Of a DNA stretch of 64,000 nt, positions 1 through 64,000 are shown piece after piece. The DNA comes from a virus. Made by a program: the position numbers and the translations under genes. The DNA is taken from the UHGV virus genome UHGV-1366990. One strand, given 5' to 3'. Positions within the stretch are counted from its first letter, which is position 1. The number at the start of each line of letters is the position of its first letter. The notes below the pieces were generated by a model. That model worked only from the letters and a program-made list of their open reading frames with translations. It did not search any database and was not told the origin of the DNA.

Positions 1-1
1 C

Positions 2-724
2 GCACAGATCTATGACGCCCTATCACAGGGCAACGCCTTTACCAATCCTCTCCCGTCCCTCAGCAGCGCCTCACAGGGGTTAATCACCAGTGGTAAGGCG
101 ACTACAGCGTCACTGGCTAACACCGGAAATGCGCAGATTCAGGAAGCGCTGACGGCAGGTGGGTTGACTACAGCCAAACTCAACGAATCTACAGCAATGT
201 TCAACTCAGCCAACAACAGCATCACTACTTTGAACAACTATGGCGACCAGTCAGTGAACGAGGCATATTCCCGCATCGGTACATCTGTGTCGTATAAGTC
301 CGCCCTGAAGTCTATAGGTCGAGAACCGAACAACTGTGATCTGATCAATAATGCATTTGGGATTATTCAGAACCTCGGCAAACAGTGGATCAACACCATG
401 CAAAGTGTTCTCACAACTATCACAAACAAGATGAATGAGCTGGCTGAGTTGGTAGCTCAGGGTGTCAGTGCTGGTCTTGATGCTATTCGGGCACTGGCTG
501 CTGAAGTTACTCAGGCCATCGACACTGCTGTCGCATCAGTAGCCTCTATTGCTCAGGACATCACGAACGGTATTGCAGCAGAGTTAGCCCATATCCAAGA
601 CATGGTTGGTAAGTGTCTTAACTTCTCTTTTGCCAACGTGATATCAGAGTGGGCGAAAGATATCTGCGCCGGAGGTGTCATCAACAGCATCGGTTCCGAT
701 AATCTGAAGAACGCACTGAAGTAA
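2..724 (+). CDS. Hypothetical protein, 5'-truncated at window edge; Ala/Asn/Ser/Thr-rich, possibly a virion protein
   Basis: Reading frame is open from position 2 and joins the listed ORF 164..724; product assignment is a guess from composition. Confidence 0.45.
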   Translation, partial: AQIYDALSQGNAFTNPLPSLSSASQGLITSGKATTASLANTGNAQIQEALTAGGLTTAKLNESTAMFNSANNSITTLNNYGDQSVNEAYSRIGTSVSYKSALKSIGREPNNCDLINNAFGIIQNLGKQWINTMQSVLTTITNKMNELAELVAQGVSAGLDAIRALAAEVTQAIDTAVASVASIAQDITNGIAAELAHIQDMVGKCLNFSFANVISEWAKDICAGGVINSIGSDNLKNALK

Positions 725-1132
725 TCAGTGCTCCCGCGCCGGAAGAACTCCCAATGGTTCGATGCCATCCAACAGCAGGGAGTTCACACCCGCATTACTC
801 AGTCTGATCAAGATTGTTCCCCCTGGGTTAACTTCAAAGATGCTCATCCCATTTCCAACCGCGTCGTTGTTAACGAACACACCCTGAGTTGCGATTCGTA
901 CTGGTTTATCTGTGTCATTCATGATCTTGAACGTCACGATTATATCCGATGTTGTACCCAGTCGTCCAACCATGCGTTGCTTCAGCTTGGTATAGAATGA
1001 TGGATTAAAAGTGATAATGATGCTGTTGTTCTGAGAGTAATAAATACTGGCTGAAAGGTATGGAATCTTCCCTTCATCGCCACGCCGCAGGAGAGGAATT
1101 GTGGTCCTCCAGTATGGCTTGAGGGTGCTCAT
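725..1132 (-). CDS. Hypothetical protein (alternative start at 973)
   Basis: C-terminal 135 aa of minus ORF 725..1540 look protein-like; weak RBS; convergent with the upstream + gene with no spacer, so uncertain. Confidence 0.25.
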   Translation of the reverse strand: MSTLKPYWRTTIPLLRRGDEGKIPYLSASIYYSQNNSIIITFNPSFYTKLKQRMVGRLGTTSDIIVTFKIMNDTDKPVRIATQGVFVNNDAVGNGMSIFEVNPGGTILIRLSNAGVNSLLLDGIEPLGVLPAREH

Positions 1133-1403
1133 GTTCTCATCAAAGCAACCTAAAGGTACGAGCTTCTGGAAGGGCTGGAACTCTTGCACGATGATGTCCA
1201 GCATACCCTTGTTACAAGTGGGAACGCTGGCCGACAACATCACAGGTACGGTGCGCACTTCTGGGGTCCAGAGTTCGGAAACAGAAATTATTGGCGTGAC
1301 AAAGATGCGACAGCTCGTAAACAAGAGCATCGAGCATGCCAACAACAATCTACTGATCCCGCGCATCAGGGTCACAACATATCTCCACAGCAAAGGTGCT
1401 ATT

Positions 1404-1916
1404 ATGTCCAACGTACAATTTAAGAACGAAAACCCTAATTTCGCGGCGTCCGATAAGTGGCGTCTGACTATCGGAGACCTTGTACTCCTAACCCGTAACA
1501 TCCACGACTTCAGTATACCAGGGGTGTACTCCGAAGGCATCGATGGTCCGTCTCCTGGTGACGTGTTGGTTTCTATACCTTCAGAGCGTTTAACCTATGA
1601 TCCCGTCGTATTTACTTTCGTTATAGACGAGGACTGGAAATCATGGTTACAGATCCACCAATGGATTACCAGCAACGTCGGCAAGGATTTGCCTGTCAGC
1701 AAGGACATTACCATTGAATTGCTGGATAACCTCAACCGACCGATTGGCCTCACTCTCGTGCTGGAGGAAGCCCGCCCGACTGCTTTGGACAACGTACTGG
1801 TGGACGTAGACGCGGCTGTACCTCAGCTAGTGACGACAGTGACCTTCAAGTTCCAACAGCTGGTTCCACTATCTGGTGGGAAGGCGATTGATTCTAATCC
1901 GCAAAATGTGGTATAA
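1404..1916 (+). CDS. Hypothetical protein; possibly a tail-tube/baseplate-tube family protein
   Basis: Internal ATG at 1404 of ORF 1101..1916 preceded by AAAGG; the N-terminal 100 aa of the long ORF look non-protein-like; family assignment is weak. Confidence 0.45.
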   Translation: MSNVQFKNENPNFAASDKWRLTIGDLVLLTRNIHDFSIPGVYSEGIDGPSPGDVLVSIPSERLTYDPVVFTFVIDEDWKSWLQIHQWITSNVGKDLPVSKDITIELLDNLNRPIGLTLVLEEARPTALDNVLVDVDAAVPQLVTTVTFKFQQLVPLSGGKAIDSNPQNVV

Positions 1917-1917
1917 T
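1888..1917 (+). promoter_or_regulatory. Sigma70-like promoter with extended -10 (TTGATT-N18-TGgTATAAT)
   Basis: Perfect TATAAT at 1912..1917 preceded by TGG, 30 nt upstream of ATG 1947. Confidence 0.45.
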
Positions 1918-1946
1918 TTTATGACATTGACAAGCTGGGATATTTT

Positions 1947-2399
1947 ATGAAAGAACAACTACAGACAATGGCTACCGAGGACATCATGAACGAACTGGAG
2001 CCGCTGATCACAGTGGACCCAGAAGACATGAACCTTGACCAGATCTCACTGAAAATCGGGCGCTCTTGGATGGCTGTACAGCGGCATTATCTGCGCGAGG
2101 GACGTTATCTTGAATTTCTCAACGGGCGCTTCCGCCAGATCGACCTCTATCTGCGCCGCTACTATGCAGGGGAGTTACCCCCTAACATCTACGCAGAGCG
2201 CCCCCTGAAGGTTCGCCCCCTGAAGTCTGACCTAGATACATGGGTCAAAGCAGACGATGACTATGTGGAGTTGTCTGTTCTGTTACAAGAACAAAAAGCA
2301 AAAGTCAAGTTCATAGAGACTTGTTTGGATCGCCTGAACAAACTGGGATACGAAGTGAAAAATGCTATTGAGTGGAGAAAATATATTGATGGTGTATAA
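1947..2399 (+). CDS. Hypothetical protein
   Basis: 150-aa ORF preceded by an extended -10 promoter (TGgTATAAT at 1909..1917). Confidence 0.6.
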   Translation: MKEQLQTMATEDIMNELEPLITVDPEDMNLDQISLKIGRSWMAVQRHYLREGRYLEFLNGRFRQIDLYLRRYYAGELPPNIYAERPLKVRPLKSDLDTWVKADDDYVELSVLLQEQKAKVKFIETCLDRLNKLGYEVKNAIEWRKYIDGV

Positions 2400-2414
2400 C
2401 GAGGATCACACATA

Positions 2415-3161
2415 ATGGCATCTCTCCAAGATCTACGCAAGCTGAATGACTTCGAAAACCGTCATTACACATTCCAGCAATACGAACTTCCTCATAAGGA
2501 ACTGGAGTGTGTTACGACGGAGAATGGTCGTCATTACGTTTCACCGTCTGGTGTAAAACTGACATCCGTCACGACTATGCTGGGACGCACTGGAGATCAT
2601 GAATGGCTTGAGTCTTGGAGGAAGAAGCTGGGCGCAGAGGCCGCTGATCTTGAGACCATGCGCTGTGCTGACCGAGGGGAGAAGCTGCACCTTGCTTGTG
2701 AACTGTATCTAAAGAACCGCCCAATGAAAGAAGTGTTGGAAGCGGCTGGCGAATACATGTTCATGTTCAAGCAGCTGTTCCCTTACCTGAACAAGATGAC
2801 AAAGATCTATGCTCAGGAGATCCCATTATATAGCGAGGTGCTTGGTCTTGCAGGTCGTGTAGACCTTATCGGGGTTTATGAGGGTAAACCTGCTGTCATC
2901 GACTTCAAGACATCGAACACCATGAAGACGCGGGGCATGATCGAGGATTACAGTATTCAGCTGTGCTTATATTCGGTCATGTTCCAGCAGATGTTCGGCG
3001 TCAAGATCACCCGCCTCATCAACGTGATTGCCAACGAGTCTTCCCCTCTACCAACCGTCATTGAGTTCAACCGTGATGACATTCTGACTAAGATGTTTGA
3101 GCGTGTTCGTCTGTATCATCGCATGGATAAAGAACAAAACGGAGTCTGGCCGGATCACTAA
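2415..3161 (+). CDS. Putative PD-(D/E)XK family nuclease (RecB/Cas4-like)
   Basis: Motifs GRVDLIGVY...AVIDFKTS...QLCLYS resemble the D/ExK and QxxxY motifs of RecB-family nucleases. Confidence 0.5.
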   Translation: MASLQDLRKLNDFENRHYTFQQYELPHKELECVTTENGRHYVSPSGVKLTSVTTMLGRTGDHEWLESWRKKLGAEAADLETMRCADRGEKLHLACELYLKNRPMKEVLEAAGEYMFMFKQLFPYLNKMTKIYAQEIPLYSEVLGLAGRVDLIGVYEGKPAVIDFKTSNTMKTRGMIEDYSIQLCLYSVMFQQMFGVKITRLINVIANESSPLPTVIEFNRDDILTKMFERVRLYHRMDKEQNGVWPDH

Positions 3162-3189
3162 ATACCCCATAATCCTTGGGAGATTTTGT

Positions 3190-4698
3190 ATGGCAGACAT
3201 TCAGATTGTTAAGGTTAACGAAGTCCGCATGCGTTGCATCGCAGATCTTTCTATCAGGGAAGAACTTAATGACTACTTCAAATTCGAAGACCCGAACTTC
3301 GTTCCCAACCCCTTCTCTAAATGGGACGGGGTTGTCCGCCTATTTACCAAGTCATCTGGTCTAATCGATATCGGTCTGCTGTTTGAGGTATTTAAGTTCT
3401 GTAAGAACAACGGATACACCATTGAACTGGATCCGGCACTGAAGTACATTCAGGACATCCCAGATGAAGAAATCCGTGAATTCATCGACAGCCTGCATCC
3501 AAAGATCCGTACCGAAAATCACGAATATATCGATGCCGAGACTCGTGACTACCAGTACGACACCATCGCCAAGGCTATGCGTCAAACCAGATGCGTCTGT
3601 GAACTGGCTACGAGTGCCGGTAAGTCCTTTATTCTGTATGTCATGGCGCGGTACTACAGGCGGCGCAGAGAAGCTCTCGAAAGTCCTCTGAAGACGCTTA
3701 TCGTGGTGCCGTCAATCCACCTAGTCACTCAGCTGTACGACAACTTCGAAGAGTATGCGCATGGCAGTGATTGGAAGCCCGTTGTTAACACCCAGCTGAT
3801 TTTTGAGGGCGCGACAAAGGAGATCAGTAAACCAATCGTCATCAGCACATGGCAGGGCATTCAAGACCAGTCGAAGGAATGGTTCCACCAGTTCGGCGAT
3901 ATCGTGGTGGATGAAGTGCACACCTCCAAGTCTGAGAAACTGTCTTACATCCTGAACAACTGCATCTATGCCGACCAGCGCCTGGGGGTTACAGGTACGC
4001 TGGCGAACACCAAAGTTGCCGGGCTTCAGGTGGTGGCTCACTTCGGGGCGTACCATAAGATCATCACGGCTCGCGATCTTATCAATCTCGGGTACGCCAC
4101 TGACATCAAAGTGAAGATGATTCAGCTGAAGCACACTCCGGCGGATGCTGTTGGTCTAGACGGGGATTATTCCAAGGAAATAGAATACCTTATTACACAC
4201 CAGTCCCGCAACGAACTGATCGCCAAGATGGCACTGAATCTGAAAGGGAACGTGGCCATCATGTTCGAGCGTATTGACGCCCACATGATGGTTGTGTACG
4301 ATATGCTGAGCGCAGTCAAGCCCAACGTGTTTGTCATCAACGGGGAAGTGAAGATCGAAGACCGCCGCCGCATACAGAAAGCGATGGAGGATGGAGAAGA
4401 TATCACGTTGTTGGCTTCATACGGGACAATGCAACAGGGTGTGTCAATCAAGAAGCTACACCACCTTGTACTGGCACACCCGAGCAAGTCATATATCCGT
4501 GTCATACAGACATTGGGTCGTCTGATGCGTCAGCACTCCTCTAAGGACGTCGCGTGGATATGGGACTTAGTGGATGATGCATCGTACAACGCCAGCACGA
4601 ACCACGCTCTCAGGCACTCTCATGAACGTTACAAGTTTTACCTGGCAGAGCGCCACCCCGTGGAGTTCATGAAGGTGGCGCTGGGCAATCACGATTAA
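3190..4698 (+). CDS. uvsW: UvsW-like SF2 DNA helicase
   Basis: N-terminus resembles T4 UvsW; Walker A TSAGKS, DEVH box; internal ATG at 3190 (MADIQ...) of ORF 3097..4698. Confidence 0.85.
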   Translation: MADIQIVKVNEVRMRCIADLSIREELNDYFKFEDPNFVPNPFSKWDGVVRLFTKSSGLIDIGLLFEVFKFCKNNGYTIELDPALKYIQDIPDEEIREFIDSLHPKIRTENHEYIDAETRDYQYDTIAKAMRQTRCVCELATSAGKSFILYVMARYYRRRREALESPLKTLIVVPSIHLVTQLYDNFEEYAHGSDWKPVVNTQLIFEGATKEISKPIVISTWQGIQDQSKEWFHQFGDIVVDEVHTSKSEKLSYILNNCIYADQRLGVTGTLANTKVAGLQVVAHFGAYHKIITARDLINLGYATDIKVKMIQLKHTPADAVGLDGDYSKEIEYLITHQSRNELIAKMALNLKGNVAIMFERIDAHMMVVYDMLSAVKPNVFVINGEVKIEDRRRIQKAMEDGEDITLLASYGTMQQGVSIKKLHHLVLAHPSKSYIRVIQTLGRLMRQHSSKDVAWIWDLVDDASYNASTNHALRHSHERYKFYLAERHPVEFMKVALGNHD

Positions 4699-5066
4699 TC
4701 TTGATTCACATAGGCGGGGGTGGCCTCGCCTTCATCAGTTACTACGCCGAACAATTTATCCAGAGAAGCCAGACATTGTGAGTTTAGGTGTTCACTGATC
4801 GTATCCTTCAGCATTTCTTCGCTGCCCAATTTGAATGGCAGAACTTTCGCTTCGATGCCGTTTTCAAACGTCACCACACCGACATACAGACCAACTTTCA
4901 GACCTGTCATCAAACCCAGAGGGACAAATCGCGGCTCCGATGGTAAGTTCTTGTCTGACGCCAGCTGTGTCAGATAAACCGGGGTGCCTGTGATAAATTG
5001 ACCTGTGGTGAGGTTGGCGTCTGGCTTACTACACCCGACTGCGTATAATCCTACGAACTGTTTCAT
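4695..5066 (-). CDS. Hypothetical protein
   Basis: 123-aa minus ORF, 4-nt convergent overlap with uvsW; followed by a 360-bp AT-rich intergenic region. Confidence 0.5.
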   Translation of the reverse strand: MKQFVGLYAVGCSKPDANLTTGQFITGTPVYLTQLASDKNLPSEPRFVPLGLMTGLKVGLYVGVVTFENGIEAKVLPFKLGSEEMLKDTISEHLNSQCLASLDKLFGVVTDEGEATPAYVNQD

Positions 5067-5181
5067 ATATTACTCTCGTGTGTTGGTTAACATGACATAC
5101 ATATTATTTCGCGTGCATGTTTAGACCAAATAAATTAATTTTGCTGTTGAATAAAAACTGCTTTCTTGTTGAACAACGGCG

Positions 5182-5190
5182 TGGTATTAT
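5182..5190 (+). promoter_or_regulatory. Extended -10 element TGgTATTAT
   Basis: In 360-bp AT-rich region upstream of gene 45. Confidence 0.3.
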
Positions 5191-5229
5191 ACGAGTTGTG
5201 AGCGTTAGCGAACAACGAGTATTTGTTTT

Positions 5230-5249
5230 ATGAGCGAAGCGAATAGGAT
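5230..5249. repeat. 20-bp element ATGAGCGAAGCGAATAGGAT, also present inverted at 48746..48765
   Basis: Exact 20/20 match on opposite strands, 43.5 kb apart. Confidence 0.8.
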
Positions 5250-5258
5250 TAATAAAGA

Positions 5259-5295
5259 TTATTATCTTTAATAAAGGTTATTATCTTTAATAAAG
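5259..5295. repeat. Tandem direct repeat, 2 x 18 bp (TTATTATCTTTAATAAAG) separated by 1 nt
   Basis: Copies at 5259..5276 and 5278..5295; partial third copy upstream. Confidence 0.8.
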
Positions 5296-5298
5296 TCC

Positions 5299-5319
5299 AT
5301 AAATGCCGAAGGCATTTAT
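5299..5319. repeat. Perfect 9-bp-stem hairpin (ATAAATGCC gaa GGCATTTAT)
   Basis: Inverted repeat read directly from sequence. Confidence 0.8.
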
Positions 5320-5427
5320 TAATAACGCGTAGCGCAATTTGCCACTTGTTCTATAAGCAAAACACAGCGATACTAGATTTCGTCAAACATGACTTGAACC
5401 CCCACTATATTTTGAGGATACATACAA

Positions 5428-6096
5428 ATGCAAGAGATCACTCTCTCCGAACGTACACTTCAGTTGCTGGCCAACTTTGAGACCATCAACCCATCTATCG
5501 TTCTGACACCGGGCAAGATGCTGCGCAGTATTAATGATTCTTCTACTGTGATCGCCGTGGCGCAGATCGAAGAAGACTTCCCGTTTGAGTTCCCGATTCT
5601 GGACCTGACCAAACTTCTGGCCATCCAGCGCCTACCTTCCTTCAAAGGTGCCAAAGCCGAATTCCATCAGGACTACATCCTGTTGAAAGGCGAAAGCTCT
5701 CAGCTGCAATTCTGGCGTTCTGCTAAAGAACTCACTGTTGTTCCGGCTGACACCATTGAACTGCCGTCTGTTGACTTTGAAGCGATCATCACTCCAGAGA
5801 AGATGAAAGAACTGACCCGCGCCTGCTCTACCCTCGGACACAAGACTGTGCGTCTGGTTGCTCAGGGTGGCAAAACTCGCCTGGTTGCAACCACCACTAC
5901 CCTGGACAACTCCAACAACTACACTGTTGAGCTGGGCGAAACCGCGCTGCCGGACTTCGTAATGCCGCTGGATGTTGCCAACCTGAAAATGATCGAAGGC
6001 AACTACACTCTGCGTGCATGTGCTGATCTACAGATGGTGAACTTCCAATCATCAGACGCGACGATCAATTACTTCGTCGGCGCACAGATTGAGTAA
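5428..6096 (+). CDS. 45: Sliding clamp (gp45-like)
   Basis: 222 aa; N-terminal similarity to T4 gp45; followed by clamp loader genes as in T4. Confidence 0.85.
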   Translation: MQEITLSERTLQLLANFETINPSIVLTPGKMLRSINDSSTVIAVAQIEEDFPFEFPILDLTKLLAIQRLPSFKGAKAEFHQDYILLKGESSQLQFWRSAKELTVVPADTIELPSVDFEAIITPEKMKELTRACSTLGHKTVRLVAQGGKTRLVATTTTLDNSNNYTVELGETALPDFVMPLDVANLKMIEGNYTLRACADLQMVNFQSSDATINYFVGAQIE

Positions 6097-6176
6097 TCAA
6101 TCTCCAGCCTGATGCTATAATGTGTGGGCGGGGCGTTCCCCGCCTATTTGAAATGATTCTTCTACACGAGGCTGAA

Positions 6177-7166
6177 ATGTCTAATATCACTATCGTTTCC
6201 GACCAGTACGCATGGGAAAACAAGTACCGCCCTGACAACCTGGACGAGATTATCATCCCTCAAGACGTCCGCGCTAAAATCCATGGCTACATCACCAGCG
6301 GTAACGGCAACATCCCGTCTATGCTGTTCTACTCCCCTCAGCCTGGTACTGGCAAGACTACCTCCGCCCTGGCCGTGTGTAATGAAATCGGTTGTAAGCA
6401 ACCACTGATGATCAACGCATCCCTGGACAACAGCATCGACGTTATCCGTGACCGCGTGATTCAGTACTCTACTGGTGTGAGCGTATTCGGTGGCCGCAAA
6501 GTCGTTATCCTCGACGAAGTAGAGCGTCTGTCTATGGCGGCACAGGAGTCGCTGAAGGGTATTGTGGAGAAGGTCTCCAAGAACTGTTCATTCATCCTGA
6601 CCACCAACGCCAAGCAACGTGTGAACGAACCTCTGCGCTCTCGTTGCCGTGAAATCGACTTTATCTGGAATGAGACCGAGGCTGATGAGGTCAAACTTCA
6701 GTTCATGCGCCGCTGTGCTGAAATCCTTCGCTGCGAAGGTGTTGAGTATGACCCTCCTGTGTTGGCTGCTATTGTCAAGCGCCATTTCCCTGATAACCGC
6801 CGCATCATGGGTGTTCTACAGGATAACGTCACCACTTACGGCAAGATCGACGAACGTGCACTGGCTGTGTTAAAATCGGCCGATATGGGCATGTTGGTGA
6901 ATATGTTGAAGGATAATGACTGGGCTGGGATGAAGCAGTGGGTGACCGACAACCAGAACTATATCACTGAAGACTTCTATTCCCGCTTCTTCCAGTTCTG
7001 TGTACCACAGGATAAAGAGAAGCAAATGTTGGTCCAGAATGAGTCTATCCCTGATCTGGTATGCGTGTGTGGTCAGTCTCAGATTGAACACCGTCAAGTC
7101 GGCGATGTCTGGCTGCATGCTGTGTTTTTCCTGACCAATGTCATGCTCAACATCAAGTGGAAGTGA
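6177..7166 (+). CDS. 44: Clamp loader large subunit (gp44-like AAA+ ATPase)
   Basis: KYRP...SPQPGTGKTT Walker A, SRC motif; collinear with T4 gp44; start at MSNIT with GAGG RBS. Confidence 0.9.
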   Translation: MSNITIVSDQYAWENKYRPDNLDEIIIPQDVRAKIHGYITSGNGNIPSMLFYSPQPGTGKTTSALAVCNEIGCKQPLMINASLDNSIDVIRDRVIQYSTGVSVFGGRKVVILDEVERLSMAAQESLKGIVEKVSKNCSFILTTNAKQRVNEPLRSRCREIDFIWNETEADEVKLQFMRRCAEILRCEGVEYDPPVLAAIVKRHFPDNRRIMGVLQDNVTTYGKIDERALAVLKSADMGMLVNMLKDNDWAGMKQWVTDNQNYITEDFYSRFFQFCVPQDKEKQMLVQNESIPDLVCVCGQSQIEHRQVGDVWLHAVFFLTNVMLNIKWK

Positions 7167-7170
7167 TATT

Positions 7171-7593
7171 ATGGCCGCCCTTGGATTGTTCGATTACCTG
7201 GCTGCTCTGAACAGCAGCAAAGAAAACCTTTTGCGGTCTGATGACCCAGAAGTGTTGAAAGGATTCGACCCGTTTATGACGCGGCGTGGTTTAGCTCAGA
7301 GCAAAGACACTCTAGTGGCTGCGCAACAGATGAATAAGCTACATGCTATCACTCCATGGATGCAATGGTCATATGCCTTTTACACCATTCCGGCTCGGAA
7401 ACGCTACGACAAATGGTCTAAGAAAGGTCCGATTGATCCTGACGTGAAGTTACTCTCCGAGTACTTCTACATCAGCATGGAGAAGGCATCGGAGTACGTC
7501 CGTTTCTTGCCGAAGGAAGTCCTGGCCGAGATACGCGAGAAGATGAGACGTACTGAGCTGAACGCCAAAGCGAAACCGCGCAAGGCTAAGTAG
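7171..7593 (+). CDS. 62: Clamp loader small subunit (gp62-like)
   Basis: PARKRYDKWSKK resembles T4 gp62 PRGKRYGKWAK; conserved position after gp44. Confidence 0.7.
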   Translation: MAALGLFDYLAALNSSKENLLRSDDPEVLKGFDPFMTRRGLAQSKDTLVAAQQMNKLHAITPWMQWSYAFYTIPARKRYDKWSKKGPIDPDVKLLSEYFYISMEKASEYVRFLPKEVLAEIREKMRRTELNAKAKPRKAK

Positions 7594-7622
7594 TTCAAAC
7601 TATTGTAAAAGGGGAATGAGTC

Positions 7623-8087
7623 ATGGCGCGTAATACGCTAGACATATTGAATATTTCAGCAGTCAACGATGAGGCCAGCATCGTTGATTGTATGGTTGAA
7701 GTTCAATTGAACCAAGATCGGCCAGGTATATTCCTGGGGATCAAGGAAACACTGAGTCGAATTGGGGTAAACACGCGCCAAGAGCCGAATACTCTGTATC
7801 AGACTTGCCATATTCTTCATAAGTGTGGTAAGTATTATATCGTCCACTTTAAGCATCTATTTATGCTGGACGGGCATTACAACGGATTTAACCGCGAAGA
7901 TGTCCTGAGGATGAACCGAATCATCAAGCTGCTGGAGCAGTGGAACATGGTGAAGGTCATTCATCCTGAGCAGGTCACCGAAGCAGCCGATATGTCTCGC
8001 ATTAAAGTGGTTAAACACGATCAGGTTCCTGAATGGAAGCTGGTTCCAAAATACATCATCCGGCCTACAAAGGCAAAAAGCGAATAA
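7623..8087 (+). CDS. regA: RegA-like translational repressor
   Basis: LYQTCHILHKCGKYYIVHFKHL and EWKLVPKYII closely match T4 RegA. Confidence 0.85.
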   Translation: MARNTLDILNISAVNDEASIVDCMVEVQLNQDRPGIFLGIKETLSRIGVNTRQEPNTLYQTCHILHKCGKYYIVHFKHLFMLDGHYNGFNREDVLRMNRIIKLLEQWNMVKVIHPEQVTEAADMSRIKVVKHDQVPEWKLVPKYIIRPTKAKSE

Positions 8088-8103
8088 CTGGAGTCGCTAT
8101 ATT

Positions 8104-8976
8104 ATGACAACTACATTTTCTAAGAACGTGAATCTGAATCTGGCTTTCGGTAATGCAAAGGGCGACGTCACATCGCCCGACTTTGGTAAGATCCGCAATC
8201 AGGCGAAACTGGTGCTGGAAGAAACTCGTGAACTGCTAGAAGCGGCGTATTTCGACCACGAGGTGAAAATTGAGTTCACCGCATCTCCGCGAGTCCTGAA
8301 AGAACCCGTTGTTGTCGACATCAAAGACATTATGCGCCAGATCATGGATGCCCAGGGCGACATCACAACAGTCAACGACGGTTTGGCTCATATTGCTGGT
8401 TTCGACGGTGACGAATGCCTACAGCGCGTGTATGCGTCTAATATGAGCAAGTTCGTTCGCAATGAAGGTGAAGTTGTTCCAGCGCTGGAGTATTACTATA
8501 ACAAAGGATTCCCACGCGAAAGTCTACGCATCGAAGGGGAATTCCCTCAGGCGTGCATCAAAGTGGTGGACACCATCACTGTCGACAGCAAAGAATACCC
8601 GGCTGGCAAGTTCCTGAAGAACATGGCAACCTTCAAAGAGCCTGACTTCTCTGATATGTTGACCACCGAGCCTAAGCGCCAGATCACCGAAATCATTCTG
8701 ACGGGCACGGCTACCCCAGGTCGACTCGGATGCAACGAACATGCTGGTGTTGCCTACGCGCCGTTCGATTTTATTGACGAGATCGTGGGATACACCAAGA
8801 TGGGTTTCCAGGCGTTCTCTGGCGAAACAGTCGAGAGCTACATTCCCGTGTTTGTTTTCAATGAAGACAACTTCCCAACTCTACCGTTGATCTGGGGTGA
8901 ATGGAAAGCCAACGTCCGTATCTATGTGGCCAGCCCAGTGCAATCATCTATCACCCAACTGACCCGTATCGATTAA
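8104..8976 (+). CDS. Hypothetical protein; N-terminal region weakly MazG/HisE-like
   Basis: 290-aa ORF; EETRELLEA motif; sits where T4 has gene 43. Confidence 0.55.
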   Translation: MTTTFSKNVNLNLAFGNAKGDVTSPDFGKIRNQAKLVLEETRELLEAAYFDHEVKIEFTASPRVLKEPVVVDIKDIMRQIMDAQGDITTVNDGLAHIAGFDGDECLQRVYASNMSKFVRNEGEVVPALEYYYNKGFPRESLRIEGEFPQACIKVVDTITVDSKEYPAGKFLKNMATFKEPDFSDMLTTEPKRQITEIILTGTATPGRLGCNEHAGVAYAPFDFIDEIVGYTKMGFQAFSGETVESYIPVFVFNEDNFPTLPLIWGEWKANVRIYVASPVQSSITQLTRID

Positions 8977-9044
8977 GATATACAGTTATTCACTAAACAA
9001 CAGAGGCTATAATGGCCTCTGTTTTCGTATTCTAAGAGGATACC

Positions 9045-10268
9045 ATGAAAGATAAACCATATGACATCCCATATTGCGGTGTCCGTGAAACCAAAATCAA
9101 ATCAGCCCATCCTATGTTAAGTTCATTCCACCGCCAGCTGGCATATGAATGGATGAGGGATCGTTATGCGATACATGTCAAGAAGGACGTGCAATGCCTT
9201 CCAGCGCCATGGACGGATAATCCGGTATTACGCCAAGTCAAGTTTTGTAACGTGCGGAGAGAGCACGATAGACAGTCTCGAAATTTGATCAATAATATCA
9301 TCCTCAATCAGGATCTCACGCTATCTGACAAAATGTTCAACTGTGTATTGTTCCGCATGTACAACATGTGGGAACCTATACAGGCTTTGGGTGGTCCATG
9401 GACGATCGAAGAATTCGGAAACATAAATCTTGAATGGTGTCGAAATGTTCTTCAGGAATTCGAATCTAAAGGTGGCAAAGTTTTCACCAATGCGTTTAAT
9501 ACAGGCGGTCTGAAACAATGCCTGGCTTTCCCCGAACTAGTTGTCAACCACAAGGAGCATCACTTCGGTGGGATGATGGTGAATCTGATCTGTAAAGACG
9601 GTTCAATCCAGAACATGGATTACAAGGAAGCCAAGGCCATCGCTGAAGCAGAGCCGGACTTCTACACCATCGAAGGTTGGGAACCGTACATGCCAATGCG
9701 TGTCATCCGCTCCCTGAAGGCATTCGTCAACAAACACCCTCATTACTTTGATCGCCTCAGGGAATTTAGCCGTCCCGACTCTGTTTACCAGGCGATGTAT
9801 GACGACATTGAGGGGCTTGGACCATTCTTGGCATACCAGATTTGGGTTGATTTTACATACATCGATGAATATCCATTCAGTGAAAACCACTTCACTATCG
9901 CTGGTCCAGGTTGCCGTGCTGGTATCGATCTGTTATTTTTGGACAAGGACGGCATGACGCATGAAGAATGCATATTCTGGGTTCGTGATCATCAAGATCA
10001 ATTGTTCGCTCAGTATGGGTATAAACGTAATGAATTTTGGTCGGCAGAAGAACCGGAAGACCGTTGCATGAATGTTATGCAGCTGGAGAACATGTTCTGT
10101 GAACTTCAGAAATATACCCGCTGCGTTGAGGCAGTGATGCGCGGGGAGAAACCTCGAGGAAAGGTGGGGTATGACGGGAATGGCAGTGCGTATAAGCAAC
10201 GTTGTGATGAAGTCGTGCTCAAACGTGGTTCCGTCAATTTGCTGGACCGTTTGAAGAAACCTGAATAA
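9045..10268 (+). CDS. Hypothetical protein (407 aa)
   Basis: Long ORF with RBS AAGAGGA; no motif recognised by eye. Confidence 0.65.
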   Translation: MKDKPYDIPYCGVRETKIKSAHPMLSSFHRQLAYEWMRDRYAIHVKKDVQCLPAPWTDNPVLRQVKFCNVRREHDRQSRNLINNIILNQDLTLSDKMFNCVLFRMYNMWEPIQALGGPWTIEEFGNINLEWCRNVLQEFESKGGKVFTNAFNTGGLKQCLAFPELVVNHKEHHFGGMMVNLICKDGSIQNMDYKEAKAIAEAEPDFYTIEGWEPYMPMRVIRSLKAFVNKHPHYFDRLREFSRPDSVYQAMYDDIEGLGPFLAYQIWVDFTYIDEYPFSENHFTIAGPGCRAGIDLLFLDKDGMTHEECIFWVRDHQDQLFAQYGYKRNEFWSAEEPEDRCMNVMQLENMFCELQKYTRCVEAVMRGEKPRGKVGYDGNGSAYKQRCDEVVLKRGSVNLLDRLKKPE

Positions 10269-10383
10269 AGATTCCCTTTACTTCGTTCTTCAATAACTCT
10301 TTTCAACGTATTATTGACCTCACTTAAACGAAGCGCCCTGGCAAACGGGGCGCACATTTGAACTGAAACAGGAAGACTACACC

Positions 10384-12402
10384 ATGTCAGAATTTAAGCC
10401 CTTCGCAGTAGCTGTTAACAACAACGTGCTGGCTATGTCAGCATCTGGTCTGTTCATGACCAACATCGATAAAGATGCTCTGTGGGATCTGTATCTGTCT
10501 TCTTTCCCTGCTGGTACCAACCCGCTCTACCGTGAGCGTACCGAGCACGACTGCACCTGCTGTAAACAATTCATCCGTAACATCGGCGGTGTGGTCACCA
10601 TCGACGCCGACCTGAACGTGATCTCTATCTGGGATAACATTCAGCTGGGTAACGAATACGACGTTGTCGCTGCGGCGCTGTCAGCGTATGTTAAGCAGCA
10701 CGCAATCGTCGACGTGTACTTCAACGACACCAAGAAAGTTGGTGTTGAGTCGAATCACGAAATGAAAGACGGTATTGTCCGCACCTACAACCACTTCCAC
10801 ACCGACCTGCTGGGCAGCTATGTTCTGCGGGCAGATACCATCGCTTCTAAGAAGGGTGAAATCCGCCAGGCGATTGAAGTGTTTGAGCGCGGCCTGCGTG
10901 AACTGTCTCTGGAATCGGCTGAAATCGTTCTGGAATTGATTGACCAGAATTCTCTGTATCGCGGTGAAGAGCACAAAGCGGCAGTGCAGGCGTTCGTGGT
11001 GAACAAGACCCTGTACGAACAAACTGCAGAAGAGAAACGCGCTCTGTGGGCTTGGCGCACTGGCTACCGTGCAAACGGTCATACCCCTCACGGCATTCGT
11101 AATACCGTGATTGGCTCTCTGCTGGTAGACCTCAATGAAGGCCGGGATCTGGAAACCGCCGTGAAGTCCTTTGAAGCCAAAGTCGCTCCGACGAACTACA
11201 AGCGCCCAACCGCGCTGGTCACGAAGTCCATGATTGAAAACGCGCAGAAAGAAGTCGAAGCGCTGGGCCTGACCGATTCACTGGGTCGCCGTTATGCCGT
11301 GTATGACGATCTGACCATCAACAATGTTCTGTTCGCCGATCTGGCAGCTCAGAAGAAGATGGACCCGTTTGCTCAGCTGGCGTCTGAAGTGAAGACTCCG
11401 ACCAAGTCCCTGGACAAGGTTGAAGAGATCACGATCGACGACTTCCTGACCAACGTGTTGCCAAAGGCGCATTCCCTGGAAGTACTGGTTGAAAACTCTC
11501 ACATTGGCAACCTGATGTCCCTGATCGCTCCGGCTACCGCAGGCGCTCCTAACCTGTTCAAGTGGAACAACGGCTTCAGCTGGTCGTACAATGGCGAAGT
11601 GGCCGACTCCATCAAAGAGCGCGTGAAGACCGCAGGCGGTAATGTCGACAGTTTCCTCCGTGTGTCACTGGCTTGGCATAACAACGACGACCTGGATCTG
11701 AGCATGAACGATCCTCTTCACAACCACGTGTATTATCACAACCGTCGTTCGACAACTGGCGCAACTCTGGACATCGACATGAACGGTATGGACGGCATTG
11801 ATCCAAACCGCCGTCCGGTGGAGAACATCTTCTTCAGCGATGAACGCAAGCTGCGTGATGGTCTGTACGAGTTCTATGTCACTAACTTCAGCCAGCGTGA
11901 AACCTGTGATATGGGCTTCGAAATCGAAGTTGAATACAAAGGCCAGACCAAGCGTTTTTCGCATCCTGGCCTGAAGCACAAAGATCGCACTCTGGCTGTT
12001 GTGATTGATGTCCGCGCTGGACAAGTGGTAGACATCCGTTCTACCCTGAAAGACGACGCTCGCTCTCAGGAAATCTGGGGCATCAAGACCTCCGTCTTCC
12101 AGAAGGTACAGCTGGTTCTGAACTCACCAAACCATTGGGACGGCGAGCAGACTGGCAACAAGCACGTGTTCTTCATCCTGGAAGGTTGTGCTAACCCTGT
12201 CGGCACCCGTGGTTTCTATAACGAATATCTGAAGCCGGAACTTGATAAACACCGCAAGGTTTTTGAAATGTTAGGCGGTAAGATTAAAGTACAGCCAAGC
12301 ACTGAGCAGCTGTCCGGTCTGGGCTTCTCTACCACCCAACGCAACCACGTGTTCGTGAAGGTGAGCGGTTCGTTCAACCGCACTGTGAAAGTTGTGTTCT
12401 AA
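10384..12402 (+). CDS. Hypothetical protein (672 aa)
   Basis: Long ORF with RBS AGGAAG; no recognised catalytic motif. Confidence 0.7.
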   Translation: MSEFKPFAVAVNNNVLAMSASGLFMTNIDKDALWDLYLSSFPAGTNPLYRERTEHDCTCCKQFIRNIGGVVTIDADLNVISIWDNIQLGNEYDVVAAALSAYVKQHAIVDVYFNDTKKVGVESNHEMKDGIVRTYNHFHTDLLGSYVLRADTIASKKGEIRQAIEVFERGLRELSLESAEIVLELIDQNSLYRGEEHKAAVQAFVVNKTLYEQTAEEKRALWAWRTGYRANGHTPHGIRNTVIGSLLVDLNEGRDLETAVKSFEAKVAPTNYKRPTALVTKSMIENAQKEVEALGLTDSLGRRYAVYDDLTINNVLFADLAAQKKMDPFAQLASEVKTPTKSLDKVEEITIDDFLTNVLPKAHSLEVLVENSHIGNLMSLIAPATAGAPNLFKWNNGFSWSYNGEVADSIKERVKTAGGNVDSFLRVSLAWHNNDDLDLSMNDPLHNHVYYHNRRSTTGATLDIDMNGMDGIDPNRRPVENIFFSDERKLRDGLYEFYVTNFSQRETCDMGFEIEVEYKGQTKRFSHPGLKHKDRTLAVVIDVRAGQVVDIRSTLKDDARSQEIWGIKTSVFQKVQLVLNSPNHWDGEQTGNKHVFFILEGCANPVGTRGFYNEYLKPELDKHRKVFEMLGGKIKVQPSTEQLSGLGFSTTQRNHVFVKVSGSFNRTVKVVF

Positions 12403-12446
12403 ACCTGATTTGAAATTGTAACCCATTCATCATTGAGGATAGTAAA

Positions 12447-12818
12447 ATGTTTGATAAAGCAACCCGTATGAAACTGCGCTTCGAGTCTAACAAAGGCCTG
12501 TTGTCTGTTGAGCAGGTCTGGGACCTGAGCCTGACTGCCCTGAACGAAATGGCGAAAGGTCTGAGCCGTCAGGTGAAAGCAGCAGAAACCGATGAAGAAG
12601 ATTTCATTGGTACCAAAAGCAACGTTGACTCCGAACTGCAGCTGCGCTTCGACGTTGTCAAGCACATCATCGGCGTTAAGCTGAAAGAACGTGACGACAG
12701 CAGAGAAGCGGCAGAGCGTAAGGCGAACAACCAGGTTATCCTGGAGCTGATCCAACGTAAGAAACAGCAAGAGCTGGAAAGCAAATCTGTTGAAGAACTG
12801 GAAGCGCTGCTGAAATAA
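12447..12818 (+). CDS. Hypothetical protein, charged/coiled-coil-like
   Basis: 123-aa ORF followed by a rho-independent terminator. Confidence 0.6.
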   Translation: MFDKATRMKLRFESNKGLLSVEQVWDLSLTALNEMAKGLSRQVKAAETDEEDFIGTKSNVDSELQLRFDVVKHIIGVKLKERDDSREAAERKANNQVILELIQRKKQQELESKSVEELEALLK

Positions 12819-12842
12819 CCCTGTTGGCCTCGGCCTGAGCAA

Positions 12843-12868
12843 CCCCGCCATGTGCGGGGTTTCTTTTT
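12843..12868 (+). terminator. Rho-independent terminator
   Basis: CCCCGC..GCGGGG stem followed by TTTCTTTTT. Confidence 0.6.
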
Positions 12869-12879
12869 GGACAAAGAAT

Positions 12880-13281
12880 ATGAAACTTGTCATCTGTGAT
12901 TACTGCGGCCTCCTAGCCGAATTCGTCGGTGGTGATGTTCTCTACCCTCATCGCCCTGACCTCCGCAATCTGAAGTTCTGGGTGTGCACTCCATGTGATG
13001 CCCGTGTCGGTTGCCATGCCCATGGCGACGGCAGACAACCTTTGGGAAGGATGGCGAATGCCGCTCTCCGTGCTGCTAAGCAGGAAGCCCATAGATCGTT
13101 TGACCCATTGTGGAAAAGCGGAGAGAGGAGCAGGAGCGACGCTTACAGTTGGCTGGCGCATGAGCTGGGGATAAAGAAGCGTGAGTGTCATATTGGCTTG
13201 TTCGATATCGACATGTGCCGTAAAGTAGTTGCTGTATGCAACCAATTACGGGAAACACAGAATGGCAACCATCAATCGTAA
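12880..13281 (+). CDS. Zinc-ribbon protein (CxxC...CxxC; DUF3268-like)
   Basis: MKLVICDYCG...WVCTPCDARVGCHAHG pattern recalled from prophage zinc-finger proteins; internal ATG of ORF 12850..13281. Confidence 0.55.
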   Translation: MKLVICDYCGLLAEFVGGDVLYPHRPDLRNLKFWVCTPCDARVGCHAHGDGRQPLGRMANAALRAAKQEAHRSFDPLWKSGERSRSDAYSWLAHELGIKKRECHIGLFDIDMCRKVVAVCNQLRETQNGNHQS

Positions 13282-14056
13282 TGAACCCCAAGGTGTTGAG
13301 CTGAAGGGTAAATCTGTTCGCGAAGGTCTAAGGCTATCTCCAGATCTTCTGAAGTCACACATTGCCGAAGTCATCTATGAAGACCGTGAAGTCGGCGGCC
13401 ACCGCGTCATCACCTGCCACTTCAAGATGGACAACGGCTTTGTCGTGTGGGGTAAGAGTAGCTCTACTTCCATCGACCCTGCCAACTTTGATGAAGAGTT
13501 GGGCAAGAAGCTGGCCTATGACAAGACCTTCTCCCAGTTGTGGGAACTGGAAGCCTACCGCGCCGTTGTGGAGAAGCAGATGTTGGAGGTGGCTACCGCC
13601 GATGCGAAGATAGACATCTTCCAGTACATCTCCGAAAGGGGGAAGATAAATCATATGGCTGGGATGGAATTCTTACAAGGCCACGGTCAGTCTTTCGTGT
13701 TCCGACATCCACGAGACCCAAGTCGCGGATTCGGTGCTGAATTTATTCAGACTGACAACGAACGCCACAACGAACAATTCAATGGTAAATCCCGAGAGAA
13801 GGTTGAAGCCTATCTGCGTTCGTTCATGCGCCCGGATGAATTGTATTCTGAACTCGTTGTTCGTCTGGCCAAGACTTGCATGGCGGCCTACAAGGGTGGG
13901 ATCTACTTTAATGCCACCTCTTGGGATAAGATGAGCGCCGAAGAACAGAAAGACTGCTGTGATGACGTCAGGCGGCTCTTGCTGGCTCCGACGGATTATA
14001 CCCCAACCGACCAGAAGGATGCGCTGTTCAAGGCCATCGTTGATTCTTACAAATAA
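13262..14056 (+). CDS. Hypothetical protein
   Basis: Internal ATG (MATINRNEPQ) of ORF 13229..14056; overlaps upstream gene by 20 nt. Confidence 0.55.
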   Translation: MATINRNEPQGVELKGKSVREGLRLSPDLLKSHIAEVIYEDREVGGHRVITCHFKMDNGFVVWGKSSSTSIDPANFDEELGKKLAYDKTFSQLWELEAYRAVVEKQMLEVATADAKIDIFQYISERGKINHMAGMEFLQGHGQSFVFRHPRDPSRGFGAEFIQTDNERHNEQFNGKSREKVEAYLRSFMRPDELYSELVVRLAKTCMAAYKGGIYFNATSWDKMSAEEQKDCCDDVRRLLLAPTDYTPTDQKDALFKAIVDSYK

Positions 14057-14087
14057 CTGAATTATCAAAGTCCTTCAATAACAATAA

Positions 14088-14118
14088 CGCCCAGTATATT
14101 TGCTGGGCGTTTCAATTT
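14088..14118 (+). terminator. Rho-independent terminator
   Basis: CGCCCAG..CTGGGCG stem followed by T-rich tract. Confidence 0.5.
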
Positions 14119-14129
14119 GTACATCACAG

Positions 14130-14135
14130 TATAAT
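14130..14135 (+). promoter_or_regulatory. -10 hexamer TATAAT upstream of 14167
   Basis: Perfect TATAAT 32 nt upstream of ATG; -35 weak. Confidence 0.35.
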
Positions 14136-14166
14136 ACGGCTGTACAATACACCATGAGGTTACATT

Positions 14167-14435
14167 ATGTTTCGTTTGAAATTGAACGACCAAGATGTGT
14201 TCTACAAACACTTCACCTTCCCAGGTGGTGAGGAACATATCAAGATTCAAAAATCTGGTATCCCTATCGGCCATGTTCAGAACGTGGTGATTGATGCTCA
14301 CATCAAATCATCAGACGTTCAGAAGCGGTTGGCTCTATCCAGCGCCTGTGGGAGATCTTTGAAACTGGGCACTTCCTGTTGGATGAGCACATCGGCCTGA
14401 TCTACGGTGATTCTATCACCCCCCCTGGCGCGTGA
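14167..14435 (+). pseudogene. Small gene apparently split by a frameshift (frame 1 from 14167 continuing in frame 3 to stop 14433..14435)
   Basis: Frame-1 ORF 14167..14400 ends in low-complexity tail while the overlapping frame-3 stretch 14295..14435 (no ATG) reads as a natural C-terminus (IQRLWEIFETGHFLLDEHIGLIYGDSITPPGA). Confidence 0.35.
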
Positions 14436-14485
14436 AGACCGCTATTAAATCCCAACAGGGCGTCGTCTCTGTTAAGTGAGATCAA

Positions 14486-14701
14486 ATGATACTGAAAGAA
14501 TGTTTTACCGACCTGAAGGCGACGTCTGAAAGTATTCCGGCTTGCATTCAGAACTATGCTCCAAAGGATGTGCTCTTGGCTCAGCTGGAGCAGTCTCGTG
14601 AGTTTATCAACAATATGCTGGACTCTGTAAAGACGCGCATCGAAGCCGCTGATGAGTCTGAACTTAACCCTTACGCACAAGGCGAAGAGAACAATGATTG
14701 A
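14486..14701 (+). CDS. Hypothetical small acidic protein
   Basis: 71-aa ORF, stop overlaps next start (ATGATTGA); weak RBS. Confidence 0.4.
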   Translation: MILKECFTDLKATSESIPACIQNYAPKDVLLAQLEQSREFINNMLDSVKTRIEAADESELNPYAQGEENND

Positions 14702-16895
14702 ATCATTAGAATTTAAGAATGCGGTTGCGACTGCTGCCCCGTCCAACCATGTAATCGTTGTAGACATTTCCGGCTCTATGTACCGTGCGCTCCCTGAAGT
14801 CCGTAAGCATCTGAAGGAGAACCTGCCTTCCCTGGTGAAACCGGAAGACACTGTGAGTGTTCTATACTTCTCATCCAAAGGCGACTTTGGCACTGTGTTC
14901 GCTGGCCGTCAGATCAATGCAGCATCCGACCTGAGCGAAATCAACAATCTGATTGACCGTTTCCTGCAACCATCCGGCTGTACTGGTTTCGTTGAGCCAT
15001 TGAAACTGGCGATGGACACTGCTCGTGGCCTGAAGAAGCCTGGCTATGTCAACAACCTGGCGTTCATGACTGACGGGTATGACAACTGCTGGCGTACCAA
15101 CGAAATTCTACTGGTTGCTGAGACCCTGCCATTTGCTTTTGATAACATTACATTTATCGAATATGGCTGGTACTGTAACCGCGAACTGCTGGCGCAGATG
15201 GCCGAACGCTCTGGTGCTACTCACGTGTTTGCCGAAGGTCAGACCGAATACCAGACCGAGCTGGAAAACGTGCTGAAGTCATCAGTGCCGAAGGTGAAAG
15301 TTGATGTCCCAGTCATCTACACCCATGCCATCTACGTCGAAAACGGTGTGGCAACAGTACTGGCGGTGCAGGACGATGACTCTCACCCGGTCGGCTATGT
15401 GAGCATCCCTGAGAGCGTCACCAAGCTGTGGGTTGTAAACCCTAACATGATCGACCAGCTTGATGCGCTGGCGGATATCCAGGCGGCATACGTGCTGGCG
15501 TTCTACGGCGTACACATCATGGACGCGGACCTGGTGTGGGCTGCACTGAAGAAAACAGGTGACGTTCGCTTCATCAAACAGTACAGCAACTGCTTCACCA
15601 AGCAGGACTACTCCAACATCAAGAACGATCTGGTTCAGGCGATTGTTGAAGACCAGCTGCGCGGCGTTGACGGTATTGACTATGACCTGGTTCCGGCTGA
15701 AGATGCGACCACCGTCGTTGATGTGCTGACGTACCTGGCTGAAGCTGGTGTGCCTGTTGCTACCAAGCATCCGATGTTCTCCTATAAGAGTATCGGGCGC
15801 GGTACTGTGCAGAAAACCGACGACACCGAAGACAAGCTGGCAGAACAGATCGCGAATGCTCAGTCCAAAGAAGAGCGTAAAGCCCTGGCTCTCAAGCTGG
15901 CAGAGCACGAAGAGTGGAACCCGACGTTCGAACCTACCAACGACCTGGGTGTTGTGCCAATCAGTGATTTGGTCTATAACTTCGAGCGCCCGAACATCAG
16001 TGTGCGTACAATTCAACACGGTACTGTGGCTGTGCCTGAATTCGCACAGAAGAAGTTTGGCCTGCCTGAAGAACTGGACACTTTCCAGTGGCGCAACTAC
16101 ACCATCGTCAAAGACGGTATCATCAACGTGAAGACTCTGCCGTTCAAGGCTGATATCGAAGTTGTACAGAAGCTGATCGAAATGGGCGTCCACGTGTTTG
16201 GTGGTCCGGAAGTGTTTGTCCTGAACCTGGAAAGCGTACCGCTGGTCAACCGCGCCATGGTCAAGAACATCAGTGCTGCTCAGTTCTTTGCGGATAATGT
16301 CCGTCTGGAAGCCCTGAAAGGTAAGCAGAAGGTGCTGAAGTTCTATCGAGACGCCCTGGTTGGTAAGGGTAACGCCAAAGGCCTGGCAGTACAGTACGGC
16401 GCTGAGGCGGCCGAGTTCCTGTCCTCCTACGGCATCCGCGATTACGGCTTCTCACCGAAGACTGAGACCAAAGAGTCTACCGACTTCTACATGAGCCGTG
16501 AGCTGAACGTGAAGATCGCCGGGGCGTCTTCACTACCGAGCATCGCGGCAGTACAGAAGAAGATCGCAGAGAACAAGAAACTCAATGCTGGTGACTTGTT
16601 CATCGCCAATGCTCTGAAAGAGTACGAAGCATTCGTGAAGTCTCCTATGATCACTGCCGTGCCTGAAGCCTTACAGAAACAGCTGATCGAAAACTGGATC
16701 GACGCTGCTGCCAAGGCGGCCATCACCGAAGTCCGTGCCCTGAACAAGACGCTGTCTAAAGTGGTGTATGGTATCGTTGCTGGTCATGGCTGGTTCACCG
16801 ACCTCGACCTGGAAGAGTCCACCATGGAAGTTGAAGTGGATGGCGTGAAGTACAAGGTCACTGCCGAACTGACAGAGAAAGAAATCAAAATCTAA
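14694..16895 (+). CDS. von Willebrand factor A (vWA) domain protein, 733 aa
   Basis: N-terminal VIVVDISGSM (DxSxS MIDAS motif) and downstream MTDGYDN; long C-terminal region of unknown function. Confidence 0.75.
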   Translation: MIESLEFKNAVATAAPSNHVIVVDISGSMYRALPEVRKHLKENLPSLVKPEDTVSVLYFSSKGDFGTVFAGRQINAASDLSEINNLIDRFLQPSGCTGFVEPLKLAMDTARGLKKPGYVNNLAFMTDGYDNCWRTNEILLVAETLPFAFDNITFIEYGWYCNRELLAQMAERSGATHVFAEGQTEYQTELENVLKSSVPKVKVDVPVIYTHAIYVENGVATVLAVQDDDSHPVGYVSIPESVTKLWVVNPNMIDQLDALADIQAAYVLAFYGVHIMDADLVWAALKKTGDVRFIKQYSNCFTKQDYSNIKNDLVQAIVEDQLRGVDGIDYDLVPAEDATTVVDVLTYLAEAGVPVATKHPMFSYKSIGRGTVQKTDDTEDKLAEQIANAQSKEERKALALKLAEHEEWNPTFEPTNDLGVVPISDLVYNFERPNISVRTIQHGTVAVPEFAQKKFGLPEELDTFQWRNYTIVKDGIINVKTLPFKADIEVVQKLIEMGVHVFGGPEVFVLNLESVPLVNRAMVKNISAAQFFADNVRLEALKGKQKVLKFYRDALVGKGNAKGLAVQYGAEAAEFLSSYGIRDYGFSPKTETKESTDFYMSRELNVKIAGASSLPSIAAVQKKIAENKKLNAGDLFIANALKEYEAFVKSPMITAVPEALQKQLIENWIDAAAKAAITEVRALNKTLSKVVYGIVAGHGWFTDLDLEESTMEVEVDGVKYKVTAELTEKEIKI

Positions 16896-16901
16896 TCCAA
16901 C

Positions 16902-16925
16902 GGGCGGGGCAACCCGCCTTTCTTT
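16902..16925 (+). terminator. Rho-independent terminator after vWA gene
   Basis: GGCGGGG/CCCGCC stem followed by TTTCTTT. Confidence 0.6.
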
Positions 16926-16937
16926 GGGAGAAGTAGC

Positions 16938-17261
16938 ATGAGCAGTAAACCAACATATGTTGAAGTCATGCGTCATCTGGCTCAGTACGCCACCGACAAT
17001 CTGAATATGGATCTGTGGCGTGACGATGACAAGCGCAAATTGCTGGACGACGTGGCATCTCAGAACGAGGACGCCCTGGACAAGCTGGCTGGCCTCCGTA
17101 CCAAGAAAGACCTCGGCGGTGATGAACTGGACGCTATCGAAATCGTAATGGACCTCGAAGAAGAGTTTCAGGTCGAAATCGACGACGGCTGGCTGGGTAG
17201 TAAAGGCGATGACCCGACCATGGGTGAACTCGCTGAACTCGTGGTTGCCCTGCGCAAATAA
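16938..17261 (+). CDS. Acyl-carrier-protein-like protein with Glu in place of the phosphopantetheine-site Ser
   Basis: DLGGDELDAIEIVMDLEEEFQVEI aligns with E. coli ACP [24 protein letters not shown]; flanked by terminators. Confidence 0.7.
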   Translation: MSSKPTYVEVMRHLAQYATDNLNMDLWRDDDKRKLLDDVASQNEDALDKLAGLRTKKDLGGDELDAIEIVMDLEEEFQVEIDDGWLGSKGDDPTMGELAELVVALRK

Positions 17262-17267
17262 CAGAAG

Positions 17268-17292
17268 TCCCCAACAAACGTTGGGGATTTTT
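17268..17292 (+). terminator. Rho-independent terminator after ACP-like gene
   Basis: TCCCCAAC/GTTGGGGA stem followed by TTTTT. Confidence 0.6.
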
Positions 17293-17303
17293 ACTTTTAG
17301 GGG

Positions 17304-17332
17304 TTTACTTCCTCTAAGGAATGTCCTATTAT
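17304..17332 (+). promoter_or_regulatory. Early-type promoter TTTACT-N17-TATTAT
   Basis: Exact 17-bp spacing; directly follows terminator hairpin. Confidence 0.6.
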
Positions 17333-17383
17333 TCAATAACTGGCGAACGATGGGTTCACCGGGTTGAAAGGTAAGATTATATC

Positions 17384-17623
17384 ATGAAGAACAAAATGGT
17401 CGAAACTTCAGTAGAGATTGATCGCAATTGGGGATTGCTCCGCGCTAAAGGGTTCCGCCGTGTGTATGCGACCAAAGAAGTCTACGCACAGCGTCGTGAC
17501 GTTATCATCAGCAAGAAAGGCAAAGAGTGGGTTGCTGAAGAAGTTGATGTCGAGACAGGCATCGTAGGAAAGGTAAAGGCCAAGGCCGCGATCCTCTTCG
17601 CTCTTCTGAAGCACATCAGTTAA
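17384..17623 (+). CDS. Hypothetical small basic protein
   Basis: 79-aa ORF downstream of TTTACT-N17-TATTAT promoter. Confidence 0.55.
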   Translation: MKNKMVETSVEIDRNWGLLRAKGFRRVYATKEVYAQRRDVIISKKGKEWVAEEVDVETGIVGKVKAKAAILFALLKHIS

Positions 17624-17682
17624 TTCTATAACTTTGGGCGGGGTATGATTACCCCGTCTATTTGAAACCAAGAGACTATATC

Positions 17683-18057
17683 ATGAAAAAGTTAATCCTC
17701 GCTGTTGCCCTGCTGGGCGCTTCCTTTGCTGCTGTTTCCGCCCCTCCTGTCATCACCGGAGTGTCTACCAACGGTGTTTATGCTTTCAAGGCGTATGGCC
17801 AAGACCTCGTTCTGTATAAGAACGGGAAGATGATTGAGCGCTGCGTATCAGACGACGTGAATCGTGGGATCGACAATCAGGGTAGCCCATACGTCCTGGA
17901 CATCTATTCCTGCTCCAACGGGACGAAGTCCTTTGGCGTCAAGACCTTTGGCAACGTCGCCGACGGTGGCTGGGGCTTCATGTTCGAAACCCGCAACCAC
18001 CACCCGGTCAAGACCATGCAAGAAGAGTTCTTGATCTCTGTCGGGGGTACGTTATGA
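17683..18057 (+). CDS. Secreted protein with N-terminal signal peptide
   Basis: MKKLILAVALLGASFAAVSA signal peptide; internal ATG of ORF 17662..18057. Confidence 0.65.
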   Translation: MKKLILAVALLGASFAAVSAPPVITGVSTNGVYAFKAYGQDLVLYKNGKMIERCVSDDVNRGIDNQGSPYVLDIYSCSNGTKSFGVKTFGNVADGGWGFMFETRNHHPVKTMQEEFLISVGGTL

Positions 18058-18341
18058 CACCATCAGAGAGAAGTTCTATCAAGGAGATGATCAGAGACAA
18101 GGCGTGTGTTGGCCATACTCAGTCAGAGAACATCTTGCGCCTGATGGTAATAAAGAACGATATCGACAACAGCCGATTCCAAACAGCGTTGTATGGCATG
18201 CTGGAGTTTATATCGCGGTCATCTGATCTTGGCACGGTCCGATATCTTGACGATCTGACCAAGCTGCTGAACACGGGCGGGGAAACTTTCGACGCCGCTC
18301 GTATCCTGATTGACGGTGGACCTGAAGAAGACGAGGTATAA
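18054..18341 (+). CDS. Hypothetical protein
   Basis: 95-aa ORF with ATGA overlap to upstream gene. Confidence 0.5.
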   Translation: MTPSERSSIKEMIRDKACVGHTQSENILRLMVIKNDIDNSRFQTALYGMLEFISRSSDLGTVRYLDDLTKLLNTGGETFDAARILIDGGPEEDEV

Positions 18342-18501
18342 TTTGGATAAAGAATTGGTTTGGGAAATTGTGAAGGGTGTCCTAGTAATAATCGCGGTGG
18401 TTTTCATCTTGGGTGGGAACTTCTTCTATTGGTTATTCCGATCCGACCAGAAACGTCGCGAACGCAAGGAGAAAGAGAGAAAGGATCGATGGATGCGCTA
18501 A
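18310..18501 (+). CDS. Small membrane protein (single TM helix, basic C-terminus); start uncertain
   Basis: Hydrophobic stretch VLVIIAVVFILGGNFFYWLF then KRRERKEKERK. Confidence 0.4.
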   Translation: MTVDLKKTRYNLDKELVWEIVKGVLVIIAVVFILGGNFFYWLFRSDQKRRERKEKERKDRWMR

Positions 18502-18533
18502 CTAAGGGATAACCCTATATCCCGAGGTGTGTC

Positions 18534-18983
18534 ATGTTCCTTACATCTTTTATTGACTGGTTGAACATCATTAACGGCCTGAGGATTCCTGTTGGGAACC
18601 TCGGGCTTTCTCGTTCTTCTATGCCGCAAATCGATGCCGACAAACAAGAAGATTTTCACAAATATCTTGAAGACAACGGCGTGTCCATAGATGCTGTGCA
18701 AGTGCCCATCAAAATGCTTCGTCTTACCCAGAACGAAATCAACAAGATGAAGGTCTGGAAGATCATGAAGAACATCAGAAATAAGAAACCTATGGGTCGA
18801 GTTTGGGTGTCTTCTGACAATTACGTTGTTGACGGTTCTCACCGATTTGTCGCTGCGTTGAACATGGACGGCAAACAGCGCATGAAGGTCTACAAAGTTG
18901 ATTTGCCAGCGATGGAATTTGTTAAACTCGCTAAACAGTTTCAGGGTGTGCGATACAGAACGGTCAGTGATACCCGTTTCTGA
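18534..18983 (+). CDS. Hypothetical protein
   Basis: 149-aa ORF with RBS GAGGTG. Confidence 0.55.
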   Translation: MFLTSFIDWLNIINGLRIPVGNLGLSRSSMPQIDADKQEDFHKYLEDNGVSIDAVQVPIKMLRLTQNEINKMKVWKIMKNIRNKKPMGRVWVSSDNYVVDGSHRFVAALNMDGKQRMKVYKVDLPAMEFVKLAKQFQGVRYRTVSDTRF

Positions 18984-19062
18984 ATACGATAGTTTATTGA
19001 ATCCCTTTACTCAACATGGTGAGCCGCCTATCATTTCATCCAATGAAATAAGGAGAATCGCC

Positions 19063-19749
19063 ATGAAACGTTTAATCCTCGGGGTTGTGCTGGCTGGTCT
19101 GGCATTACCCGCCGCTGCCAAGCTGAACTCCACAGGTGATAAACTGTGGTCCGACCTTTCCTATTGTGCTGGGTTCTCCCAGGCGGTTGCCATCGACAAG
19201 TCTGGTTCCATAGAGAACTTCGCTGAACTCTGGAACACAGGCAACGTCTCCACTGCTGTCGTCAATGCCGGAATTGAGTTCAACCGTTACAAACAGGGAG
19301 CCTATAACCTCAAGGGCTACCTCAATGACGACGAATTTAACCGTGGAGGCATGGAGGCTGGCGATTTAATCATGACTGGGCGTATGGGCACCCAAGGCCG
19401 GATGACCGTAAGACAGTGCCGTTCGCTCCCTTCTCCGGCATTACAGAAGGGTGTGCAGGTTGGTCGCCGCCACCTGAACCTCATCAACGATGGCAACCAG
19501 TGCGTCAAAGTATTCGAATACAGCGCCACGCAGACCTCTGATCGCGTCCTGAAGAAGGAATGGCGTACTCGCGCTCTCGGTCTCAGAGCCTGGCTGGTTG
19601 AGAACGATTATTACTTTGAAGACAGGGTTCAGAACGGTCTGAAAGACCTGGCCACGAATCTGAGCGTGAACCTTGATGATCCTCGCATGTCGCGCGAACT
19701 CCAGCAGACTCGTGTTGACTGCGACAATATGATGAAGGAGAACGAGTGA
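19063..19749 (+). CDS. Secreted protein with N-terminal signal peptide
   Basis: MKRLILGVVLAGLALPAAA signal peptide; RBS AGGAG; internal ATG of ORF 18898..19749. Confidence 0.65.
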   Translation: MKRLILGVVLAGLALPAAAKLNSTGDKLWSDLSYCAGFSQAVAIDKSGSIENFAELWNTGNVSTAVVNAGIEFNRYKQGAYNLKGYLNDDEFNRGGMEAGDLIMTGRMGTQGRMTVRQCRSLPSPALQKGVQVGRRHLNLINDGNQCVKVFEYSATQTSDRVLKKEWRTRALGLRAWLVENDYYFEDRVQNGLKDLATNLSVNLDDPRMSRELQQTRVDCDNMMKENE

Positions 19750-20075
19750 TGAAATGTAAAATCCTGCTCTTGTTGGTACTGATAGCCGGGTGTGTAAACG
19801 CCGCGCCACCGTCCAAACTGAACACATGTGTGGCATGGATGGAGACGTATCAGCAGTTCCACCCAGATGACAAGGATACATCTATCCTCCTGTCCGACTT
19901 CGAGGGGGAGCTGAAGCGCCTTGATCTGTTCAGTGTTGATCAGATAGAGAATGCGCTGGATCTTCCCATGATGCTGACTGCGGCTGATAACAGTCCACAA
20001 ACGAAGAAAGACCTGATGTATTGTCGGGGGATTGCCCAGGACTTTGTCGGATTTCAAAATAAAGTTTCGGGTTAA
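19749..20075 (+). CDS. Putative lipoprotein
   Basis: Lipobox-like LLVLIAGC near N-terminus; start overlaps upstream stop. Confidence 0.55.
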   Translation: MKCKILLLLVLIAGCVNAAPPSKLNTCVAWMETYQQFHPDDKDTSILLSDFEGELKRLDLFSVDQIENALDLPMMLTAADNSPQTKKDLMYCRGIAQDFVGFQNKVSG

Positions 20076-20114
20076 AATTTAGCCCTACATTGTGAACTGA
20101 AGGAATACACTGTG

Positions 20115-20981
20115 ATGCTCCTGACCAAAACAATCGCTGCGGCGATTATCGAAAAGAATAAGGCTTTTGCCCCCAACGCAGCCAAAGTTATGTTGGTACA
20201 CGAAGACGCTCGCGTGATCTTCGCCGAGAAGTTCGAGATGGGTGCGAAGTTCTGGTATGCCGACAACTTACGTGAGAGCAAACTTCAGGGTATCATCCAC
20301 AAACTGACTCTGGTCGCCAAGCGTAATGACCAGGGTGACTGGGTCGGCGTTTCTGACTTCAGTACGAAGATCACCCCAAAGGCTCCGCTTTCTCGTCAAG
20401 AGCGCATTCTGGAAGCCCAGGAAAAGCTGCGTGCGGCTCGGAGTACCACAAAGGCGAAACCAGATACAAGCCCTGTCATCAAGCCAGCGGTTGTTCCTAA
20501 GTCCAAATACCTCCCACCCGTGAGTCAAAAGGCTGTGGAGCAATTGGTTGAGAAGCGCAAGGGTGACGTTGTGATGAAGTCTGACTCTTCAGTGGAGCCG
20601 TTCAAGCCGGATCCAGCAGAAGTACAGGCGCTGGCAGAAAAGGTAAAGAATTCACAATTCATTTCCCTGCGTGAACTTGAACCGCCTACTCGCCGTCGTA
20701 TCGCCAACGAGCTGTTTGTGTCGTTCAGGTCGGATGGTAAGATCATCCTGTGCAAAGCCCTGCGCGATGCAATCCCTTGGACAACTCTGAACATGATGGT
20801 CACTCGCGACTTCAAGCGTTTTGGTATCATGCAAGGCAAGGACTACAACGTCAACCAGAGCGGGACTTATGTTAATCGCGCCATGTGTGACAAACTGACC
20901 TTCCCAGAAGATACCGGAACGATCCGTGTCGTTCTGAATTGGGACGACAAGCTGAACATGTATGTTGGCGATTTCCAATAA
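20115..20981 (+). CDS. Hypothetical protein
   Basis: 289-aa ORF (ATG at 20115 after GTG at 20112). Confidence 0.6.
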   Translation: MLLTKTIAAAIIEKNKAFAPNAAKVMLVHEDARVIFAEKFEMGAKFWYADNLRESKLQGIIHKLTLVAKRNDQGDWVGVSDFSTKITPKAPLSRQERILEAQEKLRAARSTTKAKPDTSPVIKPAVVPKSKYLPPVSQKAVEQLVEKRKGDVVMKSDSSVEPFKPDPAEVQALAEKVKNSQFISLRELEPPTRRRIANELFVSFRSDGKIILCKALRDAIPWTTLNMMVTRDFKRFGIMQGKDYNVNQSGTYVNRAMCDKLTFPEDTGTIRVVLNWDDKLNMYVGDFQ

Positions 20982-20992
20982 TCAATAACCTC

Positions 20993-21024
20993 GGGCGGCT
21001 TATCATAAAGCTGCCCTTTCATTT
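20993..21024 (+). terminator. Possible terminator hairpin
   Basis: GGGCGGC..GCTGCCC stem (one G-U pair) followed by TTTCATTT. Confidence 0.4.
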
Positions 21025-21037
21025 GAGAGACTATATC

Positions 21038-21700
21038 ATGGAAAAACTTTATTCTATTATCGTCGGTCCTGATCCTGACGGATTATTCTTCGCCCCGTTG
21101 TCTTATATTGCCCACGCCCGTATCGGTAGCCATTACGCATATTGCACACGTGGCCACGACGGTTCCAATATCCTCCATTATAACCGCATGAACGATTTCC
21201 TGGCACTTCAACCAGAAGATGTTGTGCTGGCGCGTCGCGTGTTCATCGACTTCAACGCTATGCACAACAACGAAATTGACGCTCGCTATCATGCCATGCG
21301 TTCTATGGAAGGGGGAGACTGCATTTATCGCATCGACCATTTTAGTGAGTTTACCGAATGTATTGATTGGTTCGTTTCAGAAAAGACGTTGGGTGAAAGA
21401 ATCGTCACAACTCCGTGGGCGCATGCGGAACAACTTCGTGTGTCTACCGATGCGTACAAAGAAGTCGACAATCTGTGCAACAAGTTCCGCATCTCGGTGA
21501 CCTGTAATCAAGACCTGGGCGAAGAGATACAATGGACAGCTGAGTCTCCTCATTTCAGTGGCCTGGTGATGACGGCCGAAACCCGTTCCCGTGCTGTTGT
21601 CCAGTTAGTACTCTGGGCGTTCTACCAGCGCACCCCGTTCTCATACATGGGACAGAAAGAGATTGATGAACTCCTGAAGTCTCACGCGGTGGAGGTGTAA
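21038..21700 (+). CDS. Hypothetical protein
   Basis: Internal ATG (MEKLYS) of ORF 20939..21700, preceded by GAGAGACTATATC leader. Confidence 0.6.
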   Translation: MEKLYSIIVGPDPDGLFFAPLSYIAHARIGSHYAYCTRGHDGSNILHYNRMNDFLALQPEDVVLARRVFIDFNAMHNNEIDARYHAMRSMEGGDCIYRIDHFSEFTECIDWFVSEKTLGERIVTTPWAHAEQLRVSTDAYKEVDNLCNKFRISVTCNQDLGEEIQWTAESPHFSGLVMTAETRSRAVVQLVLWAFYQRTPFSYMGQKEIDELLKSHAVEV

Positions 21701-21701
21701 T

Positions 21702-22142
21702 ATGGCTGGCGTATGGTGTGATGTCTTGCTGGTTCGTTACAGCGTAAATGGGTGTGCCCAAGTGCGTTCCGCCTTCTATCCAGTACCGTTCTCCTCTGGT
21801 GGCCTTACAGCCCAGAGGGTGTTAAGTATCGAAGCAGAACTGAACGCGAAGACATATATCGGCGATACACAAGTGTTGGGATACGATCTTCTGAACGAAA
21901 TGTTGATCGATGAAGATAAGGTAGAAACCATTATTGTTAGCCGTCAAGAAATGGAGGTCTTGATGAAACCGGAAGGCACCGAAAAGACTGAAGTTCAAAC
22001 GGTGTCTGTGCCTGTCACACCAACACAGGAACGCCTTGATGCCATTGCTGGATTATTCACGCATGGATTTTGTGATGATCGCATGGCTCGTGGTATCTAT
22101 GCCGCCGCACTGGGCGTTGAGAAACAAACGGAGCAAATATGA
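21702..22142 (+). CDS. Hypothetical protein
   Basis: 146-aa ORF adjacent to upstream stop. Confidence 0.5.
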   Translation: MAGVWCDVLLVRYSVNGCAQVRSAFYPVPFSSGGLTAQRVLSIEAELNAKTYIGDTQVLGYDLLNEMLIDEDKVETIIVSRQEMEVLMKPEGTEKTEVQTVSVPVTPTQERLDAIAGLFTHGFCDDRMARGIYAAALGVEKQTEQI

Positions 22143-22183
22143 GCACAAAGACTGAAGACGTGGCGAAAGGCTATTAATTCCGC

Positions 22184-22212
22184 TTTATTCAATAAAATTT
22201 GTTAGTTAAACT
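22184..22212 (+). promoter_or_regulatory. Promoter TTTATT-N17-TAAACT upstream of HU gene
   Basis: 17-bp spacing, 55 nt upstream of ATG 22268. Confidence 0.45.
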
Positions 22213-22267
22213 GTAGTCCTCTTGTAGTGAACATGAAAGTAAACATTAACCCAACGGAGAAATCCAG

Positions 22268-22546
22268 ATGAATCGTACTGAATTTGTTGCCCACATTGCT
22301 TCGACCCAGAATATCACCAAAGGCGAAGCGGAGAAAGTAGTGGCATCCTTTATCAACGGTGTTAAAACTGCAGTTGCTGCGGGCGCATCTGTACAGCTGG
22401 TCGGCTTCGGTGCGTTCGAAGTGAAACACCAAGAAGCGCGTGAAGGCCGCAACCCTCTGGACGGCCAGACCATTCAGATCGCGGCGAAAAACGTTGTGAA
22501 ATTCAAAGTGGGCGAAGGTCTGAAGAACGCTGCCAACGGCAAGTAA
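22268..22546 (+). CDS. HU/IHF family histone-like DNA-binding protein
   Basis: 92 aa; LVGFGAFEVKHQEAREGRNPLDGQTIQIAAKNVVKFKVGEGLK matches HU arm motifs (GFGxF, RNPxTG). Confidence 0.85.
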   Translation: MNRTEFVAHIASTQNITKGEAEKVVASFINGVKTAVAAGASVQLVGFGAFEVKHQEAREGRNPLDGQTIQIAAKNVVKFKVGEGLKNAANGK

Positions 22547-22598
22547 TTCTATCTGACGCGCGGCCAGACTCTGCAATACAGGGCATGGCAAAAGAGAA

Positions 22599-22626
22599 AG
22601 CCGGAGTACAATGCTCCGGCTTTTTC
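22599..22626 (+). terminator. Rho-independent terminator after HU gene
   Basis: GCCGGAG/CTCCGGC stem followed by TTTTT. Confidence 0.6.
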
Positions 22627-22675
22627 GTTCTTGGGGATCGGGTAAACTATAGGCGAATCCCATAGGAGGAAGAAA

Positions 22676-24394
22676 GTGACAGCATTCAACCAATATACCA
22701 AGGCGCTTGACGGCGTCGGACCAGTCAGCATAGACCACATCAAGTCTCTTGCCACTGAGTTCTTCCCGTATGACACCGCCAACCCCGGCCAGATGGAATG
22801 CATCGTTGAAGCCATTGATGCCCTTGTGAATAAGAAATTCAAACACGTGATCATCGAGGCTCCGACTGGTGTAGGTAAATCCCTCATCGGCACTACCATC
22901 CATAACGTGCTTCGCCATTTGGTTCTTGAGCACAACCCGTATGGTCAGTTCCGCACGTCTATCACGACGCCGACCAAAGGTTTACAGGATCAGTATGCAG
23001 CAGAGAAAGCCGTGGCGATAGACATCCTGAAGGGCAAGAAGAACTACCGTTGCCACATCAGTCCCGACCTATACTACAACGCCATTCAGTGCCGTATGGC
23101 ATGCCGTGATGGCCACTGTAGTAAGAATCGTTGCCCATATGTTCAGGCGCGTCGACAGTGGACCGACGTCTCCTCCCTGCGCTGCACCAACGCCGCCATG
23201 ATGGTGGAGATGTGTACGACGATTTGTATGAAGCCGGAAAACCGTGCCGATATGCTGATCCTTGACGAGTGTCATAAAATGCCCTCTACGCTCCTAGAGC
23301 ATACTATCATGGAATACAGCACAAAGGCTGTGGAAGGGCTGCTTACGATCCCCGAGGGAGTGCCTATCGTGGAGACCATCAAGGATATCATCACCCGCAC
23401 AGAGAACTATGAATTGGGCAAGCTGTATTCCCTGTCTGGTGAGATGCATGCGATATTTGATGAACTGCACGGCAAGGTTGAAGCCCTGTTGGAAACTCTT
23501 GAGGAACTGGTGGAGGACGAGCGCCTGACTGAAGCCCAGGTGATGAAGCTGTCTGATATTATTGATAATCTTCACAACCTCAGCGACTACTGTGGTATCA
23601 TGGGGCAGACCAACGCCAGCACTTTCATCGTACAGGAGAAGGACAAGGGTATGATTCAGTTCAAGCCTGTCATCGCCTCTGATGTATCCCAGTTCGGCCT
23701 GTTCCGCAAGGGTGACTACCACGTTCACATGTCGGCTACCATTTGTGGGATTGACTCGTACGCCCGGTCACTGGGTATCCGCGAGGGTGAGTACCACAAG
23801 ATACAGATCGGCAACCCTATCCCGATTGAGAACCGGAAAGTCAACTACATGCCCATCATGAAGATGACAGCGAACATGGGTGACTACGAGATGAAGAAGC
23901 TGGCTGAATACGTGGATGAAATTATCGCGTTCCACCCTGGACAGTCTGGCATCATTCACACAGTCAGTTATGACCGCGCCCTGGCTCTACAAAAGTTCAG
24001 TAAGTACCGGAATATGATTCACGTTCCTCGTACTCGTAAGGCTCTGATGGACATCATGGAACACGCGTTCAGGACGAAGACGCCTTGTGTCATCGCCAGT
24101 CCGGCCATGGAAGAGGGGTATGACTTCAAAGGTGATTATAGTCGATTTCAGATCTTGATCAAGGTGCCATACGATTACCTTGGTGATCCTCTGGTGGCCC
24201 ACGTCAACAGTGTGGACCCATCGGCGTACTTCAGGATGGCGGTACTGCGTATCGTTCAGATGTGTGGGCGTTCGGTCAGGGGCGTGAATGACTGGGCTGC
24301 GACGTACATCCTTGATTCTTCTTTTGAATCACTGATGATGCGCAACCCAGAGTTCTTCCCCGCTTGGTTCACTGATGCCGTGTTTGAGGTTTAG
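22676..24394 (+). CDS. DinG/Rad3(XPD)-like SF2 helicase with Cys cluster
   Basis: APTGVGKS Walker A, DECH box, Cys-rich insert (CHISPD...CRMACRDGHCSKNRCPY) typical of Fe-S helicases; GTG start after AGGAGG. Confidence 0.8.
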   Translation: MTAFNQYTKALDGVGPVSIDHIKSLATEFFPYDTANPGQMECIVEAIDALVNKKFKHVIIEAPTGVGKSLIGTTIHNVLRHLVLEHNPYGQFRTSITTPTKGLQDQYAAEKAVAIDILKGKKNYRCHISPDLYYNAIQCRMACRDGHCSKNRCPYVQARRQWTDVSSLRCTNAAMMVEMCTTICMKPENRADMLILDECHKMPSTLLEHTIMEYSTKAVEGLLTIPEGVPIVETIKDIITRTENYELGKLYSLSGEMHAIFDELHGKVEALLETLEELVEDERLTEAQVMKLSDIIDNLHNLSDYCGIMGQTNASTFIVQEKDKGMIQFKPVIASDVSQFGLFRKGDYHVHMSATICGIDSYARSLGIREGEYHKIQIGNPIPIENRKVNYMPIMKMTANMGDYEMKKLAEYVDEIIAFHPGQSGIIHTVSYDRALALQKFSKYRNMIHVPRTRKALMDIMEHAFRTKTPCVIASPAMEEGYDFKGDYSRFQILIKVPYDYLGDPLVAHVNSVDPSAYFRMAVLRIVQMCGRSVRGVNDWAATYILDSSFESLMMRNPEFFPAWFTDAVFEV

Positions 24395-25158
24395 TAACCC
24401 GCAACGAAGGACAGATGGCACTTGACATTCGGTTCCAACGACGTCACAGAAACCGTCATATTGTCCGTATCTTGGCTGAAGTCAATGGTGGCGAGAGGTT
24501 TGGTCTGAATATGGTTGTATACACTGTAGATCAGATCCTCGCCACGATACCCTACCTTCCCGTCTGTGTCTTGCCAATGACCCAGTGTCTCATCGTAGAC
24601 ATGCACTCTGAACTCGATCATATGGAAGAGTGCCTTGGGGATGTCCTTGAGTACGCTGGTACCAACCACGGGAATCTCTATGCTGGAATCATTGGAGTTC
24701 CCTTCATAGACCGAAGCCCATGCAAAGGTAGGATCACCCCCAGCAACAGGGGTTCGCTTCCAGTATTGGAATTCTGGGTTGCCCGAAGCGTTCTTCTGGA
24801 GTAGAATGACCTCACCACCTGTGAAGTTCGAGGTATCGATGTCGCCTCGCTGAAGTTCATCTGCTGGAGATCCAATAAATTTCCAGCCTTCGCGATCCAG
24901 TAAAGACTTATAATAGTCGGTGAACACGTTGCTGTCTTCTGCATCGTTGATGGCATCTTTGAGACCTTGGCCTGTCACCATCTCGTTGAGCTTCAACCAC
25001 ATGTTCTTGACAGCAGAAGCTGCTGCGACTTGTCCAGCAGTCCCACCTGCAGTATAATCATAGATGATATCTTCTGACTTGATAGCATCATAGATAGAGA
25101 GGAGCAATTGCTCAATCTGCGGGGCGGTGAGACTGAAACGATATGCGCGGGGTGCCAT
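24391..25158 (-). CDS. Hypothetical late protein (possibly structural)
   Basis: Internal ATG (MAPRAYRF) of minus ORF 24391..25317; TATAAATA late-promoter motif 35 nt upstream. Confidence 0.65.
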   Translation of the reverse strand: MAPRAYRFSLTAPQIEQLLLSIYDAIKSEDIIYDYTAGGTAGQVAAASAVKNMWLKLNEMVTGQGLKDAINDAEDSNVFTDYYKSLLDREGWKFIGSPADELQRGDIDTSNFTGGEVILLQKNASGNPEFQYWKRTPVAGGDPTFAWASVYEGNSNDSSIEIPVVGTSVLKDIPKALFHMIEFRVHVYDETLGHWQDTDGKVGYRGEDLIYSVYNHIQTKPLATIDFSQDTDNMTVSVTSLEPNVKCHLSFVAGY

Positions 25159-25193
25159 AGTTTCATTCCTCTTTCTATAAAACCAGTTTGGGA

Positions 25194-25201
25194 TATTTAT
25201 A
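25194..25201 (-). promoter_or_regulatory. T4-type late promoter TATAAATA (minus strand)
   Basis: Plus-strand TATTTATA; 35 nt upstream of minus start at 25158. Confidence 0.6.
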
Positions 25202-25203
25202 TC

Positions 25204-25731
25204 ATGATAGAAATTTATTCTGACGGGGGTTCTAACCCGAAGACCAACCAGGCCGCAGGCTGGGCATTTGTCATCAGGCCAATAACGGGTATGCAATGGA
25301 AGGTGTTCTTCGGTCATCTACCTCCCCCGTCCACCAACAATATCGCCGAGTTGTTGGGTGTGACCAACGCATTGAAGCTACTGTGGGCATTCTCAGGAAA
25401 GGGTGAGCGCAGAATACCAAAGGCAACAATTTGGTCTGACAGCCAATATGCCATCAAGAGTGTCACCGAATGGCGAACGAAGTGGGAGTATCAGGGGTTC
25501 CCAGAAAAGAACGTTGAACTCATCAAAGATCTGTTCAGAATCTATGATCTCGTTTGTTCAATTTGTGATGTTGAACTAAAATGGGTTAAGGGTCATGCGG
25601 GACACGAAGGCAACGAACTTGCCGATGACTGGGCTACAGCAGCCAAAAACGACAGCAACTTCCTGATTGAGAATGACAAGATCTCGGTGAGGAAGGTTGT
25701 TGGATCTTTTGATGAATTTATCGGTATCTGA
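25204..25731 (+). CDS. rnhA: Ribonuclease H (type 1, RnhA-like)
   Basis: YSDGGS...TNNIAEL...DSQY...WVKGHAGHEGNELADDWA matches RNase HI catalytic motifs. Confidence 0.85.
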   Translation: MIEIYSDGGSNPKTNQAAGWAFVIRPITGMQWKVFFGHLPPPSTNNIAELLGVTNALKLLWAFSGKGERRIPKATIWSDSQYAIKSVTEWRTKWEYQGFPEKNVELIKDLFRIYDLVCSICDVELKWVKGHAGHEGNELADDWATAAKNDSNFLIENDKISVRKVVGSFDEFIGI

Positions 25732-25742
25732 GGACTATCATA

Positions 25743-26471
25743 ATGGGAATGAACTTCGTGGACAGAGGGGAGAATGTCGTCAAATATTTCACGGACGAAG
25801 ACAACGAGCGTGTCATTAGTATCCTTCGTGATTGGATCCCTGCTCGCAAGAAAGCACTTGCTGAGGGCACCAGGCTTCCAAAGATCCCCAACTATGTTGC
25901 TCTGCAGGTCCAGCGCATCATCACCAAGATGAGTACCCGCTACAACTATCGCGATTATCCCTTCCGTGAAGACATGGTCTCTGAAGCAATCGTCAACATC
26001 CTGCGTTACCTCCACACATTTGACGTCGACCACATCGGTAAGAAAGGGAAGATCAACTTCTTTTCTTGGGTGACCATGTGTGCTGATCGCTCATTTGCCC
26101 GTAAACTGAACATCGAAGAAGAGCACACGTACATTAAATTGCGCTCATTTGAAGAGGCGGGTGGGTTCGCAGGCCTGGCAGACGATCCCGACTTCCAACA
26201 AGAGATCTTTGTTGATGCTACAGGAATTGGCATGGACTTCCGTGAACGTATCGGCAACTTTGAGAACAAAAAGGACGCTCAAAGGCAAAAGGAGCGAGAG
26301 AAGGTGGAGGCGGCTCGTCTCGCAGAATCGAATAAAAAGATTGCGAAAGGCATACTTCAATACATGGCGCAGGCTAAGAATACGACACCAGCGCAGGCCG
26401 AAGAAAATTTAGATCAGGACTTCGGCAATACCCAATTCGGCCTAGACGAAACCGAAGGAGAAACAGAATAA
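25743..26471 (+). CDS. 55: Late-transcription sigma factor (gp55-like)
   Basis: N-terminal similarity to T4 gp55; located next to gp47/gp46 as in T4. Confidence 0.65.
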   Translation: MGMNFVDRGENVVKYFTDEDNERVISILRDWIPARKKALAEGTRLPKIPNYVALQVQRIITKMSTRYNYRDYPFREDMVSEAIVNILRYLHTFDVDHIGKKGKINFFSWVTMCADRSFARKLNIEEEHTYIKLRSFEEAGGFAGLADDPDFQQEIFVDATGIGMDFRERIGNFENKKDAQRQKEREKVEAARLAESNKKIAKGILQYMAQAKNTTPAQAEENLDQDFGNTQFGLDETEGETE

Positions 26472-27586
26472 TGGCGATTGCTAAAATTGGTGATCTGCAT
26501 ATCGGGAGCCGTAATGGTTCTCGATACGTTCGCGACTTCATCAAGAACTATCTCATCAATTATTTCATTCCTGAACTTGCCGACTCTGATATCAAAGAGG
26601 TCTGGCAGTTCGGTGATACGTTTGATGTCCGCAAATTCATGTACGGTCGTGACAAAGACTGGCTGAAGGATGAACTCACCCCTGCATTGAAAGCGGCTGG
26701 TATCAAGTGGAATGGCATCGTGGGCAACCATGACATCACCCTGGAAGAGTCCAACCGCATCAACTGGCCATCCTACCTGAACGAACTCGACCCGGATGTG
26801 TACTGCTATTACAGCGAACCGACCGAAGTGATGATCGAGGGTGTCAAGACTTTGCTGCTGCCTTGGATCAACAAGGAGAACTATGATGCGTCTATTAAAG
26901 CGATACGAGATACAGACGCCGAGTACTGTTTTGCGCATCTGGAGCTGGCGGGGTTCAAAATGTACCAGTCTTCTACTTGTGATCACGGTCAGATCGACGT
27001 TGCTCTGCTTTCCAAGTTTACCAGGGTCGACACGGGCCATTTCCATACCCGTTCGATGGAAGGTAACATTCAATATATTGGGACTCCGTATCACCTGAAC
27101 TGGGAAGACTACAAAGACGGCACCAATCGTGGCTTCTATGTGGACGACATGCGTGGTGGTGAGATCTTTATCCCGAACGCCGAGCACCAGACGCTGTTCC
27201 GCTATGTGGAATATGATTACACCAAGTTGTCCTCTGATGAAGAAGGCAATTGGATCGACCCGGAATGGTTGAACACAGGCTTGGGTATTGAAGGGCAAAT
27301 TGTTAAGGTTATTGTACAGAACCGCGACAATGCTAAGCATTATGAAAAGTTCTGTGATGCCATGAAGCGATGCAAGTGTATTGACTACAACTTCATCGAC
27401 CGGACGATTACTGTTGCTGCCGAGAAGGTTGAGGTCACCGAAGAGATGGTGGCGACCGATGCGGTGGAAGTCTTGAAGAAGGATATCCGCGCCGGGAACA
27501 ACATTCAGCGCCCCGACAACGTCTGTAAACTAGCAGAGCACTTCTATAATGCTGCCCAACAACGCCTGAACAAACTGGATGCATAA
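26471..27586 (+). CDS. 47: Mre11/SbcD-like recombination nuclease (gp47-like)
   Basis: Phosphoesterase motifs GDLHIG, GDTFD, GNHD. Confidence 0.85.
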   Translation: MAIAKIGDLHIGSRNGSRYVRDFIKNYLINYFIPELADSDIKEVWQFGDTFDVRKFMYGRDKDWLKDELTPALKAAGIKWNGIVGNHDITLEESNRINWPSYLNELDPDVYCYYSEPTEVMIEGVKTLLLPWINKENYDASIKAIRDTDAEYCFAHLELAGFKMYQSSTCDHGQIDVALLSKFTRVDTGHFHTRSMEGNIQYIGTPYHLNWEDYKDGTNRGFYVDDMRGGEIFIPNAEHQTLFRYVEYDYTKLSSDEEGNWIDPEWLNTGLGIEGQIVKVIVQNRDNAKHYEKFCDAMKRCKCIDYNFIDRTITVAAEKVEVTEEMVATDAVEVLKKDIRAGNNIQRPDNVCKLAEHFYNAAQQRLNKLDA

Positions 27587-29924
27587 CATGACTCAGAGCA
27601 CAGATATCTTGACCAAATTTGGTAATCTTTTGAAGGAAGCCGACGCCCCGGTTGAGGTTGAAGTCCCATTTGAAGTGCGTAACGTTGTTACACACAAACT
27701 GACCTTCCGTAAAGGCCGCGCCAAGAACTTCCGCTCCATCGGCAATCAGTTCATGGAGATTGATTATCAGCGCAACCCGGCCACCCTTGTCACGTCTGAT
27801 GACAACGGCGCGGGTAAATCCACGATGCTGGTATGGCTGCTGTTTTTCGTACTGTACAACGACACATACAGCAAGAAGGAGAAGAAGGCAGGCCTGGTTA
27901 ACTCACAGAGCCGCAAGGAATGTGTGGGTGAGGTGGAGTTTGCCTGCCGTGGTAGCGAATGGAAGGTTCGCCGTGGCATTAAACCTGACTTTGTTGAAGT
28001 CTACCAGATGGTGGACGGCAAGTGGTTGCAGATCGATAACGAAGCAGCCAAAGCCGACATGAACAAGTACATCGTGAACCTCATCGGCGTGGACCAGAAG
28101 ATGTTTGAGAACTCTCTGGTGCTGGGTAAAGAGAAGTTCATTCCGTTCACGGAGATGTACACAGCCGACCGCCGCGCCATGGTGGAGACTATCTGGGACT
28201 TGGGCTTCTTCAGCCTGATGAACGAAGATGTCAAGGCATCCATCAAGAAAGCGAACGAAAAGCTGGACACGATCGCGAATGAATGTGCGTTGAAGGTTGT
28301 TGACCACACCAACAAGAAGACGCAGCTTCAGCAGATCGAGCAATCCAACGCCCTGATCCAACAGCAGTCGGCCGATATCCTTGTGCAGCAACAGGAAGCC
28401 CTGAATTCCTTGGATGCTGACATCGCCGCCCAGAATGAAGAGCGCACCCGCCTCACTGCGGTTGAGTTCGAAGCCAGCCAGGAAATGAAGACGGTAGAAA
28501 GCCGCCTGCATGATGAATCCATGGTGGAGATCGAGGCTGTCAAGAAAGACTTTGATGCCAAGATCCAGGCGGTGAAGGACGCCGCGCAGGACAAGGCTGA
28601 CGATTATGAGCGCATCGAAGTGTCTACTGCGGAGCATGATCTTCAGGTCTTGCGTGACCGCGCCTTTACAGTGGCCGAACGCAAGAACACCCTGCTCACC
28701 GAGCGCAATGCAAACCTGGGTGCCCTGAACGCTGCTATTCAGCGCCGCCAGCAGGGTGAGAACTTCCGTATCAAGTTCCAGACTGAAATGGAGGGGCATC
28801 AGTCGGCCATCAAGCGCTTCCACGATATGGGGACTTGCCCAACATGTACCCAACTGGTGTCCGACGATACCAAGGCGCGCATTGAAAGCGAGTACAATCC
28901 TCAGATCCAGGAACTGCAGTCGAAGTTAGATCAACTGGACAAAGTTACCGCCGATATCAATGTCCTGATCGATGACCACAAAGCCCAGGACGGCAAGCTG
29001 GTTGCTGACATTGCTGTGTTGGATGCTGAACTAGATGCAATGCGCAAGCAGGCCGACGAAATCGTTGACAACATCAAGCAGCTGCGCCGTGATATTCAAG
29101 GTTTTTATGATGCCGCCACGATTGAGTGTAATTCGCTGAACCGTGAATGCCAACAGAAGATCCTTGACATCCGTAAGGCACTGAACGTTCGTTTTGAAGA
29201 CATCACTGCGTCACTACAACAAACGCGAGAGAATGCCGTCAGCGGGATTAAAGCCGTCGATGATAAGATCGCCGAGCTGAAAGCCCGTCGTGCTCCTCTC
29301 GTGGCGTCTATTGCCGATCTGGAGCGTAAACTGGCTGTACAGCCAACACCTACCACCGACCTAGAGAACTCTATCGCTGCGTTGGAGGGTGAACTGGAGG
29401 ATCTATACCAGCGCGGCGAGGATGCCGACCAAGAACTCCAGGACTTACAGCACCTGCTGTTCTTCTTGAAAGATGACCAGACCAAGGCGCGTATCATCGC
29501 CCTGTATCTGCCATTCCTCAATAGCAAGATCAACGAGTATCTTGAAGCCCTCAACATGTTCTTGGACATCGTTGTTGACGATACCTTTGAGATCACCATG
29601 AGCGCGGCAGGCCGCAAGGGACAGAGTATCTTCTCCCTGTCTACTGGTCAGCGCAGTCGTCTGAACCTGGCTGTGACATTAGCTCTGCGCGATGTGGCTA
29701 ACCTCAAGGCGTCTGTACAATGTAACCTGTTTGTCCTGGACGAGATCCTTGAGAACATGAGCGAGCGTGGGGTGCAGGAATCGGTTGAAATGTTGAAGCA
29801 TAAGTTCGGCGGGAACAACCTGTTTGTTATTAGCCAGCGCGAACAGGAGTTCCAGGAATACTTCCAACACAACATTCGCTACGGCTTGCGAAACGGCCTG
29901 ACTGAAGTTATCAAGAAGGATTGA
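27579..29924 (+). CDS. 46: Rad50/SbcC-like recombination ATPase (gp46-like); start may be 27588
   Basis: Walker A GAGKST, long coiled coil, CPTC zinc hook, signature LSTGQRSRLNLA, Walker B LFVLDE. Confidence 0.85.
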   Translation: MHNMTQSTDILTKFGNLLKEADAPVEVEVPFEVRNVVTHKLTFRKGRAKNFRSIGNQFMEIDYQRNPATLVTSDDNGAGKSTMLVWLLFFVLYNDTYSKKEKKAGLVNSQSRKECVGEVEFACRGSEWKVRRGIKPDFVEVYQMVDGKWLQIDNEAAKADMNKYIVNLIGVDQKMFENSLVLGKEKFIPFTEMYTADRRAMVETIWDLGFFSLMNEDVKASIKKANEKLDTIANECALKVVDHTNKKTQLQQIEQSNALIQQQSADILVQQQEALNSLDADIAAQNEERTRLTAVEFEASQEMKTVESRLHDESMVEIEAVKKDFDAKIQAVKDAAQDKADDYERIEVSTAEHDLQVLRDRAFTVAERKNTLLTERNANLGALNAAIQRRQQGENFRIKFQTEMEGHQSAIKRFHDMGTCPTCTQLVSDDTKARIESEYNPQIQELQSKLDQLDKVTADINVLIDDHKAQDGKLVADIAVLDAELDAMRKQADEIVDNIKQLRRDIQGFYDAATIECNSLNRECQQKILDIRKALNVRFEDITASLQQTRENAVSGIKAVDDKIAELKARRAPLVASIADLERKLAVQPTPTTDLENSIAALEGELEDLYQRGEDADQELQDLQHLLFFLKDDQTKARIIALYLPFLNSKINEYLEALNMFLDIVVDDTFEITMSAAGRKGQSIFSLSTGQRSRLNLAVTLALRDVANLKASVQCNLFVLDEILENMSERGVQESVEMLKHKFGGNNLFVISQREQEFQEYFQHNIRYGLRNGLTEVIKKD

Positions 29925-29926
29925 TC

Positions 29927-30091
29927 ATGAACTACGAACAAATTAAACTCGCAATACTGATCTTTGCATGCATCATTGACATCGTTGCATTTTCTCGTGA
30001 AGTCGAAAGGAAAAACTACCTGAAATCACTGGGGTATCTCGGGTTCTCTGTCTGGTTCTGTTATCTACTTGCAGGTCAAATCCTGAAATGA
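29927..30091 (+). CDS. Small membrane protein (54 aa), not in ORF table
   Basis: ATG 3 nt after gp46 stop; hydrophobic; ATGA coupling to next gene. Confidence 0.4.
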   Translation: MNYEQIKLAILIFACIIDIVAFSREVERKNYLKSLGYLGFSVWFCYLLAGQILK

Positions 30092-30417
30092 AAGTCGTCC
30101 ACTTCAAGAAGGAGCCATATGACGTCTACATTGGTCGGCCTGGTAAATGGGGGAACCCGTTTGAGGTCAAAGACCATGGACGAGGCGTCTGTATCGAACT
30201 GTTTGAGGACGACCTGTATGTGCGCCTGATTGAAGGGGATATCACTGAGGATGAACTCCTTGATCTTGACGGGAAGGTATTGGGGTGCTGGTGTAAGCCG
30301 CGCCCCTGCCACGGAGATGTTTACGTCAAAGTCATTGGTCGTATTAAACTATTCCGCAAGCTGGGTAAATCCTTTACTGAACACCTGAGACAAACGTATG
30401 TCAGAAACCAAAGATGA
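30088..30417 (+). CDS. DUF4326-like protein
   Basis: YDVYIGRPGKWGNPF...GCWCKPRPCHGDV pattern. Confidence 0.6.
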   Translation: MKVVHFKKEPYDVYIGRPGKWGNPFEVKDHGRGVCIELFEDDLYVRLIEGDITEDELLDLDGKVLGCWCKPRPCHGDVYVKVIGRIKLFRKLGKSFTEHLRQTYVRNQR

Positions 30418-30682
30418 AATTCAGGAATCCTGTGACATTGCTGTGGAGATATGGAATCGCAGGAATCCTCATTACCAAGTGACCGTCACTCCGAATCGTT
30501 ATCTTGAGCAGGGTGGTCTAATTGTGGTTGATGCTGTACTCGCTTTCAACAAGTACCAAGATATGCAGATCCTGGACGGCAACTTTACCGTCGCGACCAA
30601 GACGGCATGGGATGACCCTCTACAGTTCGTCTATGGCTGGCTGGAGTGTATCGAGGAATCCTACCACCTCATCTACGAATGA
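30398..30682 (+). CDS. Hypothetical protein
   Basis: 94-aa ORF followed by terminator. Confidence 0.5.
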   Translation: MSETKDEIQESCDIAVEIWNRRNPHYQVTVTPNRYLEQGGLIVVDAVLAFNKYQDMQILDGNFTVATKTAWDDPLQFVYGWLECIEESYHLIYE

Positions 30683-30687
30683 GGCTG

Positions 30688-30721
30688 AAGGGCACTAAAT
30701 ACCACGTGCCCTTTATCTTTT
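30688..30721 (+). terminator. Rho-independent terminator
   Basis: GGGCAC/GTGCCC stem followed by TTTATCTTTT. Confidence 0.55.
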
Positions 30722-30778
30722 AACCCCTGTCAGGAGGCTCAAGCGAGCTGCAAGTCGACAAACATAAGGAACGCCATC

Positions 30779-31393
30779 ATGACGATGACAACGTTGAAGG
30801 CCATGGCCTTGTCCGTGACCTTTACCATTGCCAGCGGGAATGTGCACGCTTCCCAAAATACAAGTCAATGTGTTTATAATTTCTCCGAGCAACAACTTAA
30901 TACGATGGCAACCGCCTATCACGTAGGCAAGACACAAGATCTTGGCTACACGCTGGCCGCCATATCTTGGCGAGAGAGCCGCGCTGGTGAAGATGTAGTG
31001 TCAATGCGATACGGCCTCAAAGCGGCCAACATGGGAGCCTTTCAGAACAAGGTGAAGACAGTTGGTGATCGCGAAGGTTGTAAGAATCGCAAGTGCTATG
31101 CCAATGTCGCCATAAAGTTGCTGACCGACCAAGAATATGCCGCGCAAGCCGCCCTCGATGAGATGCAGTTCTGGCTGACCTATCACAATCAGAATATCCG
31201 CAAATCCCTCTCCTCTTACAATGCTGGCTTCGCCCGTAATCCTGCATCGAACGCTTATGCTGCCGACGTCGTGAAGAAAGCTAAATATCTTCAGAAATGT
31301 GTGTCCTTCGAAGGCCGGACCATCTCCGAGGTAGATCCTCAGGTGATCGCCATGAACAAGCACACAATAGAGAAACTGAAGAGGACAAGATAA
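30779..31393 (+). CDS. Secreted protein; possible lytic transglycosylase-like
   Basis: Signal peptide-like N-terminus; AISWRESRAG resembles the catalytic ES motif region of SLT domains (weak). Confidence 0.5.
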   Translation: MTMTTLKAMALSVTFTIASGNVHASQNTSQCVYNFSEQQLNTMATAYHVGKTQDLGYTLAAISWRESRAGEDVVSMRYGLKAANMGAFQNKVKTVGDREGCKNRKCYANVAIKLLTDQEYAAQAALDEMQFWLTYHNQNIRKSLSSYNAGFARNPASNAYAADVVKKAKYLQKCVSFEGRTISEVDPQVIAMNKHTIEKLKRTR

Positions 31394-32031
31394 TGAACAT
31401 CACTCCATCTCAGGCCGGATATGAACATATCTTGGTCTTCATTGCTCTACAGGGTGCGAAGGAAGGCATCATCGTATCCGAGTACTCAGGCACGGTTCGC
31501 CTTGCTGATTATGTCGCACCGGAGGCATTTATCAAGAAGTGTATTGACGCATGGTGCCTCTATGCCCTCGGCACGTATACTACCCCTCCTGAGGGTGAGT
31601 TGTTGTTTACTGTACCGACTCCGGCTGCTGGCGATACGGACGCGATCTTTGCCGATATGCTGGCCAAGGGGTATCTGGTGTATGACCTCACCCACGATGT
31701 CTATTCCTTCACCTCGCTGAACACCGTGTTTGGATTCACCATCACATCTGAAGCCAACATCCCTGACTGGGGTATTTTGGCGTGGGGTGTTGACGGTCTG
31801 GGTGCAACCTACGCATCGTCTGACGTCGGTGCGGTTCTGATTGATGAGGGTGTCACCATGGAGCAGTACCTTGCCCAGTTCCCTCAGCACAATATCACAG
31901 GCAGCGACATCATTTTGGTCCAGCCTGGCGCTATCGCTCTACCCCGTTTGGTGGGTGGATGGAAGCCTCAGCTGAAGGACATCATCGCAGGTATTCGATC
32001 CCACATTCCGGTTGTGAATCCGACGCCGTAA
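31393..32031 (+). CDS. Hypothetical protein
   Basis: Internal ATG (MNITPSQ) of ORF 31297..32031; TAATG overlap. Confidence 0.6.
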   Translation: MNITPSQAGYEHILVFIALQGAKEGIIVSEYSGTVRLADYVAPEAFIKKCIDAWCLYALGTYTTPPEGELLFTVPTPAAGDTDAIFADMLAKGYLVYDLTHDVYSFTSLNTVFGFTITSEANIPDWGILAWGVDGLGATYASSDVGAVLIDEGVTMEQYLAQFPQHNITGSDIILVQPGAIALPRLVGGWKPQLKDIIAGIRSHIPVVNPTP

Positions 32032-32061
32032 AAATAATTCAATAAAAGGGGCTTTTGCCCC

Positions 32062-32090
32062 TTTACTTCTTCAATATCCTTCCCTATACT
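32062..32090 (+). promoter_or_regulatory. Early-type promoter TTTACT-N17-TATACT
   Basis: Exact 17-bp spacing; -35 overlaps 3' arm of hairpin 32047..32062. Confidence 0.6.
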
Positions 32091-32138
32091 TCATTCCATA
32101 AGCAGTACGACACCAACTTGAATAGCAGGAACTATATC

Positions 32139-32474
32139 ATGACACAACTCAAGAACTTCACCGCCGATGACATGTTCACCTTCCAGGGTGCTGAGCACTT
32201 TGCTGACGGCTCTGTACCTCGCATCTACTACTTCTCCGACGAAGAAATGGAAGATTTCTTCGCCCTGATGGAAAAGGACTACGAACCAGACGACTTCGTT
32301 TATATCATCCATCACGCCGAAGGACTGACATTGGGTTGGACGGCCAGCAATGAACCAGAAGAAGTAAACTTCCCTGAAGGTATCATGTCAGAGCGCGTCG
32401 AATATCTACTGGAAGCCCTGGACCCCCACACCCTCCCGCTCTGGGCGATGTCTGTAGCCCAAGTTCAAAAATAA
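32139..32474 (+). CDS. Hypothetical acidic protein
   Basis: Internal ATG of ORF 32055..32474 preceded by promoter and GGAACTATATC leader. Confidence 0.6.
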   Translation: MTQLKNFTADDMFTFQGAEHFADGSVPRIYYFSDEEMEDFFALMEKDYEPDDFVYIIHHAEGLTLGWTASNEPEEVNFPEGIMSERVEYLLEALDPHTLPLWAMSVAQVQK

Positions 32475-32549
32475 GATAAGGGGGCTGACGCTCCCTTTTG
32501 GTTTCGCTAATTAGAAGAAACCGCCGTTAATTCAGTCAGGAGATATAAA

Positions 32550-35477
32550 ATGTCAAAGCTAAGTTTCCTCCAGTTCATGCAGGAAAGAGATCAGTTGGAC
32601 GAAGCGTTCAACTCCGCTCCGTATGAGCTGACTATGGGTAAGAAGAACGCAGGCGATGTGTTCTTCACCTTCGTCGACGAAGATGAAAAGGAATACCGTA
32701 TTCAGTTCTATACCCCTCAGGGGCTGGGTAAGAGTGTTCGTCAGGTTTTCATCGGCCAGAAGCGCGGCTCCGTCTATCCTGACGCCATCGCTCGCTTTAA
32801 GAACCCAATGCGCGTTATCGCTTCCATGATCGAAGCGACCAAACAATTCATGGCGACTCCTCTGGGCAAGACCATCGATGGCTTTGCTGTCAACTTCTCT
32901 AAGAAAGCGCTGGATCGTGGGATGACCCTGATTCCTAAGATCATCCGCCAGTCCGGCCTGAAGCAGAAACTGAATGTAATGGACCTGACCTACGCGCCTG
33001 TCCCTGACCGTGGTTATGTGTGGCTAGTTCGTAAGGGTAAAGATCCGGCTCAGGTATTTGACGGTCCGAAGATGCAGGGTATCACATGGGATGATCCAGA
33101 CAAGGTCGGTGACGTTCCGGTTCAGAACAGCGTTGATGGCGTTGTGGGTGGAACTGGTCAAACCATTGTTGTTGGTGTTGATTTCCGTTCTGAAATGGAA
33201 GACTTGGATATTTCGGTGTCTGGAAATGATATCACAGTGATGGATGGGCGCAAACTCGTAGTGTCTTTCACTGATCCCGAGACAGCTAGAATCATTTCTG
33301 GGATGAAAACCCCTTCTGCTGCAATTACCAATTTCATGCAAAAAACGAATCCAGGAAGATACACTGGAAACATCAAAGTTAACAGCACGAGTACCCGCAG
33401 TGGCAAGAAATATGAATTTATTGCTTCCGACTCATCTGGGAAACAATTGTTCAATCTAAACGTAGAAGATTCCAGAAAAACAAACTTGGGAACCGGGGCT
33501 GGTTCTTCTGAAATCGAAGTCAACCGCGAGTGGTACAACAGCTCGGACACTGGTCTGAAGTTGAAGAGCGGGCGAGACCCGATTCGTGGAAACTACGTCC
33601 GCCTGATAAGCGGTTCGAAAGAAGTAGCCGCATTCTATGGTTATGATTTTGACAAATATCCAGACGGGACTGAGGTATCTTGGAATATGAAGCGCGGCTT
33701 CACCAACCAAGACTTGGTCGGTGCGTCCATGACCAAACAGAAGAAAGGCATGTACGATCAGTACACTTTCAAGAAAGGTGCTCAGATAATTCTGGTGGTG
33801 GACGTTGACACCAGCAATGACACCAGCAATGACACCAGCAATGACAACGGTTGGAAACTCGCAAAAGCCGACGCCACTCAACCAATGTTAGTATGGGCGG
33901 GGAAAGAAAAGGGTCGCTTAGTCACGGCAAATATCGCTCCCCACTACAATGAGCCGGGTGTGTATGTTGGCGCATACATGAATGAGAAACCTGTGCGTGG
34001 GCAAAGTGCTGATTTCATTGCTCGTCAGTTGAAATTACCGCAAGTCCCTATCAGTATCCTGAATGATTTCACCATGGCGTCCACAAATTTTTGGAAAGGT
34101 TCTCAGCAGAAGTCCGCGCCAGCTGACTCCAACACCACAATCGGGGCAACCAGTATCGATCAATTGCGTGACAGCGGTTTCATCGCTCGTGTTCTGGGTA
34201 TCATTGATACCAACATTGACCAGAAAGCAAGCTATCTCCCAGGGGAAAGCATTAAGAAGATCGGACAGGCGCGTTATCAAACTAAAGGTGGTCTGGTGAT
34301 CATCGTCAGCTTCGATTCAGTCGATGGCAAGAATCTGACCTACAACGTGTTCTCTGAAATCGAAACTCAGCCTGGTGTCATCTCTGGCGATGCTCGTCGG
34401 GTGGCAAACGAAATTATGGAAACGATCACACACGTGGCCGAACATCAGTATCGTGGCGGATGGGAAATTAGCGCAGTGCCAACAAGCGCTCCATACCCTA
34501 TCAAAGCCATTCGCCGTTCTCGGGGCTGGGGTTATGTGGAAACCGCAAACTGGACTCTGAAAGTGTCCGACGCTGTCCTGAATCGTGTGAAGCCAGGGAA
34601 CACTGCTCTACTGGAACTCATCAAAGAGCCTCCGCGTGGCAAGCACCTGCTGGAAATCATCCCAGAGAAGGGCGACAAGACCCTGATGCTGAAAGATCGT
34701 ATTACCGGGGCCATCTATGGTTCTATCGACCTGAATGCCCAAGGTGCTGATCTGGTCAACTCTGGAACCCTGAAGATACCAAGCAACGCCATGGTGTTTG
34801 GTGAGACTGTCAACGGTATGTCCATTCGGTGGAATGTCAATTTCCCCGAAACAGGAAAATATGCCGGTACTTCTATGATAACCAACGTAACATATTATCA
34901 CGACAAAGGCAAAGTTGCATTCACCCCAATTGTCTCTCAGAAAGGGCGTACCCTGAACAATCCGAAGACATATGAACTTCCTTTAAACAAAGATATGGTC
35001 CAGAGTGTGATTGATGAGATTTCATCAAAAATGGAATATCTTTCCAGAAACCTCCAACAGTTGAAAAGTCAGTCATACAACCCAAACCAGGTGTTCTTGA
35101 ACGATATAACCATCACGGATAAAGGTGAAGTGATTTGGAATGATTACAACTTGTCTGACGGCAAAGTTACACAAATTATGCTGTCCATGATAAGCGCAGA
35201 AAATAAACGCCTGGAGAAAGTAGCAAACACGCCGGATATCAATATCACATTGCCAAAGAAACAAGCTGAAGTGGTAGAATTTATAAACCGGATGATTGAT
35301 ATTGATCTCACCCCTTATGTGAGAACCCCCAAAAACCGTGATGTGGTATTATTTTACTCTTCTGAATTGTCGATAAACCAACTCAACAACATAGAACGCC
35401 TGGGAAGAGAAACAGGAAAATGGTCTCTTCAGTCAAACGGCGGTATGGGTCATGCACTATTTCTGAATGTTTGGTGA
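32550..35477 (+). CDS. Large hypothetical protein (975 aa) containing a (DTSN)3 tandem repeat
   Basis: Long ORF, RBS AGGAG; no catalytic motif recognised. Confidence 0.75.
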   Translation: MSKLSFLQFMQERDQLDEAFNSAPYELTMGKKNAGDVFFTFVDEDEKEYRIQFYTPQGLGKSVRQVFIGQKRGSVYPDAIARFKNPMRVIASMIEATKQFMATPLGKTIDGFAVNFSKKALDRGMTLIPKIIRQSGLKQKLNVMDLTYAPVPDRGYVWLVRKGKDPAQVFDGPKMQGITWDDPDKVGDVPVQNSVDGVVGGTGQTIVVGVDFRSEMEDLDISVSGNDITVMDGRKLVVSFTDPETARIISGMKTPSAAITNFMQKTNPGRYTGNIKVNSTSTRSGKKYEFIASDSSGKQLFNLNVEDSRKTNLGTGAGSSEIEVNREWYNSSDTGLKLKSGRDPIRGNYVRLISGSKEVAAFYGYDFDKYPDGTEVSWNMKRGFTNQDLVGASMTKQKKGMYDQYTFKKGAQIILVVDVDTSNDTSNDTSNDNGWKLAKADATQPMLVWAGKEKGRLVTANIAPHYNEPGVYVGAYMNEKPVRGQSADFIARQLKLPQVPISILNDFTMASTNFWKGSQQKSAPADSNTTIGATSIDQLRDSGFIARVLGIIDTNIDQKASYLPGESIKKIGQARYQTKGGLVIIVSFDSVDGKNLTYNVFSEIETQPGVISGDARRVANEIMETITHVAEHQYRGGWEISAVPTSAPYPIKAIRRSRGWGYVETANWTLKVSDAVLNRVKPGNTALLELIKEPPRGKHLLEIIPEKGDKTLMLKDRITGAIYGSIDLNAQGADLVNSGTLKIPSNAMVFGETVNGMSIRWNVNFPETGKYAGTSMITNVTYYHDKGKVAFTPIVSQKGRTLNNPKTYELPLNKDMVQSVIDEISSKMEYLSRNLQQLKSQSYNPNQVFLNDITITDKGEVIWNDYNLSDGKVTQIMLSMISAENKRLEKVANTPDINITLPKKQAEVVEFINRMIDIDLTPYVRTPKNRDVVLFYSSELSINQLNNIERLGRETGKWSLQSNGGMGHALFLNVW
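33807..33848 (+). repeat. In-frame 12-bp tandem repeat (GACACCAGCAAT) x3.5 encoding DTSN repeats
   Basis: Three exact copies inside ORF 32550..35477. Confidence 0.85.
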
Positions 35478-35551
35478 AACTAGCTGGACTTGAGAACAGA
35501 ATAAAGCCCCTCTGGGGGCTAATTACATCTAAATCCCCGAGGAGAGATCCA

Positions 35552-36121
35552 ATGAAACCTTTTATCGAATATTTTAAAGAACAAGCCGCTAAACCTCAGA
35601 CCCATGCTGGTGTCCAGGGTAAGACCGTATCCATCACCAAGCAAGCTGACGGCACCCAGTGGTGTTCCGGCGCTACCGTGACCCAGATCACTCCTGACAA
35701 TCAGGCGGATGTCTACAACCTGGAGTTAACCAACGGCAACACCATCAAGGTGAAGCTGACTCCGGATCAGACTCACGGTATCTCCCAAGGTCAGGAAGTC
35801 GTTGCTGTCCATGACGGTTTCGAATTCTTCTTTGGCAAGTCTGCCGACAAAGGCCAGGTGACCGAATCCTATGCTCAGGAACTGGCGAACATGGACAAGA
35901 TGATCGGCAAAGCACTGGGTGCTGGCAAGTCTCGCAAGAGTGGTCGTACTGAGTTCGAATACTCTGGCATCCCTGGCATCGGCAAGGCGATCACCGTGAA
36001 CTTCGGTGGTGAAGATGACCCGTATGTGATCGTCACCTGCAACGGCAAGGAGCATGATATCAGCAAGGGTAAAAACCTGGCTGCTGACATTGCCAAGTTC
36101 CTCGGTGTTAAGCCTGTCTAG
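35552..36121 (+). CDS. Hypothetical protein
   Basis: Internal ATG (MKPFIEY) of ORF 35420..36121 with RBS GGAGAG; terminator downstream. Confidence 0.65.
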   Translation: MKPFIEYFKEQAAKPQTHAGVQGKTVSITKQADGTQWCSGATVTQITPDNQADVYNLELTNGNTIKVKLTPDQTHGISQGQEVVAVHDGFEFFFGKSADKGQVTESYAQELANMDKMIGKALGAGKSRKSGRTEFEYSGIPGIGKAITVNFGGEDDPYVIVTCNGKEHDISKGKNLAADIAKFLGVKPV

Positions 36122-36170
36122 AAGGTTGCACTAGACGACGCCACGGCGAAAGAACTTGGTCTGTAACTGG

Positions 36171-36200
36171 ATCCCCCTAAATACAGGGGGATTTCTTTTT
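36171..36200 (+). terminator. Rho-independent terminator
   Basis: ATCCCCC/GGGGGAT stem followed by TTCTTTTT. Confidence 0.6.
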
Positions 36201-36215
36201 CTGAGGAAACAAATC

Positions 36216-36569
36216 ATGGTCAATGCGAGTATTTTCATCAACCGTGGACTGCTTGCTATAGCCCACTCTCATGCCTTGCACTTCGTTACAACGTCCTATG
36301 CCAAGCACAAGGCACTCGGGGAGTTCTACGGGGATCTAGAGGACTTGCTGGACACGTTTACCGAAGCATACATCGGTGCGGGTGGTCAGTATGTTCCATC
36401 ATTCGAGAATATCAAATTGTACAACCCAGACCCTATCTCCTATATTAACAGTGTGGTGATAGACGTCGACGGTATCTACAGGCAGTGCGACTCCCACCTT
36501 CAGAACACGCTTGATGAAATCAAGACGCTGTGTTACCAGACGATCTACAAACTGAAGCAGCTGTCGTAA
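36216..36569 (+). CDS. Hypothetical protein
   Basis: Internal ATG (MVNASIF) with RBS GAGGAAA. Confidence 0.55.
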   Translation: MVNASIFINRGLLAIAHSHALHFVTTSYAKHKALGEFYGDLEDLLDTFTEAYIGAGGQYVPSFENIKLYNPDPISYINSVVIDVDGIYRQCDSHLQNTLDEIKTLCYQTIYKLKQLS

Positions 36570-36626
36570 GTCAATACAAAATAAAGGCATATAATTTTGC
36601 TCATTATTCACCAAAAGGAAAGGACA

Positions 36627-37238
36627 ATGAGCAAAATCTTTATCCCGTCACACCGCGAAGGATGTGAAATCGCGGCCAACTACCTGCGCGGTCGCATGAA
36701 CTGCGGCGCTGTCTTCATCGAGCCAAATTCGTTTGACAACAAAGAATCACCTGATGCCATCGGGTTCCGTTCCGGCGGTTGCTCTATCCTGATGGAAGTG
36801 AAGGTGTCTCGCTCTGATTTCCTTACCGACAAGAAGAAGCCCCATCGGATGGACCCCACAACAGGGATGGGCGCATACCGCTTTTATGTCTGCCCTCAGG
36901 ACGTGATCAGGGTTGAAGACCTGCCACCAAAGTGGGGGTTGTTCTACTTCACACCCCGCAAGTCCCTGATGCCAGTTCATGTGCCAGACATGCAGTACTC
37001 TTCATTGTCATCACCAGAGCATTATCAGAAGTACCTTGATGAACAGATCAAGAGAGGAAGAACCGTTACCCGGCATATGCGCAGCTACATGGAACTCCTC
37101 GACGGATTCGCCCACTTTGAGCGCAACACGACTGGGGAACAGAATATCCTGTATGGGGCTTGGCGCCAACTGTGTATAGCTCAAAGTCGTGGTGTAGACT
37201 ATACTGTGACCGAAGTGTTCCAGAGGCCGAAGATCTAA
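36627..37238 (+). CDS. Putative PD-(D/E)XK-like nuclease
   Basis: PDAIGF...ILMEVKVSRSDF resembles a D...ExK motif; low confidence. Confidence 0.45.
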   Translation: MSKIFIPSHREGCEIAANYLRGRMNCGAVFIEPNSFDNKESPDAIGFRSGGCSILMEVKVSRSDFLTDKKKPHRMDPTTGMGAYRFYVCPQDVIRVEDLPPKWGLFYFTPRKSLMPVHVPDMQYSSLSSPEHYQKYLDEQIKRGRTVTRHMRSYMELLDGFAHFERNTTGEQNILYGAWRQLCIAQSRGVDYTVTEVFQRPKI

Positions 37239-38296
37239 TGAAATTTCTTGATGAACAATTCATAAATTACGTTGCTCCCAGACTCGATAAATTCAAGTGG
37301 GAACGTGTTGGGTCTGTCGCAAATTTTAGATGTCCGCTTTGTGGAGATTCTCTCAAAAGTGCTAATAAGCGACGCGGTTATTTTTTCTTTGATCGAGATA
37401 ATGATTGCTTTCGGTTTAAATGTCATAATTGCCATAACATGAATGGCTGGTCATTTGAGTTCTGGCTGAAGAAGTTCGACGAACGCCTCTCAACAGAGTA
37501 CAACATGGAGAAGTTCCGTCTGCTGGGTGATACGTCGGGTAGACCACTTCCTTCCCTGAAGCCGTTGCCAAAGCTGACACAGACCGCCCGTATTGGCTCA
37601 GTGGCGGCAAAACGCGACGAGAGCCTCCTCGGCAATATGCTACGGCTTGATCTGCTACCGCCTGACCATAAGGCTCGACAGTACGTACAGTGGCGTGGAC
37701 TGCCGGAGAGCACTTTGTCCCTCCTGTATTACACACAGCACTTCCGCCAGGATCTACTCCAGTTCGAAACGAACCCTGAGAAGCAGCTGAAGATCCCCGA
37801 TGACGAGCGGCTGGTGATTCCGTTCTGGACTCAGGATGGTCGCATGAAGATCGTTCAGGGGCGTGCATTCGACAAGAATGCGACACTGCGCTACGCAACA
37901 GTCAAGCCCAAGGATGAAGACACTAAGGTGTATGGTGAAGACCGGGTGAACTTTCACAAGACCAAGCTGGTTGTGGAAGGCCCGATTGACAGCCTGTTCC
38001 TACCCAACTGTCTTGCATCGGCCGACGCTGATCTACTGAGCGTGAAGGGTGACATTTATATCCCTGATAATCAGTACCGGAACCCGCAGGTGTGTGACGG
38101 TATTCAGAAGATGATAGATAAAGGTGTCAAGGTTGTACTGTTCCCACCAGACGTTCCTTGGAAGGATATCAACGACATGGTCATGCCATCAAAGGGCAAC
38201 ATGTCCATACAAGACCTCCTGAAGCTAATCGCCAAGAACGTTTACCAAGGTATGGCCGCATCATTACAATTCGCTGAACTGAGGAAAGTGCGATGA
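37238..38296 (+). CDS. 61: DNA primase (gp61-like)
   Basis: N-terminal zinc ribbon CPLCGDS...CHNCHN; adjacent helicase-associated genes. Confidence 0.8.
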   Translation: MKFLDEQFINYVAPRLDKFKWERVGSVANFRCPLCGDSLKSANKRRGYFFFDRDNDCFRFKCHNCHNMNGWSFEFWLKKFDERLSTEYNMEKFRLLGDTSGRPLPSLKPLPKLTQTARIGSVAAKRDESLLGNMLRLDLLPPDHKARQYVQWRGLPESTLSLLYYTQHFRQDLLQFETNPEKQLKIPDDERLVIPFWTQDGRMKIVQGRAFDKNATLRYATVKPKDEDTKVYGEDRVNFHKTKLVVEGPIDSLFLPNCLASADADLLSVKGDIYIPDNQYRNPQVCDGIQKMIDKGVKVVLFPPDVPWKDINDMVMPSKGNMSIQDLLKLIAKNVYQGMAASLQFAELRKVR

Positions 38297-38499
38297 CGTT
38301 AGAAGAACTGAACAAACTGGACGACGGAGAGATCGTGCGGGGGTACTTGAAATCTCGTGAGGGTTATGTCTTATCTGGGGAAGAATCTCTGAGTTTCATC
38401 CACGGCTGGAAGAATGGTCAGGCGGACTTCCATGGGGTTCCCATCAGTGCTGAGCAGGCCGAATTGGCTCGCGAGTTTGTAAGATTTCGCCCGAGCTAA
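38293..38499 (+). CDS. Hypothetical protein
   Basis: 68-aa ORF with ATGA overlap; terminator downstream. Confidence 0.5.
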   Translation: MTLEELNKLDDGEIVRGYLKSREGYVLSGEESLSFIHGWKNGQADFHGVPISAEQAELAREFVRFRPS

Positions 38500-38527
38500 A
38501 ACTTTTTAATTCACATCACTTCCCTCC

Positions 38528-38552
38528 AGGCCTCATTCGACGAGGCCTTTTA
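38528..38552 (+). terminator. Rho-independent terminator
   Basis: AGGCCTC/GAGGCCT stem followed by TTTT. Confidence 0.5.
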
Positions 38553-38564
38553 AAATACTTCAAA

Positions 38565-38584
38565 AATAATTTTTAAAAATTATT
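38565..38584. repeat. Perfect 20-bp AT-rich palindrome AATAATTTTTAAAAATTATT
   Basis: Located 10 nt upstream of the -35 of promoter 38594..38622. Confidence 0.8.
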
Positions 38585-38593
38585 GAAAAAGAC

Positions 38594-38622
38594 TTTACTC
38601 TTCAATAATGATGCACTATTAT
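38594..38622 (+). promoter_or_regulatory. Early-type promoter TTTACT-N17-TATTAT
   Basis: Exact 17-bp spacing; 20-bp AT palindrome just upstream. Confidence 0.6.
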
Positions 38623-38695
38623 AGTTCACATAGGGCGACAACACACCGCCGAATGAAAAGTGAAACGCACCAACTACATTATGAGGAATTACATC

Positions 38696-39184
38696 ATGGC
38701 TACTACCAAAACTCTGATCACCAACGGCACCATCTCTTTCGAACTGAACACCGAAGTTGCTAAAGTTGAAATGTTCCGCATCGCTCAGGCAGCTGGCTTC
38801 ACTGGTGGTAAAACTTCCTTCATGAACCTGCTGAACGGTAAAGTGAAATCGACAAACGGCTTCACCCTGGTAGAGCAGGTTGTGGTTGATAAAGCTGTGG
38901 TTGCTAAGACTGCCGACAAAGTTGGTATGCTGAAAAACCTGGGTCACGACATCCACATTGTCGAAGCAAACACCGAAACTTACGGCACCATCGTAGTCGG
39001 TAAAGGTCGCATCCAGCTGAACCCGCTGAACAACGGTTCCTTCTCTGTGATGGTCTTCCCTAAGAAGGGGTATGACAACACCGACATCGTGAAAGCTGTT
39101 GGCGGCGAAGCAAAAGCTCAGTACGTCAAAATGGGTAAACTGAGCGCCGACGCAGTTGAAGCTCTGGTGAGCAAACTGGCCTAA
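38696..39184 (+). CDS. Hypothetical protein
   Basis: Own TTTACT-N17-TATTAT promoter and terminator. Confidence 0.65.
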   Translation: MATTKTLITNGTISFELNTEVAKVEMFRIAQAAGFTGGKTSFMNLLNGKVKSTNGFTLVEQVVVDKAVVAKTADKVGMLKNLGHDIHIVEANTETYGTIVVGKGRIQLNPLNNGSFSVMVFPKKGYDNTDIVKAVGGEAKAQYVKMGKLSADAVEALVSKLA

Positions 39185-39199
39185 GTCAGACGCATAACA

Positions 39200-39230
39200 G
39201 GGGAGGCAACTCCCCTCCCATTCAGATTTT
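39200..39230 (+). terminator. Possible terminator hairpin
   Basis: GGGGAG/CTCCCC stem; T-run displaced ~10 nt. Confidence 0.4.
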
Positions 39231-39245
39231 TGGTAGGAGATTACC

Positions 39246-39434
39246 ATGTCCCGCGCAGTCATCCAAGCCTCAGCAGGCGCTCTCTGGGTTGCCGACCGCA
39301 TTCCGAACAAAGTCTTCCCTCAGTTCCAAGAGGAACTCGAGCAGGCGATGTTGGCAGTCTTGGAAAAATACGGGTACGACGCCGAAGTTCGTACGTCCTT
39401 CAGAGAAGTTATGCCAGTGGTGGTAGCAAGATGA
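39246..39434 (+). CDS. Hypothetical small protein
   Basis: 62 aa, RBS AGGAG. Confidence 0.5.
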   Translation: MSRAVIQASAGALWVADRIPNKVFPQFQEELEQAMLAVLEKYGYDAEVRTSFREVMPVVVAR

Positions 39435-39772
39435 ACCAGATCGATATCAAGGTTGAATGGTTCGCGAACAAACGATCTTATCATGCGTTCATATACGCCA
39501 TAGAATGTTGTCAGAAACTTCAGAATCTCGCGAATAAGGGATACACATTCATTGACCAATATTCTAATGTTCGGAAGAACTGGGAGATTGAGATCGACGG
39601 CTCAGAGTCATGTGTACTCCTCGACAGAACATGTTTCGCTGGTGGGGAATGGGTTGAAACTCCAGAAGGGAATAAGATCTGGTGTACCAAGAAAGCCGTT
39701 GACAGCTTCTTGAGACACATCAGATGCATACCACCTTCTAATTTGAAGACTGCTTTGTCCCACGTTTCATAG
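39431..39772 (+). CDS. Hypothetical Cys-containing protein
   Basis: Internal ATG of ORF 39230..39772 with ATGA overlap. Confidence 0.5.
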   Translation: MNQIDIKVEWFANKRSYHAFIYAIECCQKLQNLANKGYTFIDQYSNVRKNWEIEIDGSESCVLLDRTCFAGGEWVETPEGNKIWCTKKAVDSFLRHIRCIPPSNLKTALSHVS

Positions 39773-39843
39773 TATAATTCTGTTCCTCGAGTAGTTCACT
39801 TTCACTTTAAATACCTCTGCATTCATTGTGGAGGTATTTTCTT

Positions 39844-40638
39844 ATGGCCATTCTAAAATTTGGCAATCGTGGTACTGAAGTGAAGGCACTTCAGGATAGC
39901 CTCAACAAAATCGGCTTCACCCTCGTCGCTGATGGTATCTTTGGCAAGGCAACAGAGAACGCCGTCAAGACTGTTCAGGCGGGTGCGGGGCTTGTCATCG
40001 ATGGTATCGTGGGTCCAAAGACCTCCTATGCTATTCGCAACGCCGGAGACGCCCATCAGGATCATCTAACTGAGTCAGACCTGATTGATGCTGCTAACGA
40101 TCTGGGTGTTGACCTTGCCTCTGTCAAGGCGGTAAATCAGGTTGAGTCGCGCGGCACGGGCTTCACCAAGTCAGGTAAGATCAAGACATTATTTGAGCGC
40201 CACATCATGTATAAGAAGCTGATGGCGAAGTTCGGACAGGCTCGGGCGAATGCCATGGGGCATATGTACCCGACGTTGGTCAGCCCTTCCGCAGGCGGGT
40301 ACACGGGAGGCGACGCGGAGTTGGATCGACTTCATGCGGCCATCAACATCGATGAGGATTGTGCGTACGAGAGCGCCTCTTACGGTCTCTTCCAGATCAT
40401 GGGATTCAACTGCCAGGTCTGTGGATATGCCAACGCCAAGGAGATGTTCAACGACTTCCTGACAGGAGAACGTGCTCATTTGATGGCATTCGTGAAGTTC
40501 ATCAAGGCTGACGCCAAGCTCTGGCAGGCTCTGAAGGACAAGAACTGGTCTGAATTTGCACGGCGCTATAATGGTCCGGCGTATGCCAAGAACCAGTACG
40601 ACAAGAAGCTCGCAGCAGCATACAAGAGTTTCAGTTAA
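39844..40638 (+). CDS. Endolysin: peptidoglycan-binding domain plus muramidase-like domain
   Basis: N-terminal PG-binding repeat (GNRGTEVKALQDSLNKIGF...DGIFGKATENAV...DGIVGPKT); C-terminal YGLFQIMGFN...RRYNGPAY. Confidence 0.75.
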   Translation: MAILKFGNRGTEVKALQDSLNKIGFTLVADGIFGKATENAVKTVQAGAGLVIDGIVGPKTSYAIRNAGDAHQDHLTESDLIDAANDLGVDLASVKAVNQVESRGTGFTKSGKIKTLFERHIMYKKLMAKFGQARANAMGHMYPTLVSPSAGGYTGGDAELDRLHAAINIDEDCAYESASYGLFQIMGFNCQVCGYANAKEMFNDFLTGERAHLMAFVKFIKADAKLWQALKDKNWSEFARRYNGPAYAKNQYDKKLAAAYKSFS

Positions 40639-40643
40639 CTCAA

Positions 40644-40666
40644 AGGCCGGAAACGGCCTTTTCTTT
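40644..40666 (+). terminator. Rho-independent terminator after endolysin
   Basis: GGCCG/CGGCC stem followed by TTTTCTTT. Confidence 0.6.
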
Positions 40667-40741
40667 ATCCAATCCTCAGGTATGCTGGGGGTTGTCACCT
40701 TAATTAGAGGTGATGACACCCTGAGATATAGGAAGGTTCCC

Positions 40742-41584
40742 ATGCAATCTGCCACCAAAGTTGTAAGTAAGAAGCCAGCGGGCAAGACCAAGTCAGCACG
40801 TAAGAAAGAGACAATTCAGAAAGAAGATGACTGGATGAAGTTCTCTAAAGGTGACTTCAGAATCGCTCCGTTCAATGGCCTCTCAGAGAATCAGAACCTC
40901 GCATATCAATCTGCTCTTGAAGAAAACCTCACTATCGCAATCGGTCCTGCCGGTACAGGTAAATCGTACTGCGGTGCCTCAGCCGCCGCCAAGCTCCTGA
41001 TCGATAAAGTGGTCAGCAAGATCGTCATCACGCGCTCTCCGCTGCCAACAGGCCAGACTGCAGGCTTCCGCCCTGGCGACACATACGAAAAACTGATGCC
41101 ATATCTGATGCCCCTGATTCAGACGCTGAAGAAGGTGCTGAAGACTGACACAGGTAGCGACGGTTTCTTCAACTATCTGTGGGAGAAGCGGATCATTGAG
41201 ATCCAGGATCTGGAGACCATCAAGGGAATGACCTTCGACGACACCTTCCTGATCATTGAAGAAGCGCAGGAATGTGATATGGAGCAGCTGAAGAACCTAC
41301 TGACCCGCGCATCCGACTCGACTTACATCTTCGTCAACGGTGACATCAAACAGTCCAACAAGCGCCTGCGCGACAGCGCCCTTGAAAAGTACGTCAGTTC
41401 CTTCCGCGACTTCAACGCCAAGCTGGAGGCCGGAACCCTGAAGATCGATGGTGTTGGCGTCGGTGATGAGTACCCTGAATGGGTTCAGCCGTTCAGCATC
41501 ATCGAGTTCGACAAGTCTGACCGCAACGGGCGCGGCGACTTCACCCGCCTGATGCTGGAAGTCAACGATCTGTACGACATTTAA
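40742..41584 (+). CDS. phoH: PhoH-like ATPase
   Basis: GPAGTGKSY Walker A, FLIIEEAQ Walker B. Confidence 0.85.
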   Translation: MQSATKVVSKKPAGKTKSARKKETIQKEDDWMKFSKGDFRIAPFNGLSENQNLAYQSALEENLTIAIGPAGTGKSYCGASAAAKLLIDKVVSKIVITRSPLPTGQTAGFRPGDTYEKLMPYLMPLIQTLKKVLKTDTGSDGFFNYLWEKRIIEIQDLETIKGMTFDDTFLIIEEAQECDMEQLKNLLTRASDSTYIFVNGDIKQSNKRLRDSALEKYVSSFRDFNAKLEAGTLKIDGVGVGDEYPEWVQPFSIIEFDKSDRNGRGDFTRLMLEVNDLYDI

Positions 41585-41667
41585 GTAACTCGCCAACCCT
41601 CCCCGCCGCCTTCAATCTACGAGGGCGGCGTATAATAAAACCTGCGTAAACAAACCCGAGGAACACC

Positions 41668-43950
41668 ATGATTAACGTTATAAAACGTGACGGATCTTCT
41701 GTCCCATTTGATATTGAGAAACTACACGCAGTTGTAGACCGCGCCTGTGATGGCCTGTCTGGTGTGTCAATGTCAGAGGTGATCGCTGCATCGAAGATTC
41801 AGTTCACCGACAACATGAGAACAGATCGCATTCAGGATATCCTCATCCAGGCTGCGGCTTCACTGATCTCTGTAGACAAACCCAATTACCAGTATGTGGC
41901 TGCTCGTCTGAAGTCATATGATCTGCGCAAGGCTGTCTATGGTCAGTACAAGCCGCCTCACCTGCTGGACATCTTCGTCAAGAACATCAAACAGCGCGTG
42001 TATGATCGTGAGTTCCTTGATCTCTACACGACCGAAGAGTTCAACGAGCTGAACGATGTCATCAATCACAAACGCGATAAGAACTTCACGTGGGCGGCCA
42101 TGGGTCAGCTGACTGAGAAGTACCTGTTGCGCGACCGTTCCAAGAAAGACAGCAAGATCTTCTACGAAACCCCTCAGGTCATGTACATGGGCATCGCCAT
42201 GGCGTTGTTCTCTAACTGGGACAAAGACAGCCGCCTGGAGATGGTGAAAAAGTTCTATGAATATGCCAGCACAGGCAAGTTCAGTCTTCCCACCCCGATT
42301 ATGGCAGGTGTTCGTACTCCTACCCGTCAGTTCAGTTCCTGTGTGTTAATCAAGACTGATGACACCCTGAACTCTATCAACGCAACAGCCAAGACCATCG
42401 TTGACTATGTGTCCAAACGTGCGGGTATCGGCTTCGATGTCGGGGCAATCCGTGGGATTGGTAGTCCTATTCGCGGCGGAGAGATGGTTCACACAGGCCT
42501 GATCCCGTTCATCAAGTATCTCACTGGGGCACTCAAATCGTGCTCTCAGGGCGGCATTCGTGGTGGTGCAGCAACAGCGTACATCCCTCTGTGGCATTAC
42601 CAGTTCGATGACGTCGTTGTTCTGAAGAACAACCGTGGTACTGAAGAAAACCGCGAACGCCGTATCGACTATGGCATTCAGATCAACCGCGTGATGTTTG
42701 AGCGCCTGGTTGCCAAGCAGCCTCTGTATCTGTTCGACCCGAAAGACAACCGCGAAATGTATGAAGCATACTTCGCTGACGTTGACAAGTTCCGTACTCT
42801 GTATGAGAACATGATCAAGGCCGCCGATGCCGGTTTGGTTCGTGCTAAGAAGTTGCAGGCAGAAGAGGTGTTCCAGATGCTGTTAGACCAGCGTTCAGAC
42901 ACAGGTCGCATCTACATCGCATTTGTCGATCACATGAATGAATACAGTCCATTCAACCTAGACACGATTTATTCTTCAAATCTTTGTTTAGAAATCGCCC
43001 TGCCGACCCGTGAGTTTGAGCAGTACAACGATGAAAACGGGCGCGTGGCTCTGTGTACCCTGGCTTCCTTCAACCTGACAGCATTCGAAGACCCGACCGA
43101 AATGGAAGACGTGGCGTTCGTGTTGGTATCTGCGCTGGACATGCTGTTGGAATATCAGGACTATCCAGCGATTCAGGCTCGCAAGGCTGTTGAAGACTAT
43201 CGCCCCCTGGGTGTTGGTATCGTGAACGTGGCCCACTTCCTGGCCAAGAACTTCACGGGCTATGGCTCACCAGCTGGTCTTGAAATGCTGGATGCGTGGA
43301 TGGCACACCTGCACTTCTATCTGGTCAAGGCGTCCAACCGTCTGGCTATGAAGTTCGGGGCGTGTAAACGCAGAACCATCCACAATAATGGGCAGGTCAC
43401 CGCCGACCTTCAGCCGCTTCCACTTGATATCCTACCAAATGGCAAGAAGCCGGAAGGCATGGCATATGGGCTGGATTGGGATGAGTTGAAGGATAATCTG
43501 AAGACCTATGGTATCCGCAACGCCACTCTGCTGGCAGTAGCCCCTACCGAAAGCTCCTCACAGGTCCTCAACGCAACGAACGGCATTGAGCCACCGAAGG
43601 GCTTGGTGAGCATCAAGGGTAGCAAGGACGGCACTTATAAGCAGGTCGTCCCGGACGTTGAGACCCTTGGGCCGATGTATGACCTCAAGTGGGACCTGGA
43701 CTGTATTGAGTACCTGAAGACCGCTGCTGTCATCCAGCGCTGGGTTGACCAGTCCATCAGTACCAACACGTGGTATGACCCAGAGAAGTACCCTGACAGC
43801 AAGATCCCTCGCGCCAAGATGATGCAGGATATCCTGTCGTTCTATATGTGGGGTGGCAAGACTCTGTATTACAACACAAACAAGGACGCCAAGGAAGACG
43901 AAGAGCTGAAGCAGGCTGAGGAAACTCAGTGCGATAGCTGTGTTGTATAA
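41668..43950 (+). CDS. nrdA: Ribonucleotide reductase large subunit (class Ia NrdA)
   Basis: ATP-cone N-terminus (VIKRDGS), active-site region NLCLEIALP, C-terminal CDSCVV. Confidence 0.9.
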   Translation: MINVIKRDGSSVPFDIEKLHAVVDRACDGLSGVSMSEVIAASKIQFTDNMRTDRIQDILIQAAASLISVDKPNYQYVAARLKSYDLRKAVYGQYKPPHLLDIFVKNIKQRVYDREFLDLYTTEEFNELNDVINHKRDKNFTWAAMGQLTEKYLLRDRSKKDSKIFYETPQVMYMGIAMALFSNWDKDSRLEMVKKFYEYASTGKFSLPTPIMAGVRTPTRQFSSCVLIKTDDTLNSINATAKTIVDYVSKRAGIGFDVGAIRGIGSPIRGGEMVHTGLIPFIKYLTGALKSCSQGGIRGGAATAYIPLWHYQFDDVVVLKNNRGTEENRERRIDYGIQINRVMFERLVAKQPLYLFDPKDNREMYEAYFADVDKFRTLYENMIKAADAGLVRAKKLQAEEVFQMLLDQRSDTGRIYIAFVDHMNEYSPFNLDTIYSSNLCLEIALPTREFEQYNDENGRVALCTLASFNLTAFEDPTEMEDVAFVLVSALDMLLEYQDYPAIQARKAVEDYRPLGVGIVNVAHFLAKNFTGYGSPAGLEMLDAWMAHLHFYLVKASNRLAMKFGACKRRTIHNNGQVTADLQPLPLDILPNGKKPEGMAYGLDWDELKDNLKTYGIRNATLLAVAPTESSSQVLNATNGIEPPKGLVSIKGSKDGTYKQVVPDVETLGPMYDLKWDLDCIEYLKTAAVIQRWVDQSISTNTWYDPEKYPDSKIPRAKMMQDILSFYMWGGKTLYYNTNKDAKEDEELKQAEETQCDSCVV

Positions 43951-44020
43951 ATTGGTCTAAACCTGCTACCGTTATATCATCAGGGGTGAGAGATCACCCC
44001 TTATTAATCAGGAGTTCTAT

Positions 44021-44314
44021 ATGTTCCAAACGTTATTGTTAGTCCCTGGTCAACCAGGTATCTTGCTCGAACACAACAGCAAAATGGAAGCGGAGAATGT
44101 TCTCCACAACGTGAAGGTGGCCACTGCTTGGCACAACGGCGGCGAAGTCACGGCTATCCCGTTGAACTACACGGATCCATTGGATACTGTGAACCGTACC
44201 CACATCCTTCTAGACCTCAGCAAATTACCTGCAGACAAACGCCAGGATTTTGTTGTTAACGTCAAGAATTACATCACCGCTGAACAGATCAAACTCCACG
44301 GAGGCAAGGCATAA
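44021..44314 (+). CDS. Hypothetical protein between nrdA and nrdB
   Basis: 97-aa ORF. Confidence 0.45.
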   Translation: MFQTLLLVPGQPGILLEHNSKMEAENVLHNVKVATAWHNGGEVTAIPLNYTDPLDTVNRTHILLDLSKLPADKRQDFVVNVKNYITAEQIKLHGGKA

Positions 44315-44315
44315 C

Positions 44316-45419
44316 ATGAGCGAACAGAAACAATTCTCCGTATTCGACCCAAGCTCGGACAACACTGGTCTACCGTTCTTCGGTGACCCAGTGAGCATTC
44401 AGCGTTACGATGTCGTGGCCTGGCCATTCGTACAGAAGTGGTATGAGAAAGGTCTCAGCCAGTTCTGGCGTCCTGAAGAGGTGGACATCACCAAGGACAA
44501 GGCAGACTTCGCTACTCTGAACGAAGCAGAGAAACATGTCTACTTCAGCAACCTGAAGCGCCAGACCATGCTGGACTCTATCCAGGGTGCGGCTCCGTTC
44601 GAGGCGTTTGGTCCATGGGCGTCTACCCCTGAAATGCAGTTTGCTGTCCTTGAATGGACGCGCCAGGAAGCCATTCACTCTTTATCGTACACCCACATTT
44701 TGCGCAACACTGTGAACGATCCTGGTATCGTGTTTGACCACGTACTGGATGTTGTAGAGATCGTGGACTGTGCTCACCAGATCAGTGTGTACTACGATGA
44801 CATGGTGCAGTACAGTGGCATGCGTATGGCCGGACGTGTCTTCACCCGAGAAGATCTGATGAATGCCAAACGCGCATTCTGGCGTGCTCTGTTTGCTGCC
44901 AACACACTGGAAGGCATCCGCTTCTACGTGTCCTTTGCATGCTCTTGGGCATTCACACAGTTCCAGAAGAAGATGGAAGGCAATGCCAAAATCATTCGAC
45001 AGATCGCCCGTGATGAGCAGGATCACCTGATCCTGACCCAGACGTTACTAAACCGCCTGCCTGGTATGGACCCCGACTTTGCAATTATCCGTGAGGAACT
45101 GCGTGGTGAGATGACCCAGATGTTCCTGGACGTGGTCCATCAGGAGAAGGAGTGGGCGAACTACCTATTCAAAGACGGTTCCATCCTGGGGCTGAACGCC
45201 AAGATCCTTCATCAGATGGTAGACTGGCTGGCAACCCACCGAATGGGCGCTATCGGGCATCCATATCCCGGTGAACCTCGCAAGGAGAACCCAGTCCCAT
45301 GGATTAATGACTGGCTAGATAATAAGGCAATGCAGTACGCGTTGCAGGAAGCGGAAGCTCCTGATTATCTGATGGGTGTACTGACTGGTTCGGTATCCGA
45401 TGGCCTCAAATTCGCTTAA
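44316..45419 (+). CDS. nrdB: Ribonucleotide reductase small subunit (NrdB)
   Basis: Di-iron/tyrosyl-radical motifs (EAIHSLSY, RDEQDH). Confidence 0.9.
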   Translation: MSEQKQFSVFDPSSDNTGLPFFGDPVSIQRYDVVAWPFVQKWYEKGLSQFWRPEEVDITKDKADFATLNEAEKHVYFSNLKRQTMLDSIQGAAPFEAFGPWASTPEMQFAVLEWTRQEAIHSLSYTHILRNTVNDPGIVFDHVLDVVEIVDCAHQISVYYDDMVQYSGMRMAGRVFTREDLMNAKRAFWRALFAANTLEGIRFYVSFACSWAFTQFQKKMEGNAKIIRQIARDEQDHLILTQTLLNRLPGMDPDFAIIREELRGEMTQMFLDVVHQEKEWANYLFKDGSILGLNAKILHQMVDWLATHRMGAIGHPYPGEPRKENPVPWINDWLDNKAMQYALQEAEAPDYLMGVLTGSVSDGLKFA

Positions 45420-45428
45420 AGGTGAGAA

Positions 45429-45653
45429 ATGATTACGATCTATTCCAAACAAGGTTGCGCTCAGTGTGTAACAGCCGAAAATCTGTGCAAAATGAAAGGG
45501 CTGGAACACAAGATCCTCAAGCTGGACAAAGATTACCGGCTGGAAGAACTTCAGCAGTTGACGGGTAAGCCGCGCGTGTCGATGCCTGTAATCGTCCTCG
45601 CTGACCAGACCGTGACCGACGTTAATGGACTCGCCGCCAGCCTTAAACGCTGA
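45429..45653 (+). CDS. Glutaredoxin/NrdH-like redoxin
   Basis: CAQC active site near N-terminus; 74 aa; next to nrdAB. Confidence 0.8.
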   Translation: MITIYSKQGCAQCVTAENLCKMKGLEHKILKLDKDYRLEELQQLTGKPRVSMPVIVLADQTVTDVNGLAASLKR

Positions 45654-45661
45654 CAATCCAA

Positions 45662-45686
45662 AGCCCCTCAATGAGGGGCTTTACTT
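45662..45686 (+). terminator. Terminator hairpin after glutaredoxin gene, fused to downstream promoter
   Basis: AGCCCCTC/GAGGGGCT stem followed by TTTACTTCT. Confidence 0.45.
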
Positions 45687-45708
45687 CTATAATCCCTGCG
45701 CTTATACT
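45680..45708 (+). promoter_or_regulatory. Early-type promoter TTTACT-N17-TATACT
   Basis: Exact 17-bp spacing; -35 overlaps 3' arm of terminator hairpin. Confidence 0.6.
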
Positions 45709-45758
45709 TCCCAGTAATTCATTGGCATTCGCCACAAATTGAAAGCGGGAACTATATC

Positions 45759-46220
45759 ATGACAAACAAGATACTCACCAACCCAATGCACAACTTCGGT
45801 TACATTCAACTCCCTCTGGTGATCGACACCCTGTACGCCGACGACAAAGAAGAGATCTGCTGGTCACCCACCGCACTGATTGAACGCGAAATCTTCAAGT
45901 CTGTTGTTGATGTTATGTTCCGTATCGGTCGCAATGGACCTCTGGTCTACCTCGGCAAAGTAACTGAACTGAAGACAAGCCACAATGAACGCTTCCTGCG
46001 TATTGATACCACAGGGTGCTCTCAGCAGGACTTCAACACATTGCGCAATTATGTTCTGGTCAACCGCCCGGTCAGCCAGCACCGACCGTATCTGACTTCA
46101 ATGCACATCGACAATTTCATCACCGACGTGCACCTCCGCGCCGAAACCCTCCATGAAGAGGAAACAGGCCGAGCTATCGACACAGTCTTAAATATGGTTG
46201 TGATCACCCTGGCGGAGTAG
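45759..46220 (+). CDS. Hypothetical protein
   Basis: Own promoter TTTACT-N17-TATACT and GGAACTATATC leader. Confidence 0.6.
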   Translation: MTNKILTNPMHNFGYIQLPLVIDTLYADDKEEICWSPTALIEREIFKSVVDVMFRIGRNGPLVYLGKVTELKTSHNERFLRIDTTGCSQQDFNTLRNYVLVNRPVSQHRPYLTSMHIDNFITDVHLRAETLHEEETGRAIDTVLNMVVITLAE

Positions 46221-46225
46221 TCCTC

Positions 46226-46576
46226 ATGCAAGATTACAAAGAGTTGAGAATGCAGCTGGCAGTCCCCATACCAGACAAAGGTTTATACCAAAACCTGCAT
46301 CATCTGATGTCTGAAGGGCATATGCTGCCCTTGCGGTCTGAGGATGGATCTCAGATCGGTTATGCCACCAGTTGCGTGGTCTACGACAAACCAGGAGACG
46401 AAGAGCGCGGACAGGTCAGTGTGGGTTCCAGATTTGTGTTGAACAAGAAGCTGGAGGGATCAGTGGTTGACGTCAGGCCGATGATTATCCTCTACCACTT
46501 CAACGGCAAAGAAATGTTCAGGTTATTGAGCCACTTCATGATAGTCGTGGCTCCGGCATTCAGGACGAAACTCTAA
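46226..46576 (+). CDS. Hypothetical protein
   Basis: 116-aa ORF. Confidence 0.5.
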   Translation: MQDYKELRMQLAVPIPDKGLYQNLHHLMSEGHMLPLRSEDGSQIGYATSCVVYDKPGDEERGQVSVGSRFVLNKKLEGSVVDVRPMIILYHFNGKEMFRLLSHFMIVVAPAFRTKL

Positions 46577-46953
46577 TTCGTCCTTTTCAACCACACGGTG
46601 TCTGTTATTGGATCTGGATTGTTGACCACATAGAATGTGATGGTCACGCCCAGAGAATGGTAATCCTCTGACAGACTCACCGTGACTTCTTCTACCTCTG
46701 CTCTGGGTTCATACAGGGCGATGGCGTCCTCTACTTTGTTCTTCACATCTACCTGGATAGTCGGTGTCGTGTTTTCACCCAGCAGCCCATAAAGCCCCGC
46801 GCCGATCCCAGGATAAGTGGGCCAGTCCCCGACTGAAGACATGACGATATTCCGCACGGATTGTAAGACAGCATACACACCTGATTTCATAGTGACGTCT
46901 TTGGTCACCGGATGCATGCCGAACTTCAGATCGACATCTTTATACTCTTTCAT
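46573..46953 (-). CDS. 25: Baseplate wedge protein (gp25/GPW-like)
   Basis: 126 aa; size and sequence pattern of gp25-family lysozyme-like baseplate proteins. Confidence 0.7.
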   Translation of the reverse strand: MKEYKDVDLKFGMHPVTKDVTMKSGVYAVLQSVRNIVMSSVGDWPTYPGIGAGLYGLLGENTTPTIQVDVKNKVEDAIALYEPRAEVEEVTVSLSEDYHSLGVTITFYVVNNPDPITDTVWLKRTN

Positions 46954-47026
46954 TTCGCGATCCTCTCAGGATGCCTATAAGGAGCAGAGAGACGTGCTGT
47001 CCCTCTGCCACTAAACTTATACCAAC

Positions 47027-48637
47027 TTACTCTTTGGTGCCGAAATTACCACCATTGTCTTTTAATTCTGCCTTGATGTCAATCTCACCCGGACCCGTAG
47101 GGGATGCAGGGGTTGCACCTGACAGAGAAGAAGCGCGACCAGCACCTTCGGCATATATGATGTTACCATTGATCGTCTGAGCGACAGTCAGTTTGTCAGC
47201 GATTATCTCAGTCGTTAGAATCTTAGGAACCTTCAATGTCCCACCGACCTCCAGAGTCTCGCAGATAATGCGCAGAATATTCTGCGCTTGCATTTCCGCT
47301 AGGTCACTGAATTTCATCAGCGCTGTGCCCGCAACCACGTTGGAGTAATTGTTGGAATGCAAATGATAGACCTCACCTGTCTTGCGCTGAACTTCAGTTC
47401 CTTTGACCGTCAGGTTGTGGTCCCCGCCGACATAATAACGCTTGTTGAACATCGTCAGGTCATAGTGGTCTTTGACGGACTTGTTGACCACATCACCATC
47501 CGGCAACATTTGCTTGTAAGACCCAGACTTATGCATCCAATGAAGACGTTCACCACCAGGGGTGTCATCCACTTCCATAATATGCCCAGCTCGGGACACC
47601 ATGACGTTATTGTACGGGTATTTAGATCCACCCGCAGCCGGAACCATGGTTTCTCCAGTGTTGTCAATATCCTGTACTCGCCCAGTAGGAGCCGGAGTCG
47701 GTTGTTCCTTTGGAGTACGATCTGGGATAGGTTCTGACCATTTACCATTCTGCTGCGCAGGCGCGGCTGTGGCTGTGTTAGCAGGACCAGGCCAACGATA
47801 TCCCAAGACCGAAGAACGTCTGAAACGACTGACCTTCACTGAATCGGATTGGTTGCCACCAATACACCAGACATAGTTTGCATCGAACTTCTGCACAAAC
47901 GCTACGTGTCCAAATGTGGGGTTGTTACCACGCCGGAAGACTACGATAGCGCCATATTGTGGTGCTGACAGTGGAGTGCCCCATGTAAGGTAAGATCGGG
48001 CAAGAGCGGAGCGCGTAGACGTGTATCCAGCCTGTATCATAACCCAACCCACGAACGCCGCACACCACGACACTTCATCTTCAGAAGCACCAAGGGAGGT
48101 TGTCTTGTGATATTCTATAATGCGCGGGTTGTTGTTGAACTTTCCAGCGTACTCCTTGATACCCAATTCGCCACGAGCGATTGTCATCCACTTCTCTGGA
48201 TCATACCCGCCAACAGGTGGTTGTGGATCTGGTTGTGGTTCGTCTTCTTGTTTCACAGGAACGTCAGTGACGGCGTTGTACGCCTGACGTTCCACAGATT
48301 GAACGACCTGCCCGAGAGCCAGCGGGTTTGTGTCGGCGCCATCAGTAGGGCTTGAACCAGTCCAAGTCCAGGTGATGCGTAAATTCTGGTATGCTTCGTC
48401 AAGGGCGAACCCCATAACCTCAGTGCCAGGAATGATACCCGTTGGAGACCAACCTAAACCAGCAGAGGAGGCGTTTGAAGCAGGCATCAGTACCTTCGCC
48501 CATGGGAGTTTGTCCGTAGGCAGGAGGACGGGATCGTCGGTGTGTACGCCATATATGCGAACAGCAACTCGCCCATTTTGGTCTGGATCGTTGACATCTT
48601 CAACGGTGCCGTAAAACCATCTCATATTGTCTAACAT
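47027..48637 (-). CDS. 5: Baseplate hub/tail-puncturing protein (gp5-like) with CHAP/NlpC-P60-like domain
   Basis: N-terminal OB region resembles T4 gp5; central SWCAAFVGWV...GHVAFV Cys/His motif; C-terminal beta-helix-like region. Confidence 0.75.
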   Translation of the reverse strand: MLDNMRWFYGTVEDVNDPDQNGRVAVRIYGVHTDDPVLLPTDKLPWAKVLMPASNASSAGLGWSPTGIIPGTEVMGFALDEAYQNLRITWTWTGSSPTDGADTNPLALGQVVQSVERQAYNAVTDVPVKQEDEPQPDPQPPVGGYDPEKWMTIARGELGIKEYAGKFNNNPRIIEYHKTTSLGASEDEVSWCAAFVGWVMIQAGYTSTRSALARSYLTWGTPLSAPQYGAIVVFRRGNNPTFGHVAFVQKFDANYVWCIGGNQSDSVKVSRFRRSSVLGYRWPGPANTATAAPAQQNGKWSEPIPDRTPKEQPTPAPTGRVQDIDNTGETMVPAAGGSKYPYNNVMVSRAGHIMEVDDTPGGERLHWMHKSGSYKQMLPDGDVVNKSVKDHYDLTMFNKRYYVGGDHNLTVKGTEVQRKTGEVYHLHSNNYSNVVAGTALMKFSDLAEMQAQNILRIICETLEVGGTLKVPKILTTEIIADKLTVAQTINGNIIYAEGAGRASSLSGATPASPTGPGEIDIKAELKDNGGNFGTKE

Positions 48638-48671
48638 ATTGAATTCCGGTTGTCAAACAAGGATTTGAAGG

Positions 48672-48679
48672 TATTTATG
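48672..48679 (-). promoter_or_regulatory. Late-promoter-like CATAAATA (minus strand) upstream of gp5-like gene
   Basis: Plus-strand TATTTATG; same ~35-nt spacing to start codon 48637. Confidence 0.45.
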
Positions 48680-48745
48680 CGCAGCTGATTTTGCCTTATA
48701 TACTATAGGAAGCTCTGCTTCCGTTCATTTTATTTGTTTTATTCG

Positions 48746-48765
48746 ATCCTATTCGCTTCGCTCAT
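48746..48765. repeat. Inverted copy of the 20-bp element at 5230..5249
   Basis: Reverse complement identical to 5230..5249; preceded by shared 11-mer TATTTGTTTTA (48731..48741; 5220..5230). Confidence 0.8.
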
Positions 48766-48973
48766 CAAACCGCCCTATGCGGGCAGCACCATTCCAATGC
48801 CATGGAGGCATAAGGGCGAGGCAATAACTGTACACCCCAGAACACTCCTTGAAAAATGGTATTTTACTGACAATCTGATTCAAAACAGACAAACACCAAC
48901 AAATGACTCGGGAACAAGCCCATTATAGCAATTTCAGGTAAAGAGAGTGCGTGTTAACCGATTTTACAGTTAA

Positions 48974-49001
48974 GCCAATAAAAATCCCGCCGAAGCGGGA
49001 T
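48974..49001 (-). terminator. Minus-strand rho-independent terminator
   Basis: ATCCCGC/GCGGGAT stem followed on the minus strand by TTTTTATT. Confidence 0.5.
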
Positions 49002-49149
49002 TACTGTTTCTTAGACAACCTGACCTTGAGGGCTTCGGTTAACAAGTCAAGATGCCATGGCATCGACTCGTTGATTTCAAATATACTATAGCCGTGTAAC
49101 TTCAATTCATCACACATCACGAAGTAGGATAATAAATCAGTTTCAAACA

Positions 49150-49956
49150 TTAAATGAAAATTTCATTAATACTATTGAATTCGATTTTGTGCTCCTTACC
49201 ACATTTCGGACACTTGATCGAACTCTTGTAGTGGATGCGCGGTATTTTGTGGAAGAAGTTCTTCGTAATGCTGTCAATAACATCTGATTCGATGTTATCC
49301 TTCACCCACTCAACAAACGCTTCTTTCACACGGCGGCGCTCAGTAGCCTCTTCCGGAGTGATCCCGATTTCTTCAGGATTCTCAACCTTCCACACCTGAC
49401 CGTCATCATCGTACAGACAGTCGATAAAGGTGGCCAGCATCATCTCAACGCTTACAGCATCAGACATTGCCGTAGCGTCCGAGAAGGAAGGTTGGCGCAT
49501 CTTGAGGTGATATCCACCTGGCAGGTCAAACGTCTCCCGGAAGCCGTCCTGAGCAATGCATTTGACGTTGTTCAACGGGATAGGTAGAGTCAGTTCCTGC
49601 TCACAGGGAACCATCTGGTGCTTTTCTTGACCATCTCCCAGATCGATCGTTTCTTCAATCTGATTATTACACTTATAACGAATCTTCATCAATTCACCGA
49701 TGGAGATCATGCGCATGCGGATGAACACTTCCTCAACAACGCCGATTGGCAGTTTACTGAAAGGTGCGCCTGCATTTACACACTCGCTAAAGAGACTCTC
49801 CATCATGGCCGCGCGTTCTTCAATCGGCGTTTGCGGATCTGACACCTGAAGTAATAAAGTTTGTTGCCCCGCAGTAAAGGCGCGATATTTGATCACAGTA
49901 GGCCAAAAGTCGCTTTTATATGTCTTTTCTGTTCTGGGCAATGATGGTAAATTCAT
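49150..49956 (-). CDS. Hypothetical protein with C-terminal zinc ribbon (CPKCGKEH)
   Basis: Internal ATG (MNLPSLP) of minus ORF 49150..50070 with RBS GGAGA. Confidence 0.6.
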   Translation of the reverse strand: MNLPSLPRTEKTYKSDFWPTVIKYRAFTAGQQTLLLQVSDPQTPIEERAAMMESLFSECVNAGAPFSKLPIGVVEEVFIRMRMISIGELMKIRYKCNNQIEETIDLGDGQEKHQMVPCEQELTLPIPLNNVKCIAQDGFRETFDLPGGYHLKMRQPSFSDATAMSDAVSVEMMLATFIDCLYDDDGQVWKVENPEEIGITPEEATERRRVKEAFVEWVKDNIESDVIDSITKNFFHKIPRIHYKSSIKCPKCGKEHKIEFNSINEIFI

Positions 49957-49999
49957 AATGTATCTCCACGGTATATTGTAAGAGTAATTATAACGAGGA

Positions 50000-50530
50000 A
50001 TGAAAATGCGCGGATTTTGTTTTAGTGAAATAGGCAAAGAACTGTCTATACAATATCCCGATCCCAACACAGACTTCTTTATCTTCCTGACCGATTATGC
50101 CAAGAAAGAGAATATCCTCCATGTGGCAATGAAACACGAAGATTATAAGTTCTGTCGGCTGGGTGTCAAAGACCTGCTGCGTTATGGTCTACAAGTGGTC
50201 ATCGTAGACCCATACTACAGCCCTATCGACGATGAAGAAGTTCTACCCGTATATGTTCACCGCAACATCAATACATTGGAAAAGCATTATCCAGATTGTA
50301 TTGTCATCGGCGAACTCATCTCGTATTATCATCGTGTGCGAAAGCTGGAACAGATTAAAAGTTATTTTCAAGAGGGTGTTGGTCAATATAAGATGAATGC
50401 CCTTAGTAGTGGATGGATGGTGCTGTCTTCAGCAGGCAGTGCTGACTATATTAAGATGCGTGTCTACCAATACGTTGTGGAGCGCGATTATGAACTGGAG
50501 AAAAGTAATGCAAAACGAAAAACCCGTTGA
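50000..50530 (+). CDS. Hypothetical protein (start 50000 or 50006)
   Basis: 176-aa ORF, divergent from minus gene. Confidence 0.55.
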   Translation: MKMRGFCFSEIGKELSIQYPDPNTDFFIFLTDYAKKENILHVAMKHEDYKFCRLGVKDLLRYGLQVVIVDPYYSPIDDEEVLPVYVHRNINTLEKHYPDCIVIGELISYYHRVRKLEQIKSYFQEGVGQYKMNALSSGWMVLSSAGSADYIKMRVYQYVVERDYELEKSNAKRKTR

Positions 50531-50999
50531 ACTTGCTCCGATTGAGGAAGTACAACAACACGTCCTGGACCTTATGAAACACACAGTTTCTGATGCCGAA
50601 GGTAAAGTGCCGGATGAGTTCATCGGTGCGTTCGATCAGGTGGCTTTCGATACCGAGGGAGTTCCTTTGATCCAGACGATCGCTGGTATGGTTTTGTTTG
50701 AACCGAAAGCAGTAGAAAATGGCGTAATCGTCTACTCAGCCAACATTGGTGTGGACGGTGAGTCCCTGTCTCTCGAAGTTAGCAACATTGCTAAGTACCT
50801 GATCAAGTGTGGTTATGATCTGCAGGTTGTGACAGCCCACTACATCGATCCTCAGGGGCAGATCTCCTACGGTGATGAAGCGCGCAAAGTGAAACGCCAC
50901 ATCGACACTACCGTGATCCTGCAGAGTATCCAACAGATGCAGAAGAACCTGGACCACCCTGGTCTGATCCTGCCTGATAGCAAAATCATCACCCGTTAA
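50508..50999 (+). CDS. Hypothetical protein
   Basis: Internal ATG (MQNEKPV) with RBS GGAG; overlaps upstream gene by 23 nt. Confidence 0.55.
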   Translation: MQNEKPVELAPIEEVQQHVLDLMKHTVSDAEGKVPDEFIGAFDQVAFDTEGVPLIQTIAGMVLFEPKAVENGVIVYSANIGVDGESLSLEVSNIAKYLIKCGYDLQVVTAHYIDPQGQISYGDEARKVKRHIDTTVILQSIQQMQKNLDHPGLILPDSKIITR

Positions 51000-51005
51000 C
51001 CCGGC

Positions 51006-51050
51006 GTAAATAGCCCATACACCAATGAAACTTCGTTATGGGCTATTTAC
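51006..51050 (+). promoter_or_regulatory. Perfect 14-bp inverted repeat (17-nt loop) abutting start codon of resolvase-like gene
   Basis: GTAAATAGCCCATA ... TATGGGCTATTTAC then ATG at 51051. Confidence 0.6.
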
Positions 51051-51641
51051 ATGAAATATTGCGGAATCGACTACTCCTATGGCTGTCCATCCCTGTGCTT
51101 CTGGGATGACAAAGACCCTCTTGATTTTGATCATCTGCGCTTCTACGCATATTATACTGTGGAGAAGTACTGTACTCAGATTCGTCAGAACATCCTTATT
51201 ATGAAGCAACCGAAGTGGGAGACCCCAGAAGAACGCTTCTATAATATCTGTAAATGGGCTGAGGCTGTCCTGTTGACTGAGAAGCCGGATGCGATCACTC
51301 TTGAAGGGTATGCTATGGGCAACTCTAAGAACTCCAACAACATATGCCAGACCGCAGAGAATACCTCACTGTTGAAGCAAGCCCTGCGCCGTAACAATTT
51401 CGACTTCCAGATCGTAACGCCATCACACGTGAAGAAGATGTTCACCGACAAGGGCAACGCGGATAAACACGCCATGATCGCTCACTTCGAGTCACTGTTC
51501 AATGTTAGCATGCGCGGTATAATGGATATGTTGGAAGTTAAGGATCCTAAGCCAATCGATGACCTCGTGGATTCGTTTGCGATAATGGCTTGTGGCTCTT
51601 ACTTCATTGAGAATAATCCAGACTTCAACAGAGGTGTATAA
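51051..51641 (+). CDS. Putative RuvC-like Holliday junction resolvase
   Basis: MKYCGIDYSYG, DAITLEGY, ADKHAMIAH, DSFAIMACG resemble the carboxylate motifs of RuvC-family resolvases (by-eye). Confidence 0.55.
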   Translation: MKYCGIDYSYGCPSLCFWDDKDPLDFDHLRFYAYYTVEKYCTQIRQNILIMKQPKWETPEERFYNICKWAEAVLLTEKPDAITLEGYAMGNSKNSNNICQTAENTSLLKQALRRNNFDFQIVTPSHVKKMFTDKGNADKHAMIAHFESLFNVSMRGIMDMLEVKDPKPIDDLVDSFAIMACGSYFIENNPDFNRGV

Positions 51642-51952
51642 TGGTCGATTATTGGTTGTTGGCGAACTTCCTGACGTTCGCTTTGTTGTTAGTGGTTGTC
51701 TTGGTCTGGGTGAAGTCGTTCTTCACTCTGGTTCATGCGTATGTGTACCAGATCAACTTCTACACACTGTCACCACATCGTGACACGAACGTTCGTGCCG
51801 ATCAACAGGCCGAGGCTATCCTCTCATATCAGTTCATCCACATGCGCGATAAAATGATCAAGCGTGTAGTGTTTTCTACAGTGATGTTGCTGGTTATCAT
51901 TATGGTACGTTTCGTGCTGACAACCGTGGGGGTGTTCCATGCCGCTGTATGA
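51641..51952 (+). CDS. Membrane protein (two predicted TM helices)
   Basis: Hydrophobic N- and C-terminal segments; TAATG overlap. Confidence 0.55.
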   Translation: MVDYWLLANFLTFALLLVVVLVWVKSFFTLVHAYVYQINFYTLSPHRDTNVRADQQAEAILSYQFIHMRDKMIKRVVFSTVMLLVIIMVRFVLTTVGVFHAAV

Positions 51953-52184
51953 TTATCAATGCAAGGGCTGTGGTAACGCGATGACACTGCGTAAATCTAT
52001 TGCAGATCGCCATGAGCCTGAATCCAACCCCTGCACTGAGTGCGGAGGGGAGATTAAAATGATCGTGGGTGCTCCCAAGATTGTCTCTGGGGTAAAGGGA
52101 CCACAATCAGCTCCAGACGGCTTCAAGGACGTCTTGCGTACGATAAAGAAGGGTTCGGGTAAGGGGAACACAATCGATGTCTGA
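51939..52184 (+). CDS. FmdB-like zinc-ribbon protein
   Basis: MPLYDYQCKGCG...CTECGG. Confidence 0.6.
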   Translation: MPLYDYQCKGCGNAMTLRKSIADRHEPESNPCTECGGEIKMIVGAPKIVSGVKGPQSAPDGFKDVLRTIKKGSGKGNTIDV

Positions 52185-52422
52185 CGAAAAACAGCCAGCG
52201 CTTGTGATGACACCAGAATTATTTTCTGAAATCGTCCTACTACGCGCCGCCCAAACCAAGGATAGTATCCTTGAGACTCTGGCAGCTGTCTGTGAAGAGA
52301 ACGACATAGACGAGACCAAAGTCAAAAAGATGATTACAGCACCATTGTTGTCACGACTGACAGCTGAGTGCTCCGATGCGCGCCTGATCAAAGACGCGCT
52401 AAAGTCCAAGAAATTAGTGTAG
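52177..52422 (+). CDS. Hypothetical protein
   Basis: 81-aa ORF. Confidence 0.5.
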   Translation: MSDEKQPALVMTPELFSEIVLLRAAQTKDSILETLAAVCEENDIDETKVKKMITAPLLSRLTAECSDARLIKDALKSKKLV

Positions 52423-52429
52423 GTCTATT

Positions 52430-52669
52430 ATGAGCAAAGAATCAATTTACAGCGCAATGAAAGCCTCCGAGTTCCTTCCTGGCTCTATGCGCTGGCGTGT
52501 GGGTAGCCTGAACGAGCATGCCGACCAGACGGATCGTATTCGTTACGTTACCCCTGATGGTCGCTCATACGTCGTTGAGTATCACACGCACGACGAAGGC
52601 AAGAAGACGTTTTCGGACGTGTTCGACATTATTGAAATTGACCCAGCAAATCAAGTGCTTAAAGGTTAA
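52430..52669 (+). CDS. Hypothetical protein
   Basis: 79-aa ORF. Confidence 0.5.
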   Translation: MSKESIYSAMKASEFLPGSMRWRVGSLNEHADQTDRIRYVTPDGRSYVVEYHTHDEGKKTFSDVFDIIEIDPANQVLKG

Positions 52670-52768
52670 TTCAATATAAGATCGGGGTATAATTACCCCG
52701 CTTTGTAGAAAACTGAAAATACATGTAACAGAATAGCCCTGAGGGGCGGAAACAGAGGAAATTAAGAA

Positions 52769-53785
52769 ATGGGTAATTTATTCGATCGTCTGAAAGCGTC
52801 CCGTGGCCAGCAAACTGAAGCTATGCAGGCGCGTCTTGCACAGCAAGGCCAGAAGTCCGGTTTCCAGAAGGATCCTCGCATCTGGAAATGGACTTGGAAT
52901 AAAGATGGTATCTCCGAGAACATCATCCGCTTCCTGCCAGTCCCGCTGGTAGACCTCAAGGCACAGGAAGAAGGGACGATCGATAAAGATCAGATCCTCA
53001 CCCCTTGTGCCATGATCATGAAACATCAGTTCCAGGGACCTGGTGGATGGTACATTGAGAACTCACCTCAGACGTTCGGCAACGACGATCCGGTGCGCGA
53101 CCATGACCGTCCGCTGTGGGCGCAGCAGAAAGAAACGAACGACGAAAAGCTGAAGGACATCCTGAAGAAACGTCTACCCGACACCAAATACTACGCTAAC
53201 ATTCTGGTGATCAAAGATGTCAACGTACCGGAAAACAACGGCAAGGTCTTCCTGCTGGAATTTGGTAACGCCATCAAGAAAATCCTGGATCAGGCGCAGA
53301 ATCCTAAGTTCCCAACCGACCCTAAATTCGATCCGTTTGATCTGTGGGAAGGTGCCAACCTGAACCTGAAGCTCTTTGGCGAGCAGAAGAAGTTTGGGAA
53401 CTGGGAAGGTCTGGTGGCAAACTTCAGTAAGGTGGTGTGGGAGAACCCTGCCCCGCTGAGTGATGACGAAGCGTATATGGAAGACGTCTGGTCTCGCGAG
53501 CACAGCCTGTTTGAATTCTTCAATCCGGCTAACTTCAAAGACTACGACTCCCTGGAAAAGCGCCTGCGCAAAGTTCTGGCAATCCCTGATGACCAACCTC
53601 TGGTTGAAGGTGGTGCAGCCACGATGGCTCATGCTCCTAGCACCCAGACTACACATCAGCCAACTGCTCAAGACAGCCTGAAACAGCAACAGGCCGCGCC
53701 GTCGCAGGCTCAGACTCAGTCTCAACCGAATGCCAGAAACACGGCTTCCATTGACGAATTCGAGCAGTATCTCAAGTCTAACTGA
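52769..53785 (+). CDS. 32: Single-stranded DNA-binding protein (gp32-like)
   Basis: YANILVIKDVNVPENNGKVFLLEFG and NPAPLSDDEAYM match T4 gp32; acidic C-terminus. Confidence 0.85.
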   Translation: MGNLFDRLKASRGQQTEAMQARLAQQGQKSGFQKDPRIWKWTWNKDGISENIIRFLPVPLVDLKAQEEGTIDKDQILTPCAMIMKHQFQGPGGWYIENSPQTFGNDDPVRDHDRPLWAQQKETNDEKLKDILKKRLPDTKYYANILVIKDVNVPENNGKVFLLEFGNAIKKILDQAQNPKFPTDPKFDPFDLWEGANLNLKLFGEQKKFGNWEGLVANFSKVVWENPAPLSDDEAYMEDVWSREHSLFEFFNPANFKDYDSLEKRLRKVLAIPDDQPLVEGGAATMAHAPSTQTTHQPTAQDSLKQQQAAPSQAQTQSQPNARNTASIDEFEQYLKSN

Positions 53786-53791
53786 TCAACA

Positions 53792-53818
53792 AGCCATCTT
53801 CGGATGGCTTTTTATTTT
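53792..53818 (+). terminator. Rho-independent terminator after gene 32
   Basis: AGCCATC/GATGGCT stem followed by TTTTATTTT. Confidence 0.65.
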
Positions 53819-54756
53819 CCCATCACGTCTTGCAATATTCCCAAAAGGCTTGTCTTCTCCGCCGCCGTCAGGTTATCGTTACCCATGATGTCACGAGAGA
53901 TACCTACCGAGATGCGCTCGAAGTCCTGTATGCTTATTCCAGCCAGGTTGTTTACAAGTTGGTCAAGCTGTTTGTAAGCCAGGAGAGCCTCTCCTGTGAA
54001 GTTCCCTTCTTTCACCTTGCGATAAAGCTGTCCAGCTTTTGAGGCCGCAGTTTCCCAGTCACCACTGGTAAGAGCGTCAGCAATGCCGAGAGGAAGAAAA
54101 TCGCTGGAAAGGCTGCGTGTTTCATATTCTGTCTCCGAAAGCACTTTGTTGTAAGAGAAAGAAATGTTGTACTGGTTGAACTGGTCTGTGGCGCCTTTAT
54201 CCAGCTCAATAGAACTGAAATTTATTGGGTGAGCCTCGACGATGTAGACGCGATGGACCACTTGATCTTCGGTGTCAAGCTGTTCAATGCATATGTCAGT
54301 CACGAAGTCTTCGTAATATCCCATTTTGGTGGTGTGTGGATCAAAGATCAGACTCTTCCACTTGTCCATCACAGACTTCTCATAATAGTCATTGGCTAAT
54401 AAGAATGACAAGTCGAGGTCGACGTTGGACTTGTTGTTCGGCATCTTGATGTGATTACCGTTGTTTGTCATTGGAGTGGTGTCGATACCAACCCCTGGCA
54501 ATGAGGCAACCATACACATCATCTGAAGGGAACGGGACGTCTGGTTTGTCCCTCCAAAGAAAGCGTTTACAATACGGGCTGACTGCTTAAACAAGTCACC
54601 GAAAGATGAATTGGTTCTGTACGCCTTTCCGTCATTAGCCAGAGAGGCATTGGAGTCAAAGATCCCTGGTGGTAGAGGGATGGTCACTCTGAAGCGGTTC
54701 TTGCGCGACAAGCCCCGCTGTAATATCTGTGTGATAAAATTGCGATAGTCTTCCAC
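53812..54756 (-). CDS. Hypothetical late protein (possibly structural); GTG start
   Basis: 314-aa minus ORF; perfect TATAAATA 35 nt upstream plus GGAG RBS. Confidence 0.6.
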   Translation of the reverse strand: MEDYRNFITQILQRGLSRKNRFRVTIPLPPGIFDSNASLANDGKAYRTNSSFGDLFKQSARIVNAFFGGTNQTSRSLQMMCMVASLPGVGIDTTPMTNNGNHIKMPNNKSNVDLDLSFLLANDYYEKSVMDKWKSLIFDPHTTKMGYYEDFVTDICIEQLDTEDQVVHRVYIVEAHPINFSSIELDKGATDQFNQYNISFSYNKVLSETEYETRSLSSDFLPLGIADALTSGDWETAASKAGQLYRKVKEGNFTGEALLAYKQLDQLVNNLAGISIQDFERISVGISRDIMGNDNLTAAEKTSLLGILQDVMGK

Positions 54757-54790
54757 GGTGAGGACTCCACTTAAATAAAATAACTGTTAT

Positions 54791-54798
54791 TATTTATA
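54791..54798 (-). promoter_or_regulatory. T4-type late promoter TATAAATA (minus strand)
   Basis: Plus-strand TATTTATA; 35 nt upstream of minus GTG start 54756. Confidence 0.6.
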
Positions 54799-54809
54799 GG
54801 AGTTGACAA

Positions 54810-55514
54810 ATGGCAAAGAATGCAGCTGGCGAAGAAGATCCGTTGCTGTTTCCGGCCGAGATGGACGCCCCCGAGCTGGTCAAGCGTTACATCCGCAAGT
54901 ACCGTCAACACTTCGGTCCAGAGGCGAAGCGTAACATCCGCCGTTCGCATGTGTGGTTCATGGAGCGTGTGTCTAAGGACGCCAACCTGAGTCCCAACCA
55001 TATGAAACAGGCGTTTTCTGATCACAAACGTCCGGTACAAGGTGTGCGGTATATAGTCGGGCGTATGTTCTATTTCAAATATGATGCTCTGACGAAGAAT
55101 GAACTACCCTACTGGGATATGTACCCTCTGGTGTTCTTCTTCAACTTTGTCAAGGGTGATGGTATCACCTTTGGAGAGAAGGGTGTGACATACCTCTGGG
55201 GGCTCAACATGCACTACCTGCCACCGAAGCTCAGGCTGTTGGTGTTTGAGGATCTGATCAAGTTGCGTAACGAACGGGCATACCGCTCAAAGACGCGTCT
55301 GAAGCTCACCTGGGAAGCCCTGAAGCGCTTCGCCAACCATCCGCTGTACAATCACTGTGTGAAGCTGTACCGTGCCGATCAGTTCCGTTCACAGCTTTAC
55401 GAGATTGAGCCACAGTACTGGGAGATCGTTCTCTTCATGCGCACTGCCCGCTTCCAGAAACAGAGCCAGATGTCTGTGTGGAAAGATGCACGTCGTATGC
55501 ATAAGAAGAAATAG
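54810..55514 (+). CDS. Hypothetical basic protein
   Basis: 234-aa ORF, RBS AGGAG. Confidence 0.6.
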   Translation: MAKNAAGEEDPLLFPAEMDAPELVKRYIRKYRQHFGPEAKRNIRRSHVWFMERVSKDANLSPNHMKQAFSDHKRPVQGVRYIVGRMFYFKYDALTKNELPYWDMYPLVFFFNFVKGDGITFGEKGVTYLWGLNMHYLPPKLRLLVFEDLIKLRNERAYRSKTRLKLTWEALKRFANHPLYNHCVKLYRADQFRSQLYEIEPQYWEIVLFMRTARFQKQSQMSVWKDARRMHKKK

Positions 55515-55576
55515 TTCTATAACCCGTTCCGAGGGATAATTCGTGAACAGGTAATCCTAAATGATGAGGCTATAAC

Positions 55577-56326
55577 ATGTCACAAATTTATCGTATGTTC
55601 GGGTTAGAGTTTACCCCAGCTCGCCTTGATATGAAACTCCCAAATTTTGAAAAGAGTGGATTCGAAGTCGGTTGCGTTCTGGGTTTCGATCGAAACGGAA
55701 GATCAGTTCGTGAACAAAATATTTTCGATGTTCTGGGTGTGAAACCGGACAGTGAAACAGCAATCCGCTTCGAAGAGGACATCCGTTTTGGTCATTCCGA
55801 CCTGTACGATTATGTCCGTGATGTGATCGCTGGTTATGAACACGCTAAAGCACACATGAAGATGGCCACCGATGCATGCCTGAAACTGGCGCATTGTCTA
55901 TACTTCTTTGGTCGAAAGCGTCAGAATCTCGATATGGTATTCCCATCGGAACTGCTTGAACGCTTCTCTGAAACCGAATTCCTGCTGAAGCAAGCCGACG
56001 GAGTTGCTGTCAAATCTAGTGAAGTATTCAAATACCCGATAAATCTGGTTTCTGGACATCTGCTGGTAGGGCGTGATCAGGTCGACCTGGCGATTCATCC
56101 GGATATGGAGTATGATCAGAACTCCTGTCGTGCCATCCACAACTACGTAGGTGTCATTCTAGAAAACTTGTACTCAGCCATGGAAGAAGTGATGGCAGCA
56201 GAACAACAGGAAGAAGTGATTCGTCGTATCCGCGAAGATATCGAAGGGAAGGTGAAACAGGATGTTCTAGGGGAATATCCACCAGAGTATTTCCCTGAAG
56301 TTCCAAACTTCTACTTGTCCAAATAA
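55577..56326 (+). CDS. Hypothetical protein
   Basis: 249-aa ORF. Confidence 0.6.
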   Translation: MSQIYRMFGLEFTPARLDMKLPNFEKSGFEVGCVLGFDRNGRSVREQNIFDVLGVKPDSETAIRFEEDIRFGHSDLYDYVRDVIAGYEHAKAHMKMATDACLKLAHCLYFFGRKRQNLDMVFPSELLERFSETEFLLKQADGVAVKSSEVFKYPINLVSGHLLVGRDQVDLAIHPDMEYDQNSCRAIHNYVGVILENLYSAMEEVMAAEQQEEVIRRIREDIEGKVKQDVLGEYPPEYFPEVPNFYLSK

Positions 56327-56346
56327 CTCCACTGTGAGAGGTGTGT

Positions 56347-56622
56347 ATGAAACGTTATCTGAAGCTGACGACTGTCCTTGAGTCGATCATAGAGTATTTC
56401 ATCATGCAACACCTCCGCGCTGACAACATGCATTTAGACGGTTGCCTGACGTATGACCACAAGATCATTGTCCATTCTGTTGAAGTGGTGAATGATGATC
56501 TGATGATTGCAAATGTAGAACACTGTCTGTTTGATGAGTCGGTTGATGCGTACTGCCAACCACGGTTCGCAAAAGTCGAGCTAACAAATTGTTGGCCGCC
56601 GGAAATGGTTTTTCTATATTGA
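56347..56622 (+). CDS. Hypothetical protein
   Basis: ATG at 56347 after GAGAGGTG RBS. Confidence 0.45.
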   Translation: MKRYLKLTTVLESIIEYFIMQHLRADNMHLDGCLTYDHKIIVHSVEVVNDDLMIANVEHCLFDESVDAYCQPRFAKVELTNCWPPEMVFLY

Positions 56623-56675
56623 CGTAGAAAGTTAATATTCACGCAAGTTCGCGCTCCGCTTGGTCGCGCACCTTA

Positions 56676-56701
56676 TAACACTAAGGTGTTAACTTTCTTT
56701 T
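56676..56701 (+). terminator. Rho-independent terminator
   Basis: TAACAC/GTGTTA stem followed by CTTTCTTTTC. Confidence 0.5.
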
Positions 56702-56714
56702 CAATAAAAAGTAG

Positions 56715-56743
56715 TTTACATCTATGAAAATGCAGTATATTAT
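56715..56743 (+). promoter_or_regulatory. Early-type promoter TTTACA-N17-TATTAT
   Basis: 17-bp spacing, ~70 nt upstream of ATG 56812. Confidence 0.55.
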
Positions 56744-56811
56744 GTTCTCACTACACAGTCAGAACAACAATATGCCGCGGATACGGTCTTAATAACGAAA
56801 GGGTTTTTATT

Positions 56812-57648
56812 ATGTCATATATTCTTCATGTGGATTCTGGAACCAAAATTGAAATTGAAGGCAAAGACGTTGCTGCTATTCAGGCTGAAATCAAAGAAGC
56901 AGGTCTGATCATCGGAAACGTTACCCTGCGCCGTATGGTTGAAGGTGTTCTTCAGGCTGCCAACGGCTTCGAACTGATTGAAGGCCTGAGCGCCGAAGAG
57001 AAGGAAGAAACTCAGCAGGCTCTGGCGCAAGCCCAAGAGCAAGCCCAAGCTGAAGTATCCCTGAAAGTCGCTGAAACCGTTGATGTTGAAGCACCGATCT
57101 CTGCCGATGCATGTGAAGCCCCAGTGTCAGACGCCCCGGTAGACGCGGTTGAAGATGCAGTCAACGCGGCGCTGGAAGAAGGCAATCAGCCGTCCGACGC
57201 GAAAATCGGTTCCTTGGCGTCTTCTATGCTGAAAGAAGCATCGAAGGGTAAGACCCTGACCCCACAGGCAGCGCTGGTAGAGCGTAAACGCCGTCACACC
57301 AAACGTGAGGAAATGGTTGACTTGGCTCGCGCTTCTAATCACGGTCCGGTCTTGGCGGCGATTGAAGCTGGTGTTGTCCCCGGCGTGTTCCTGAGCTACG
57401 TGAACCCAGACATGCGTTGGTTCCAGTTCCCGGTCACCGAACTGGCTAACCCTGAAAACCTTCACGCCCGCACCAATACGTATGTCGACGTTGCGCCTAT
57501 CGTTTCCGGTGGCTGGGGCTTCAGTCTGTACGTGAACGGCAAGTCCTTCACCAAACGTCAGAAGATCAAAGAGTCTGATGCTGAGTCTCTGGTTAAGGCG
57601 ATCAATAAATGGCTTCCACAGGCTCTGGCTGAAGCGAAAGCTGTGTAA
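56812..57648 (+). CDS. Hypothetical acidic protein
   Basis: 278-aa ORF with own promoter TTTACA-N17-TATTAT. Confidence 0.6.
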   Translation: MSYILHVDSGTKIEIEGKDVAAIQAEIKEAGLIIGNVTLRRMVEGVLQAANGFELIEGLSAEEKEETQQALAQAQEQAQAEVSLKVAETVDVEAPISADACEAPVSDAPVDAVEDAVNAALEEGNQPSDAKIGSLASSMLKEASKGKTLTPQAALVERKRRHTKREEMVDLARASNHGPVLAAIEAGVVPGVFLSYVNPDMRWFQFPVTELANPENLHARTNTYVDVAPIVSGGWGFSLYVNGKSFTKRQKIKESDAESLVKAINKWLPQALAEAKAV

Positions 57649-57723
57649 ATTTAAGTTCAGAAACTGTTCAATAGATGAAGGGGTTGCTATAATAGCAGCT
57701 CCTTTTGTTTATCGGAGCAGTTT

Positions 57724-58383
57724 ATGTCCTACTCCCTGAAGGGGCTGATGAAGCGCCCCGTCCACACATTCTTTAAACCACCCGTCGTAAAGGGGATCTA
57801 CCCAGCACGAGGGCAAATCTACTACGTCAAAGGCTCCAATGGTAGCGGTAAATCCACTGTGCCGTCTCAGCTGGCGGAGAGGGATCCTCAGGCGTATGTC
57901 GTGACCCATAACGGCAAGGTCATGCTGACTGTCTGTCCTTCGTTCAACGTGGTCTGTATCGGTAAATATGACAAGTCGAAGTCCAAGGGGGTTGATTCCC
58001 TGAAGGACACTGAGCAGATGTTGTTCGCGTTGTCTATTGCTGACCAACCAGAATACTTGAAATATGATGTGATTTTCGAAGGTATCATTCCATCAACATT
58101 ATTGAGTTCTTGGATCCCCCGCCTGACACGCCCGCCACGTGAATTGGTTGTGCTCTTTATGGACACTCCCCTTGAAACGTGTATCTCCCGCGTTAAATCA
58201 CGTAACGGTGGTGTGGAATTCAATGAAAGTCTGGTGGTCGAGAAGTGGGAGAGAGTTCATGACCATCGTCAACGACATAAAGACTTGTTCCCTACGGTGG
58301 CTGCGGGTATGATGAAGTCTCACGGCCTAACAGTAGACCAGGCTGTGATGGCATTCCTCTGTCGTGATTTTGGGAGTATCTGA
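57724..58383 (+). CDS. P-loop kinase (candidate nucleotide or DNA-base kinase)
   Basis: Walker A GSNGSGKST; 219 aa; immediately upstream of thymidylate-synthase-fold gene. Confidence 0.65.
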   Translation: MSYSLKGLMKRPVHTFFKPPVVKGIYPARGQIYYVKGSNGSGKSTVPSQLAERDPQAYVVTHNGKVMLTVCPSFNVVCIGKYDKSKSKGVDSLKDTEQMLFALSIADQPEYLKYDVIFEGIIPSTLLSSWIPRLTRPPRELVVLFMDTPLETCISRVKSRNGGVEFNESLVVEKWERVHDHRQRHKDLFPTVAAGMMKSHGLTVDQAVMAFLCRDFGSI

Positions 58384-59429
58384 TGGAAATCAAAGCAATT
58401 AACAACAATGACATGCTGAAGCAGGCTGTCTTGGCTATCCGTGAATTCGGGATCGAATCTGATCCTGGTAATGCTGAAATCAATACTGATAGCACCCGCT
58501 TCCTTGATGGTGTGACTATCACTGTTTCCGACATCCGTGACCGCTGGCTCTCCGTTGAAGGTCGCAACTCATCGGCTATCGCTGCCATCGGCGAGACCTT
58601 CTGGGTGTTGTCAGGCCGCAACGACATAAAGTTCCTGTCACGCGTATTGCCTCGCGCTGCTAACTTTTCGGATGATGGGGTAACATGGCGAGCTGCTTAT
58701 GGTCCGCGTCTGTACGCCCATGGCCAGCTGGATAGCGTTATCAACCGCCTGCGCAAGAACCCAAACACTCGCCAGGCGTACCTCACCATCTATGACCCGG
58801 CTCTAGATTCGGATGCTGGTCTGGCGAAGTTCAGCGAGAGCGGCGAAGCGAAGACCAAGGACATGGTGTGTAATCTGGCTCTGTTGTTCTCCATCGTTGA
58901 AGGTCGTCTGAACCTGACGGTCATCAATCGCTCACAGGATGTTCTTTGGGGGATGAGTTCAATTAACTTCATTGAGTTCTCTATTCTTCAGGAAGTGATT
59001 GCTCGGGTGCTGGACGTTGACGTCGGTCAGTACAAGCTATTCTCTAATAATCTTCATTACTACAACAATGAAGTCAGCCAGAAGCAGCTGGGAAAGATCA
59101 CGAAGGACACCAAAGTAGAAGCTGGGTTCATCAACTCCATGATTCACTTCACGAACGTGACCAACCAGAACCATATCCGCAATCTGTTCACTGGTGTGCT
59201 TCATCACTGTGATATCGGCAGCCCGTGGGAAACTGTGGTCGCCCACCTGAAGGAATATGATGCTGATCGTGGCCTGATTGTACAGATGGCGTACTGTCTG
59301 CACTGCAAACTGAACGAAAAGCTCATTAACCTGGACCTGATTCAGGACCATGGCTTGAACACCGCGCTCACCCATTCTCCGGTTGACCGCAAGATCGTTG
59401 ATCCTAAGTTCCTGGAAGGTGTAGTATGA
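58383..59429 (+). CDS. Thymidylate synthase-fold enzyme (candidate deoxypyrimidylate hydroxymethylase or thymidylate synthase)
   Basis: MVCNLALLFSIVEGRLNLTVINRSQD aligns with ThyA [26 protein letters not shown] (catalytic Cys, RSxD); same position relative to uvsX as T4 gene 42. Confidence 0.8.
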   Translation: MEIKAINNNDMLKQAVLAIREFGIESDPGNAEINTDSTRFLDGVTITVSDIRDRWLSVEGRNSSAIAAIGETFWVLSGRNDIKFLSRVLPRAANFSDDGVTWRAAYGPRLYAHGQLDSVINRLRKNPNTRQAYLTIYDPALDSDAGLAKFSESGEAKTKDMVCNLALLFSIVEGRLNLTVINRSQDVLWGMSSINFIEFSILQEVIARVLDVDVGQYKLFSNNLHYYNNEVSQKQLGKITKDTKVEAGFINSMIHFTNVTNQNHIRNLFTGVLHHCDIGSPWETVVAHLKEYDADRGLIVQMAYCLHCKLNEKLINLDLIQDHGLNTALTHSPVDRKIVDPKFLEGVV

Positions 59430-59995
59430 TGTACCCGAACCTCGAATTCTTTACGGGGCGCAAGCGCTCCGGTAAGGACTTCTGTTTGGAGTCCCTGATC
59501 AGTTATCACCACTTACAGGGTGATATGGACATCCAGCGCCTTTCGTTCTCAGATGAACTGCGCCGTGTAGCCAACTACATCTACCCATGGCTGCCAGCGG
59601 AGGTAGAGGATGCCGTGAAGGACGTTCCTTACGTGCACCCTGATAACCCCAAGGGCTTAACTCCACGGCAGATCTGGCTTCATCTAGGCAGCGATACGGG
59701 CTTGCGTTACGTACAACCCGATCTGTTCCTGGCATTCTTCAAGCGATTCCAGCTTCCTCTGGTAGAGCAGAACCCCCACGTCCATTATATCGTGAGTGAT
59801 CTGCGTACCCCTCAGGAATATGAATGGGCGCTGAGTACGAAATGTCCTATCACCCGTATTTCAAAGGCCGACCGTGCTGGTATCATAGAGGACGATATAG
59901 AGACTTTCATTGACCAAATGAAAGTGGACTACGAATTCCTCAATCCATTTGATGGTTGGGAACCGTTCGTTAAATTCTACGGAGAACGTAAATGA
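59426..59995 (+). CDS. Deoxynucleoside monophosphate kinase (gp1-like)
   Basis: FFTGRKRSGKD resembles T4 gp1 LSGVKRSGKD P-loop. Confidence 0.65.
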   Translation: MMYPNLEFFTGRKRSGKDFCLESLISYHHLQGDMDIQRLSFSDELRRVANYIYPWLPAEVEDAVKDVPYVHPDNPKGLTPRQIWLHLGSDTGLRYVQPDLFLAFFKRFQLPLVEQNPHVHYIVSDLRTPQEYEWALSTKCPITRISKADRAGIIEDDIETFIDQMKVDYEFLNPFDGWEPFVKFYGERK

Positions 59996-60546
59996 TCACA
60001 GCAGGGCATATCAAAAGCCTGCTCGAACTCCAAAAGGCCACTAACGTGGCCTACTTTGGGGAAGAGTGGAAGAATGTATGGAGTCAGAACGCAGTCATCA
60101 ACTCTATCTATCGTGAGTGGGCAGAGTTCCTTGATGAAACCACCCGTGACTGGAAGGTCTATGGCAACGACATCGGGTTTGACCATACGAACGCAGTTTA
60201 TGAACTGGTGGACGTGGTACACTTCATGTTGTGCTTCATCCTTGTGGACCGCACCAAAGGTGAGATCGAAGAAGAATTTGAAGTCCTTAGTAATCGCGAA
60301 TTCACCCCATCTGCTTTGGGTGTTGTAGGGCATCGCAATGTTACGTACCGCCTTGGGCAATTCATGAACGATCCTTGCGTTGAGACTCTCATGTTCTTCC
60401 TGTCGTCTGCGTGTTCTTATATGGAGATCGACATTGAGACTTACATACTGGCACACAAACGCAAGAACGATCGCAATCGTCTGCGTGCTTCTGGTGGCGC
60501 GGATTACGATAAGTCCGCAGAAACCCCTCTGACCCTGGAGTTCTAA
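59992..60546 (+). CDS. dUTPase/dCTPase-like nucleotide pyrophosphatase (gp56-like)
   Basis: ELVDVVHFMLCFIL resembles T4 gp56 ELVDVLHFYMNAML. Confidence 0.6.
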   Translation: MITAGHIKSLLELQKATNVAYFGEEWKNVWSQNAVINSIYREWAEFLDETTRDWKVYGNDIGFDHTNAVYELVDVVHFMLCFILVDRTKGEIEEEFEVLSNREFTPSALGVVGHRNVTYRLGQFMNDPCVETLMFFLSSACSYMEIDIETYILAHKRKNDRNRLRASGGADYDKSAETPLTLEF

Positions 60547-61088
60547 TGTTTACAGTCGTCGTTTCATACCATGCGGAGAACGCTGCTCAGGCATCCTCCA
60601 AATTCGCCGAGCACATCATCGGCGGCGGACATAATGTATTCCTTACCGAATACACCAGGCCTGTTAAACCGGGCGACGGTCTTTCGGCGACTGTTACGCA
60701 TAAGATCGCCAGCGAGCAACCAGAGTCTCTGTTCAGGATGATCGAAGAGTATGCCGGTGGTGGCATCAAGATACCAGATGAACTGGTAGACGTCTATTTT
60801 GAAGGCTCGATCTATTACATCCACGCTATGCCAAAGGATGTAACCATTGAACAGATGATGTATATCCTGAATATAGCACTGAACACTGCGTGCATCAACC
60901 GCACGAACTACAACAATCTGCGCAATATGTACCTAACCGACCGGCATAATGACGCATCGTCACTTGTTGAGACAATGTCCCTGAAGAGCATCCAAGAGGC
61001 GGTTAACATTTTGTCCCAGAAGGTTATGGGTGTAGAATTATTAACGACGATCAACAATAAAGAGGAAGTGAAATGGCCAGTTCATTAA
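60546..61088 (+). CDS. Hypothetical protein
   Basis: 180-aa ORF between pyrophosphatase and uvsX. Confidence 0.55.
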   Translation: MFTVVVSYHAENAAQASSKFAEHIIGGGHNVFLTEYTRPVKPGDGLSATVTHKIASEQPESLFRMIEEYAGGGIKIPDELVDVYFEGSIYYIHAMPKDVTIEQMMYILNIALNTACINRTNYNNLRNMYLTDRHNDASSLVETMSLKSIQEAVNILSQKVMGVELLTTINNKEEVKWPVH

Positions 61089-62158
61089 TGGACCGCATGC
61101 TGAAGGTTGCTAAGAAACACGATGACCAGGCTTCAGTGCTGTCCCAATCAGACGCTCTGGAACCGTCTATCATCTGTTCTACTGGTATTCCCCTGATCGA
61201 TATCGCATGGTCTGGGCGTATTGACGGCGGTCTGATCTCCGGTATCAAGATGATGGTGGGTGATTCCCGTACCTTCAAAACGATGTTCGGCCTGGTCGAT
61301 GTCAAGGCGTACATGGACAAGTTCCCTGATGCTATCTGCGTCTTTGCGGACTCAGAAAAGGGTGCCAACGCCGATTACTGGACCTCTATGGGCATTGACA
61401 TGGACCGCGTCCTGTACGTACCGATCGACAACGTTGAACAGACCAAGATCCGCTTGCTGCAGATCCTCCAGGAAGTCAAGAAAGGCGACCATGTTATAAT
61501 CTTCATCGACTCTATCAGCCAACTTCCCTCCACCAAGGAAGTTGAAGATGCGATCAAAGGGAACGACACTCAAGACATGACCCGCGCCCGTGCCCTCAAC
61601 AGCTTCTGGCGTGTCATGACTCCCGAAATCAACAGCAAAAATCTCGTGTGTGTTTGGATCAACTCCTATTACGATGAGATCGGCAACCAGTATGCCGAGC
61701 CTAACATCAAAGGCGGCAAACAGGGCTTCTTATCCTCCAACTTGATATGGTTTATCACCCGTTCTCAGGTGAAGGAAGACAAAGATCTGCTAGGCTGGAA
61801 CTTCAACATAAGCATCATGAAAGGCCGCCATGTCAAAGAAAAAGCCAAGCTCCCTGTGACGGTACTGTACAACGGTGGTATTGATCGCTGGAGCGGCCTG
61901 CTTGAGATCGCTCGTGCTCTGGGTTATGTTGATATGCCGTCTTCCGGTTGGTATGTGCGTACAGCCAAGGGTGGTTTCGATCCTGAGAAGGAAAAGAAAT
62001 ATCAGAAGCGTCAGATGGGTGATGATTTCTGGTATCCGCTGCTGGAGAATGTCAACTTCGCCGATGACGTGAAGAAAATGTTCGGTGTTTCTAACGGTAC
62101 TGTTATGCCTGCTAACATGCTGGAGCAAATGGACCATGTTATTAACACAAGCGAATAA
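61073..62158 (+). CDS. uvsX: UvsX RecA-like recombinase
   Basis: Extended similarity to T4 UvsX (FIDSISQLPSTKEVEDAIKG..DMTRARALNSFWRV). Confidence 0.85.
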   Translation: MASSLMDRMLKVAKKHDDQASVLSQSDALEPSIICSTGIPLIDIAWSGRIDGGLISGIKMMVGDSRTFKTMFGLVDVKAYMDKFPDAICVFADSEKGANADYWTSMGIDMDRVLYVPIDNVEQTKIRLLQILQEVKKGDHVIIFIDSISQLPSTKEVEDAIKGNDTQDMTRARALNSFWRVMTPEINSKNLVCVWINSYYDEIGNQYAEPNIKGGKQGFLSSNLIWFITRSQVKEDKDLLGWNFNISIMKGRHVKEKAKLPVTVLYNGGIDRWSGLLEIARALGYVDMPSSGWYVRTAKGGFDPEKEKKYQKRQMGDDFWYPLLENVNFADDVKKMFGVSNGTVMPANMLEQMDHVINTSE

Positions 62159-62465
62159 CAGTGGAGGGGGAGGAGACTCCCCCAATAACTACACAATCAT
62201 CGACCCTGGTGCTGATCAGCTGGCGATCATCAAGATCACTTCTGGCAAATTCCGTGGTGTTCAATTCCGGTTCGGCAAGGTGGCCATCAACGAAGTGGAC
62301 GGCGAACCCCGCCTGTCTTTCGTGACTGATATATTGAAGAAACCATTGCGTCTGATGTTTGTGGATTTGAAAGAAAATGACTTGTTCACTGAGGTGTCAG
62401 GGGATATCCTTGTAGACCTCATGCAGCGTAATGCTCAGGAATATAATAAATTTTTGGTGGGGTAG
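62136..62465 (+). CDS. Hypothetical protein (start uncertain)
   Basis: C-terminal part of ORF 62085..62465 looks protein-like; sits where T4 has gene 40. Confidence 0.4.
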   Translation: MLLTQANNSGGGGDSPNNYTIIDPGADQLAIIKITSGKFRGVQFRFGKVAINEVDGEPRLSFVTDILKKPLRLMFVDLKENDLFTEVSGDILVDLMQRNAQEYNKFLVG

Positions 62466-62471
62466 TGGCCA

Positions 62472-63896
62472 ATGTTACTCGAATCTGTCGTGCTTTCACA
62501 GTTGATTTACAATGAAGATTACCAAAGAAAGATCCTGCCGTACCTGAAAGCCGATTATTTTGACAACGAAGGCGAAAAGGTCATCTTTGGTCTGATTGAC
62601 AGTTATACCTCAGAGTACAATGCCCGCCCGTCTGTCGAAGCACTATCTATCATTCTTGAACGGACAAAGCTGAACGAATATGTGTTTGACCAGGCGGTAA
62701 CTGCCCTGGAGAACATCAACGACAACACCTTCAATGAAGAGTGGCTGGCGAAGGAAACCGAGGCTTGGGCGCGACAAAAGGCCGTACACAACGCAATCAA
62801 GACTGCCGTTAACATCTACGGTGACGAGAAGCGCAAGGACGAGATGAACAACATCCCGACCATGTTGCAGGAAGCCTTGGCTATCCGGTTTGATTCATAC
62901 CTCGGTCATATCTATTGGGAGATGGCGGCAGAGCAGTATGACCACATGAACTCCAATGAGGCCAAGATCCCGTTCGCAGTTGAGATCTTCAATAAGGCGA
63001 CACGTGGTGGCGTTGGTAAGAAGACACTGAACATCGTAACAGGTGCGATCAACGCAGGTAAGACCACAACGCTGATTGACCTGACCGCAGGGTACTCGGA
63101 GCAGGGGCTGAACGTCTTTGTCTTCACCCTTGAAGTGGCCGAGAACGTCTGGCGACACCGTCTTGATGCCCGTATCATGCGTCGCGACTTTGAGTCTTTA
63201 GAGAAACTCACAAGGCACGAGTATATTGCAACGATAGAGAAGCTCCGCAGTCGCCAAGACGGTGCACCCAAGGGTGATATCGTCATCAAGGAATATCCTT
63301 CCGGTGCTGGACACACAGGTTTATTCCGCCGCGATATCCTTGAGTACATCCAGGCAACAGGTCGTGCTCCCGATGTTATCGTTATTGACTATCTTGGCGA
63401 AGCTGCTTCCTCGCGCCTGCCTGCCCACCTGATGCAGAACACGAACGTCTATTACACGTCTGTGGCTCGTGAGTTTCGTGCTCTTGGATTTGAGTTTGAT
63501 GTCCCTGTATGGACTGGTATGCAGTTCAATCGTGAGAATCAGAATAGCACTGATGGCGGAATCAGTGATTTGGCAGATGCTATCGGTATTCCGAAGGTGG
63601 CCGACTTCATCATGGCATTCTATGCTCCTGACGAACTGGCGGCGGTCAAGAAAGCCCGAGCCTCAATACTCAAGAACCGTTATGCCAACAAGCAGAAGCT
63701 GAAATCATTCCTGTTTGGTATGGACCAAGACAAACAGATCCTGTTTGACCTGGACTGGAATGAAGTTAAGAAGGACCTGACTGAGGCTGAGGCCAAATAT
63801 GTCGAAAACGTACACATCAAACATGACCTCAACAAGTCCGGGGCTGCTGCCAGCGATGAGCAGAAAGCCCAAACAGTCAATAATTGGAAATTCTAG
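62472..63896 (+). CDS. 41: Replicative DnaB-like helicase (gp41-like)
   Basis: Walker A GAINAGKTT; follows uvsX as in T4. Confidence 0.85.
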   Translation: MLLESVVLSQLIYNEDYQRKILPYLKADYFDNEGEKVIFGLIDSYTSEYNARPSVEALSIILERTKLNEYVFDQAVTALENINDNTFNEEWLAKETEAWARQKAVHNAIKTAVNIYGDEKRKDEMNNIPTMLQEALAIRFDSYLGHIYWEMAAEQYDHMNSNEAKIPFAVEIFNKATRGGVGKKTLNIVTGAINAGKTTTLIDLTAGYSEQGLNVFVFTLEVAENVWRHRLDARIMRRDFESLEKLTRHEYIATIEKLRSRQDGAPKGDIVIKEYPSGAGHTGLFRRDILEYIQATGRAPDVIVIDYLGEAASSRLPAHLMQNTNVYYTSVAREFRALGFEFDVPVWTGMQFNRENQNSTDGGISDLADAIGIPKVADFIMAFYAPDELAAVKKARASILKNRYANKQKLKSFLFGMDQDKQILFDLDWNEVKKDLTEAEAKYVENVHIKHDLNKSGAAASDEQKAQTVNNWKF

Positions 63897-63900
63897 GTAA

Positions 63901-63928
63901 TTCAATAAAGCGGGTCATAGGGTATAAT
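63901..63928 (+). promoter_or_regulatory. Promoter TTCAAT-N16-TATAAT
   Basis: Perfect -10, 33 nt upstream of ATG 63961. Confidence 0.5.
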
Positions 63929-63960
63929 TCTATGATCTGAATATAAACCAGGAGCACATC

Positions 63961-64000
63961 ATGTCACACAATGATTTTATGGCTGGCCTGGTGCAGGCCG
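63961..64000 (+). CDS. Hypothetical protein, 3'-truncated at window edge
   Basis: ATG at 63961 downstream of TTCAAT-N16-TATAAT promoter and GGAG RBS. Confidence 0.35.
   Translation, partial: MSHNDFMAGLVQA

What the first reader, a model, noticed from the sequence alone, without database searches (positions are those of the whole stretch)
16938..17261. Acyl-carrier-protein-like gene with Glu replacing the phosphopantetheine-attachment Ser
The 107-aa product aligns with the core of bacterial ACP (helix II [20 protein letters not shown] versus DLGGDELDAIEIVMDLEEEF), but the serine that carries the prosthetic group is a glutamate. Such a protein could not be converted to holo-ACP, yet it keeps the acidic helix II surface that host ACP uses to dock partner enzymes. 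A phage-encoded ACP decoy is a plausible host-takeover or anti-defence factor. The gene is insulated by terminators on both sides and sits directly after a vWA-domain gene.
Basis: partly seen in the sequence, partly recalled or inferred. Interest (0 to 1): 0.7.

Follow-up and report, generated by a model that had tools for sequence, protein, structure and literature searches.

The report
Serine-less acyl carrier protein look-alike
A large family of enterobacterial phages (Ackermannviridae) keeps a small protein that has the fold and docking surface of the host's acyl carrier protein but always carries Glu or Asp where the cofactor-bearing serine should be, so it cannot be a carrier and most likely works by binding something that normally binds the host protein.

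Summary

The window is an Ackermannviridae phage, 97% identical to Escherichia phage RPN242. The gene is a family-wide core gene (272 phage records, PHROG 4154) and is routinely annotated "acyl carrier protein". In 36 members, some only distantly related, the site is Glu (83%) or Asp (17%) and never Ser. Helix II is the most conserved segment, no other hydroxyl or thiol residue is conserved apart from a structural Thr, dN/dS is 0.05-0.35, and no Ackermannviridae record encodes an AcpS-type transferase. It is therefore a selected non-carrier ACP paralogue.

Both terminator-like hairpins and the upstream vWA gene are also confirmed. The hairpin between the two genes is conserved through compensatory changes. 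The "decoy of host ACP" reading is plausible but untested. A role as ligand of the adjacent vWA protein, whose metal-binding site is invariant, is the main rival. I found no paper noting the missing serine. Verdict: a new variant of a known kind, of moderate interest.

The parts
16938..17261 (+). CDS of the 107-aa Ser-less ACP-fold protein (end includes the stop codon)
17124..17126 (+). Codon 63, GAA (Glu), at the position of the phosphopantetheine-attachment Ser (E. coli AcpP Ser36)
   Evidence: HMMER alignments to solved ACPs. GAA, GAT or GAC in all 11 loci checked. E or D in 36 of 36 family members.
17121..17168 (+). Helix II docking face, residues 62-77 (DELDAIEIVMDLEEEF). This is the most conserved segment of the family.
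   Evidence: Mean column entropy is 0.71 here against 2.27 for the insert. D62, L64, I67, E68 and E74 are invariant in 36 sequences. The enclosing residues 57-83 are 17/27 identical to E. coli AcpP.
17007..17093 (+). Lineage-specific insert between helix I and helix II, about residues 24-52. It is variable and occurs as two mosaic alleles.
   Evidence: Absent from canonical ACPs in alignments A2 and A3. Modelled as two short helices. Highest entropy of any segment. A cassette-like replacement distinguishes Ag3 and PhaxI from the window, pertopsoe and RC-2014.
17190..17219 (+). Family-specific motif W85-x-G87-x3-D91-D92-P93-T94, replacing the helix III and loop region of canonical ACP. It is 3 residues longer.
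   Evidence: Each motif residue is conserved in 92-97% of the 36 members. It is shared with the short phage-contig relatives P0050, P0052 and P0055.
16902..16927 (+). GC-rich hairpin plus T-rich tract between the vWA gene and the ACP-like gene. It is terminator-like or a processing or stability element.
   Evidence: Terminator scan. A hairpin of -13.6 to -17.8 kcal/mol occurs at the same place in all 12 loci, with different stem sequences, i.e. compensatory changes. It is annotated as a terminator in phage KWBSE43-6.
16926..16930 (+). Shine-Dalgarno-like GGGAG, 7 nt before the ATG
   Evidence: Read directly from the sequence.
17268..17292 (+). Terminator-like hairpin (TCCCCAAC-AAAC-GTTGGGGA) plus TTTTT, directly after the stop codon
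   Evidence: A hairpin at this position is seen in 9 of the 12 loci compared. The two Taipeivirus loci and Bue1 have only weak folds there (-6 to -7 kcal/mol).
17304..17332 (+). Sigma-70-like promoter (TTTACT, 17 nt, TATTAT) for the next gene (17384..17623). It marks the end of the vWA/ACP-like transcription unit.
   Evidence: Promoter scan. GTTTACTTC, sometimes with one change, is seen after the ACP-like gene in most related loci. It is not reached in the L006 stretch shown.
14652..16895 (+). Upstream vWA-domain protein (ORF of 747 aa). The true start is probably Met15 at 14694, giving 733 aa. The metal-binding MIDAS site is intact.

Best explanation
The gene encodes a non-carrier paralogue of acyl carrier protein.

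Shown:
- It folds as an ACP four-helix bundle.
- It keeps the acidic helix II 'recognition helix' nearly as in host AcpP.
- It has an obligatory carboxylate (Glu, sometimes Asp) where the 4'-phosphopantetheine serine should be.
- It has no other conserved acceptor residue.
- It evolves under purifying selection as a core gene of Ackermannviridae.

Inferred mechanism:
- During infection the protein is made from the end of the operon that holds the small ORF, the vWA gene and this gene.
- It then docks through helix II onto the basic patch of a protein that normally binds AcpP.
- Because it can never be loaded, it acts as a permanently 'apo' stand-in, with a charge at the cofactor site that may imitate the phosphate.
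- It would either block that partner or occupy it independently of the host's lipid state.

Candidate targets are the AcpP partners that do not need the prosthetic arm, or that are inhibited by apo-ACP:
- AcpS, whose docking residues are all kept.
- MukB, which accepts apo- and holo-AcpP equally.
- PlsB, which apo-ACP inhibits (from memory).

The actual target is unknown.

For: Ser site: Glu63 aligns on the Ser in HMMER alignments. The site is E or D in 36 of 36 members, including the most distant one, an unannotated ORF in Erwinia phage Bue1 that reads AMDELD.

Docking face: helix II has the lowest entropy of any segment (0.71). D62, L64, I67, E68 and E74 are invariant. The enclosing residues 57-83 are 17/27 identical to E. 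coli AcpP. The AcpS-docking residues D35, E41 and E47/E48 are all retained.

No carrier machinery: tblastn with E. coli AcpS finds no Ackermannviridae record. Pfam found no ACP-using enzyme in the 13 neighbouring ORFs scanned (12 distinct genes) between 9045 and 21700.

Selection: dN/dS is 0.05-0.35.

Independence from vWA: Ser-less relatives of the 'G[GA]DELD...DDP' type occur on phage-like contigs without a vWA neighbour. The fold can therefore work alone.

Precedent for arm-independent AcpP partners: MukB ATPase is stimulated equally by apo- and holo-AcpP (PMC8602292). A phage ACP has been computationally predicted to bind host FabZ (bioRxiv 10.64898/2026.03.01.708874). That paper does not say which phage.

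Expression: one peptide was reported in a Vi01-like phage proteome (PMC10892097).
Against: - No interaction was tested. These tools give no complex prediction and no access to model coordinates.
- The helix II sequence is no closer to enterobacterial AcpP than to Bacillus or organellar ACPs. Best PDB matches are B. subtilis ACP at 1.6e-5, against E. coli AcpP at about 2e-4. There is therefore no host-specific mimicry signal.
- AcpP is present at about 100 uM (PMC8602292). A simple competitor would need high expression or much higher affinity.
- The gene sits behind a conserved terminator-like hairpin with no promoter between, which argues against very high expression.
- Strict adjacency to the vWA gene within Ackermannviridae fits a phage-internal partner equally well.
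- A helix-capping role could explain part of the D/E preference.
Confidence: 0.4

Rival explanations
1. It is a dedicated ligand or subunit of the adjacent vWA protein. The exposed carboxylate at the N-terminus of helix II is the point from which ACPs normally project their cofactor into partners. Here it would complete the metal coordination of the vWA MIDAS site, as acidic ligand residues do for integrin I-domains (established knowledge, from memory). The pair would then act together on an unknown target.
For: The vWA gene lies directly upstream, with a gap of about 40-50 nt, in every Ackermannviridae-type locus examined. This holds down to 33-40% ACP-like identity and in Erwinia phage Bue1. 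Record counts match: 272 records carry the ACP-like gene and 270 carry a vWA homologue of at least 60% identity. MIDAS residues D38, S40, S42, T111 and D141 are invariant in 30 vWA homologues. The site-63 residue is always acidic. Both products were detected in the same proteome, at one peptide each.
Against: The vWA family is much wider (502 phage records). It occurs in Straboviridae (KP15, RB43, Thanatos-2) with no ACP-like ORF within 2.5 kb in the two loci checked. tblastn with the window's ACP-like protein matches only Ackermannviridae-type records, apart from one short match in a Pseudomonas jumbo phage. Ser-less relatives occur without a vWA gene. The whole region is collinear in this phage family, so adjacency alone is weak evidence. 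A terminator-like hairpin separates the two genes. No structural test was possible.
Confidence: 0.25
2. It is an adaptor for another phage-encoded enzyme, for example in nucleotide metabolism or thymidine hypermodification. It would use the ACP fold purely as a protein-binding module, as ACP-fold subunits do in some mitochondrial complexes.
Against: There is no specific candidate partner. From memory of Lee et al. 2018, the known hypermodification pathway needs no ACP. No co-variation or co-occurrence evidence was obtained.
Confidence: 0.1
3. It is a generic polyanionic protein, acting as a DNA mimic or polycation sink. Only its net negative charge matters (27 D+E against 13 K+R).
For: pI 4.2 and net charge -14. 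Many phage anti-restriction proteins are acidic DNA mimics (established knowledge). T7 gp5.9 is such a mimic and inhibits MukBEF (PMC7617805, title listed).
Against: Conservation is position-specific rather than compositional. D62, L64, I67, E68, M71 and E74 are fixed, while the most acidic stretch, the insert, is the most variable. The fold is a compact ACP bundle and not an elongated DNA-like charge array.
Confidence: 0.05
4. It is still a carrier protein, modified on another residue or by unknown chemistry on Glu or Asp.
For: None directly. T94 is 92% conserved.
Against: T94 corresponds to the structural Thr63/64 of AcpP at the start of helix IV (alignment A2). No Ser or Cys is conserved. 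PPTases transfer to a Ser hydroxyl in the DSL context (established knowledge). No AcpS-type PPTase is found in Ackermannviridae records.
Confidence: 0.03

Closest known systems
Bacterial type II FAS acyl carrier protein (E. coli AcpP; Pfam PF00550, TIGR00517)
   Different: Glu or Asp replaces Ser36 in the whole family, so it cannot be a carrier. It has an insert of about 30 residues between helices I and II. It has a 3-residue-longer helix III region with the W-x-G-x3-DDPT motif. It scores far below the NCBIfam AcpP equivalog cut-offs, 33.7 against 70.45 bits.
Bona fide phage-encoded ACPs (for example PHROG 5934; the 'putative acyl carrier protein' of Caudoviricetes sp. MW202777 and the ORF on Bacteriophage sp. 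MT837021)
   Same: Small, acidic, phage-borne PF00550 proteins. PHROG 5934 matches residues 48-84 at E 8.6e-10.
   Different: The two examples I translated keep the DSL/DSF serine and so can be carriers. The Ackermannviridae family never has it.
Other Ser-less ACP-like proteins seen here: short 'G[GA]DELD...DDP' proteins on phage-like contigs (P0050, P0052, P0055), Vibrio phage 277E43-1 P0098 (DNLD), and metagenomic 'LGAD[E/D]LD' proteins with lipoprotein-type N-termini
   Same: ACP helix II with an acidic or amide residue at the Ser site. P0050, P0052 and P0055 also share the DDP motif.
   Different: They lack the helix I-II insert and have no vWA neighbour. Their functions are equally unknown. 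The lipoprotein-like ones would be extracytoplasmic.
ACP-fold proteins used as structural subunits rather than carriers (mitochondrial complex I SDAP/NDUFAB1 and ACP-like subunits of ciliate, euglenid and trypanosome complexes)
   Different: Canonical SDAP/NDUFAB1 is acylated and uses the acyl-pantetheine arm to bind LYR proteins (from memory). Whether the protist ACP-like subunits lack the Ser was not checked here. Their biological context is unrelated.
Apo-ACP as a growth inhibitor in E. coli (Keating, Carey and Cronan 1995; from memory, paper not read here)
   Same: An ACP that lacks the prosthetic group can interfere with host lipid metabolism. This is the physiological precedent for the 'permanently apo' idea.
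   Different: That is the host's own protein, overproduced. No phage protein has been shown to exploit the effect.

Membership tests
Acyl carrier protein (PF00550 / AcpP) | Four-helix-bundle carrier-protein fold | tested here: met
   [not shown]
Acyl carrier protein (PF00550 / AcpP) | Profile match above the curated threshold | tested here: inconclusive
   PF00550 scores 24.7 bits against a gathering score of 20.8, which passes. It covers only profile positions 26-66 of 67. PF14573 scores 27.5 against 32, which fails. All ten NCBIfam ACP models fall far below their cut-offs; the best is TIGR00517 at 33.7 against 70.45.
Acyl carrier protein (PF00550 / AcpP) | Conserved Ser in the D-S-L motif that receives 4'-phosphopantetheine | tested here: not met
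   Glu63 (GAA) aligns on the Ser. The site is E or D in 36 of 36 family members. No other conserved Ser or Cys exists.
Acyl carrier protein (PF00550 / AcpP) | Acidic helix II recognition surface | tested here: met
   DELDAIEIVMDLEEEF against [16 protein letters not shown]. This is the most conserved segment of the family.
Acyl carrier protein (PF00550 / AcpP) | Phosphopantetheinylation and carriage of acyl groups; a cognate PPTase or ACP-dependent enzymes | not testable with these tools
   The modification needs mass spectrometry. Indirect evidence: no AcpS homologue in any Ackermannviridae record, and no ACP-using enzyme among the neighbouring ORFs scanned with Pfam. Sfp-type PPTases were not searched for.
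PHROG 4154 (Ackermannviridae 'acyl carrier protein') | Full-length profile match | tested here: met
   E 2.6e-57, residues 1-107 on profile positions 1-108 of 108. 272 phage records by tblastn.
vWA (MIDAS) protein plus acidic ligand pair | Intact MIDAS motif (DxSxS...T...D) in the vWA partner | tested here: met
   [not shown]
vWA (MIDAS) protein plus acidic ligand pair | Obligate co-occurrence of the two genes | tested here: inconclusive
   They are always adjacent within Ackermannviridae-type loci. The vWA family also occurs without an ACP-like gene in Straboviridae. Ser-less ACP-likes also occur without a vWA gene.
vWA (MIDAS) protein plus acidic ligand pair | Physical contact of Glu63 with the MIDAS metal | not testable with these tools
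Phage acidic DNA-mimic proteins (Ocr, ArdA, gp5.9 type) | Surface array of carboxylates imitating the DNA backbone, with conservation of charge pattern rather than of a specific fold motif | tested here: not met
   The fold is a compact ACP bundle. Conservation is concentrated in specific helix II residues, while the most acidic insert is the most variable segment.

The most novel reading that the evidence does not exclude
Ackermannviridae, and independently other phages, have converted the host's central lipid cofactor protein into a cofactor-less mimic. Its carboxylate imitates the phosphoserine link of the prosthetic arm. It would hijack or block an AcpP-dependent host hub that does not need the arm. 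Candidates are MukBEF chromosome condensin, AcpS or PlsB. This would define a new class of phage host-takeover proteins, mimics of a protein cofactor.
Probability: 0.25. Interest if true: 0.75.

Novelty: new variant of a known kind. Interest (0 to 1): 0.55.

Why it matters
Hundreds of deposited Ackermannviridae genomes label this gene "acyl carrier protein". Many of these phages are candidates for Salmonella, E. coli, Klebsiella or Dickeya biocontrol. The label implies an auxiliary lipid-metabolism function that the protein cannot have. Recognising it as an obligately cofactor-less ACP changes both the annotation and the question asked.

AcpP is one of the most connected hub proteins of E. coli. 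Its partners include fatty-acid, lipid A and phospholipid synthesis, and also MukB, SpoT, IscS and SecA (PMC8602292). A phage protein that copies only its docking face would be a natural probe for which of these contacts matters during infection.

Serine-less ACP look-alikes also turn up in unrelated phage contigs and in lipoprotein-like bacterial proteins. This suggests the non-carrier use of the ACP fold is broader than has been noted. The experiments needed are simple: mass spectrometry, pull-down and a gene deletion.

Tried and rejected
1. Anti-defence assignment. PADLOC gave only a meaningless 11-bit hit (E 0.036) for the ACP-like protein and nothing for the vWA protein.

2. Finding an ACP-using enzyme next door. 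Pfam on 13 neighbouring ORFs (12 distinct genes) gave only VWA, Phage_gp49_66, DUF3268 and 5-hmdU DNA kinase.

4. Complex prediction of the vWA and ACP-like proteins. The two genes are in the same frame, so a read-through reference was possible. I abandoned it because the structure tool returns no coordinates or PAE, so an interface could not be judged.

5. Literature. Seven searches on ACP or phage ACP found no paper on the missing serine in Ackermannviridae, and none on a phage ACP decoy. A search for Ackermannviridae transcriptomes found nothing usable.

6. Host-specific mimicry. The protein is not closer to enterobacterial AcpP than to other ACPs, so recent capture of the host gene is rejected.

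7. Context of the lipoprotein-like Ser-less ACPs. The contigs were under 1 kb and uninformative.

Full report
**1. The observation**

The ORF at 16938..17261 (+) exists, starts with ATG and encodes 107 aa. GGGAG lies 7 nt upstream of the ATG. The product is acidic: pI 4.2, with 27 Asp+Glu against 13 Lys+Arg.

It matches Pfam PF00550 just above the gathering score (24.7 vs 20.8 bits). It matches PF14573 just below it (27.5 vs 32). PHROG 4154, "acyl carrier protein", matches at E 2.6e-57 over the full length.

phmmer against all PDB sequences returns only acyl carrier proteins, the best being B. subtilis ACP at E 1.6e-5. Every printed alignment puts the query's DELD on the ACP DSLD, so Glu63 sits on the phosphopantetheine serine. 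BLASTP against E. coli AcpP gives 17/27 identities over helix II.

Both flanking hairpins are present (16902-16919 plus a T-rich tract; 17268-17287 plus TTTTT). The upstream gene is a vWA protein.

**2. Where the window comes from and how widespread the gene is**

The region is 97% identical to Escherichia phage vB_EcoM-RPN242. It is 88-97% identical to other Agtrevirus and Kuttervirus phages of the family Ackermannviridae.

tblastn finds the protein in 272 phage records. Nearly all are labelled as phages of Enterobacterales (Salmonella, Klebsiella, Escherichia, Dickeya, Shigella, Serratia and others). The one hit checked outside Ackermannviridae is a short match in a Pseudomonas jumbo phage. 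Many of these records already call the gene "acyl carrier protein". The Ag3 annotation traces that name to a PSI-BLAST hit.

The ACP resemblance is therefore not new. I did not find the missing serine reported anywhere: seven ACP-related full-text searches found no such report.

**3. The serine is missing from the whole family, and the replacement is selected**

In 27 homologues of 57-98% identity the motif G-G-D-[E/D]-L-D is fixed, with E in 25 and D in 2. No Ser is invariant anywhere.

A profile search of 1.84 billion representative proteins found more distant full-length relatives at 33-49% identity. All have D-[E/D]-L at the site. Their contigs are Ackermannviridae-like.

In Erwinia phage Bue1 (genus Nezavisimistyvirus) I found an unannotated ORF directly after the vWA gene that matches the family profile. 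It reads AMDELD.

Pooling 36 sequences gives this picture:
- Position 63 is E in 83% and D in 17%.
- D62, L64, I67, E68 and E74 are invariant.
- Helix II is the most conserved segment, with mean entropy 0.71.
- The insert at residues 24-52 is the least conserved, at 2.27.

The codon is GAA, GAT or GAC in all 11 loci checked, and pairwise dN/dS is 0.05-0.35. This is a functional gene in which a carboxylate at the cofactor site is maintained. It is not a decaying ACP.

The only conserved hydroxyl residue, T94, corresponds to the structural Thr63/64 of AcpP. No AcpS-type transferase is encoded by any Ackermannviridae record. By the known chemistry, in which PPTases transfer to the Ser hydroxyl, the protein cannot become holo-ACP. 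Direct proof needs mass spectrometry.

**4. Anatomy**

Compared with AcpP the protein has four regions:
- Helix I, about residues 7-21.
- A lineage-specific, variable insert of about 30 residues, modelled as two short helices.
- Helix II, almost as in AcpP. It includes D62, E68, E74 and E75, the equivalents of D35, E41, E47 and E48. E. coli AcpS needs these for docking (bioRxiv 10.1101/2025.01.28.635281).
- A helix III region that is 3 residues longer and carries the family motif W85-x-G87-x3-DDPT, followed by helix IV.

The insert exists as two cassette-like alleles that cross genus boundaries. Ag3 and PhaxI carry one. The window, pertopsoe and RC-2014 carry the other. The flanks are near-identical.

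**5. Genomic setting**

The gene is the last in a unit that runs from a terminator and promoter region at about 14086-14140. That unit passes through a 71-aa ORF and the vWA gene.

In relatives the unit also holds ribose-phosphate pyrophosphokinase and nicotinamide phosphoribosyltransferase genes. In this window both have been removed by a deletion of about 1.8 kb that left recognisable remnants.

A GC-rich hairpin with a T-rich tail sits between the vWA and ACP-like genes. It occurs in all 12 loci compared, with different stem sequences, so the structure is kept by compensatory changes. No promoter-like site lies between it and the ACP-like start. Expression therefore probably depends on read-through or processing.

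After the ACP-like stop comes a strong hairpin with a T run. Then comes a conserved sigma-70-like promoter for the next gene.

**6. The vWA neighbour**

The vWA protein models well, with pLDDT 85. Residues 1-14 are disordered and homologues are 733-734 aa, so the true start is probably Met15 at 14694.

Within Ackermannviridae the two genes always travel together. The vWA family is nevertheless broader, with 502 phage records including Straboviridae such as KP15 and RB43, Bacillus phage AR9 and Rhizobium phages. In the KP15 and Thanatos-2 loci no ACP-like ORF lies within 2.5 kb of it.

Conversely, shorter Ser-less relatives (G[GA]DELD...DDP) lie on phage-like contigs with no vWA gene.

**7. Interpretation**

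Firmly established: this is an ACP-fold protein that is not a carrier, and it is under selection to keep the AcpP-type docking helix and a carboxylate at the cofactor position.

My preferred mechanism (confidence about 0.4) is that it docks, ACP-fashion, on a protein that normally binds host AcpP. It would act as a permanently unloaded stand-in. Arm-independent partners exist: MukB ATPase is stimulated equally by apo- and holo-AcpP (PMC8602292). All the AcpS docking residues are retained. Apo-ACP is known to be inhibitory in E. coli (from memory).

Several points count against it:
- AcpP is extremely abundant, about 100 uM.
- The gene lies behind a terminator-like hairpin.
- There is no host-specific similarity.

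The main rival (about 0.25) is that the protein is the ligand of the neighbouring vWA protein, with Glu63 completing the MIDAS metal site. That would explain both the obligatory carboxylate and the conserved pairing. It is weakened because each family also occurs without the other.

Minor rivals are an adaptor for another phage enzyme, a generic polyanion or DNA mimic, and a cryptic carrier. The position-specific conservation pattern, the compact fold and the lack of an acceptor residue all disfavour them.

**8. Novelty and score**

The gene family and its ACP label are known. New here are three points:
- The whole family lacks the serine.
- It selectively keeps Glu or Asp there.
- Similar Ser-less ACP look-alikes recur in other phages and in lipoprotein-like metagenomic proteins.

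I class it as a new variant of a known kind, with interest 0.55. It is a clear, cheaply testable lead with a mis-annotation to correct, but no function has been demonstrated.

Noticed in passing
window 14027-14440: Deletion scar. The ribose-phosphate pyrophosphokinase and nicotinamide phosphoribosyltransferase (NAD salvage) genes present in relatives such as pertopsoe, AV101 and LHE287 are missing here. What remains is the first ~49 codons of the kinase (14167 onward, running into an out-of-frame tail) and an internal NAMPT fragment. About 1.8 kb was lost relative to L001 8289-10114.
   Followed up: yes
window 14486-14701 and 14652-14694: The vWA ORF as listed starts at 14652. Homologues are 733-734 aa, PHROG and consensus alignments begin at Met15 (MIESLEFK), and residues 1-14 have pLDDT below 50. 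The true start is probably 14694, overlapping the stop of a conserved 71-aa upstream ORF by 8 nt.
   Followed up: partly
window 16902-16927; same position in L001, L002, L004, L006, L007, L016, L018-L022: The GC hairpin plus T tract between the vWA and ACP-like genes is kept in every lineage with different stem sequences (GGGCGGGG, GCCGGGG, GGGGGC, AGCCGGG). This implies selection on the RNA or terminator structure itself. There is no promoter between it and the ACP-like start.
   Followed up: partly
window 17007-17075 (codons ~24-46); L019, L020 versus L001, L018: The insert region of the ACP-like gene occurs as two sharply different cassette alleles inside otherwise near-identical genes. The alleles are shared across genera: Agtrevirus Ag3 with Kuttervirus PhaxI, and the window with Kuttervirus pertopsoe and Limestonevirus RC-2014. 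This indicates recombination or diversifying exchange.
   Followed up: partly
L016 (Erwinia phage vB_EamM-Bue1, MG973030) about 4810-5109: An unannotated ORF of about 99 aa directly after the vWA gene is a divergent member of the Ser-less ACP-like family (profile E 1e-8; motif AMDELDYIEFIMELEDD). It is missing from the GenBank annotation.
   Followed up: yes
Proteins P0097, P0099, P0113, P0117, P0120, P0148, P0166 (metagenomic representatives): ACP-like proteins with LGAD[E/D]LD, with no Ser, that carry N-terminal hydrophobic stretches ending in Cys, like lipoprotein signal peptides. This suggests extracytoplasmic, cofactor-less ACP-fold proteins in bacteria. The contigs found for P0148 and for P0174, a related representative looked up alongside it, were too short to give context.
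   Followed up: partly
L012 3980-4513 (Vibrio phage 277E43-1, VP277E431_P0098): A 177-aa phage protein whose N-terminal ACP-like domain has Asn at the Ser site (LGFDNLDFVELLMALEEEF), fused to an unrelated C-terminal extension. This is another independent Ser-less phage ACP look-alike.
   Followed up: no
[not shown]
   Followed up: partly
window 9045-10268: 5-hmdU DNA kinase (PF18723, E 1.6e-83). This marks the thymidine hypermodification pathway typical of ViI-like phages, five genes upstream of the finding.
   Followed up: no

Follow-up and report, generated by a model that had tools for sequence, protein, structure and literature searches.

The region at 17268 to 17332 of the phage genome UHGV-1366990 contains a GC-rich hairpin followed by two promoter-like hexamers, which raises the question of whether it is one copy of a dispersed element that joins a terminator to a promoter and, if so, to what class of phage promoter that element belongs. 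We analyzed the 64,000-nt stretch of DNA that carries this region (hereafter the window). The features of the sequence point, with a probability of roughly 0.7, to composite cassettes of the PeSL (promoter-early stem-loop) type, in which sigma-70 early promoters are joined to intrinsic terminators, in a T4-related ViI-like phage.

Genome and Relatives

The window belongs to an Agtrevirus (Ackermannviridae, ViI-like) and is ~98% identical to phage AV101. Orthologous regions were compared in the genera Agtrevirus, Limestonevirus, Kuttervirus, and Taipeivirus, with Nezavisimistyvirus added for sites 2, 4, and 5; the phages named below are AV101, AG3 (phiSboM-AG3), LIMEstone1 (HE600015), RC-2014, PhaxI, Menlow, and Erwinia phage phiEa2809. 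Our literature search found no transcript mapping or RNA-seq for Ackermannviridae and no experimentally shown promoter or terminator, and a 2024 review of the family mentions neither promoters, terminators, sigma factors, nor transcription. The virion DNA of ViI-like phages contains a hypermodified thymidine (5-NeOmdU), so that the rules for unmodified DNA need not predict how these T-rich hexamers are recognized once the DNA has been injected.

A Recurrent Motif Ahead of Co-oriented Genes

A pattern search of both strands found TTTACW-N17-TATWMT five times in the window, each time on the plus strand:

17304–17332, plus strand: site 1, followed by the ATG at 17384
32062–32090, plus strand: site 2, followed by the ATG at 32139
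38594–38622, plus strand: site 3, followed by the ATG at 38696
45680–45708, plus strand: site 4, followed by the ATG at 45759
56715–56743, plus strand: site 5, followed by the ATG at 56812

All five are intergenic and co-oriented with the next gene, 48 to 73 nt 5′ of its ATG, and the five ATGs are those that the first-pass annotation had given. Dinucleotide-preserving shuffles of the whole window gave a mean of 0.02 matches (maximum 1), and 5,000 composition-preserving shuffles restricted to the intergenic gaps (5.7 kb, 57% A+T) gave a mean of 0.019 (maximum 1); the combined −35/−10 pattern is >200-fold above expectation. A matrix derived from the orthologues was run on the window and AV101 1–50000, the window itself standing in for AV101 50001–69468. 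It returned the same five sites at 19.7 to 30.5 bits, followed by scores of 14.3 and 12.4 bits, with no minus-strand site above a threshold at which shuffles give ~1.5 matches. The 12.4-bit match at 14109 (GTTTCA-N15-TATAAT) was rejected because its score is at noise level and its geometry does not fit. A generic sigma-70 consensus scan of 10001–30000 returned 20 promoter-like sites (17.9 expected) and a generic terminator scan 19 sites (18.8 expected); with the sigma-70 scan at background, the signal resides in the specific motif.

The −35 hexamer is TTTACT at four sites and TTTACA at one, and is kept in all aligned orthologues except the degenerate element of LIMEstone1 that corresponds to position 10277 (see below). 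The −10 hexamer is TATTAT or TATACT, exactly 17 bp from the −35 in the window and 17 bp, or in three cases 16 bp, in the orthologues. Orthologous positions in four to five genera retain both hexamers of sites 1 to 4 and their 16/17-bp spacing, with divergent sequence in between, and GGTTTACT and TATnnT(TC) are likewise held in place across the compared genera, figures that are partly circular because the sites were chosen by regular expression. The hexamers match the E. coli consensus at 4/6 (−35) and 5/6 (−10) positions, and a TGn extended −10 (TG at −15/−14) is found at none of the five sites. Only sites 3 and 5 have A/T-rich DNA upstream; at sites 2 and 4 a GC hairpin occupies the UP-element position.

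The AV101 flanking stretches each contain one more exact copy, at 5166 and 116754, both 5′ of a co-oriented gene, and the total is ~8 copies across the AV101 stretches with the window as their middle (~157 kb). The AV101 late structural block (~38 kb) has no exact match. The T4-type late motif TATAAATA has just two occurrences, each on the minus strand, the strand of the late genes. The cassettes are dispersed repeats: six window sites (the sixth is described below) and AV101 5166 and 116754 are alike from the −35 through the Shine–Dalgarno sequence (SD) and ATG, with the consensus GGTTTACTTCTTCAATAAC..CGTATAATTCA...GGAAnTATATCATG in the alignment of paralogues. The first genes 3′ of the cassettes encode small proteins. 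All five of those in the window, as well as the gene at 10384, are of “unknown function” in PHROGs, so gene identity is uninformative on timing. An Rfam search of the window matched no known RNA family; the conserved leaders are thus not a described riboswitch or leader.

Site 1, the Sixth Site, and a Degenerate Copy

The features of site 1 and of the two related elements are as follows:

16938–17261: acyl-carrier-protein gene, its stop codon just 5′ of the site 1 hairpin
17268–17287, plus strand: hairpin TCCCCAAC-aaac-GTTGGGGA, then TTTTT (dG −17.2 kcal/mol)
17288–17303, plus strand: T-tract and degenerate second −35 (TTTACT, 17290–17295)
17304–17332, plus strand: predicted promoter, with −35 TTTACT (17304–17309), 17-bp spacer, and −10 TATTAT (17327–17332)
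17333–17383: leader
17384–17623, plus strand: gene for 79 aa (phrog_804)
18994–19034, plus strand: sixth site, TTATTGAA-tccc-TTTACT (19006)-N17-TATCAT (19029), 5′ of the gene at 19063–19749
10277–10353, plus strand: degenerate or atypical copy, TTTACT (10277)-N26-TATTAT (10309) at 10277–10314, with TTCAATAA at 10289, 5′ of the gene at 10384
10333–10353: hairpin 3′ of that copy, GCGCCCTGG-caa-ACGGGGCGC

The site 1 hairpin is listed as Torf141 in AG3 and as a terminator in LIMEstone1, where the orthologue of the promoter is already labeled “putative early promoter.” The −35 had been described as following or overlapping the 3′ arm of a hairpin at three sites. This holds at 32062 and 45680; at 17304 the two are 16 nt apart, and it is the degenerate TTTACT that follows the stem. 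The segment 17288–17303 resembles an 18-nt tandem duplication and is missing in AG3 (an 18-column alignment gap). In the AG3 orf138 copy and in Menlow site 1, TTTACT-N16/17-TATWAT has a hairpin downstream instead.

The earlier roster overlooked a sixth site, at 19006, whose −10 is TATCAT. With 14.3 bits this site alone would be near noise; it is kept in AG3, RC-2014, PhaxI, and Menlow (four genera). The weaker copy that had been proposed 5′ of 10384 has a 26-bp spacer, not that of a 17-bp promoter, looks degenerate, and was rejected as a member of the class. Its arrangement is kept in AV101 and AG3 and largely in LIMEstone1 (ATTACT as the −35-like hexamer, 25-bp spacer), in which only the −10 is annotated, as “putative promoter.” AV101 has a 1.3-kb segment in place of 140 bp of the window, and homology resumes at 10261, 16 nt 5′ of this copy.

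Sites 2 to 5

32038–32045: TTCAATAA upstream of the site 2 hairpin
32048–32061, plus strand: site 2 hairpin GGGGC-tttt-GCCCC (dG −14.2 kcal/mol)
32062–32090, plus strand: site 2 predicted promoter, TTTACT, spacer with TTCAATAT, TATACT
32118–32141: conserved translation start region TTGAATAGCAGGAACTATATCATG at the end of the site 2 leader
32139–32474, plus strand: gene for 111 aa (phrog_9866)
38529–38547, plus strand: site 3 hairpin GGCCTC-attcgac-GAGGCC, then TTTT (dG −12.2 kcal/mol); Torf101 in AG3
38580–38622, plus strand: site 3 predicted promoter, TTATTGAA (38580–38587), aaagac, TTTACT (38594–38599), c, TTCAATAA (38601–38608), tgatgcac, TATTAT (38617–38622)
38696–39184, plus strand: gene for 162 aa (phrog_3764)
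45663–45679, plus strand: site 4 hairpin GCCCCTC-aat-GAGGGGC, 3′ of a glutaredoxin-like gene (dG −16.5 kcal/mol); Torf088 in AG3
45680–45708, plus strand: site 4 predicted promoter, TTTACT-N17-TATACT
45739–45761: site 4 translation start region TTGAAAGCGGGAACTATATCATG
45759–46220, plus strand: gene for 153 aa (phrog_3902)
56651–56669 and 56676–56691: weaker hairpins of site 5
56700–56743, plus strand: site 5, with TTCAATAA (56700–56707) and −35 TTTACA (56715–56720)
56736–56741, plus strand: conserved −10 candidate TATATT of site 5 (15-bp spacer)
56738–56743, plus strand: alternative −10 TATTAT of site 5 (17-bp spacer)
56812–57648, plus strand: gene for 278 aa (phrog_3905)

The last base of the hairpin touches the −35 at sites 2 and 4. 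The site 2 hairpin is kept in 5/6 phages with varying loops, and AV101 has a paralogous cassette at 116727–116754 whose leader is similar. At site 3, an A/T-rich interval of 46 nt separates the stem end from the −35, and the whole intergenic region shows ~84% identity across four genera. The 17-bp spacer and TATACTTCC of site 4 are found in 6/6 phages.

Site 5, which is Porf069 in the AG3 list and carries the label “putative early promoter” in LIMEstone1, departs in part from what had been claimed for it. TTTACA-N17-TATTAT is present, but TATTAT is not the hexamer conserved across genera. That hexamer is TATA(T/G)T, and its distance from TTTACA is 15 bp in the window and RC-2014 and 16 bp in AG3, PhaxI, and Menlow.

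The Predicted Terminator Part

At sites 1 to 4 the hairpins lie just 3′ of stop codons, with A-tracts before and T-tracts after them; the stems have 5 to 8 GC-rich pairs, the loops 3 to 7 nt, and dG is −12 to −17 kcal/mol. Loops vary between phages while stems are kept. In phiEa2809 the site 4 stem is GCCCGGA/TCCGGGC (dG −16.2 kcal/mol), still abutting CTTTACT, with three positions changed on both sides and pairing retained; we identified these compensatory changes by inspecting the sequences and confirmed them by folding, as MAFFT misaligns the left arm with its longer loop. No nucleotide separates the stem from the −35 at sites 2 and 4; site 1 has a gap of 16 nt and site 3 one of 46 nt, and site 5 has the weaker hairpins only. 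The tails read TTTTTACTTTT (site 1), TTTACTTCTT (site 2), TTTTAAAAT (site 3), and TTTACTTCTA (site 4). Three U residues into the tails of sites 2 and 4 the run of U is broken, so termination there may be partial.

Gene Gain and Loss at the Cassettes

The ORFs next to the cassettes differ between phages. At site 1 of AG3, two promoter copies enclose an additional ORF (orf139); at site 2, an unchanged promoter and leader precede orf111, orf112, or both, depending on the phage, and copies of a 16-bp repeat, GGAACTATATCATGAC, flank the AG3 insertion; in PhaxI an extra ORF stands immediately 3′ of site 4. Junctions of insertions and deletions are found at sites 1, 2, and 4 and at a cassette of hairpin plus start region (17624–17682), with junction repeats of 16, 17, and 50 bp. 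The gene for an Alt-like RNA polymerase ADP-ribosylase, present in AV101 and not in the window, has its junction between two repeated cassettes. About half of the larger differences between the window and AV101 (a homing endonuclease, the interior of a variable gene) lie away from any cassette, and the link between cassettes and indels is accordingly tentative in statistical terms.

Proposed Mode of Action

If our preferred reading holds, transcripts of the upstream gene would form the GC-rich hairpin and stop, or be attenuated, at the U-rich tract; at sites 2 and 4 this tract (UUUACUUCU) would be the transcript of the same DNA that serves as the −35. Host RNA polymerase with sigma-70 would bind TTTACT, the 17-bp spacer, and TAT(T/A)(A/C)T and begin a new transcript ~7 nt 3′ of the −10. 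The resulting leader of 45 to 75 nt would end in a shared ribosome-binding region, TTGAAAG..GGAAcTATATCATG. The cassettes would act early and might insulate neighboring transcription units, and as repeats they may offer short homologous stretches through which phages acquire, lose, or exchange small ORFs.

A single promoter class of the T4 early type with its terminators would provide a testable map of prereplicative transcription units and would reconcile the inconsistent GenBank labels (“early,” “middle,” “terminator only”). The cassettes could also supply compact promoter/terminator parts for engineering, given that biocontrol and chassis design make wide use of Ackermannviridae (ViI-like) phages.

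An Octamer Around the −35

The preferred reading could be extended by a further layer of control. The octamer TTCAATAA occurs 12 times in place of the 2.28 expected (about five-fold), a number that 0/100 shuffles reached; 10/12 copies are intergenic (9 in called gaps and one, at 63901, just after the last called gene), and six copies accompany the six sites with TTTACW-N17. An inverted pair, TTATTGAA-N5/6-TTTACT-N1-3-TTCAATA(A/G), is found at site 3, at AV101 5139–5179, and in two phiEa2809 promoters, and in the site 2 orthologues the octamer is kept while adjoining spacer bases change. These counts would suit sigma-70 promoters under additional control by a putative DNA-binding protein that reads TTCAATAA/TTATTGAA around the −35 and spacer, an addition to the preferred explanation that we consider unlikely. 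The placement of the octamer relative to the −10 varies (7, 8, 12, 13, or 14 bp upstream, overlapping the −10, or 5′ of the −35), as does its orientation, and two of the five window sites have no octamer in the spacer. TTCAATA, which had been described as usual in the spacer, is there at only 2/5 sites (32070 and 38601); at 17332 it overlaps the last −10 base, and at 56700 it is 5′ of the −35. Furthermore, copies 5′ of the −35 could be plain A/T-rich, UP-like DNA, shared spacers could stem from the common descent of duplicated cassettes, and the analysis yielded no candidate for the binding protein. A reading of TTCAAT as the −35 was rejected, its distance to −10-like hexamers ranging inconsistently from 7 to 16 bp.

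In its most specific form, which we likewise hold to be doubtful, the octamer TTCAATAA/TTATTGAA, which in several cassettes brackets the −35 as the inverted pair TTATTGAA-N5/6-TTTACT-N1-3-TTCAATAA, would be the operator of a phage or host regulator that switches the promoter class together, for example in early shut-off. Terminator, promoter, and operator would then overlap in <60 bp and give a first handle on the transcription program of Ackermannviridae.

Improbable Alternatives: Middle Promoters and Terminator Tails

Could these be middle-class promoters that depend on an activator analogous to T4 MotA/AsiA? TTTACTT would then be a variant MotA box (TGCTT to TACTT) read by a phage activator and not by sigma-70 region 4. 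The elements do share with T4 middle promoters a sigma-70-type −10 and a T-rich element with CTT ~30 bp 5′ of the start. The LIMEstone1 orthologue of site 3 is annotated “putative middle promoter” from the CTT just after TTTACT and the same TATTAT −10, and the intergenic region of site 2 is also labeled middle there, with other hexamers; these labels, however, are matches to T4 consensus patterns and not experiments. T4 P46 tolerates ACTT as a box center, and the neighboring genes are those of DNA metabolism, which are typically middle in T4. When aligned to the MotA box (a/t)(a/t)(a/t)TGCTTtA, on the other hand, the best candidate, gTTTACTTCT with its TACTT center, leaves 14 bp to the −10, more than the 12 ± 1 bp of T4, and one −35/−10 geometry with the 17 bp typical of sigma-70 is common to all sites. 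Homologues of T4 AsiA and MotA were sought by tblastn and phmmer, with queries checked against the PDB, in the window, AV101 1–50000 and 69469–116028 (with the window, ~116 kb of AV101 equivalent), and 50-kb stretches of AG3, LIMEstone1, and phiEa2809. Nothing significant was found within the reach of this search, which remote homologues could escape; the best match, at E = 0.028, is inside an annotated topoisomerase gene. We therefore downgraded the middle-promoter reading, which is now distinctly improbable.

That there is no promoter at all, TTTACTT being conserved only as the U-rich tail of a terminator and the TATnnT 17 bp farther on being an A/T-rich coincidence or part of the mRNA leader, would fit the start of TTTACT exactly at the stem base of sites 2 and 4, the AG3 list, in which gcccctcattgaggggctttactttt and gccccaacatttgttggggctttacttt are simply terminators, and the terminator-only annotation of site 4 in LIMEstone1, but it is very hard to credit given TTTACW without an adjacent GC hairpin at sites 3, 5, and 19006, the downstream hairpins of the AG3 orf138 copy and Menlow site 1, a −10 fixed at 16/17 bp in distant genera despite changing spacer bases, and the excess of the combined pattern over expectation.

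Comparison with Known Systems

PeSLs are sigma-70-like promoters with stem-loops, and lacZ fusions in RB49/phi1 demonstrated both their promoter and their terminator activity (Arbiol et al. 2010, PMC2839356); reporter activity and mini-circles have been shown experimentally only for these phages (PMC2839356). In T4/PST the consensus is TTTACW-N17-TAYWAT, with the stem-loop just 5′ of the promoter and an SD and ATG at the 3′ end (Comeau et al. 2014, PMC4122927). The cassettes of the window share this order, from a stem-loop just 5′ of the promoter to a terminal SD and ATG, and the consensus itself is almost identical to the window motif. Both combine an early-type promoter with a GC-rich (GGGG...CCCC) stem-loop that terminates upstream transcription, an activity that here is predicted only. 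Copies in both are dispersed before small ORFs of no assigned function (ORFans in T4-like phages), and ORFs are inserted, deleted, or swapped at the cassettes, with short junction repeats, an association that is tentative in our phages.

The two sets also differ. Our phages are Ackermannviridae and not members of the T4-like subfamily, and no paper in the collection searched treats PeSLs and Ackermannviridae together. Copies are far fewer here (~8 in ~157 kb) than in PeSL-rich T4-like regions; the −10 is often TATACT, outside TAYWAT; at two sites the −35 itself is the terminator U-tract, with zero spacing; and the octamer TTCAATAA recurs.

The likeness to T4 early promoters that the first-pass annotation had pointed out is borne out by the T4/PST PeSL consensus (PMC4122927) and by LIMEstone1, in which the orthologues of sites 1 and 5 are labeled early, with −35 GTTTAC and −10 TATTAT. 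In common with T4 early promoters, the −35 is (G)TTTAC and not TTGACA, the −10 is TAnnnT, the spacer has 17 bp, and upstream DNA is A/T-rich at sites 3 and 5; by analogy, unmodified host polymerase would be used. T4 has “uber” promoters with UP, −35, TGn, and −10 elements, whereas the hexamers here are weaker, with no TGn and with no UP element at sites 2 and 4.

Earlier annotations published for LIMEstone1 and AG3 agree with ours in taking sites 1 and 5 as early promoters with the same hexamers and the hairpins of sites 1, 3, and 4 as terminators, and the AG3 list includes Porf069 (site 5) and Porf138 (a site 1 paralogue). In contrast to our analysis, they divide the sites among the labels “early,” “middle,” and “terminator only” or rely on different hexamers (AG3 Porf100, LIMEstone1 ORF084), and the shared motif, its conservation across genera, and the relation between cassettes and indels went unrecognized. 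The cassette design is already known from T4-like phages, and its presence here is that of an expected design in another family, which does not overturn current understanding; it would extend the PeSL idea, that of a regulatory cassette doubling as a recombination linker for small accessory genes, beyond the T4-like subfamily.

A probable T4-early-like promoter motif recurs in intergenic gaps

Ackermannviridae phages were the matches to window bases 16000 to 22000 and 17000 to 41000 in similarity searches. Identity was ~97 to 98% for the top matches (Escherichia phages AV101, ZQ1, A221, and YX22), ~93 to 95% for vB_CECAV_050, 90 to 92% for SKML-39, MK-13, and similar relatives together with Limestonevirus, and ~78 to 80% for Kuttervirus and Taipeivirus. 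In annotated relatives, the + strand carries a T4-related replication and recombination block (sliding clamp, clamp loader, RegA, UvsW/UvsY, gp46/47, gp55 late sigma factor, primase, NrdAB, gp32, thymidylate synthase, UvsX, and gp41), and the minus strand carries a few late genes (baseplate, tail tube). Larger differences in content from AV101 lie in regions 13250-14432 and 39325-39779: AV101 has a 2.3-kb insertion at 14314-14432, annotated as ribose-phosphate pyrophosphokinase and nicotinamide phosphoribosyltransferase genes, and lacks ~450 bp of the window at 39325-39779.

The pattern TTTACW-N17-TATWMT has five exact matches in the window, all on the + strand and within intergenic gaps, against 0.02 expected from dinucleotide-preserving shuffles. 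Shuffling the gaps alone (n = 5000; 5.7 kb, 57% A+T) gave a mean of 0.019 matches and a maximum of one.

Exact motif matches (+ strand), first downstream genes, and neighboring hairpins (RNA folding)
Site 1: 17304; gene start 17384; hairpin 17268-17287, -17.2 kcal/mol
Site 2: 32062; gene start 32139; hairpin 32048-32061, -14.2 kcal/mol
Site 3: 38594; gene start 38696; hairpin 38529-38547, -12.2 kcal/mol
Site 4: 45680; gene start 45759; hairpin 45663-45679, -16.5 kcal/mol
Site 5: 56715; gene start 56812; weaker hairpins only

The -10 hexamer ends 48 to 73 nt upstream of the start codon at the five sites, and the first-pass annotation, which had placed at least five + strand genes behind this motif, had the start codons right. 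The motif search that it named as a check, run with a matrix built from orthologous sites, recovered the same five sites at 19.7 to 30.5 bits, at a threshold that gives ~1.5 matches in shuffles; the next-best scores were 14.3 and 12.4 bits, and nothing on the minus strand exceeded threshold. A generic sigma-70 scan remained at background (20 sites versus 17.9 expected in 10001-30000), so the signal resides in TTTACW-N17-TATWMT itself and not in general promoter-likeness. The -35 and -10 hexamers match the E. coli consensus at 4/6 and 5/6 positions, and a search for an extended -10 at the sites found none.

Some details of the earlier description do not hold. TTCAATA, said usually to lie in the spacer, is inside it at only two of five sites; the weaker copy proposed before the gene at 10384 has a 26-bp spacer; and at site 5, where the -10 had been read as TATTAT at 17 bp, TATA(T/G)T, spaced at 15 to 16 bp, is the hexamer conserved between genera. 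A sixth site had been overlooked: TTATTGAAtcccTTTACT-N17-TATCAT (18994-19034) scores weakly, yet it is conserved in AG3, RC-2014, PhaxI, and Menlow.

Hairpins beside the putative promoters

At sites 1 to 4, the hairpin lies a short way past the stop codon of the upstream gene, and a T-rich tail follows it. The -35 had been described as abutting a hairpin at three sites, which is correct for 32062 and 45680: TTTACT there directly follows the last stem base, so that the RNA copy of the -35 (UUUACUUCU) doubles as a putative terminator U-tract, interrupted at both sites. It is incorrect for 17304, where 16 nt containing a second, degenerate TTTACT separate stem and -35; in the alignment, AG3 site 1 lacks those 18 columns and its hairpin directly abuts the promoter. 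At 38594, 46 nt of A/T-rich sequence separate the hairpin from the -35.

In some cassettes, the promoter-like element comes first and the leader behind it contains a GC hairpin with a T-rich tail; in that position, the hairpin would serve as a 5' stabiliser or attenuator rather than as an upstream terminator.

Cassettes with a downstream hairpin
Window: element at 10277, then hairpin 10333-10353
AG3: Porf138, then Torf139, 40742-40837
Menlow: site 1, about 1030-1060

Another class of overlapping stop/start element, found in intergenic + strand positions, consists of a GC-stem hairpin followed by a T-run, with TATAAT (TATGAT or TATCAT in two cases) in the loop. Five such hairpins were counted versus 0.74 in block shuffles (shuffle maximum, 4). 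A transcript started from the loop -10 would carry the 3' arm only and would thus escape termination. The AG3 authors entered the 57677 element twice, as Porf067 and as Torf069.

Hairpins with a -10-like loop (+ strand)
8999-9023: TATAAT
52683-52700: TATAAT
57677-57705: TATAAT
63911-63939: TATAAT
17637-17658 and 20993-21016: TATGAT or TATCAT

Conservation across genera

The intergenic regions were aligned with orthologues from AG3 (Agtrevirus), RC-2014 (Limestonevirus), PhaxI (Kuttervirus), and Menlow (Taipeivirus), and from phiEa2809 (Nezavisimistyvirus) where an orthologue was identifiable. GGTTTACT and TATnnT, the latter usually followed by TC, occupy aligned positions in essentially every phage. 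Spacing at sites 1 to 4 is 17 bp (16 in three cases), and spacer sequences diverge, as at site 4 (TCTATAATCCCTGCGCT, TTTGAAACACCCTCCCC, TTTGAAAAAGCCAGACC, and ATTGAAATCCTCAAGCC). The site 4 hairpin abuts the promoter in all six phages; its stem is GCCCCC/GGGGGC in Menlow and GCCCGGA/TCCGGGC in phiEa2809, with three positions changed on both sides in the latter (dG, -16.2). At site 2, the stem is constant and the loop is TTTT, AAAC, AAAA, or TTCG. It is these alignments that constitute the evidence for conservation, and not the identity figures (spacer, 0.64; -10, 0.92), which are partly circular because the sites were chosen by regular expression.

The whole intergenic region before the gene at 38696 (38500-38695) is ~84% identical over four genera, including a 73-nt leader (agttcacatagggcg..ccgccgaatgaaaagtgaaacg) and an in-frame upstream ATG (ATGAGGAATTACATCATG), which suggests constraint on more than the promoter. 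This region had no Rfam match.

Distribution and shared sequence of the cassettes

With a 16- or 17-bp spacer allowed, AV101 1-50000 contains one exact pattern (5139-5166, minus strand), upstream of a minus-strand gene; AV101 110001-156759 also contains one (116727-116754), upstream of a co-oriented gene. None was found in the late structural block of AV101, and the window and AV101 stretches together give ~8 copies per genome. This pattern of strand and location fits a prereplicative promoter class. The T4-type late motif TATAAATA occurs twice in the window, on the minus strand only (25194-25201 and 54791-54798), in the gaps 25159-25203 and 54757-54809 just ahead of minus-strand late genes (24391-25158 and the tail-tube-initiator-like 53812-54756), a placement consistent with gp55-dependent late transcription of these genes.

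In a paralogue alignment, kinship of the cassettes extends beyond the hexamers: the consensus is GGTTTACTTCTTCAATAAC..CGTATA(A/C)TTCA, a leader, and TGAAAG..GGAAnTATATCATG. The AV101 116754 copy shares with site 2 the upstream AAATAATTCAATAAAAG, the promoter, and the leader TCATTCCATAAGCAG.AC.ACAC. A ribosome-binding region, (T)TGAAAG..GGA(A/C)(C/T)TATATCATG, is common to many + strand genes; it could be a target of the RegA-like translational repressor that the window encodes (7623-8087, by homology with AV101).

Other recurrent elements in the window
Ribosome-binding region, + strand: 17364-17386, 32118-32141, 45739-45761, 17670-17686, 21020-21037, and others
Octamer TTCAATAA, + strand: 10289, 14074, 17332, 22188, 32038, 38601, 56700, 62988, 63901
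Octamer TTCAATAA, minus strand: 18994, 38580, 52629

An extra regulator may conceivably act through the octamer, whose 12 copies compare with 2.28 expected; 10 of these are intergenic, and inverted pairs surround the -35 at site 3 (38580-38608), AV101 5166 (5139-5179), and two phiEa2809 promoters. Its position varies, however, and its recurrence may therefore reflect UP-like A/T DNA or descent of the cassettes from a common ancestor. Following a replaced segment, AV101 and the window become homologous again precisely at the 14074 copy.

It is unlikely that the sites belong to a MotA-like middle class, since aligning a box on TACTT would leave 14 bp before the -10, where T4 has 12 ± 1, and searches with T4 MotA and AsiA (query sequences verified against PDB entries) across the window, ~96 kb of AV101, and 50-kb stretches of three further phages returned nothing significant. 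Nor is TTTACT likely to be a terminator tail only, as the motif lacks an adjacent GC hairpin at three sites and the -10 is held at a fixed distance.

Indels at cassettes

At site 1, AG3 carries an additional ORF (orf139) flanked by two promoter copies, and its homology to the window is lost at 17297 and regained at 17364. Behind the site 2 promoter and leader stands orf111 in the window and RC-2014, orf112 in PhaxI and Menlow, and both in AG3, where the insertion is flanked by a 16-bp repeat, GGAACTATATCATGAC. PhaxI has an extra 77-aa ORF directly 3' of site 4, and in LIMEstone1 a 17-bp repeat of the shared start region borders the denV insertion on both sides. AV101 encodes a 168-aa Alt-like protein that matches the RNA polymerase ADP-ribosylase family (phrog_832, E = 1.4e-14) between two hairpin-plus-start-region cassettes, ggcggggtatgattaccccg..atttgaaa..ATG (AV101 21600-22260); the window has a single hybrid copy of that cassette at 17624-17682 without the gene, a pattern resembling gene loss or gain through recombination between repeated cassettes. 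The ribosome-binding region forms the microhomology at several indel junctions. Because other indels sit at homing endonucleases or within a variable gene, the association with cassettes is suggestive and not demonstrated.

Relation to known systems

Parts of these cassettes in Ackermannviridae have previously been predicted piecemeal only. The AG3 paper lists the promoters Porf069 (site 5), Porf138 (site 1 paralogue), and Porf100 (site 3, with other hexamers) and enters hairpins as terminators. The LIMEstone1 record, which took its labels from matches to T4 consensus sequences, calls the orthologues of sites 1 and 5 each a "putative early promoter" (-35 GTTTAC, -10 TATTAT), those of sites 2 and 3 a "putative middle promoter," and that of site 4 a terminator only. 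Our literature search found no paper connecting promoter-early stem-loops (PeSLs) with Ackermannviridae, and promoters and transcription go unmentioned in a 2024 review of the family. In virion DNA of ViI-like phages, 5-NeOmdU replaces a fraction of the thymidine, and these T-rich elements could be recognized differently on the injected genome as a result.

The motif is real, and the proposal of T4-early-like promoters in terminator cassettes was essentially right. The cassettes, composed of putative promoters and putative terminators, are an instance of a known design, the PeSL, or T4-early-type promoter joined to an intrinsic terminator. PeSLs of T4-like phages, assayed by lacZ fusions in RB49/phi1, combine a sigma-70-like early promoter with a stem-loop, often GGGG...CCCC, at which transcription from upstream ends, and they recombine with one another so that small ORFs between them are deleted, inserted, or swapped (PMC2839356). 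In T4 and PST, the promoter consensus is TTTACW-N17-TAYWAT, with the stem-loop just upstream and the SD and ATG at the cassette end (PMC4122927). PeSLs are exactly the kind of element predicted in the window.

What the first reader, a model, noticed from the sequence alone, without database searches (positions are those of the whole stretch)
25159..25203. Divergent 45-bp region: minus-strand late promoter overlapping the rnh translation start
Minus-strand TATAAATA (plus 25194..25201), the T4 late-promoter consensus, lies 35 nt upstream of the minus gene start (25158) and only 3 nt from the plus-strand RNase H start codon (25204). A gp55-like late sigma factor is encoded 0.5 kb away. The same motif at the same spacing recurs upstream of minus genes at 54756 (TATAAATA, plus 54791..54798) and 48637 (CATAAATA, plus 48672..48679).
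Basis: partly seen in the sequence, partly recalled or inferred. Interest (0 to 1): 0.5.

Follow-up and report, generated by a model that had tools for sequence, protein, structure and literature searches.

The report
Phage late promoter beside RNase H gene
This is an ordinary T4-style late promoter in a ViI-like (Ackermannviridae) phage that switches on a virion-protein gene; the identical sequence is already annotated as a putative late promoter in the related phage LIMEstone1.

Summary
The window is an Ackermannviridae (Aglimvirinae) phage genome, 98.9% identical to Escherichia phage vB_EcoM-ZQ1. Minus-strand TATAAATA lies at 25201..25194. It is 35 nt before the ATG (25158) of a 255-aa gene and 2 nt from the ATG (25204) of an RNase HI gene.

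The raw count of TATAAATA is not significant (2 copies, 0.75 expected). The placement is. Both exact copies, and one-mismatch copies before gp5 and gp26, sit 28-35 nt before the starts of virion genes. That is 4 of 8 minus-strand genes against 1 of 67 plus-strand genes (p = 2.7e-4).

The box is kept at this spot in five enterobacterial genera (TATAAGTA in Kuttervirus). Vibrio relatives carry CTAAATA there.

The downstream protein is 92.9% identical to LIMEstone1 ORF093, a virion protein confirmed by mass spectrometry. Homologues of gp55, gp33 and gp45 are all in the window.

The LIMEstone1 GenBank record already marks the identical sequence as a "putative late promoter".

No 5'-end mapping was found for this family, so function remains inferred. 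The family's commoner late box appears to be (A/C)CTAAATA, not T4's TATAAATA. Low interest; already known.

The parts
25194..25201 (-). Late-promoter box TATAAATA (-10-type element recognised by the gp55-like sigma factor)
   Evidence: Exact match. Conserved in LIMEstone1, AG3, 0507-KN2-1, phiEa2809 and 2050H1; TATAAGTA in Det7, EP75 and Matapan; T/A/C-CTAAATA in Vibrio relatives. The identical sequence is annotated as a putative late promoter in HE600015.
25187..25189 (-). Predicted transcription start (an A about 6 nt after the box); inferred, not mapped
   Evidence: Inferred from the T4 rule that the box sits about one helical turn upstream of the start (PMC2988020). The sequence TCCCAAAC follows the box.
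25159..25188 (-). Predicted 30-nt leader carrying the Shine-Dalgarno sequence GAGGA (25171..25167)
   Evidence: Read from the sequence. No significant RNA structure (z = -0.4).
24391..25158 (-). 255-aa virion protein gene of unknown function (phrog_3833), the only minus-strand gene in a block of plus-strand replication genes
   Evidence: It is 92.9% identical to LIMEstone1 ORF093, a 'confirmed structural protein' with 8 peptides and 40.8% coverage.
25204..25731 (+). RNase HI gene, divergent from the virion gene; its ribosome-binding site GGGA (25190..25193) and start codon flank the late box
   Evidence: Pfam PF00075, E = 5e-25. The start codon is conserved across genera. The Matapan record annotates the GGG as the ribosome-binding site.
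25743..26471 (+). gp55-like late sigma factor, in the same plus-strand operon as RNase HI (11-nt gap)
   Evidence: phrog_234, E = 1e-51. T4 gp55 matches the same family at 3e-69.
52177..52422 (+). gp33-like late-transcription co-activator
   Evidence: Pfam PF16805, E = 8.5e-18; phrog_254.
5428..6096 (+). gp45-like sliding clamp
   Evidence: phrog_223, E = 1e-64.
54791..54798 (-). Second exact TATAAATA, 34 nt before the gp54-like gene (GTG 54756)
   Evidence: Same sequence as AG3 'Porf072'.
48672..48679 (-). CATAAATA, 34 nt before the gp5-like gene (ATG 48637)
   Evidence: Same sequence as AG3 'Porf084' and annotated in LIMEstone1.
49985..49992 (-). TATAATTA, 28 nt before the gp26-like gene (ATG 49956); LIMEstone1 has TATAAATA at the orthologous position

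Best explanation
The minus-strand octamer TATAAATA (25201..25194) is the sole recognition element of a T4-type late promoter.

Proposed mechanism: after replication begins, host RNA polymerase core carries the phage gp55-like sigma factor. The gp33-like co-activator assists, and probably the gp45-like sliding clamp does too. The polymerase opens DNA at this box and starts at an A near 25188. This yields a roughly 30-nt unstructured leader with the Shine-Dalgarno sequence GAGGA, followed by the mRNA of a 255-aa virion protein (25158..24391).

The promoter is packed into a 45-bp head-to-head spacer, so its box lies between the ribosome-binding site (GGGA) and the start codon of the divergent RNase HI gene. 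That gene heads the RNase HI-gp55-gp47-gp46 operon. The operon's own promoter must lie inside or upstream of the virion gene.

Shown: the sequence, its spacing, its conservation, its recurrence before other virion genes, the presence of the three late-transcription factors, and the virion status of the orthologous protein.

Inferred: promoter activity, the start site, late timing, and clamp dependence.
For: - The octamer and its spacing are exact.
- The box is conserved in five enterobacterial genera while the spacer length (39-47 bp) and the rest of its sequence vary. Vibrio relatives have a CTAAATA box directly after the RNase H start codon and 28-30 nt before the gene.
- The same box class lies 28-35 nt before gp54, gp5 and gp26. 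That is 4 of 8 minus-strand genes against 1 of 67 plus-strand genes, p = 2.7e-4, and shuffle P = 0.0076.
- TAAATA is positionally specific compared with composition-matched hexamers.
- The gp5 box has no divergent neighbour, so this box class does not depend on an overlapping translation start.
- gp55-like, gp33-like and gp45-like genes are present.
- The orthologue ORF093 is a virion protein by mass spectrometry.
- No sigma-70-type promoter is called at the site.
- The identical sequence is annotated as a putative late promoter in HE600015.
- The properties of T4 late promoters are taken from PMC2988020.
Against: - No transcript 5'-end or time-course data were found for any Ackermannviridae phage. 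The CBA120 paper states that the late recognition sequence of ViI-like phages had not been identified.
- The count of the octamer in the window is not above chance.
- The six bases after the box (TCCCAA) are not AT-rich as they are in T4.
- Kuttervirus carries TATAAGTA, which breaks the TAAATA core.
- The gp55-like protein shows no pairwise BLASTP similarity to T4 gp55, so its DNA specificity cannot simply be transferred from T4.
- The box also lies inside the RNase HI translation-initiation region, which could contribute to its conservation.
Confidence: 0.8

Rival explanations
1. The AU-rich octamer is conserved because it is the spacer between the ribosome-binding site and the start codon of the RNase HI mRNA. 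It might also be an operator for the RegA-like translational repressor encoded at 7623..8087. On this view its resemblance to a late promoter on the other strand is incidental.
For: The box lies between GGGA (25190..25193) and ATG 25204. The GGG is conserved across genera and is annotated as the ribosome-binding site in Matapan. A RegA homologue is annotated in the closest relative and maps into the window. That AU-rich spacers favour translation is my own knowledge.
Against: Spacer sequences are not normally kept base for base, yet the octamer is invariant in five of six enterobacterial lineages, while its offset from the start codon varies from overlapping it by 2 nt (phiEa2809) to 2 nt clear of it. 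The same octamer class sits at the same distance before gp5, where there is no divergent gene, and before gp54 and gp26. In Vibrio relatives it changes to the family's usual late box, CTAAATA. The two functions could coexist.
Confidence: 0.07
2. It is a host sigma-70 promoter of the extended -10 type (TGATATAAA = TGn + TATAAA) that expresses the 255-aa gene early.
For: In the window the TG of the RNase HI start codon lies one base before TATAAA, giving a 5-of-6 match to the -10 hexamer plus a TGn motif (read).
Against: The consensus scan calls no sigma-70-like promoter at the site, so no acceptable -35 is present. The TGn register is lost in Det7, 0507-KN2-1 (CG), phiEa2809 and 2050H1, while the octamer is kept. 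The gene product is a virion protein.
Confidence: 0.05
3. It is a chance AT-rich octamer in a short spacer with no function of its own. The virion gene would then be transcribed from elsewhere.
For: Only 2 copies occur in the window against 0.75 expected, and 17% of shuffles reach that count. Locally shuffled upstream regions still give 1.25 genes with a one-mismatch box on average.
Against: The box is conserved across genera, recurs in the same position before virion genes, and there is no other minus-strand gene or promoter candidate upstream for about 21 kb.
Confidence: 0.05

Closest known systems
Putative late promoter annotated in Dickeya phage LIMEstone1 (HE600015.1, minus_10_signal 68385..68390, between RNaseHI ORF092 and ORF093)
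   Same: It is the orthologous element. The 45-bp spacer is identical base for base (GATATAAATATCCCAAACTGGTTTTATAGAAAGAGGAATGAAACT). The flanking genes are the same, and the downstream protein is 92.9% identical.
   Different: Different phage and host. The LIMEstone1 annotators marked only the hexamer TAAATA. That annotation is also a prediction without transcript mapping.
Bacteriophage T4 late promoters (TATAAATA, dependent on gp55, gp33 and gp45)
   Same: The 8-bp box is identical, no -35 element is present, homologues of the three factors are encoded, and the promoter drives a virion gene set in opposite orientation among replication genes.
   Different: The segment after the box is C-rich (TCCCAA) rather than AT-rich. 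The sigma factor is too diverged for BLASTP to detect. The family's commoner box is (A/C)CTAAATA. The gp33-like protein (81 aa, ending ...ALKSKKLV) shows no obvious T4-style C-terminal clamp-binding motif. From my own knowledge and the paper listed, the DNA of ViI-like phages carries hypermodified thymidine rather than glucosyl-hydroxymethylcytosine.
Putative late promoters Porf072 and Porf084 of Shigella phage AG3 (Anany et al. 2011, PMC3121705, Table S2)
   Different: The AG3 table does not list the promoter before orf124. The paper attributes Porf072 to gp2, whereas its strand points at the gp54-like gene.

Membership tests
T4-type (gp55-dependent) late promoter | 8-bp box TATAAATA | tested here: met
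   Exact match at 25201..25194 on the minus strand.
T4-type (gp55-dependent) late promoter | No conserved -35 element | tested here: met
   The consensus scan calls no sigma-70-type promoter at the site. The sequence upstream of the box is RNase HI coding sequence.
T4-type (gp55-dependent) late promoter | Genome encodes gp55 (late sigma), gp33 (co-activator) and gp45 (clamp) | tested here: met
   gp55-like: phrog_234, 1e-51, the same family as T4 gp55. gp33-like: PF16805, 8.5e-18. gp45-like: phrog_223, 1e-64. Pairwise BLASTP against T4 gp55 finds nothing.
T4-type (gp55-dependent) late promoter | Transcript starts about 6-7 nt after the box, late in infection and dependent on gp55 | not testable with these tools
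   Needs 5'-end mapping or a time course. No such data were found for Ackermannviridae.
T4-type (gp55-dependent) late promoter | AT-rich segment between the box and the start site | tested here: inconclusive
   Here it is TCCCAA (3 of 6 A/T). Many family sites read TAAATACCCC. T4 shows an AT preponderance.
T4-type (gp55-dependent) late promoter | Drives a late (virion or lysis) gene | tested here: met
   The orthologue LIMEstone1 ORF093 (92.9% identical) was found in virions with 8 peptides. Expression timing itself was not measured.
T4-type (gp55-dependent) late promoter | Activation by a DNA-loaded sliding clamp through C-terminal clamp-binding motifs of gp55 and gp33 | not tested
   The C-termini were only read. 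The gp55-like protein ends ...NLDQDFGNTQFGLDETEGETE and the gp33-like protein ends ...ALKSKKLV, against T4 gp55 ...SLDFLYEAND.
Ackermannviridae predicted late box (TAAATA core, as annotated in LIMEstone1) | TAAATA 20-45 nt before a gene start with a Shine-Dalgarno sequence, conserved at orthologous positions | tested here: met
   35 nt before ATG 25158. Conserved across genera. TAAATA is positionally enriched against composition-matched hexamers.
Sigma-70 extended -10 promoter | TGn directly before a -10 hexamer, conserved among relatives | tested here: not met
   TGATATAAA occurs in the window, AG3 and LIMEstone1 only. The register or the TG is lost in Det7, 0507-KN2-1, phiEa2809 and 2050H1.

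The most novel reading that the evidence does not exclude
The placement could be regulatory rather than mere compaction. The gp55-dependent promoter fires head-on into the only route by which RNA polymerase can reach the RNase HI-gp55-gp47-gp46 operon, since plus-strand transcripts must cross the virion gene and this spacer. Its own transcript runs antisense into the helicase gene, with no terminator before 22623..22597. Late-promoter firing would then damp synthesis of gp55 itself and of the helicase, through transcriptional interference or antisense RNA, giving an autoregulatory loop for the late sigma factor. The conserved order helicase / reversed virion gene / RNase HI / gp55 in 8 of 9 genomes examined is compatible with this but does not show it.
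Probability: 0.1. Interest if true: 0.45.

Novelty: already known. Interest (0 to 1): 0.15.

Why it matters
It matters little on its own. It is one more predicted T4-type late promoter, and the identical orthologous sequence is already annotated in a public record.

Its modest value is as part of a coherent picture for Ackermannviridae. The 2011 CBA120 paper called this family's late-promoter sequence unidentified, and I found no transcript mapping in the library searched. The positional statistics and cross-genus conservation gathered here support a TAAATA-core box (commonly CTAAATA, less often TATAAATA) about 25-40 nt before late-gene start codons. That gives a concrete, testable annotation rule for a family widely used in phage biocontrol and engineering.

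Tried and rejected
- **Promoter for RNase HI inside the virion gene.** A sigma-70-like site lies at 25030..25058(+) (TTGTCC-17-TATAAT, 10 of 12). It is not conserved in LIMEstone1 or Det7 (TGTAAT, TGTAGT), so I did not adopt it. A plus-strand TATAAA at 25177..25182 has no -35 and is not conserved either.
- **RNA structure.** The leader, the promoter region and the RNase HI initiation region show none above shuffles (z = -0.4, +0.8, +1.7).
- **Rfam.** No family matched in the whole window.
- **Terminators at the convergent helicase/virion-gene junction.** None found.
- **Identity of the 255-aa protein.** No Pfam family. It falls in phrog_3833 of unknown function. There is no relative in the PDB. 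Single-sequence AlphaFold gave pLDDT 46, which is unusable, so I ran no fold search. I judged the large homologue search not worth its cost for a side question.
- **Direct BLASTP of the gp55-like protein against T4 gp55.** No similarity. A PDB sequence search gave only noise. The relationship rests on the shared PHROG profile.
- **Literature searches for transcript mapping or RNA-seq in Ackermannviridae.** Nothing relevant. The 2024 review has no mention of promoters or transcription.

Full report
**What the window is.** A 3-kb query around the finding matches Ackermannviridae phages. It is 98.9% identical to Escherichia phage vB_EcoM-ZQ1, about 94% to Shigella phage AG3 and Salmonella phage SKML-39, and 60-80% to Kuttervirus, Taipeivirus and Limestonevirus members. 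I mapped the ZQ1 annotation onto the window. This gives a long block of plus-strand replication and nucleotide-metabolism genes with eight minus-strand genes scattered in it:
- a 216-aa gene (1375..725) and a 123-aa gene (5066..4695);
- the 255-aa gene of this finding (25158..24391);
- the baseplate genes gp25-like, gp5-like, a 49-aa ORF and gp26-like (46.5-50 kb);
- the gp54-like gene (54756..53812).

**Checking the observation.** The sequence is as described.
- Minus-strand TATAAATA occupies 25201..25194.
- The minus-strand gene starts at ATG 25158, with the Shine-Dalgarno sequence GAGGA at 25171..25167. Thirty-five nt lie between the box and that ATG.
- The plus-strand gene starts at ATG 25204, two bases from the box.
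- The plus-strand gene is RNase HI (PF00075, E = 5e-25). It is not a homologue of T4 rnh, which from my own knowledge is a flap-endonuclease-type exonuclease.
- The gp55-like gene lies at 25743..26471. It matches phrog_234 'late sigma transcription factor' at 1e-51, and T4 gp55 matches the same family at 3e-69. Pairwise BLASTP between the two proteins finds nothing.
- A gp33-like co-activator (PF16805, 8.5e-18) and a gp45-like clamp (phrog_223) are also in the window.

**Is it more than chance?** The count is not. There are two exact copies against 0.75 expected, and 17 of 100 shuffles reach two. The placement is.
- A box with at most one mismatch ends 25-40 nt before 4 of the 8 minus-strand genes: the 255-aa gene, gp5, gp26 (TATAATTA at 49985..49992) and gp54. 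These are all four heads of virion-gene transcription units between 24 and 55 kb. Only 1 of 67 plus-strand genes has one (Fisher p = 2.7e-4).
- Shuffling each 60-nt upstream region gives 1.25 such genes on average, and reaches the observed 5 in 0.76% of 5000 trials.
- As an unbiased control I compared all hexamers with the composition A4T2. TAAATA lies 20-45 nt before a start codon that has a Shine-Dalgarno sequence and opens an ORF of at least 60 aa in 37%, 46% and 35% of its copies. These figures are for the window and two 50-kb parts of LIMEstone1. The other hexamers reach 0-27%, at most 0.19 for all but two values, and several of the higher ones overlap TAAATA by a shift.

**Conservation.** The 255-aa protein has relatives in 357 phage records. 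I read the spacer in twelve relatives from nine groups.
- AG3, vB_CECAV_050 and LIMEstone1 have the identical 45-bp spacer.
- Taipeivirus 0507-KN2-1, Nezavisimistyvirus phiEa2809 and Miltonvirus 2050H1 keep TATAAATA exactly. Meanwhile the spacer length (39-47 bp), the bases on either side and the leader all diverge. In phiEa2809 the box overlaps the RNase H start codon.
- Three Kuttervirus genomes (Det7, EP75, Matapan) have TATAAGTA.
- Three distant Vibrio relatives (27-34% protein identity) still have the RNase H gene head to head with this gene. They carry TCTAAATA, ACTAAATA or CCTAAATA at or within a few bases of the RNase H start codon, 28-30 nt before the gene.
- The GGG that serves as the RNase HI ribosome-binding site is also conserved. 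Part of the conservation in the spacer therefore belongs to the other strand.

**The downstream gene.** It has no Pfam family and falls in phrog_3833 of unknown function. No PDB relative exists. A single-sequence structure model was too poor to use (pLDDT 46). Its LIMEstone1 orthologue ORF093 is 92.9% identical and is annotated 'confirmed structural protein'. The paper's Table 2 lists it at 28.3 kDa with 40.8% coverage and 8 unique peptides in purified virions. A virion protein gene lying backwards among replication genes is exactly where a late promoter is expected. [quoted passage not shown]

**What is already known.**
- The LIMEstone1 GenBank record (HE600015.1) carries a regulatory feature 'minus_10_signal, putative late promoter' at 68385..68390. 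That is the TAAATA of the identical sequence between RNaseHI ORF092 and ORF093.
- The LIMEstone paper reports 33 predicted late promoters, found by similarity to T4.
- The AG3 paper searched for TATAAATA with one mismatch and found 17 candidates. It lists three, and two of them (Porf072, Porf084) are the window's 54791 and 48672 sites.
- The CBA120 paper states that the sequence recognised by the late transcription complex of ViI-like phages had not been identified. It adds that points of divergent transcription must use still-unidentified promoters.
- I found no transcript 5'-end mapping or infection RNA-seq for this family.

The element is therefore a known prediction, not a new one, and it remains experimentally untested.

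**A refinement.** Reading the sequences under the LIMEstone1 late-promoter features shows that T4's consensus is a minority form in this family.
- The major structural genes gp18, gp19, gp14, ORF157 and two of the three tailspike genes carry ACTAAATA.
- gp6 carries GCTAAATA; gp48, ORF173 and ORF174 carry CCTAAATA.
- TATAAATA is found before gp26, ORF093, ORF168 and ORF191.
- The shared core is TAAATA. This fits the switch to CTAAATA at the orthologous site in the Vibrio relatives.
- The segment after the box is often C-rich (TAAATACCCC; here TCCCAA), unlike the AT-rich segment in T4.

**Mechanism.** By analogy with T4, RNA polymerase core bearing the gp55-like sigma factor would open the DNA at the box. 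It would start at an A about 6 nt downstream, near 25188. An A occupies that position at all five window sites I inspected. The resulting 30-nt leader is unstructured.

The 45-bp spacer leaves no room for a plus-strand promoter.
- A -10-like TATAAA at 25177..25182 has no -35 and is not conserved.
- A sigma-70-like site at 25030..25058, inside the virion gene, is not conserved either.
- No terminator separates the helicase gene from RNase HI.

So RNase HI-gp55-gp47-gp46 transcripts most likely begin upstream and cross the virion gene in antisense. Late transcripts from this promoter, in turn, would run antisense into the helicase gene as far as the hairpin at 22623..22597. Whether this head-on layout has regulatory consequences, for example damping gp55 synthesis, is speculation. 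I give it about 10%.

**Rivals.**
- *Conservation due only to the RNase HI translation-initiation region, or a RegA-type operator.* This is unlikely as the sole explanation. The same box class sits at the same distance before gp5, where there is no divergent gene. The octamer is also kept while its offset from the start codon changes.
- *A host extended -10 promoter (TGATATAAA).* The TGn register is not conserved, and no sigma-70-type promoter is called at the site.
- *Pure chance.* This is contradicted by the conservation and the positional statistics.

**Verdict.** It needs three corrections: the gene is RNase HI rather than T4 rnh, the family box is looser than T4's, and the site was already annotated in a relative. 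It is an ordinary, previously predicted late promoter. Interest is low.

Noticed in passing
window 39806-39843 (+), before the endolysin ATG at 39844: TTTAAATA lies 30 nt before the endolysin gene and forms the 5' arm of a strong hairpin (AAAUACCUCUGCA / UGUGGAGGUAUUU, -16.1 kcal/mol, z = -4.6). The 3' arm contains the Shine-Dalgarno sequence GGAGG. A transcript starting about 6 nt after the box would lack the 5' arm and leave the Shine-Dalgarno sequence free, whereas read-through RNA would hide it. From my own knowledge this is the design known for T4 lysozyme gene e, soc, gene 49 and I-TevI. The AG3 paper lists the element only as a terminator (Torf098).
   Followed up: partly
window 36170-36200 (+) and 30687-30722 (+): CCTAAATA (36176) and ACTAAATA (30694) sit in the loops of terminator-like hairpins followed by T-runs (tcccccTAAATAcaggggga; aagggcacTAAATAccacgtgccctt). 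They lie upstream of genes at 36216 and 30779, which by position and protein size look like orthologues of LIMEstone1 virion proteins ORF078 and ORF085 (not checked by alignment). They may be terminators for early transcripts with a late promoter embedded in them.
   Followed up: partly
L010 and L016 (LIMEstone1), e.g. L016 35158, 23297, 21731, 47905; L010 42020: Many predicted late boxes read TAAATACCCC(A/T) and are followed by a hairpin whose 3' arm (GGGGTAT or GAGGATA) ends just before the start codon. This is the same layout of promoter box inside a leader hairpin as at the window's endolysin gene. Most LIMEstone1 structural genes carry (A/C)CTAAATA rather than T4's TATAAATA.
   Followed up: partly
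window 54757-54809: The 53-bp gp54/gp2 spacer holds two boxes facing each other: CTTAAATA (54770..54777, +; annotated in LIMEstone1 as the gp2 late promoter) and TATAAATA (54798..54791, -). Their predicted start sites fall at almost the same base pair (about 54784), so the two transcripts would overlap at their 5' ends. The AG3 paper assigns its Porf072 to gp2, although the listed strand points at the gp54-like gene.
   Followed up: partly
window plus-strand intergenic gaps, e.g. 63901, 57667, 52670, 38601, 32070, 10289: TTCAATA occurs in 9 of 35 plus-strand intergenic gaps. At several sites it acts as a -35-like TTCAAT followed 15-17 nt later by TATAAT. Elsewhere it is preceded by CCCTTTACTTC. 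It is probably part of the early promoters that the literature says are hard to identify. None lies between the helicase and RNase HI genes.
   Followed up: partly
window 30779-31393 (+): The gene that ZQ1 annotates as 'putative RegB' (31004..31393) is in frame with a longer ORF starting at 30779. That ORF begins with a signal-peptide-like sequence (MTMTTLKAMALSVTFTIASGNVHA) and contains motifs resembling a lytic transglycosylase (WRES..., SYNAGF). The RegB label looks doubtful.
   Followed up: no
window 48487/48637, 49806/49956, 54513/54756; L001 7292: The closest relative ZQ1 annotates shorter forms of gp5, gp26 and gp54 than LIMEstone1 does. The longer forms have good Shine-Dalgarno sequences (gp26, gp54) and place the late box 28-34 nt upstream. 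AG3 annotates RNase H from a downstream start (146 aa) although its spacer and ATG are identical to the window's.
   Followed up: partly
window 52177-52422 and 25743-26471: The gp33-like protein (81 aa) ends ...DALKSKKLV and the gp55-like protein ends ...NLDQDFGNTQFGLDETEGETE. Neither clearly shows the T4-type C-terminal clamp-binding motif (T4 gp55 ends ...SLDFLYEAND). Whether the sliding clamp activates late transcription in this family is therefore open.
   Followed up: no
window 24391-24394 and 22597-22623: The helicase gene and the virion gene converge and overlap by 4 nt with no detectable terminator between them. The nearest minus-strand terminator-like hairpin is at 22623..22597, and it is also the terminator after the HU-like gene on the plus strand. 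Late transcripts would therefore be antisense to the whole helicase gene.
   Followed up: partly
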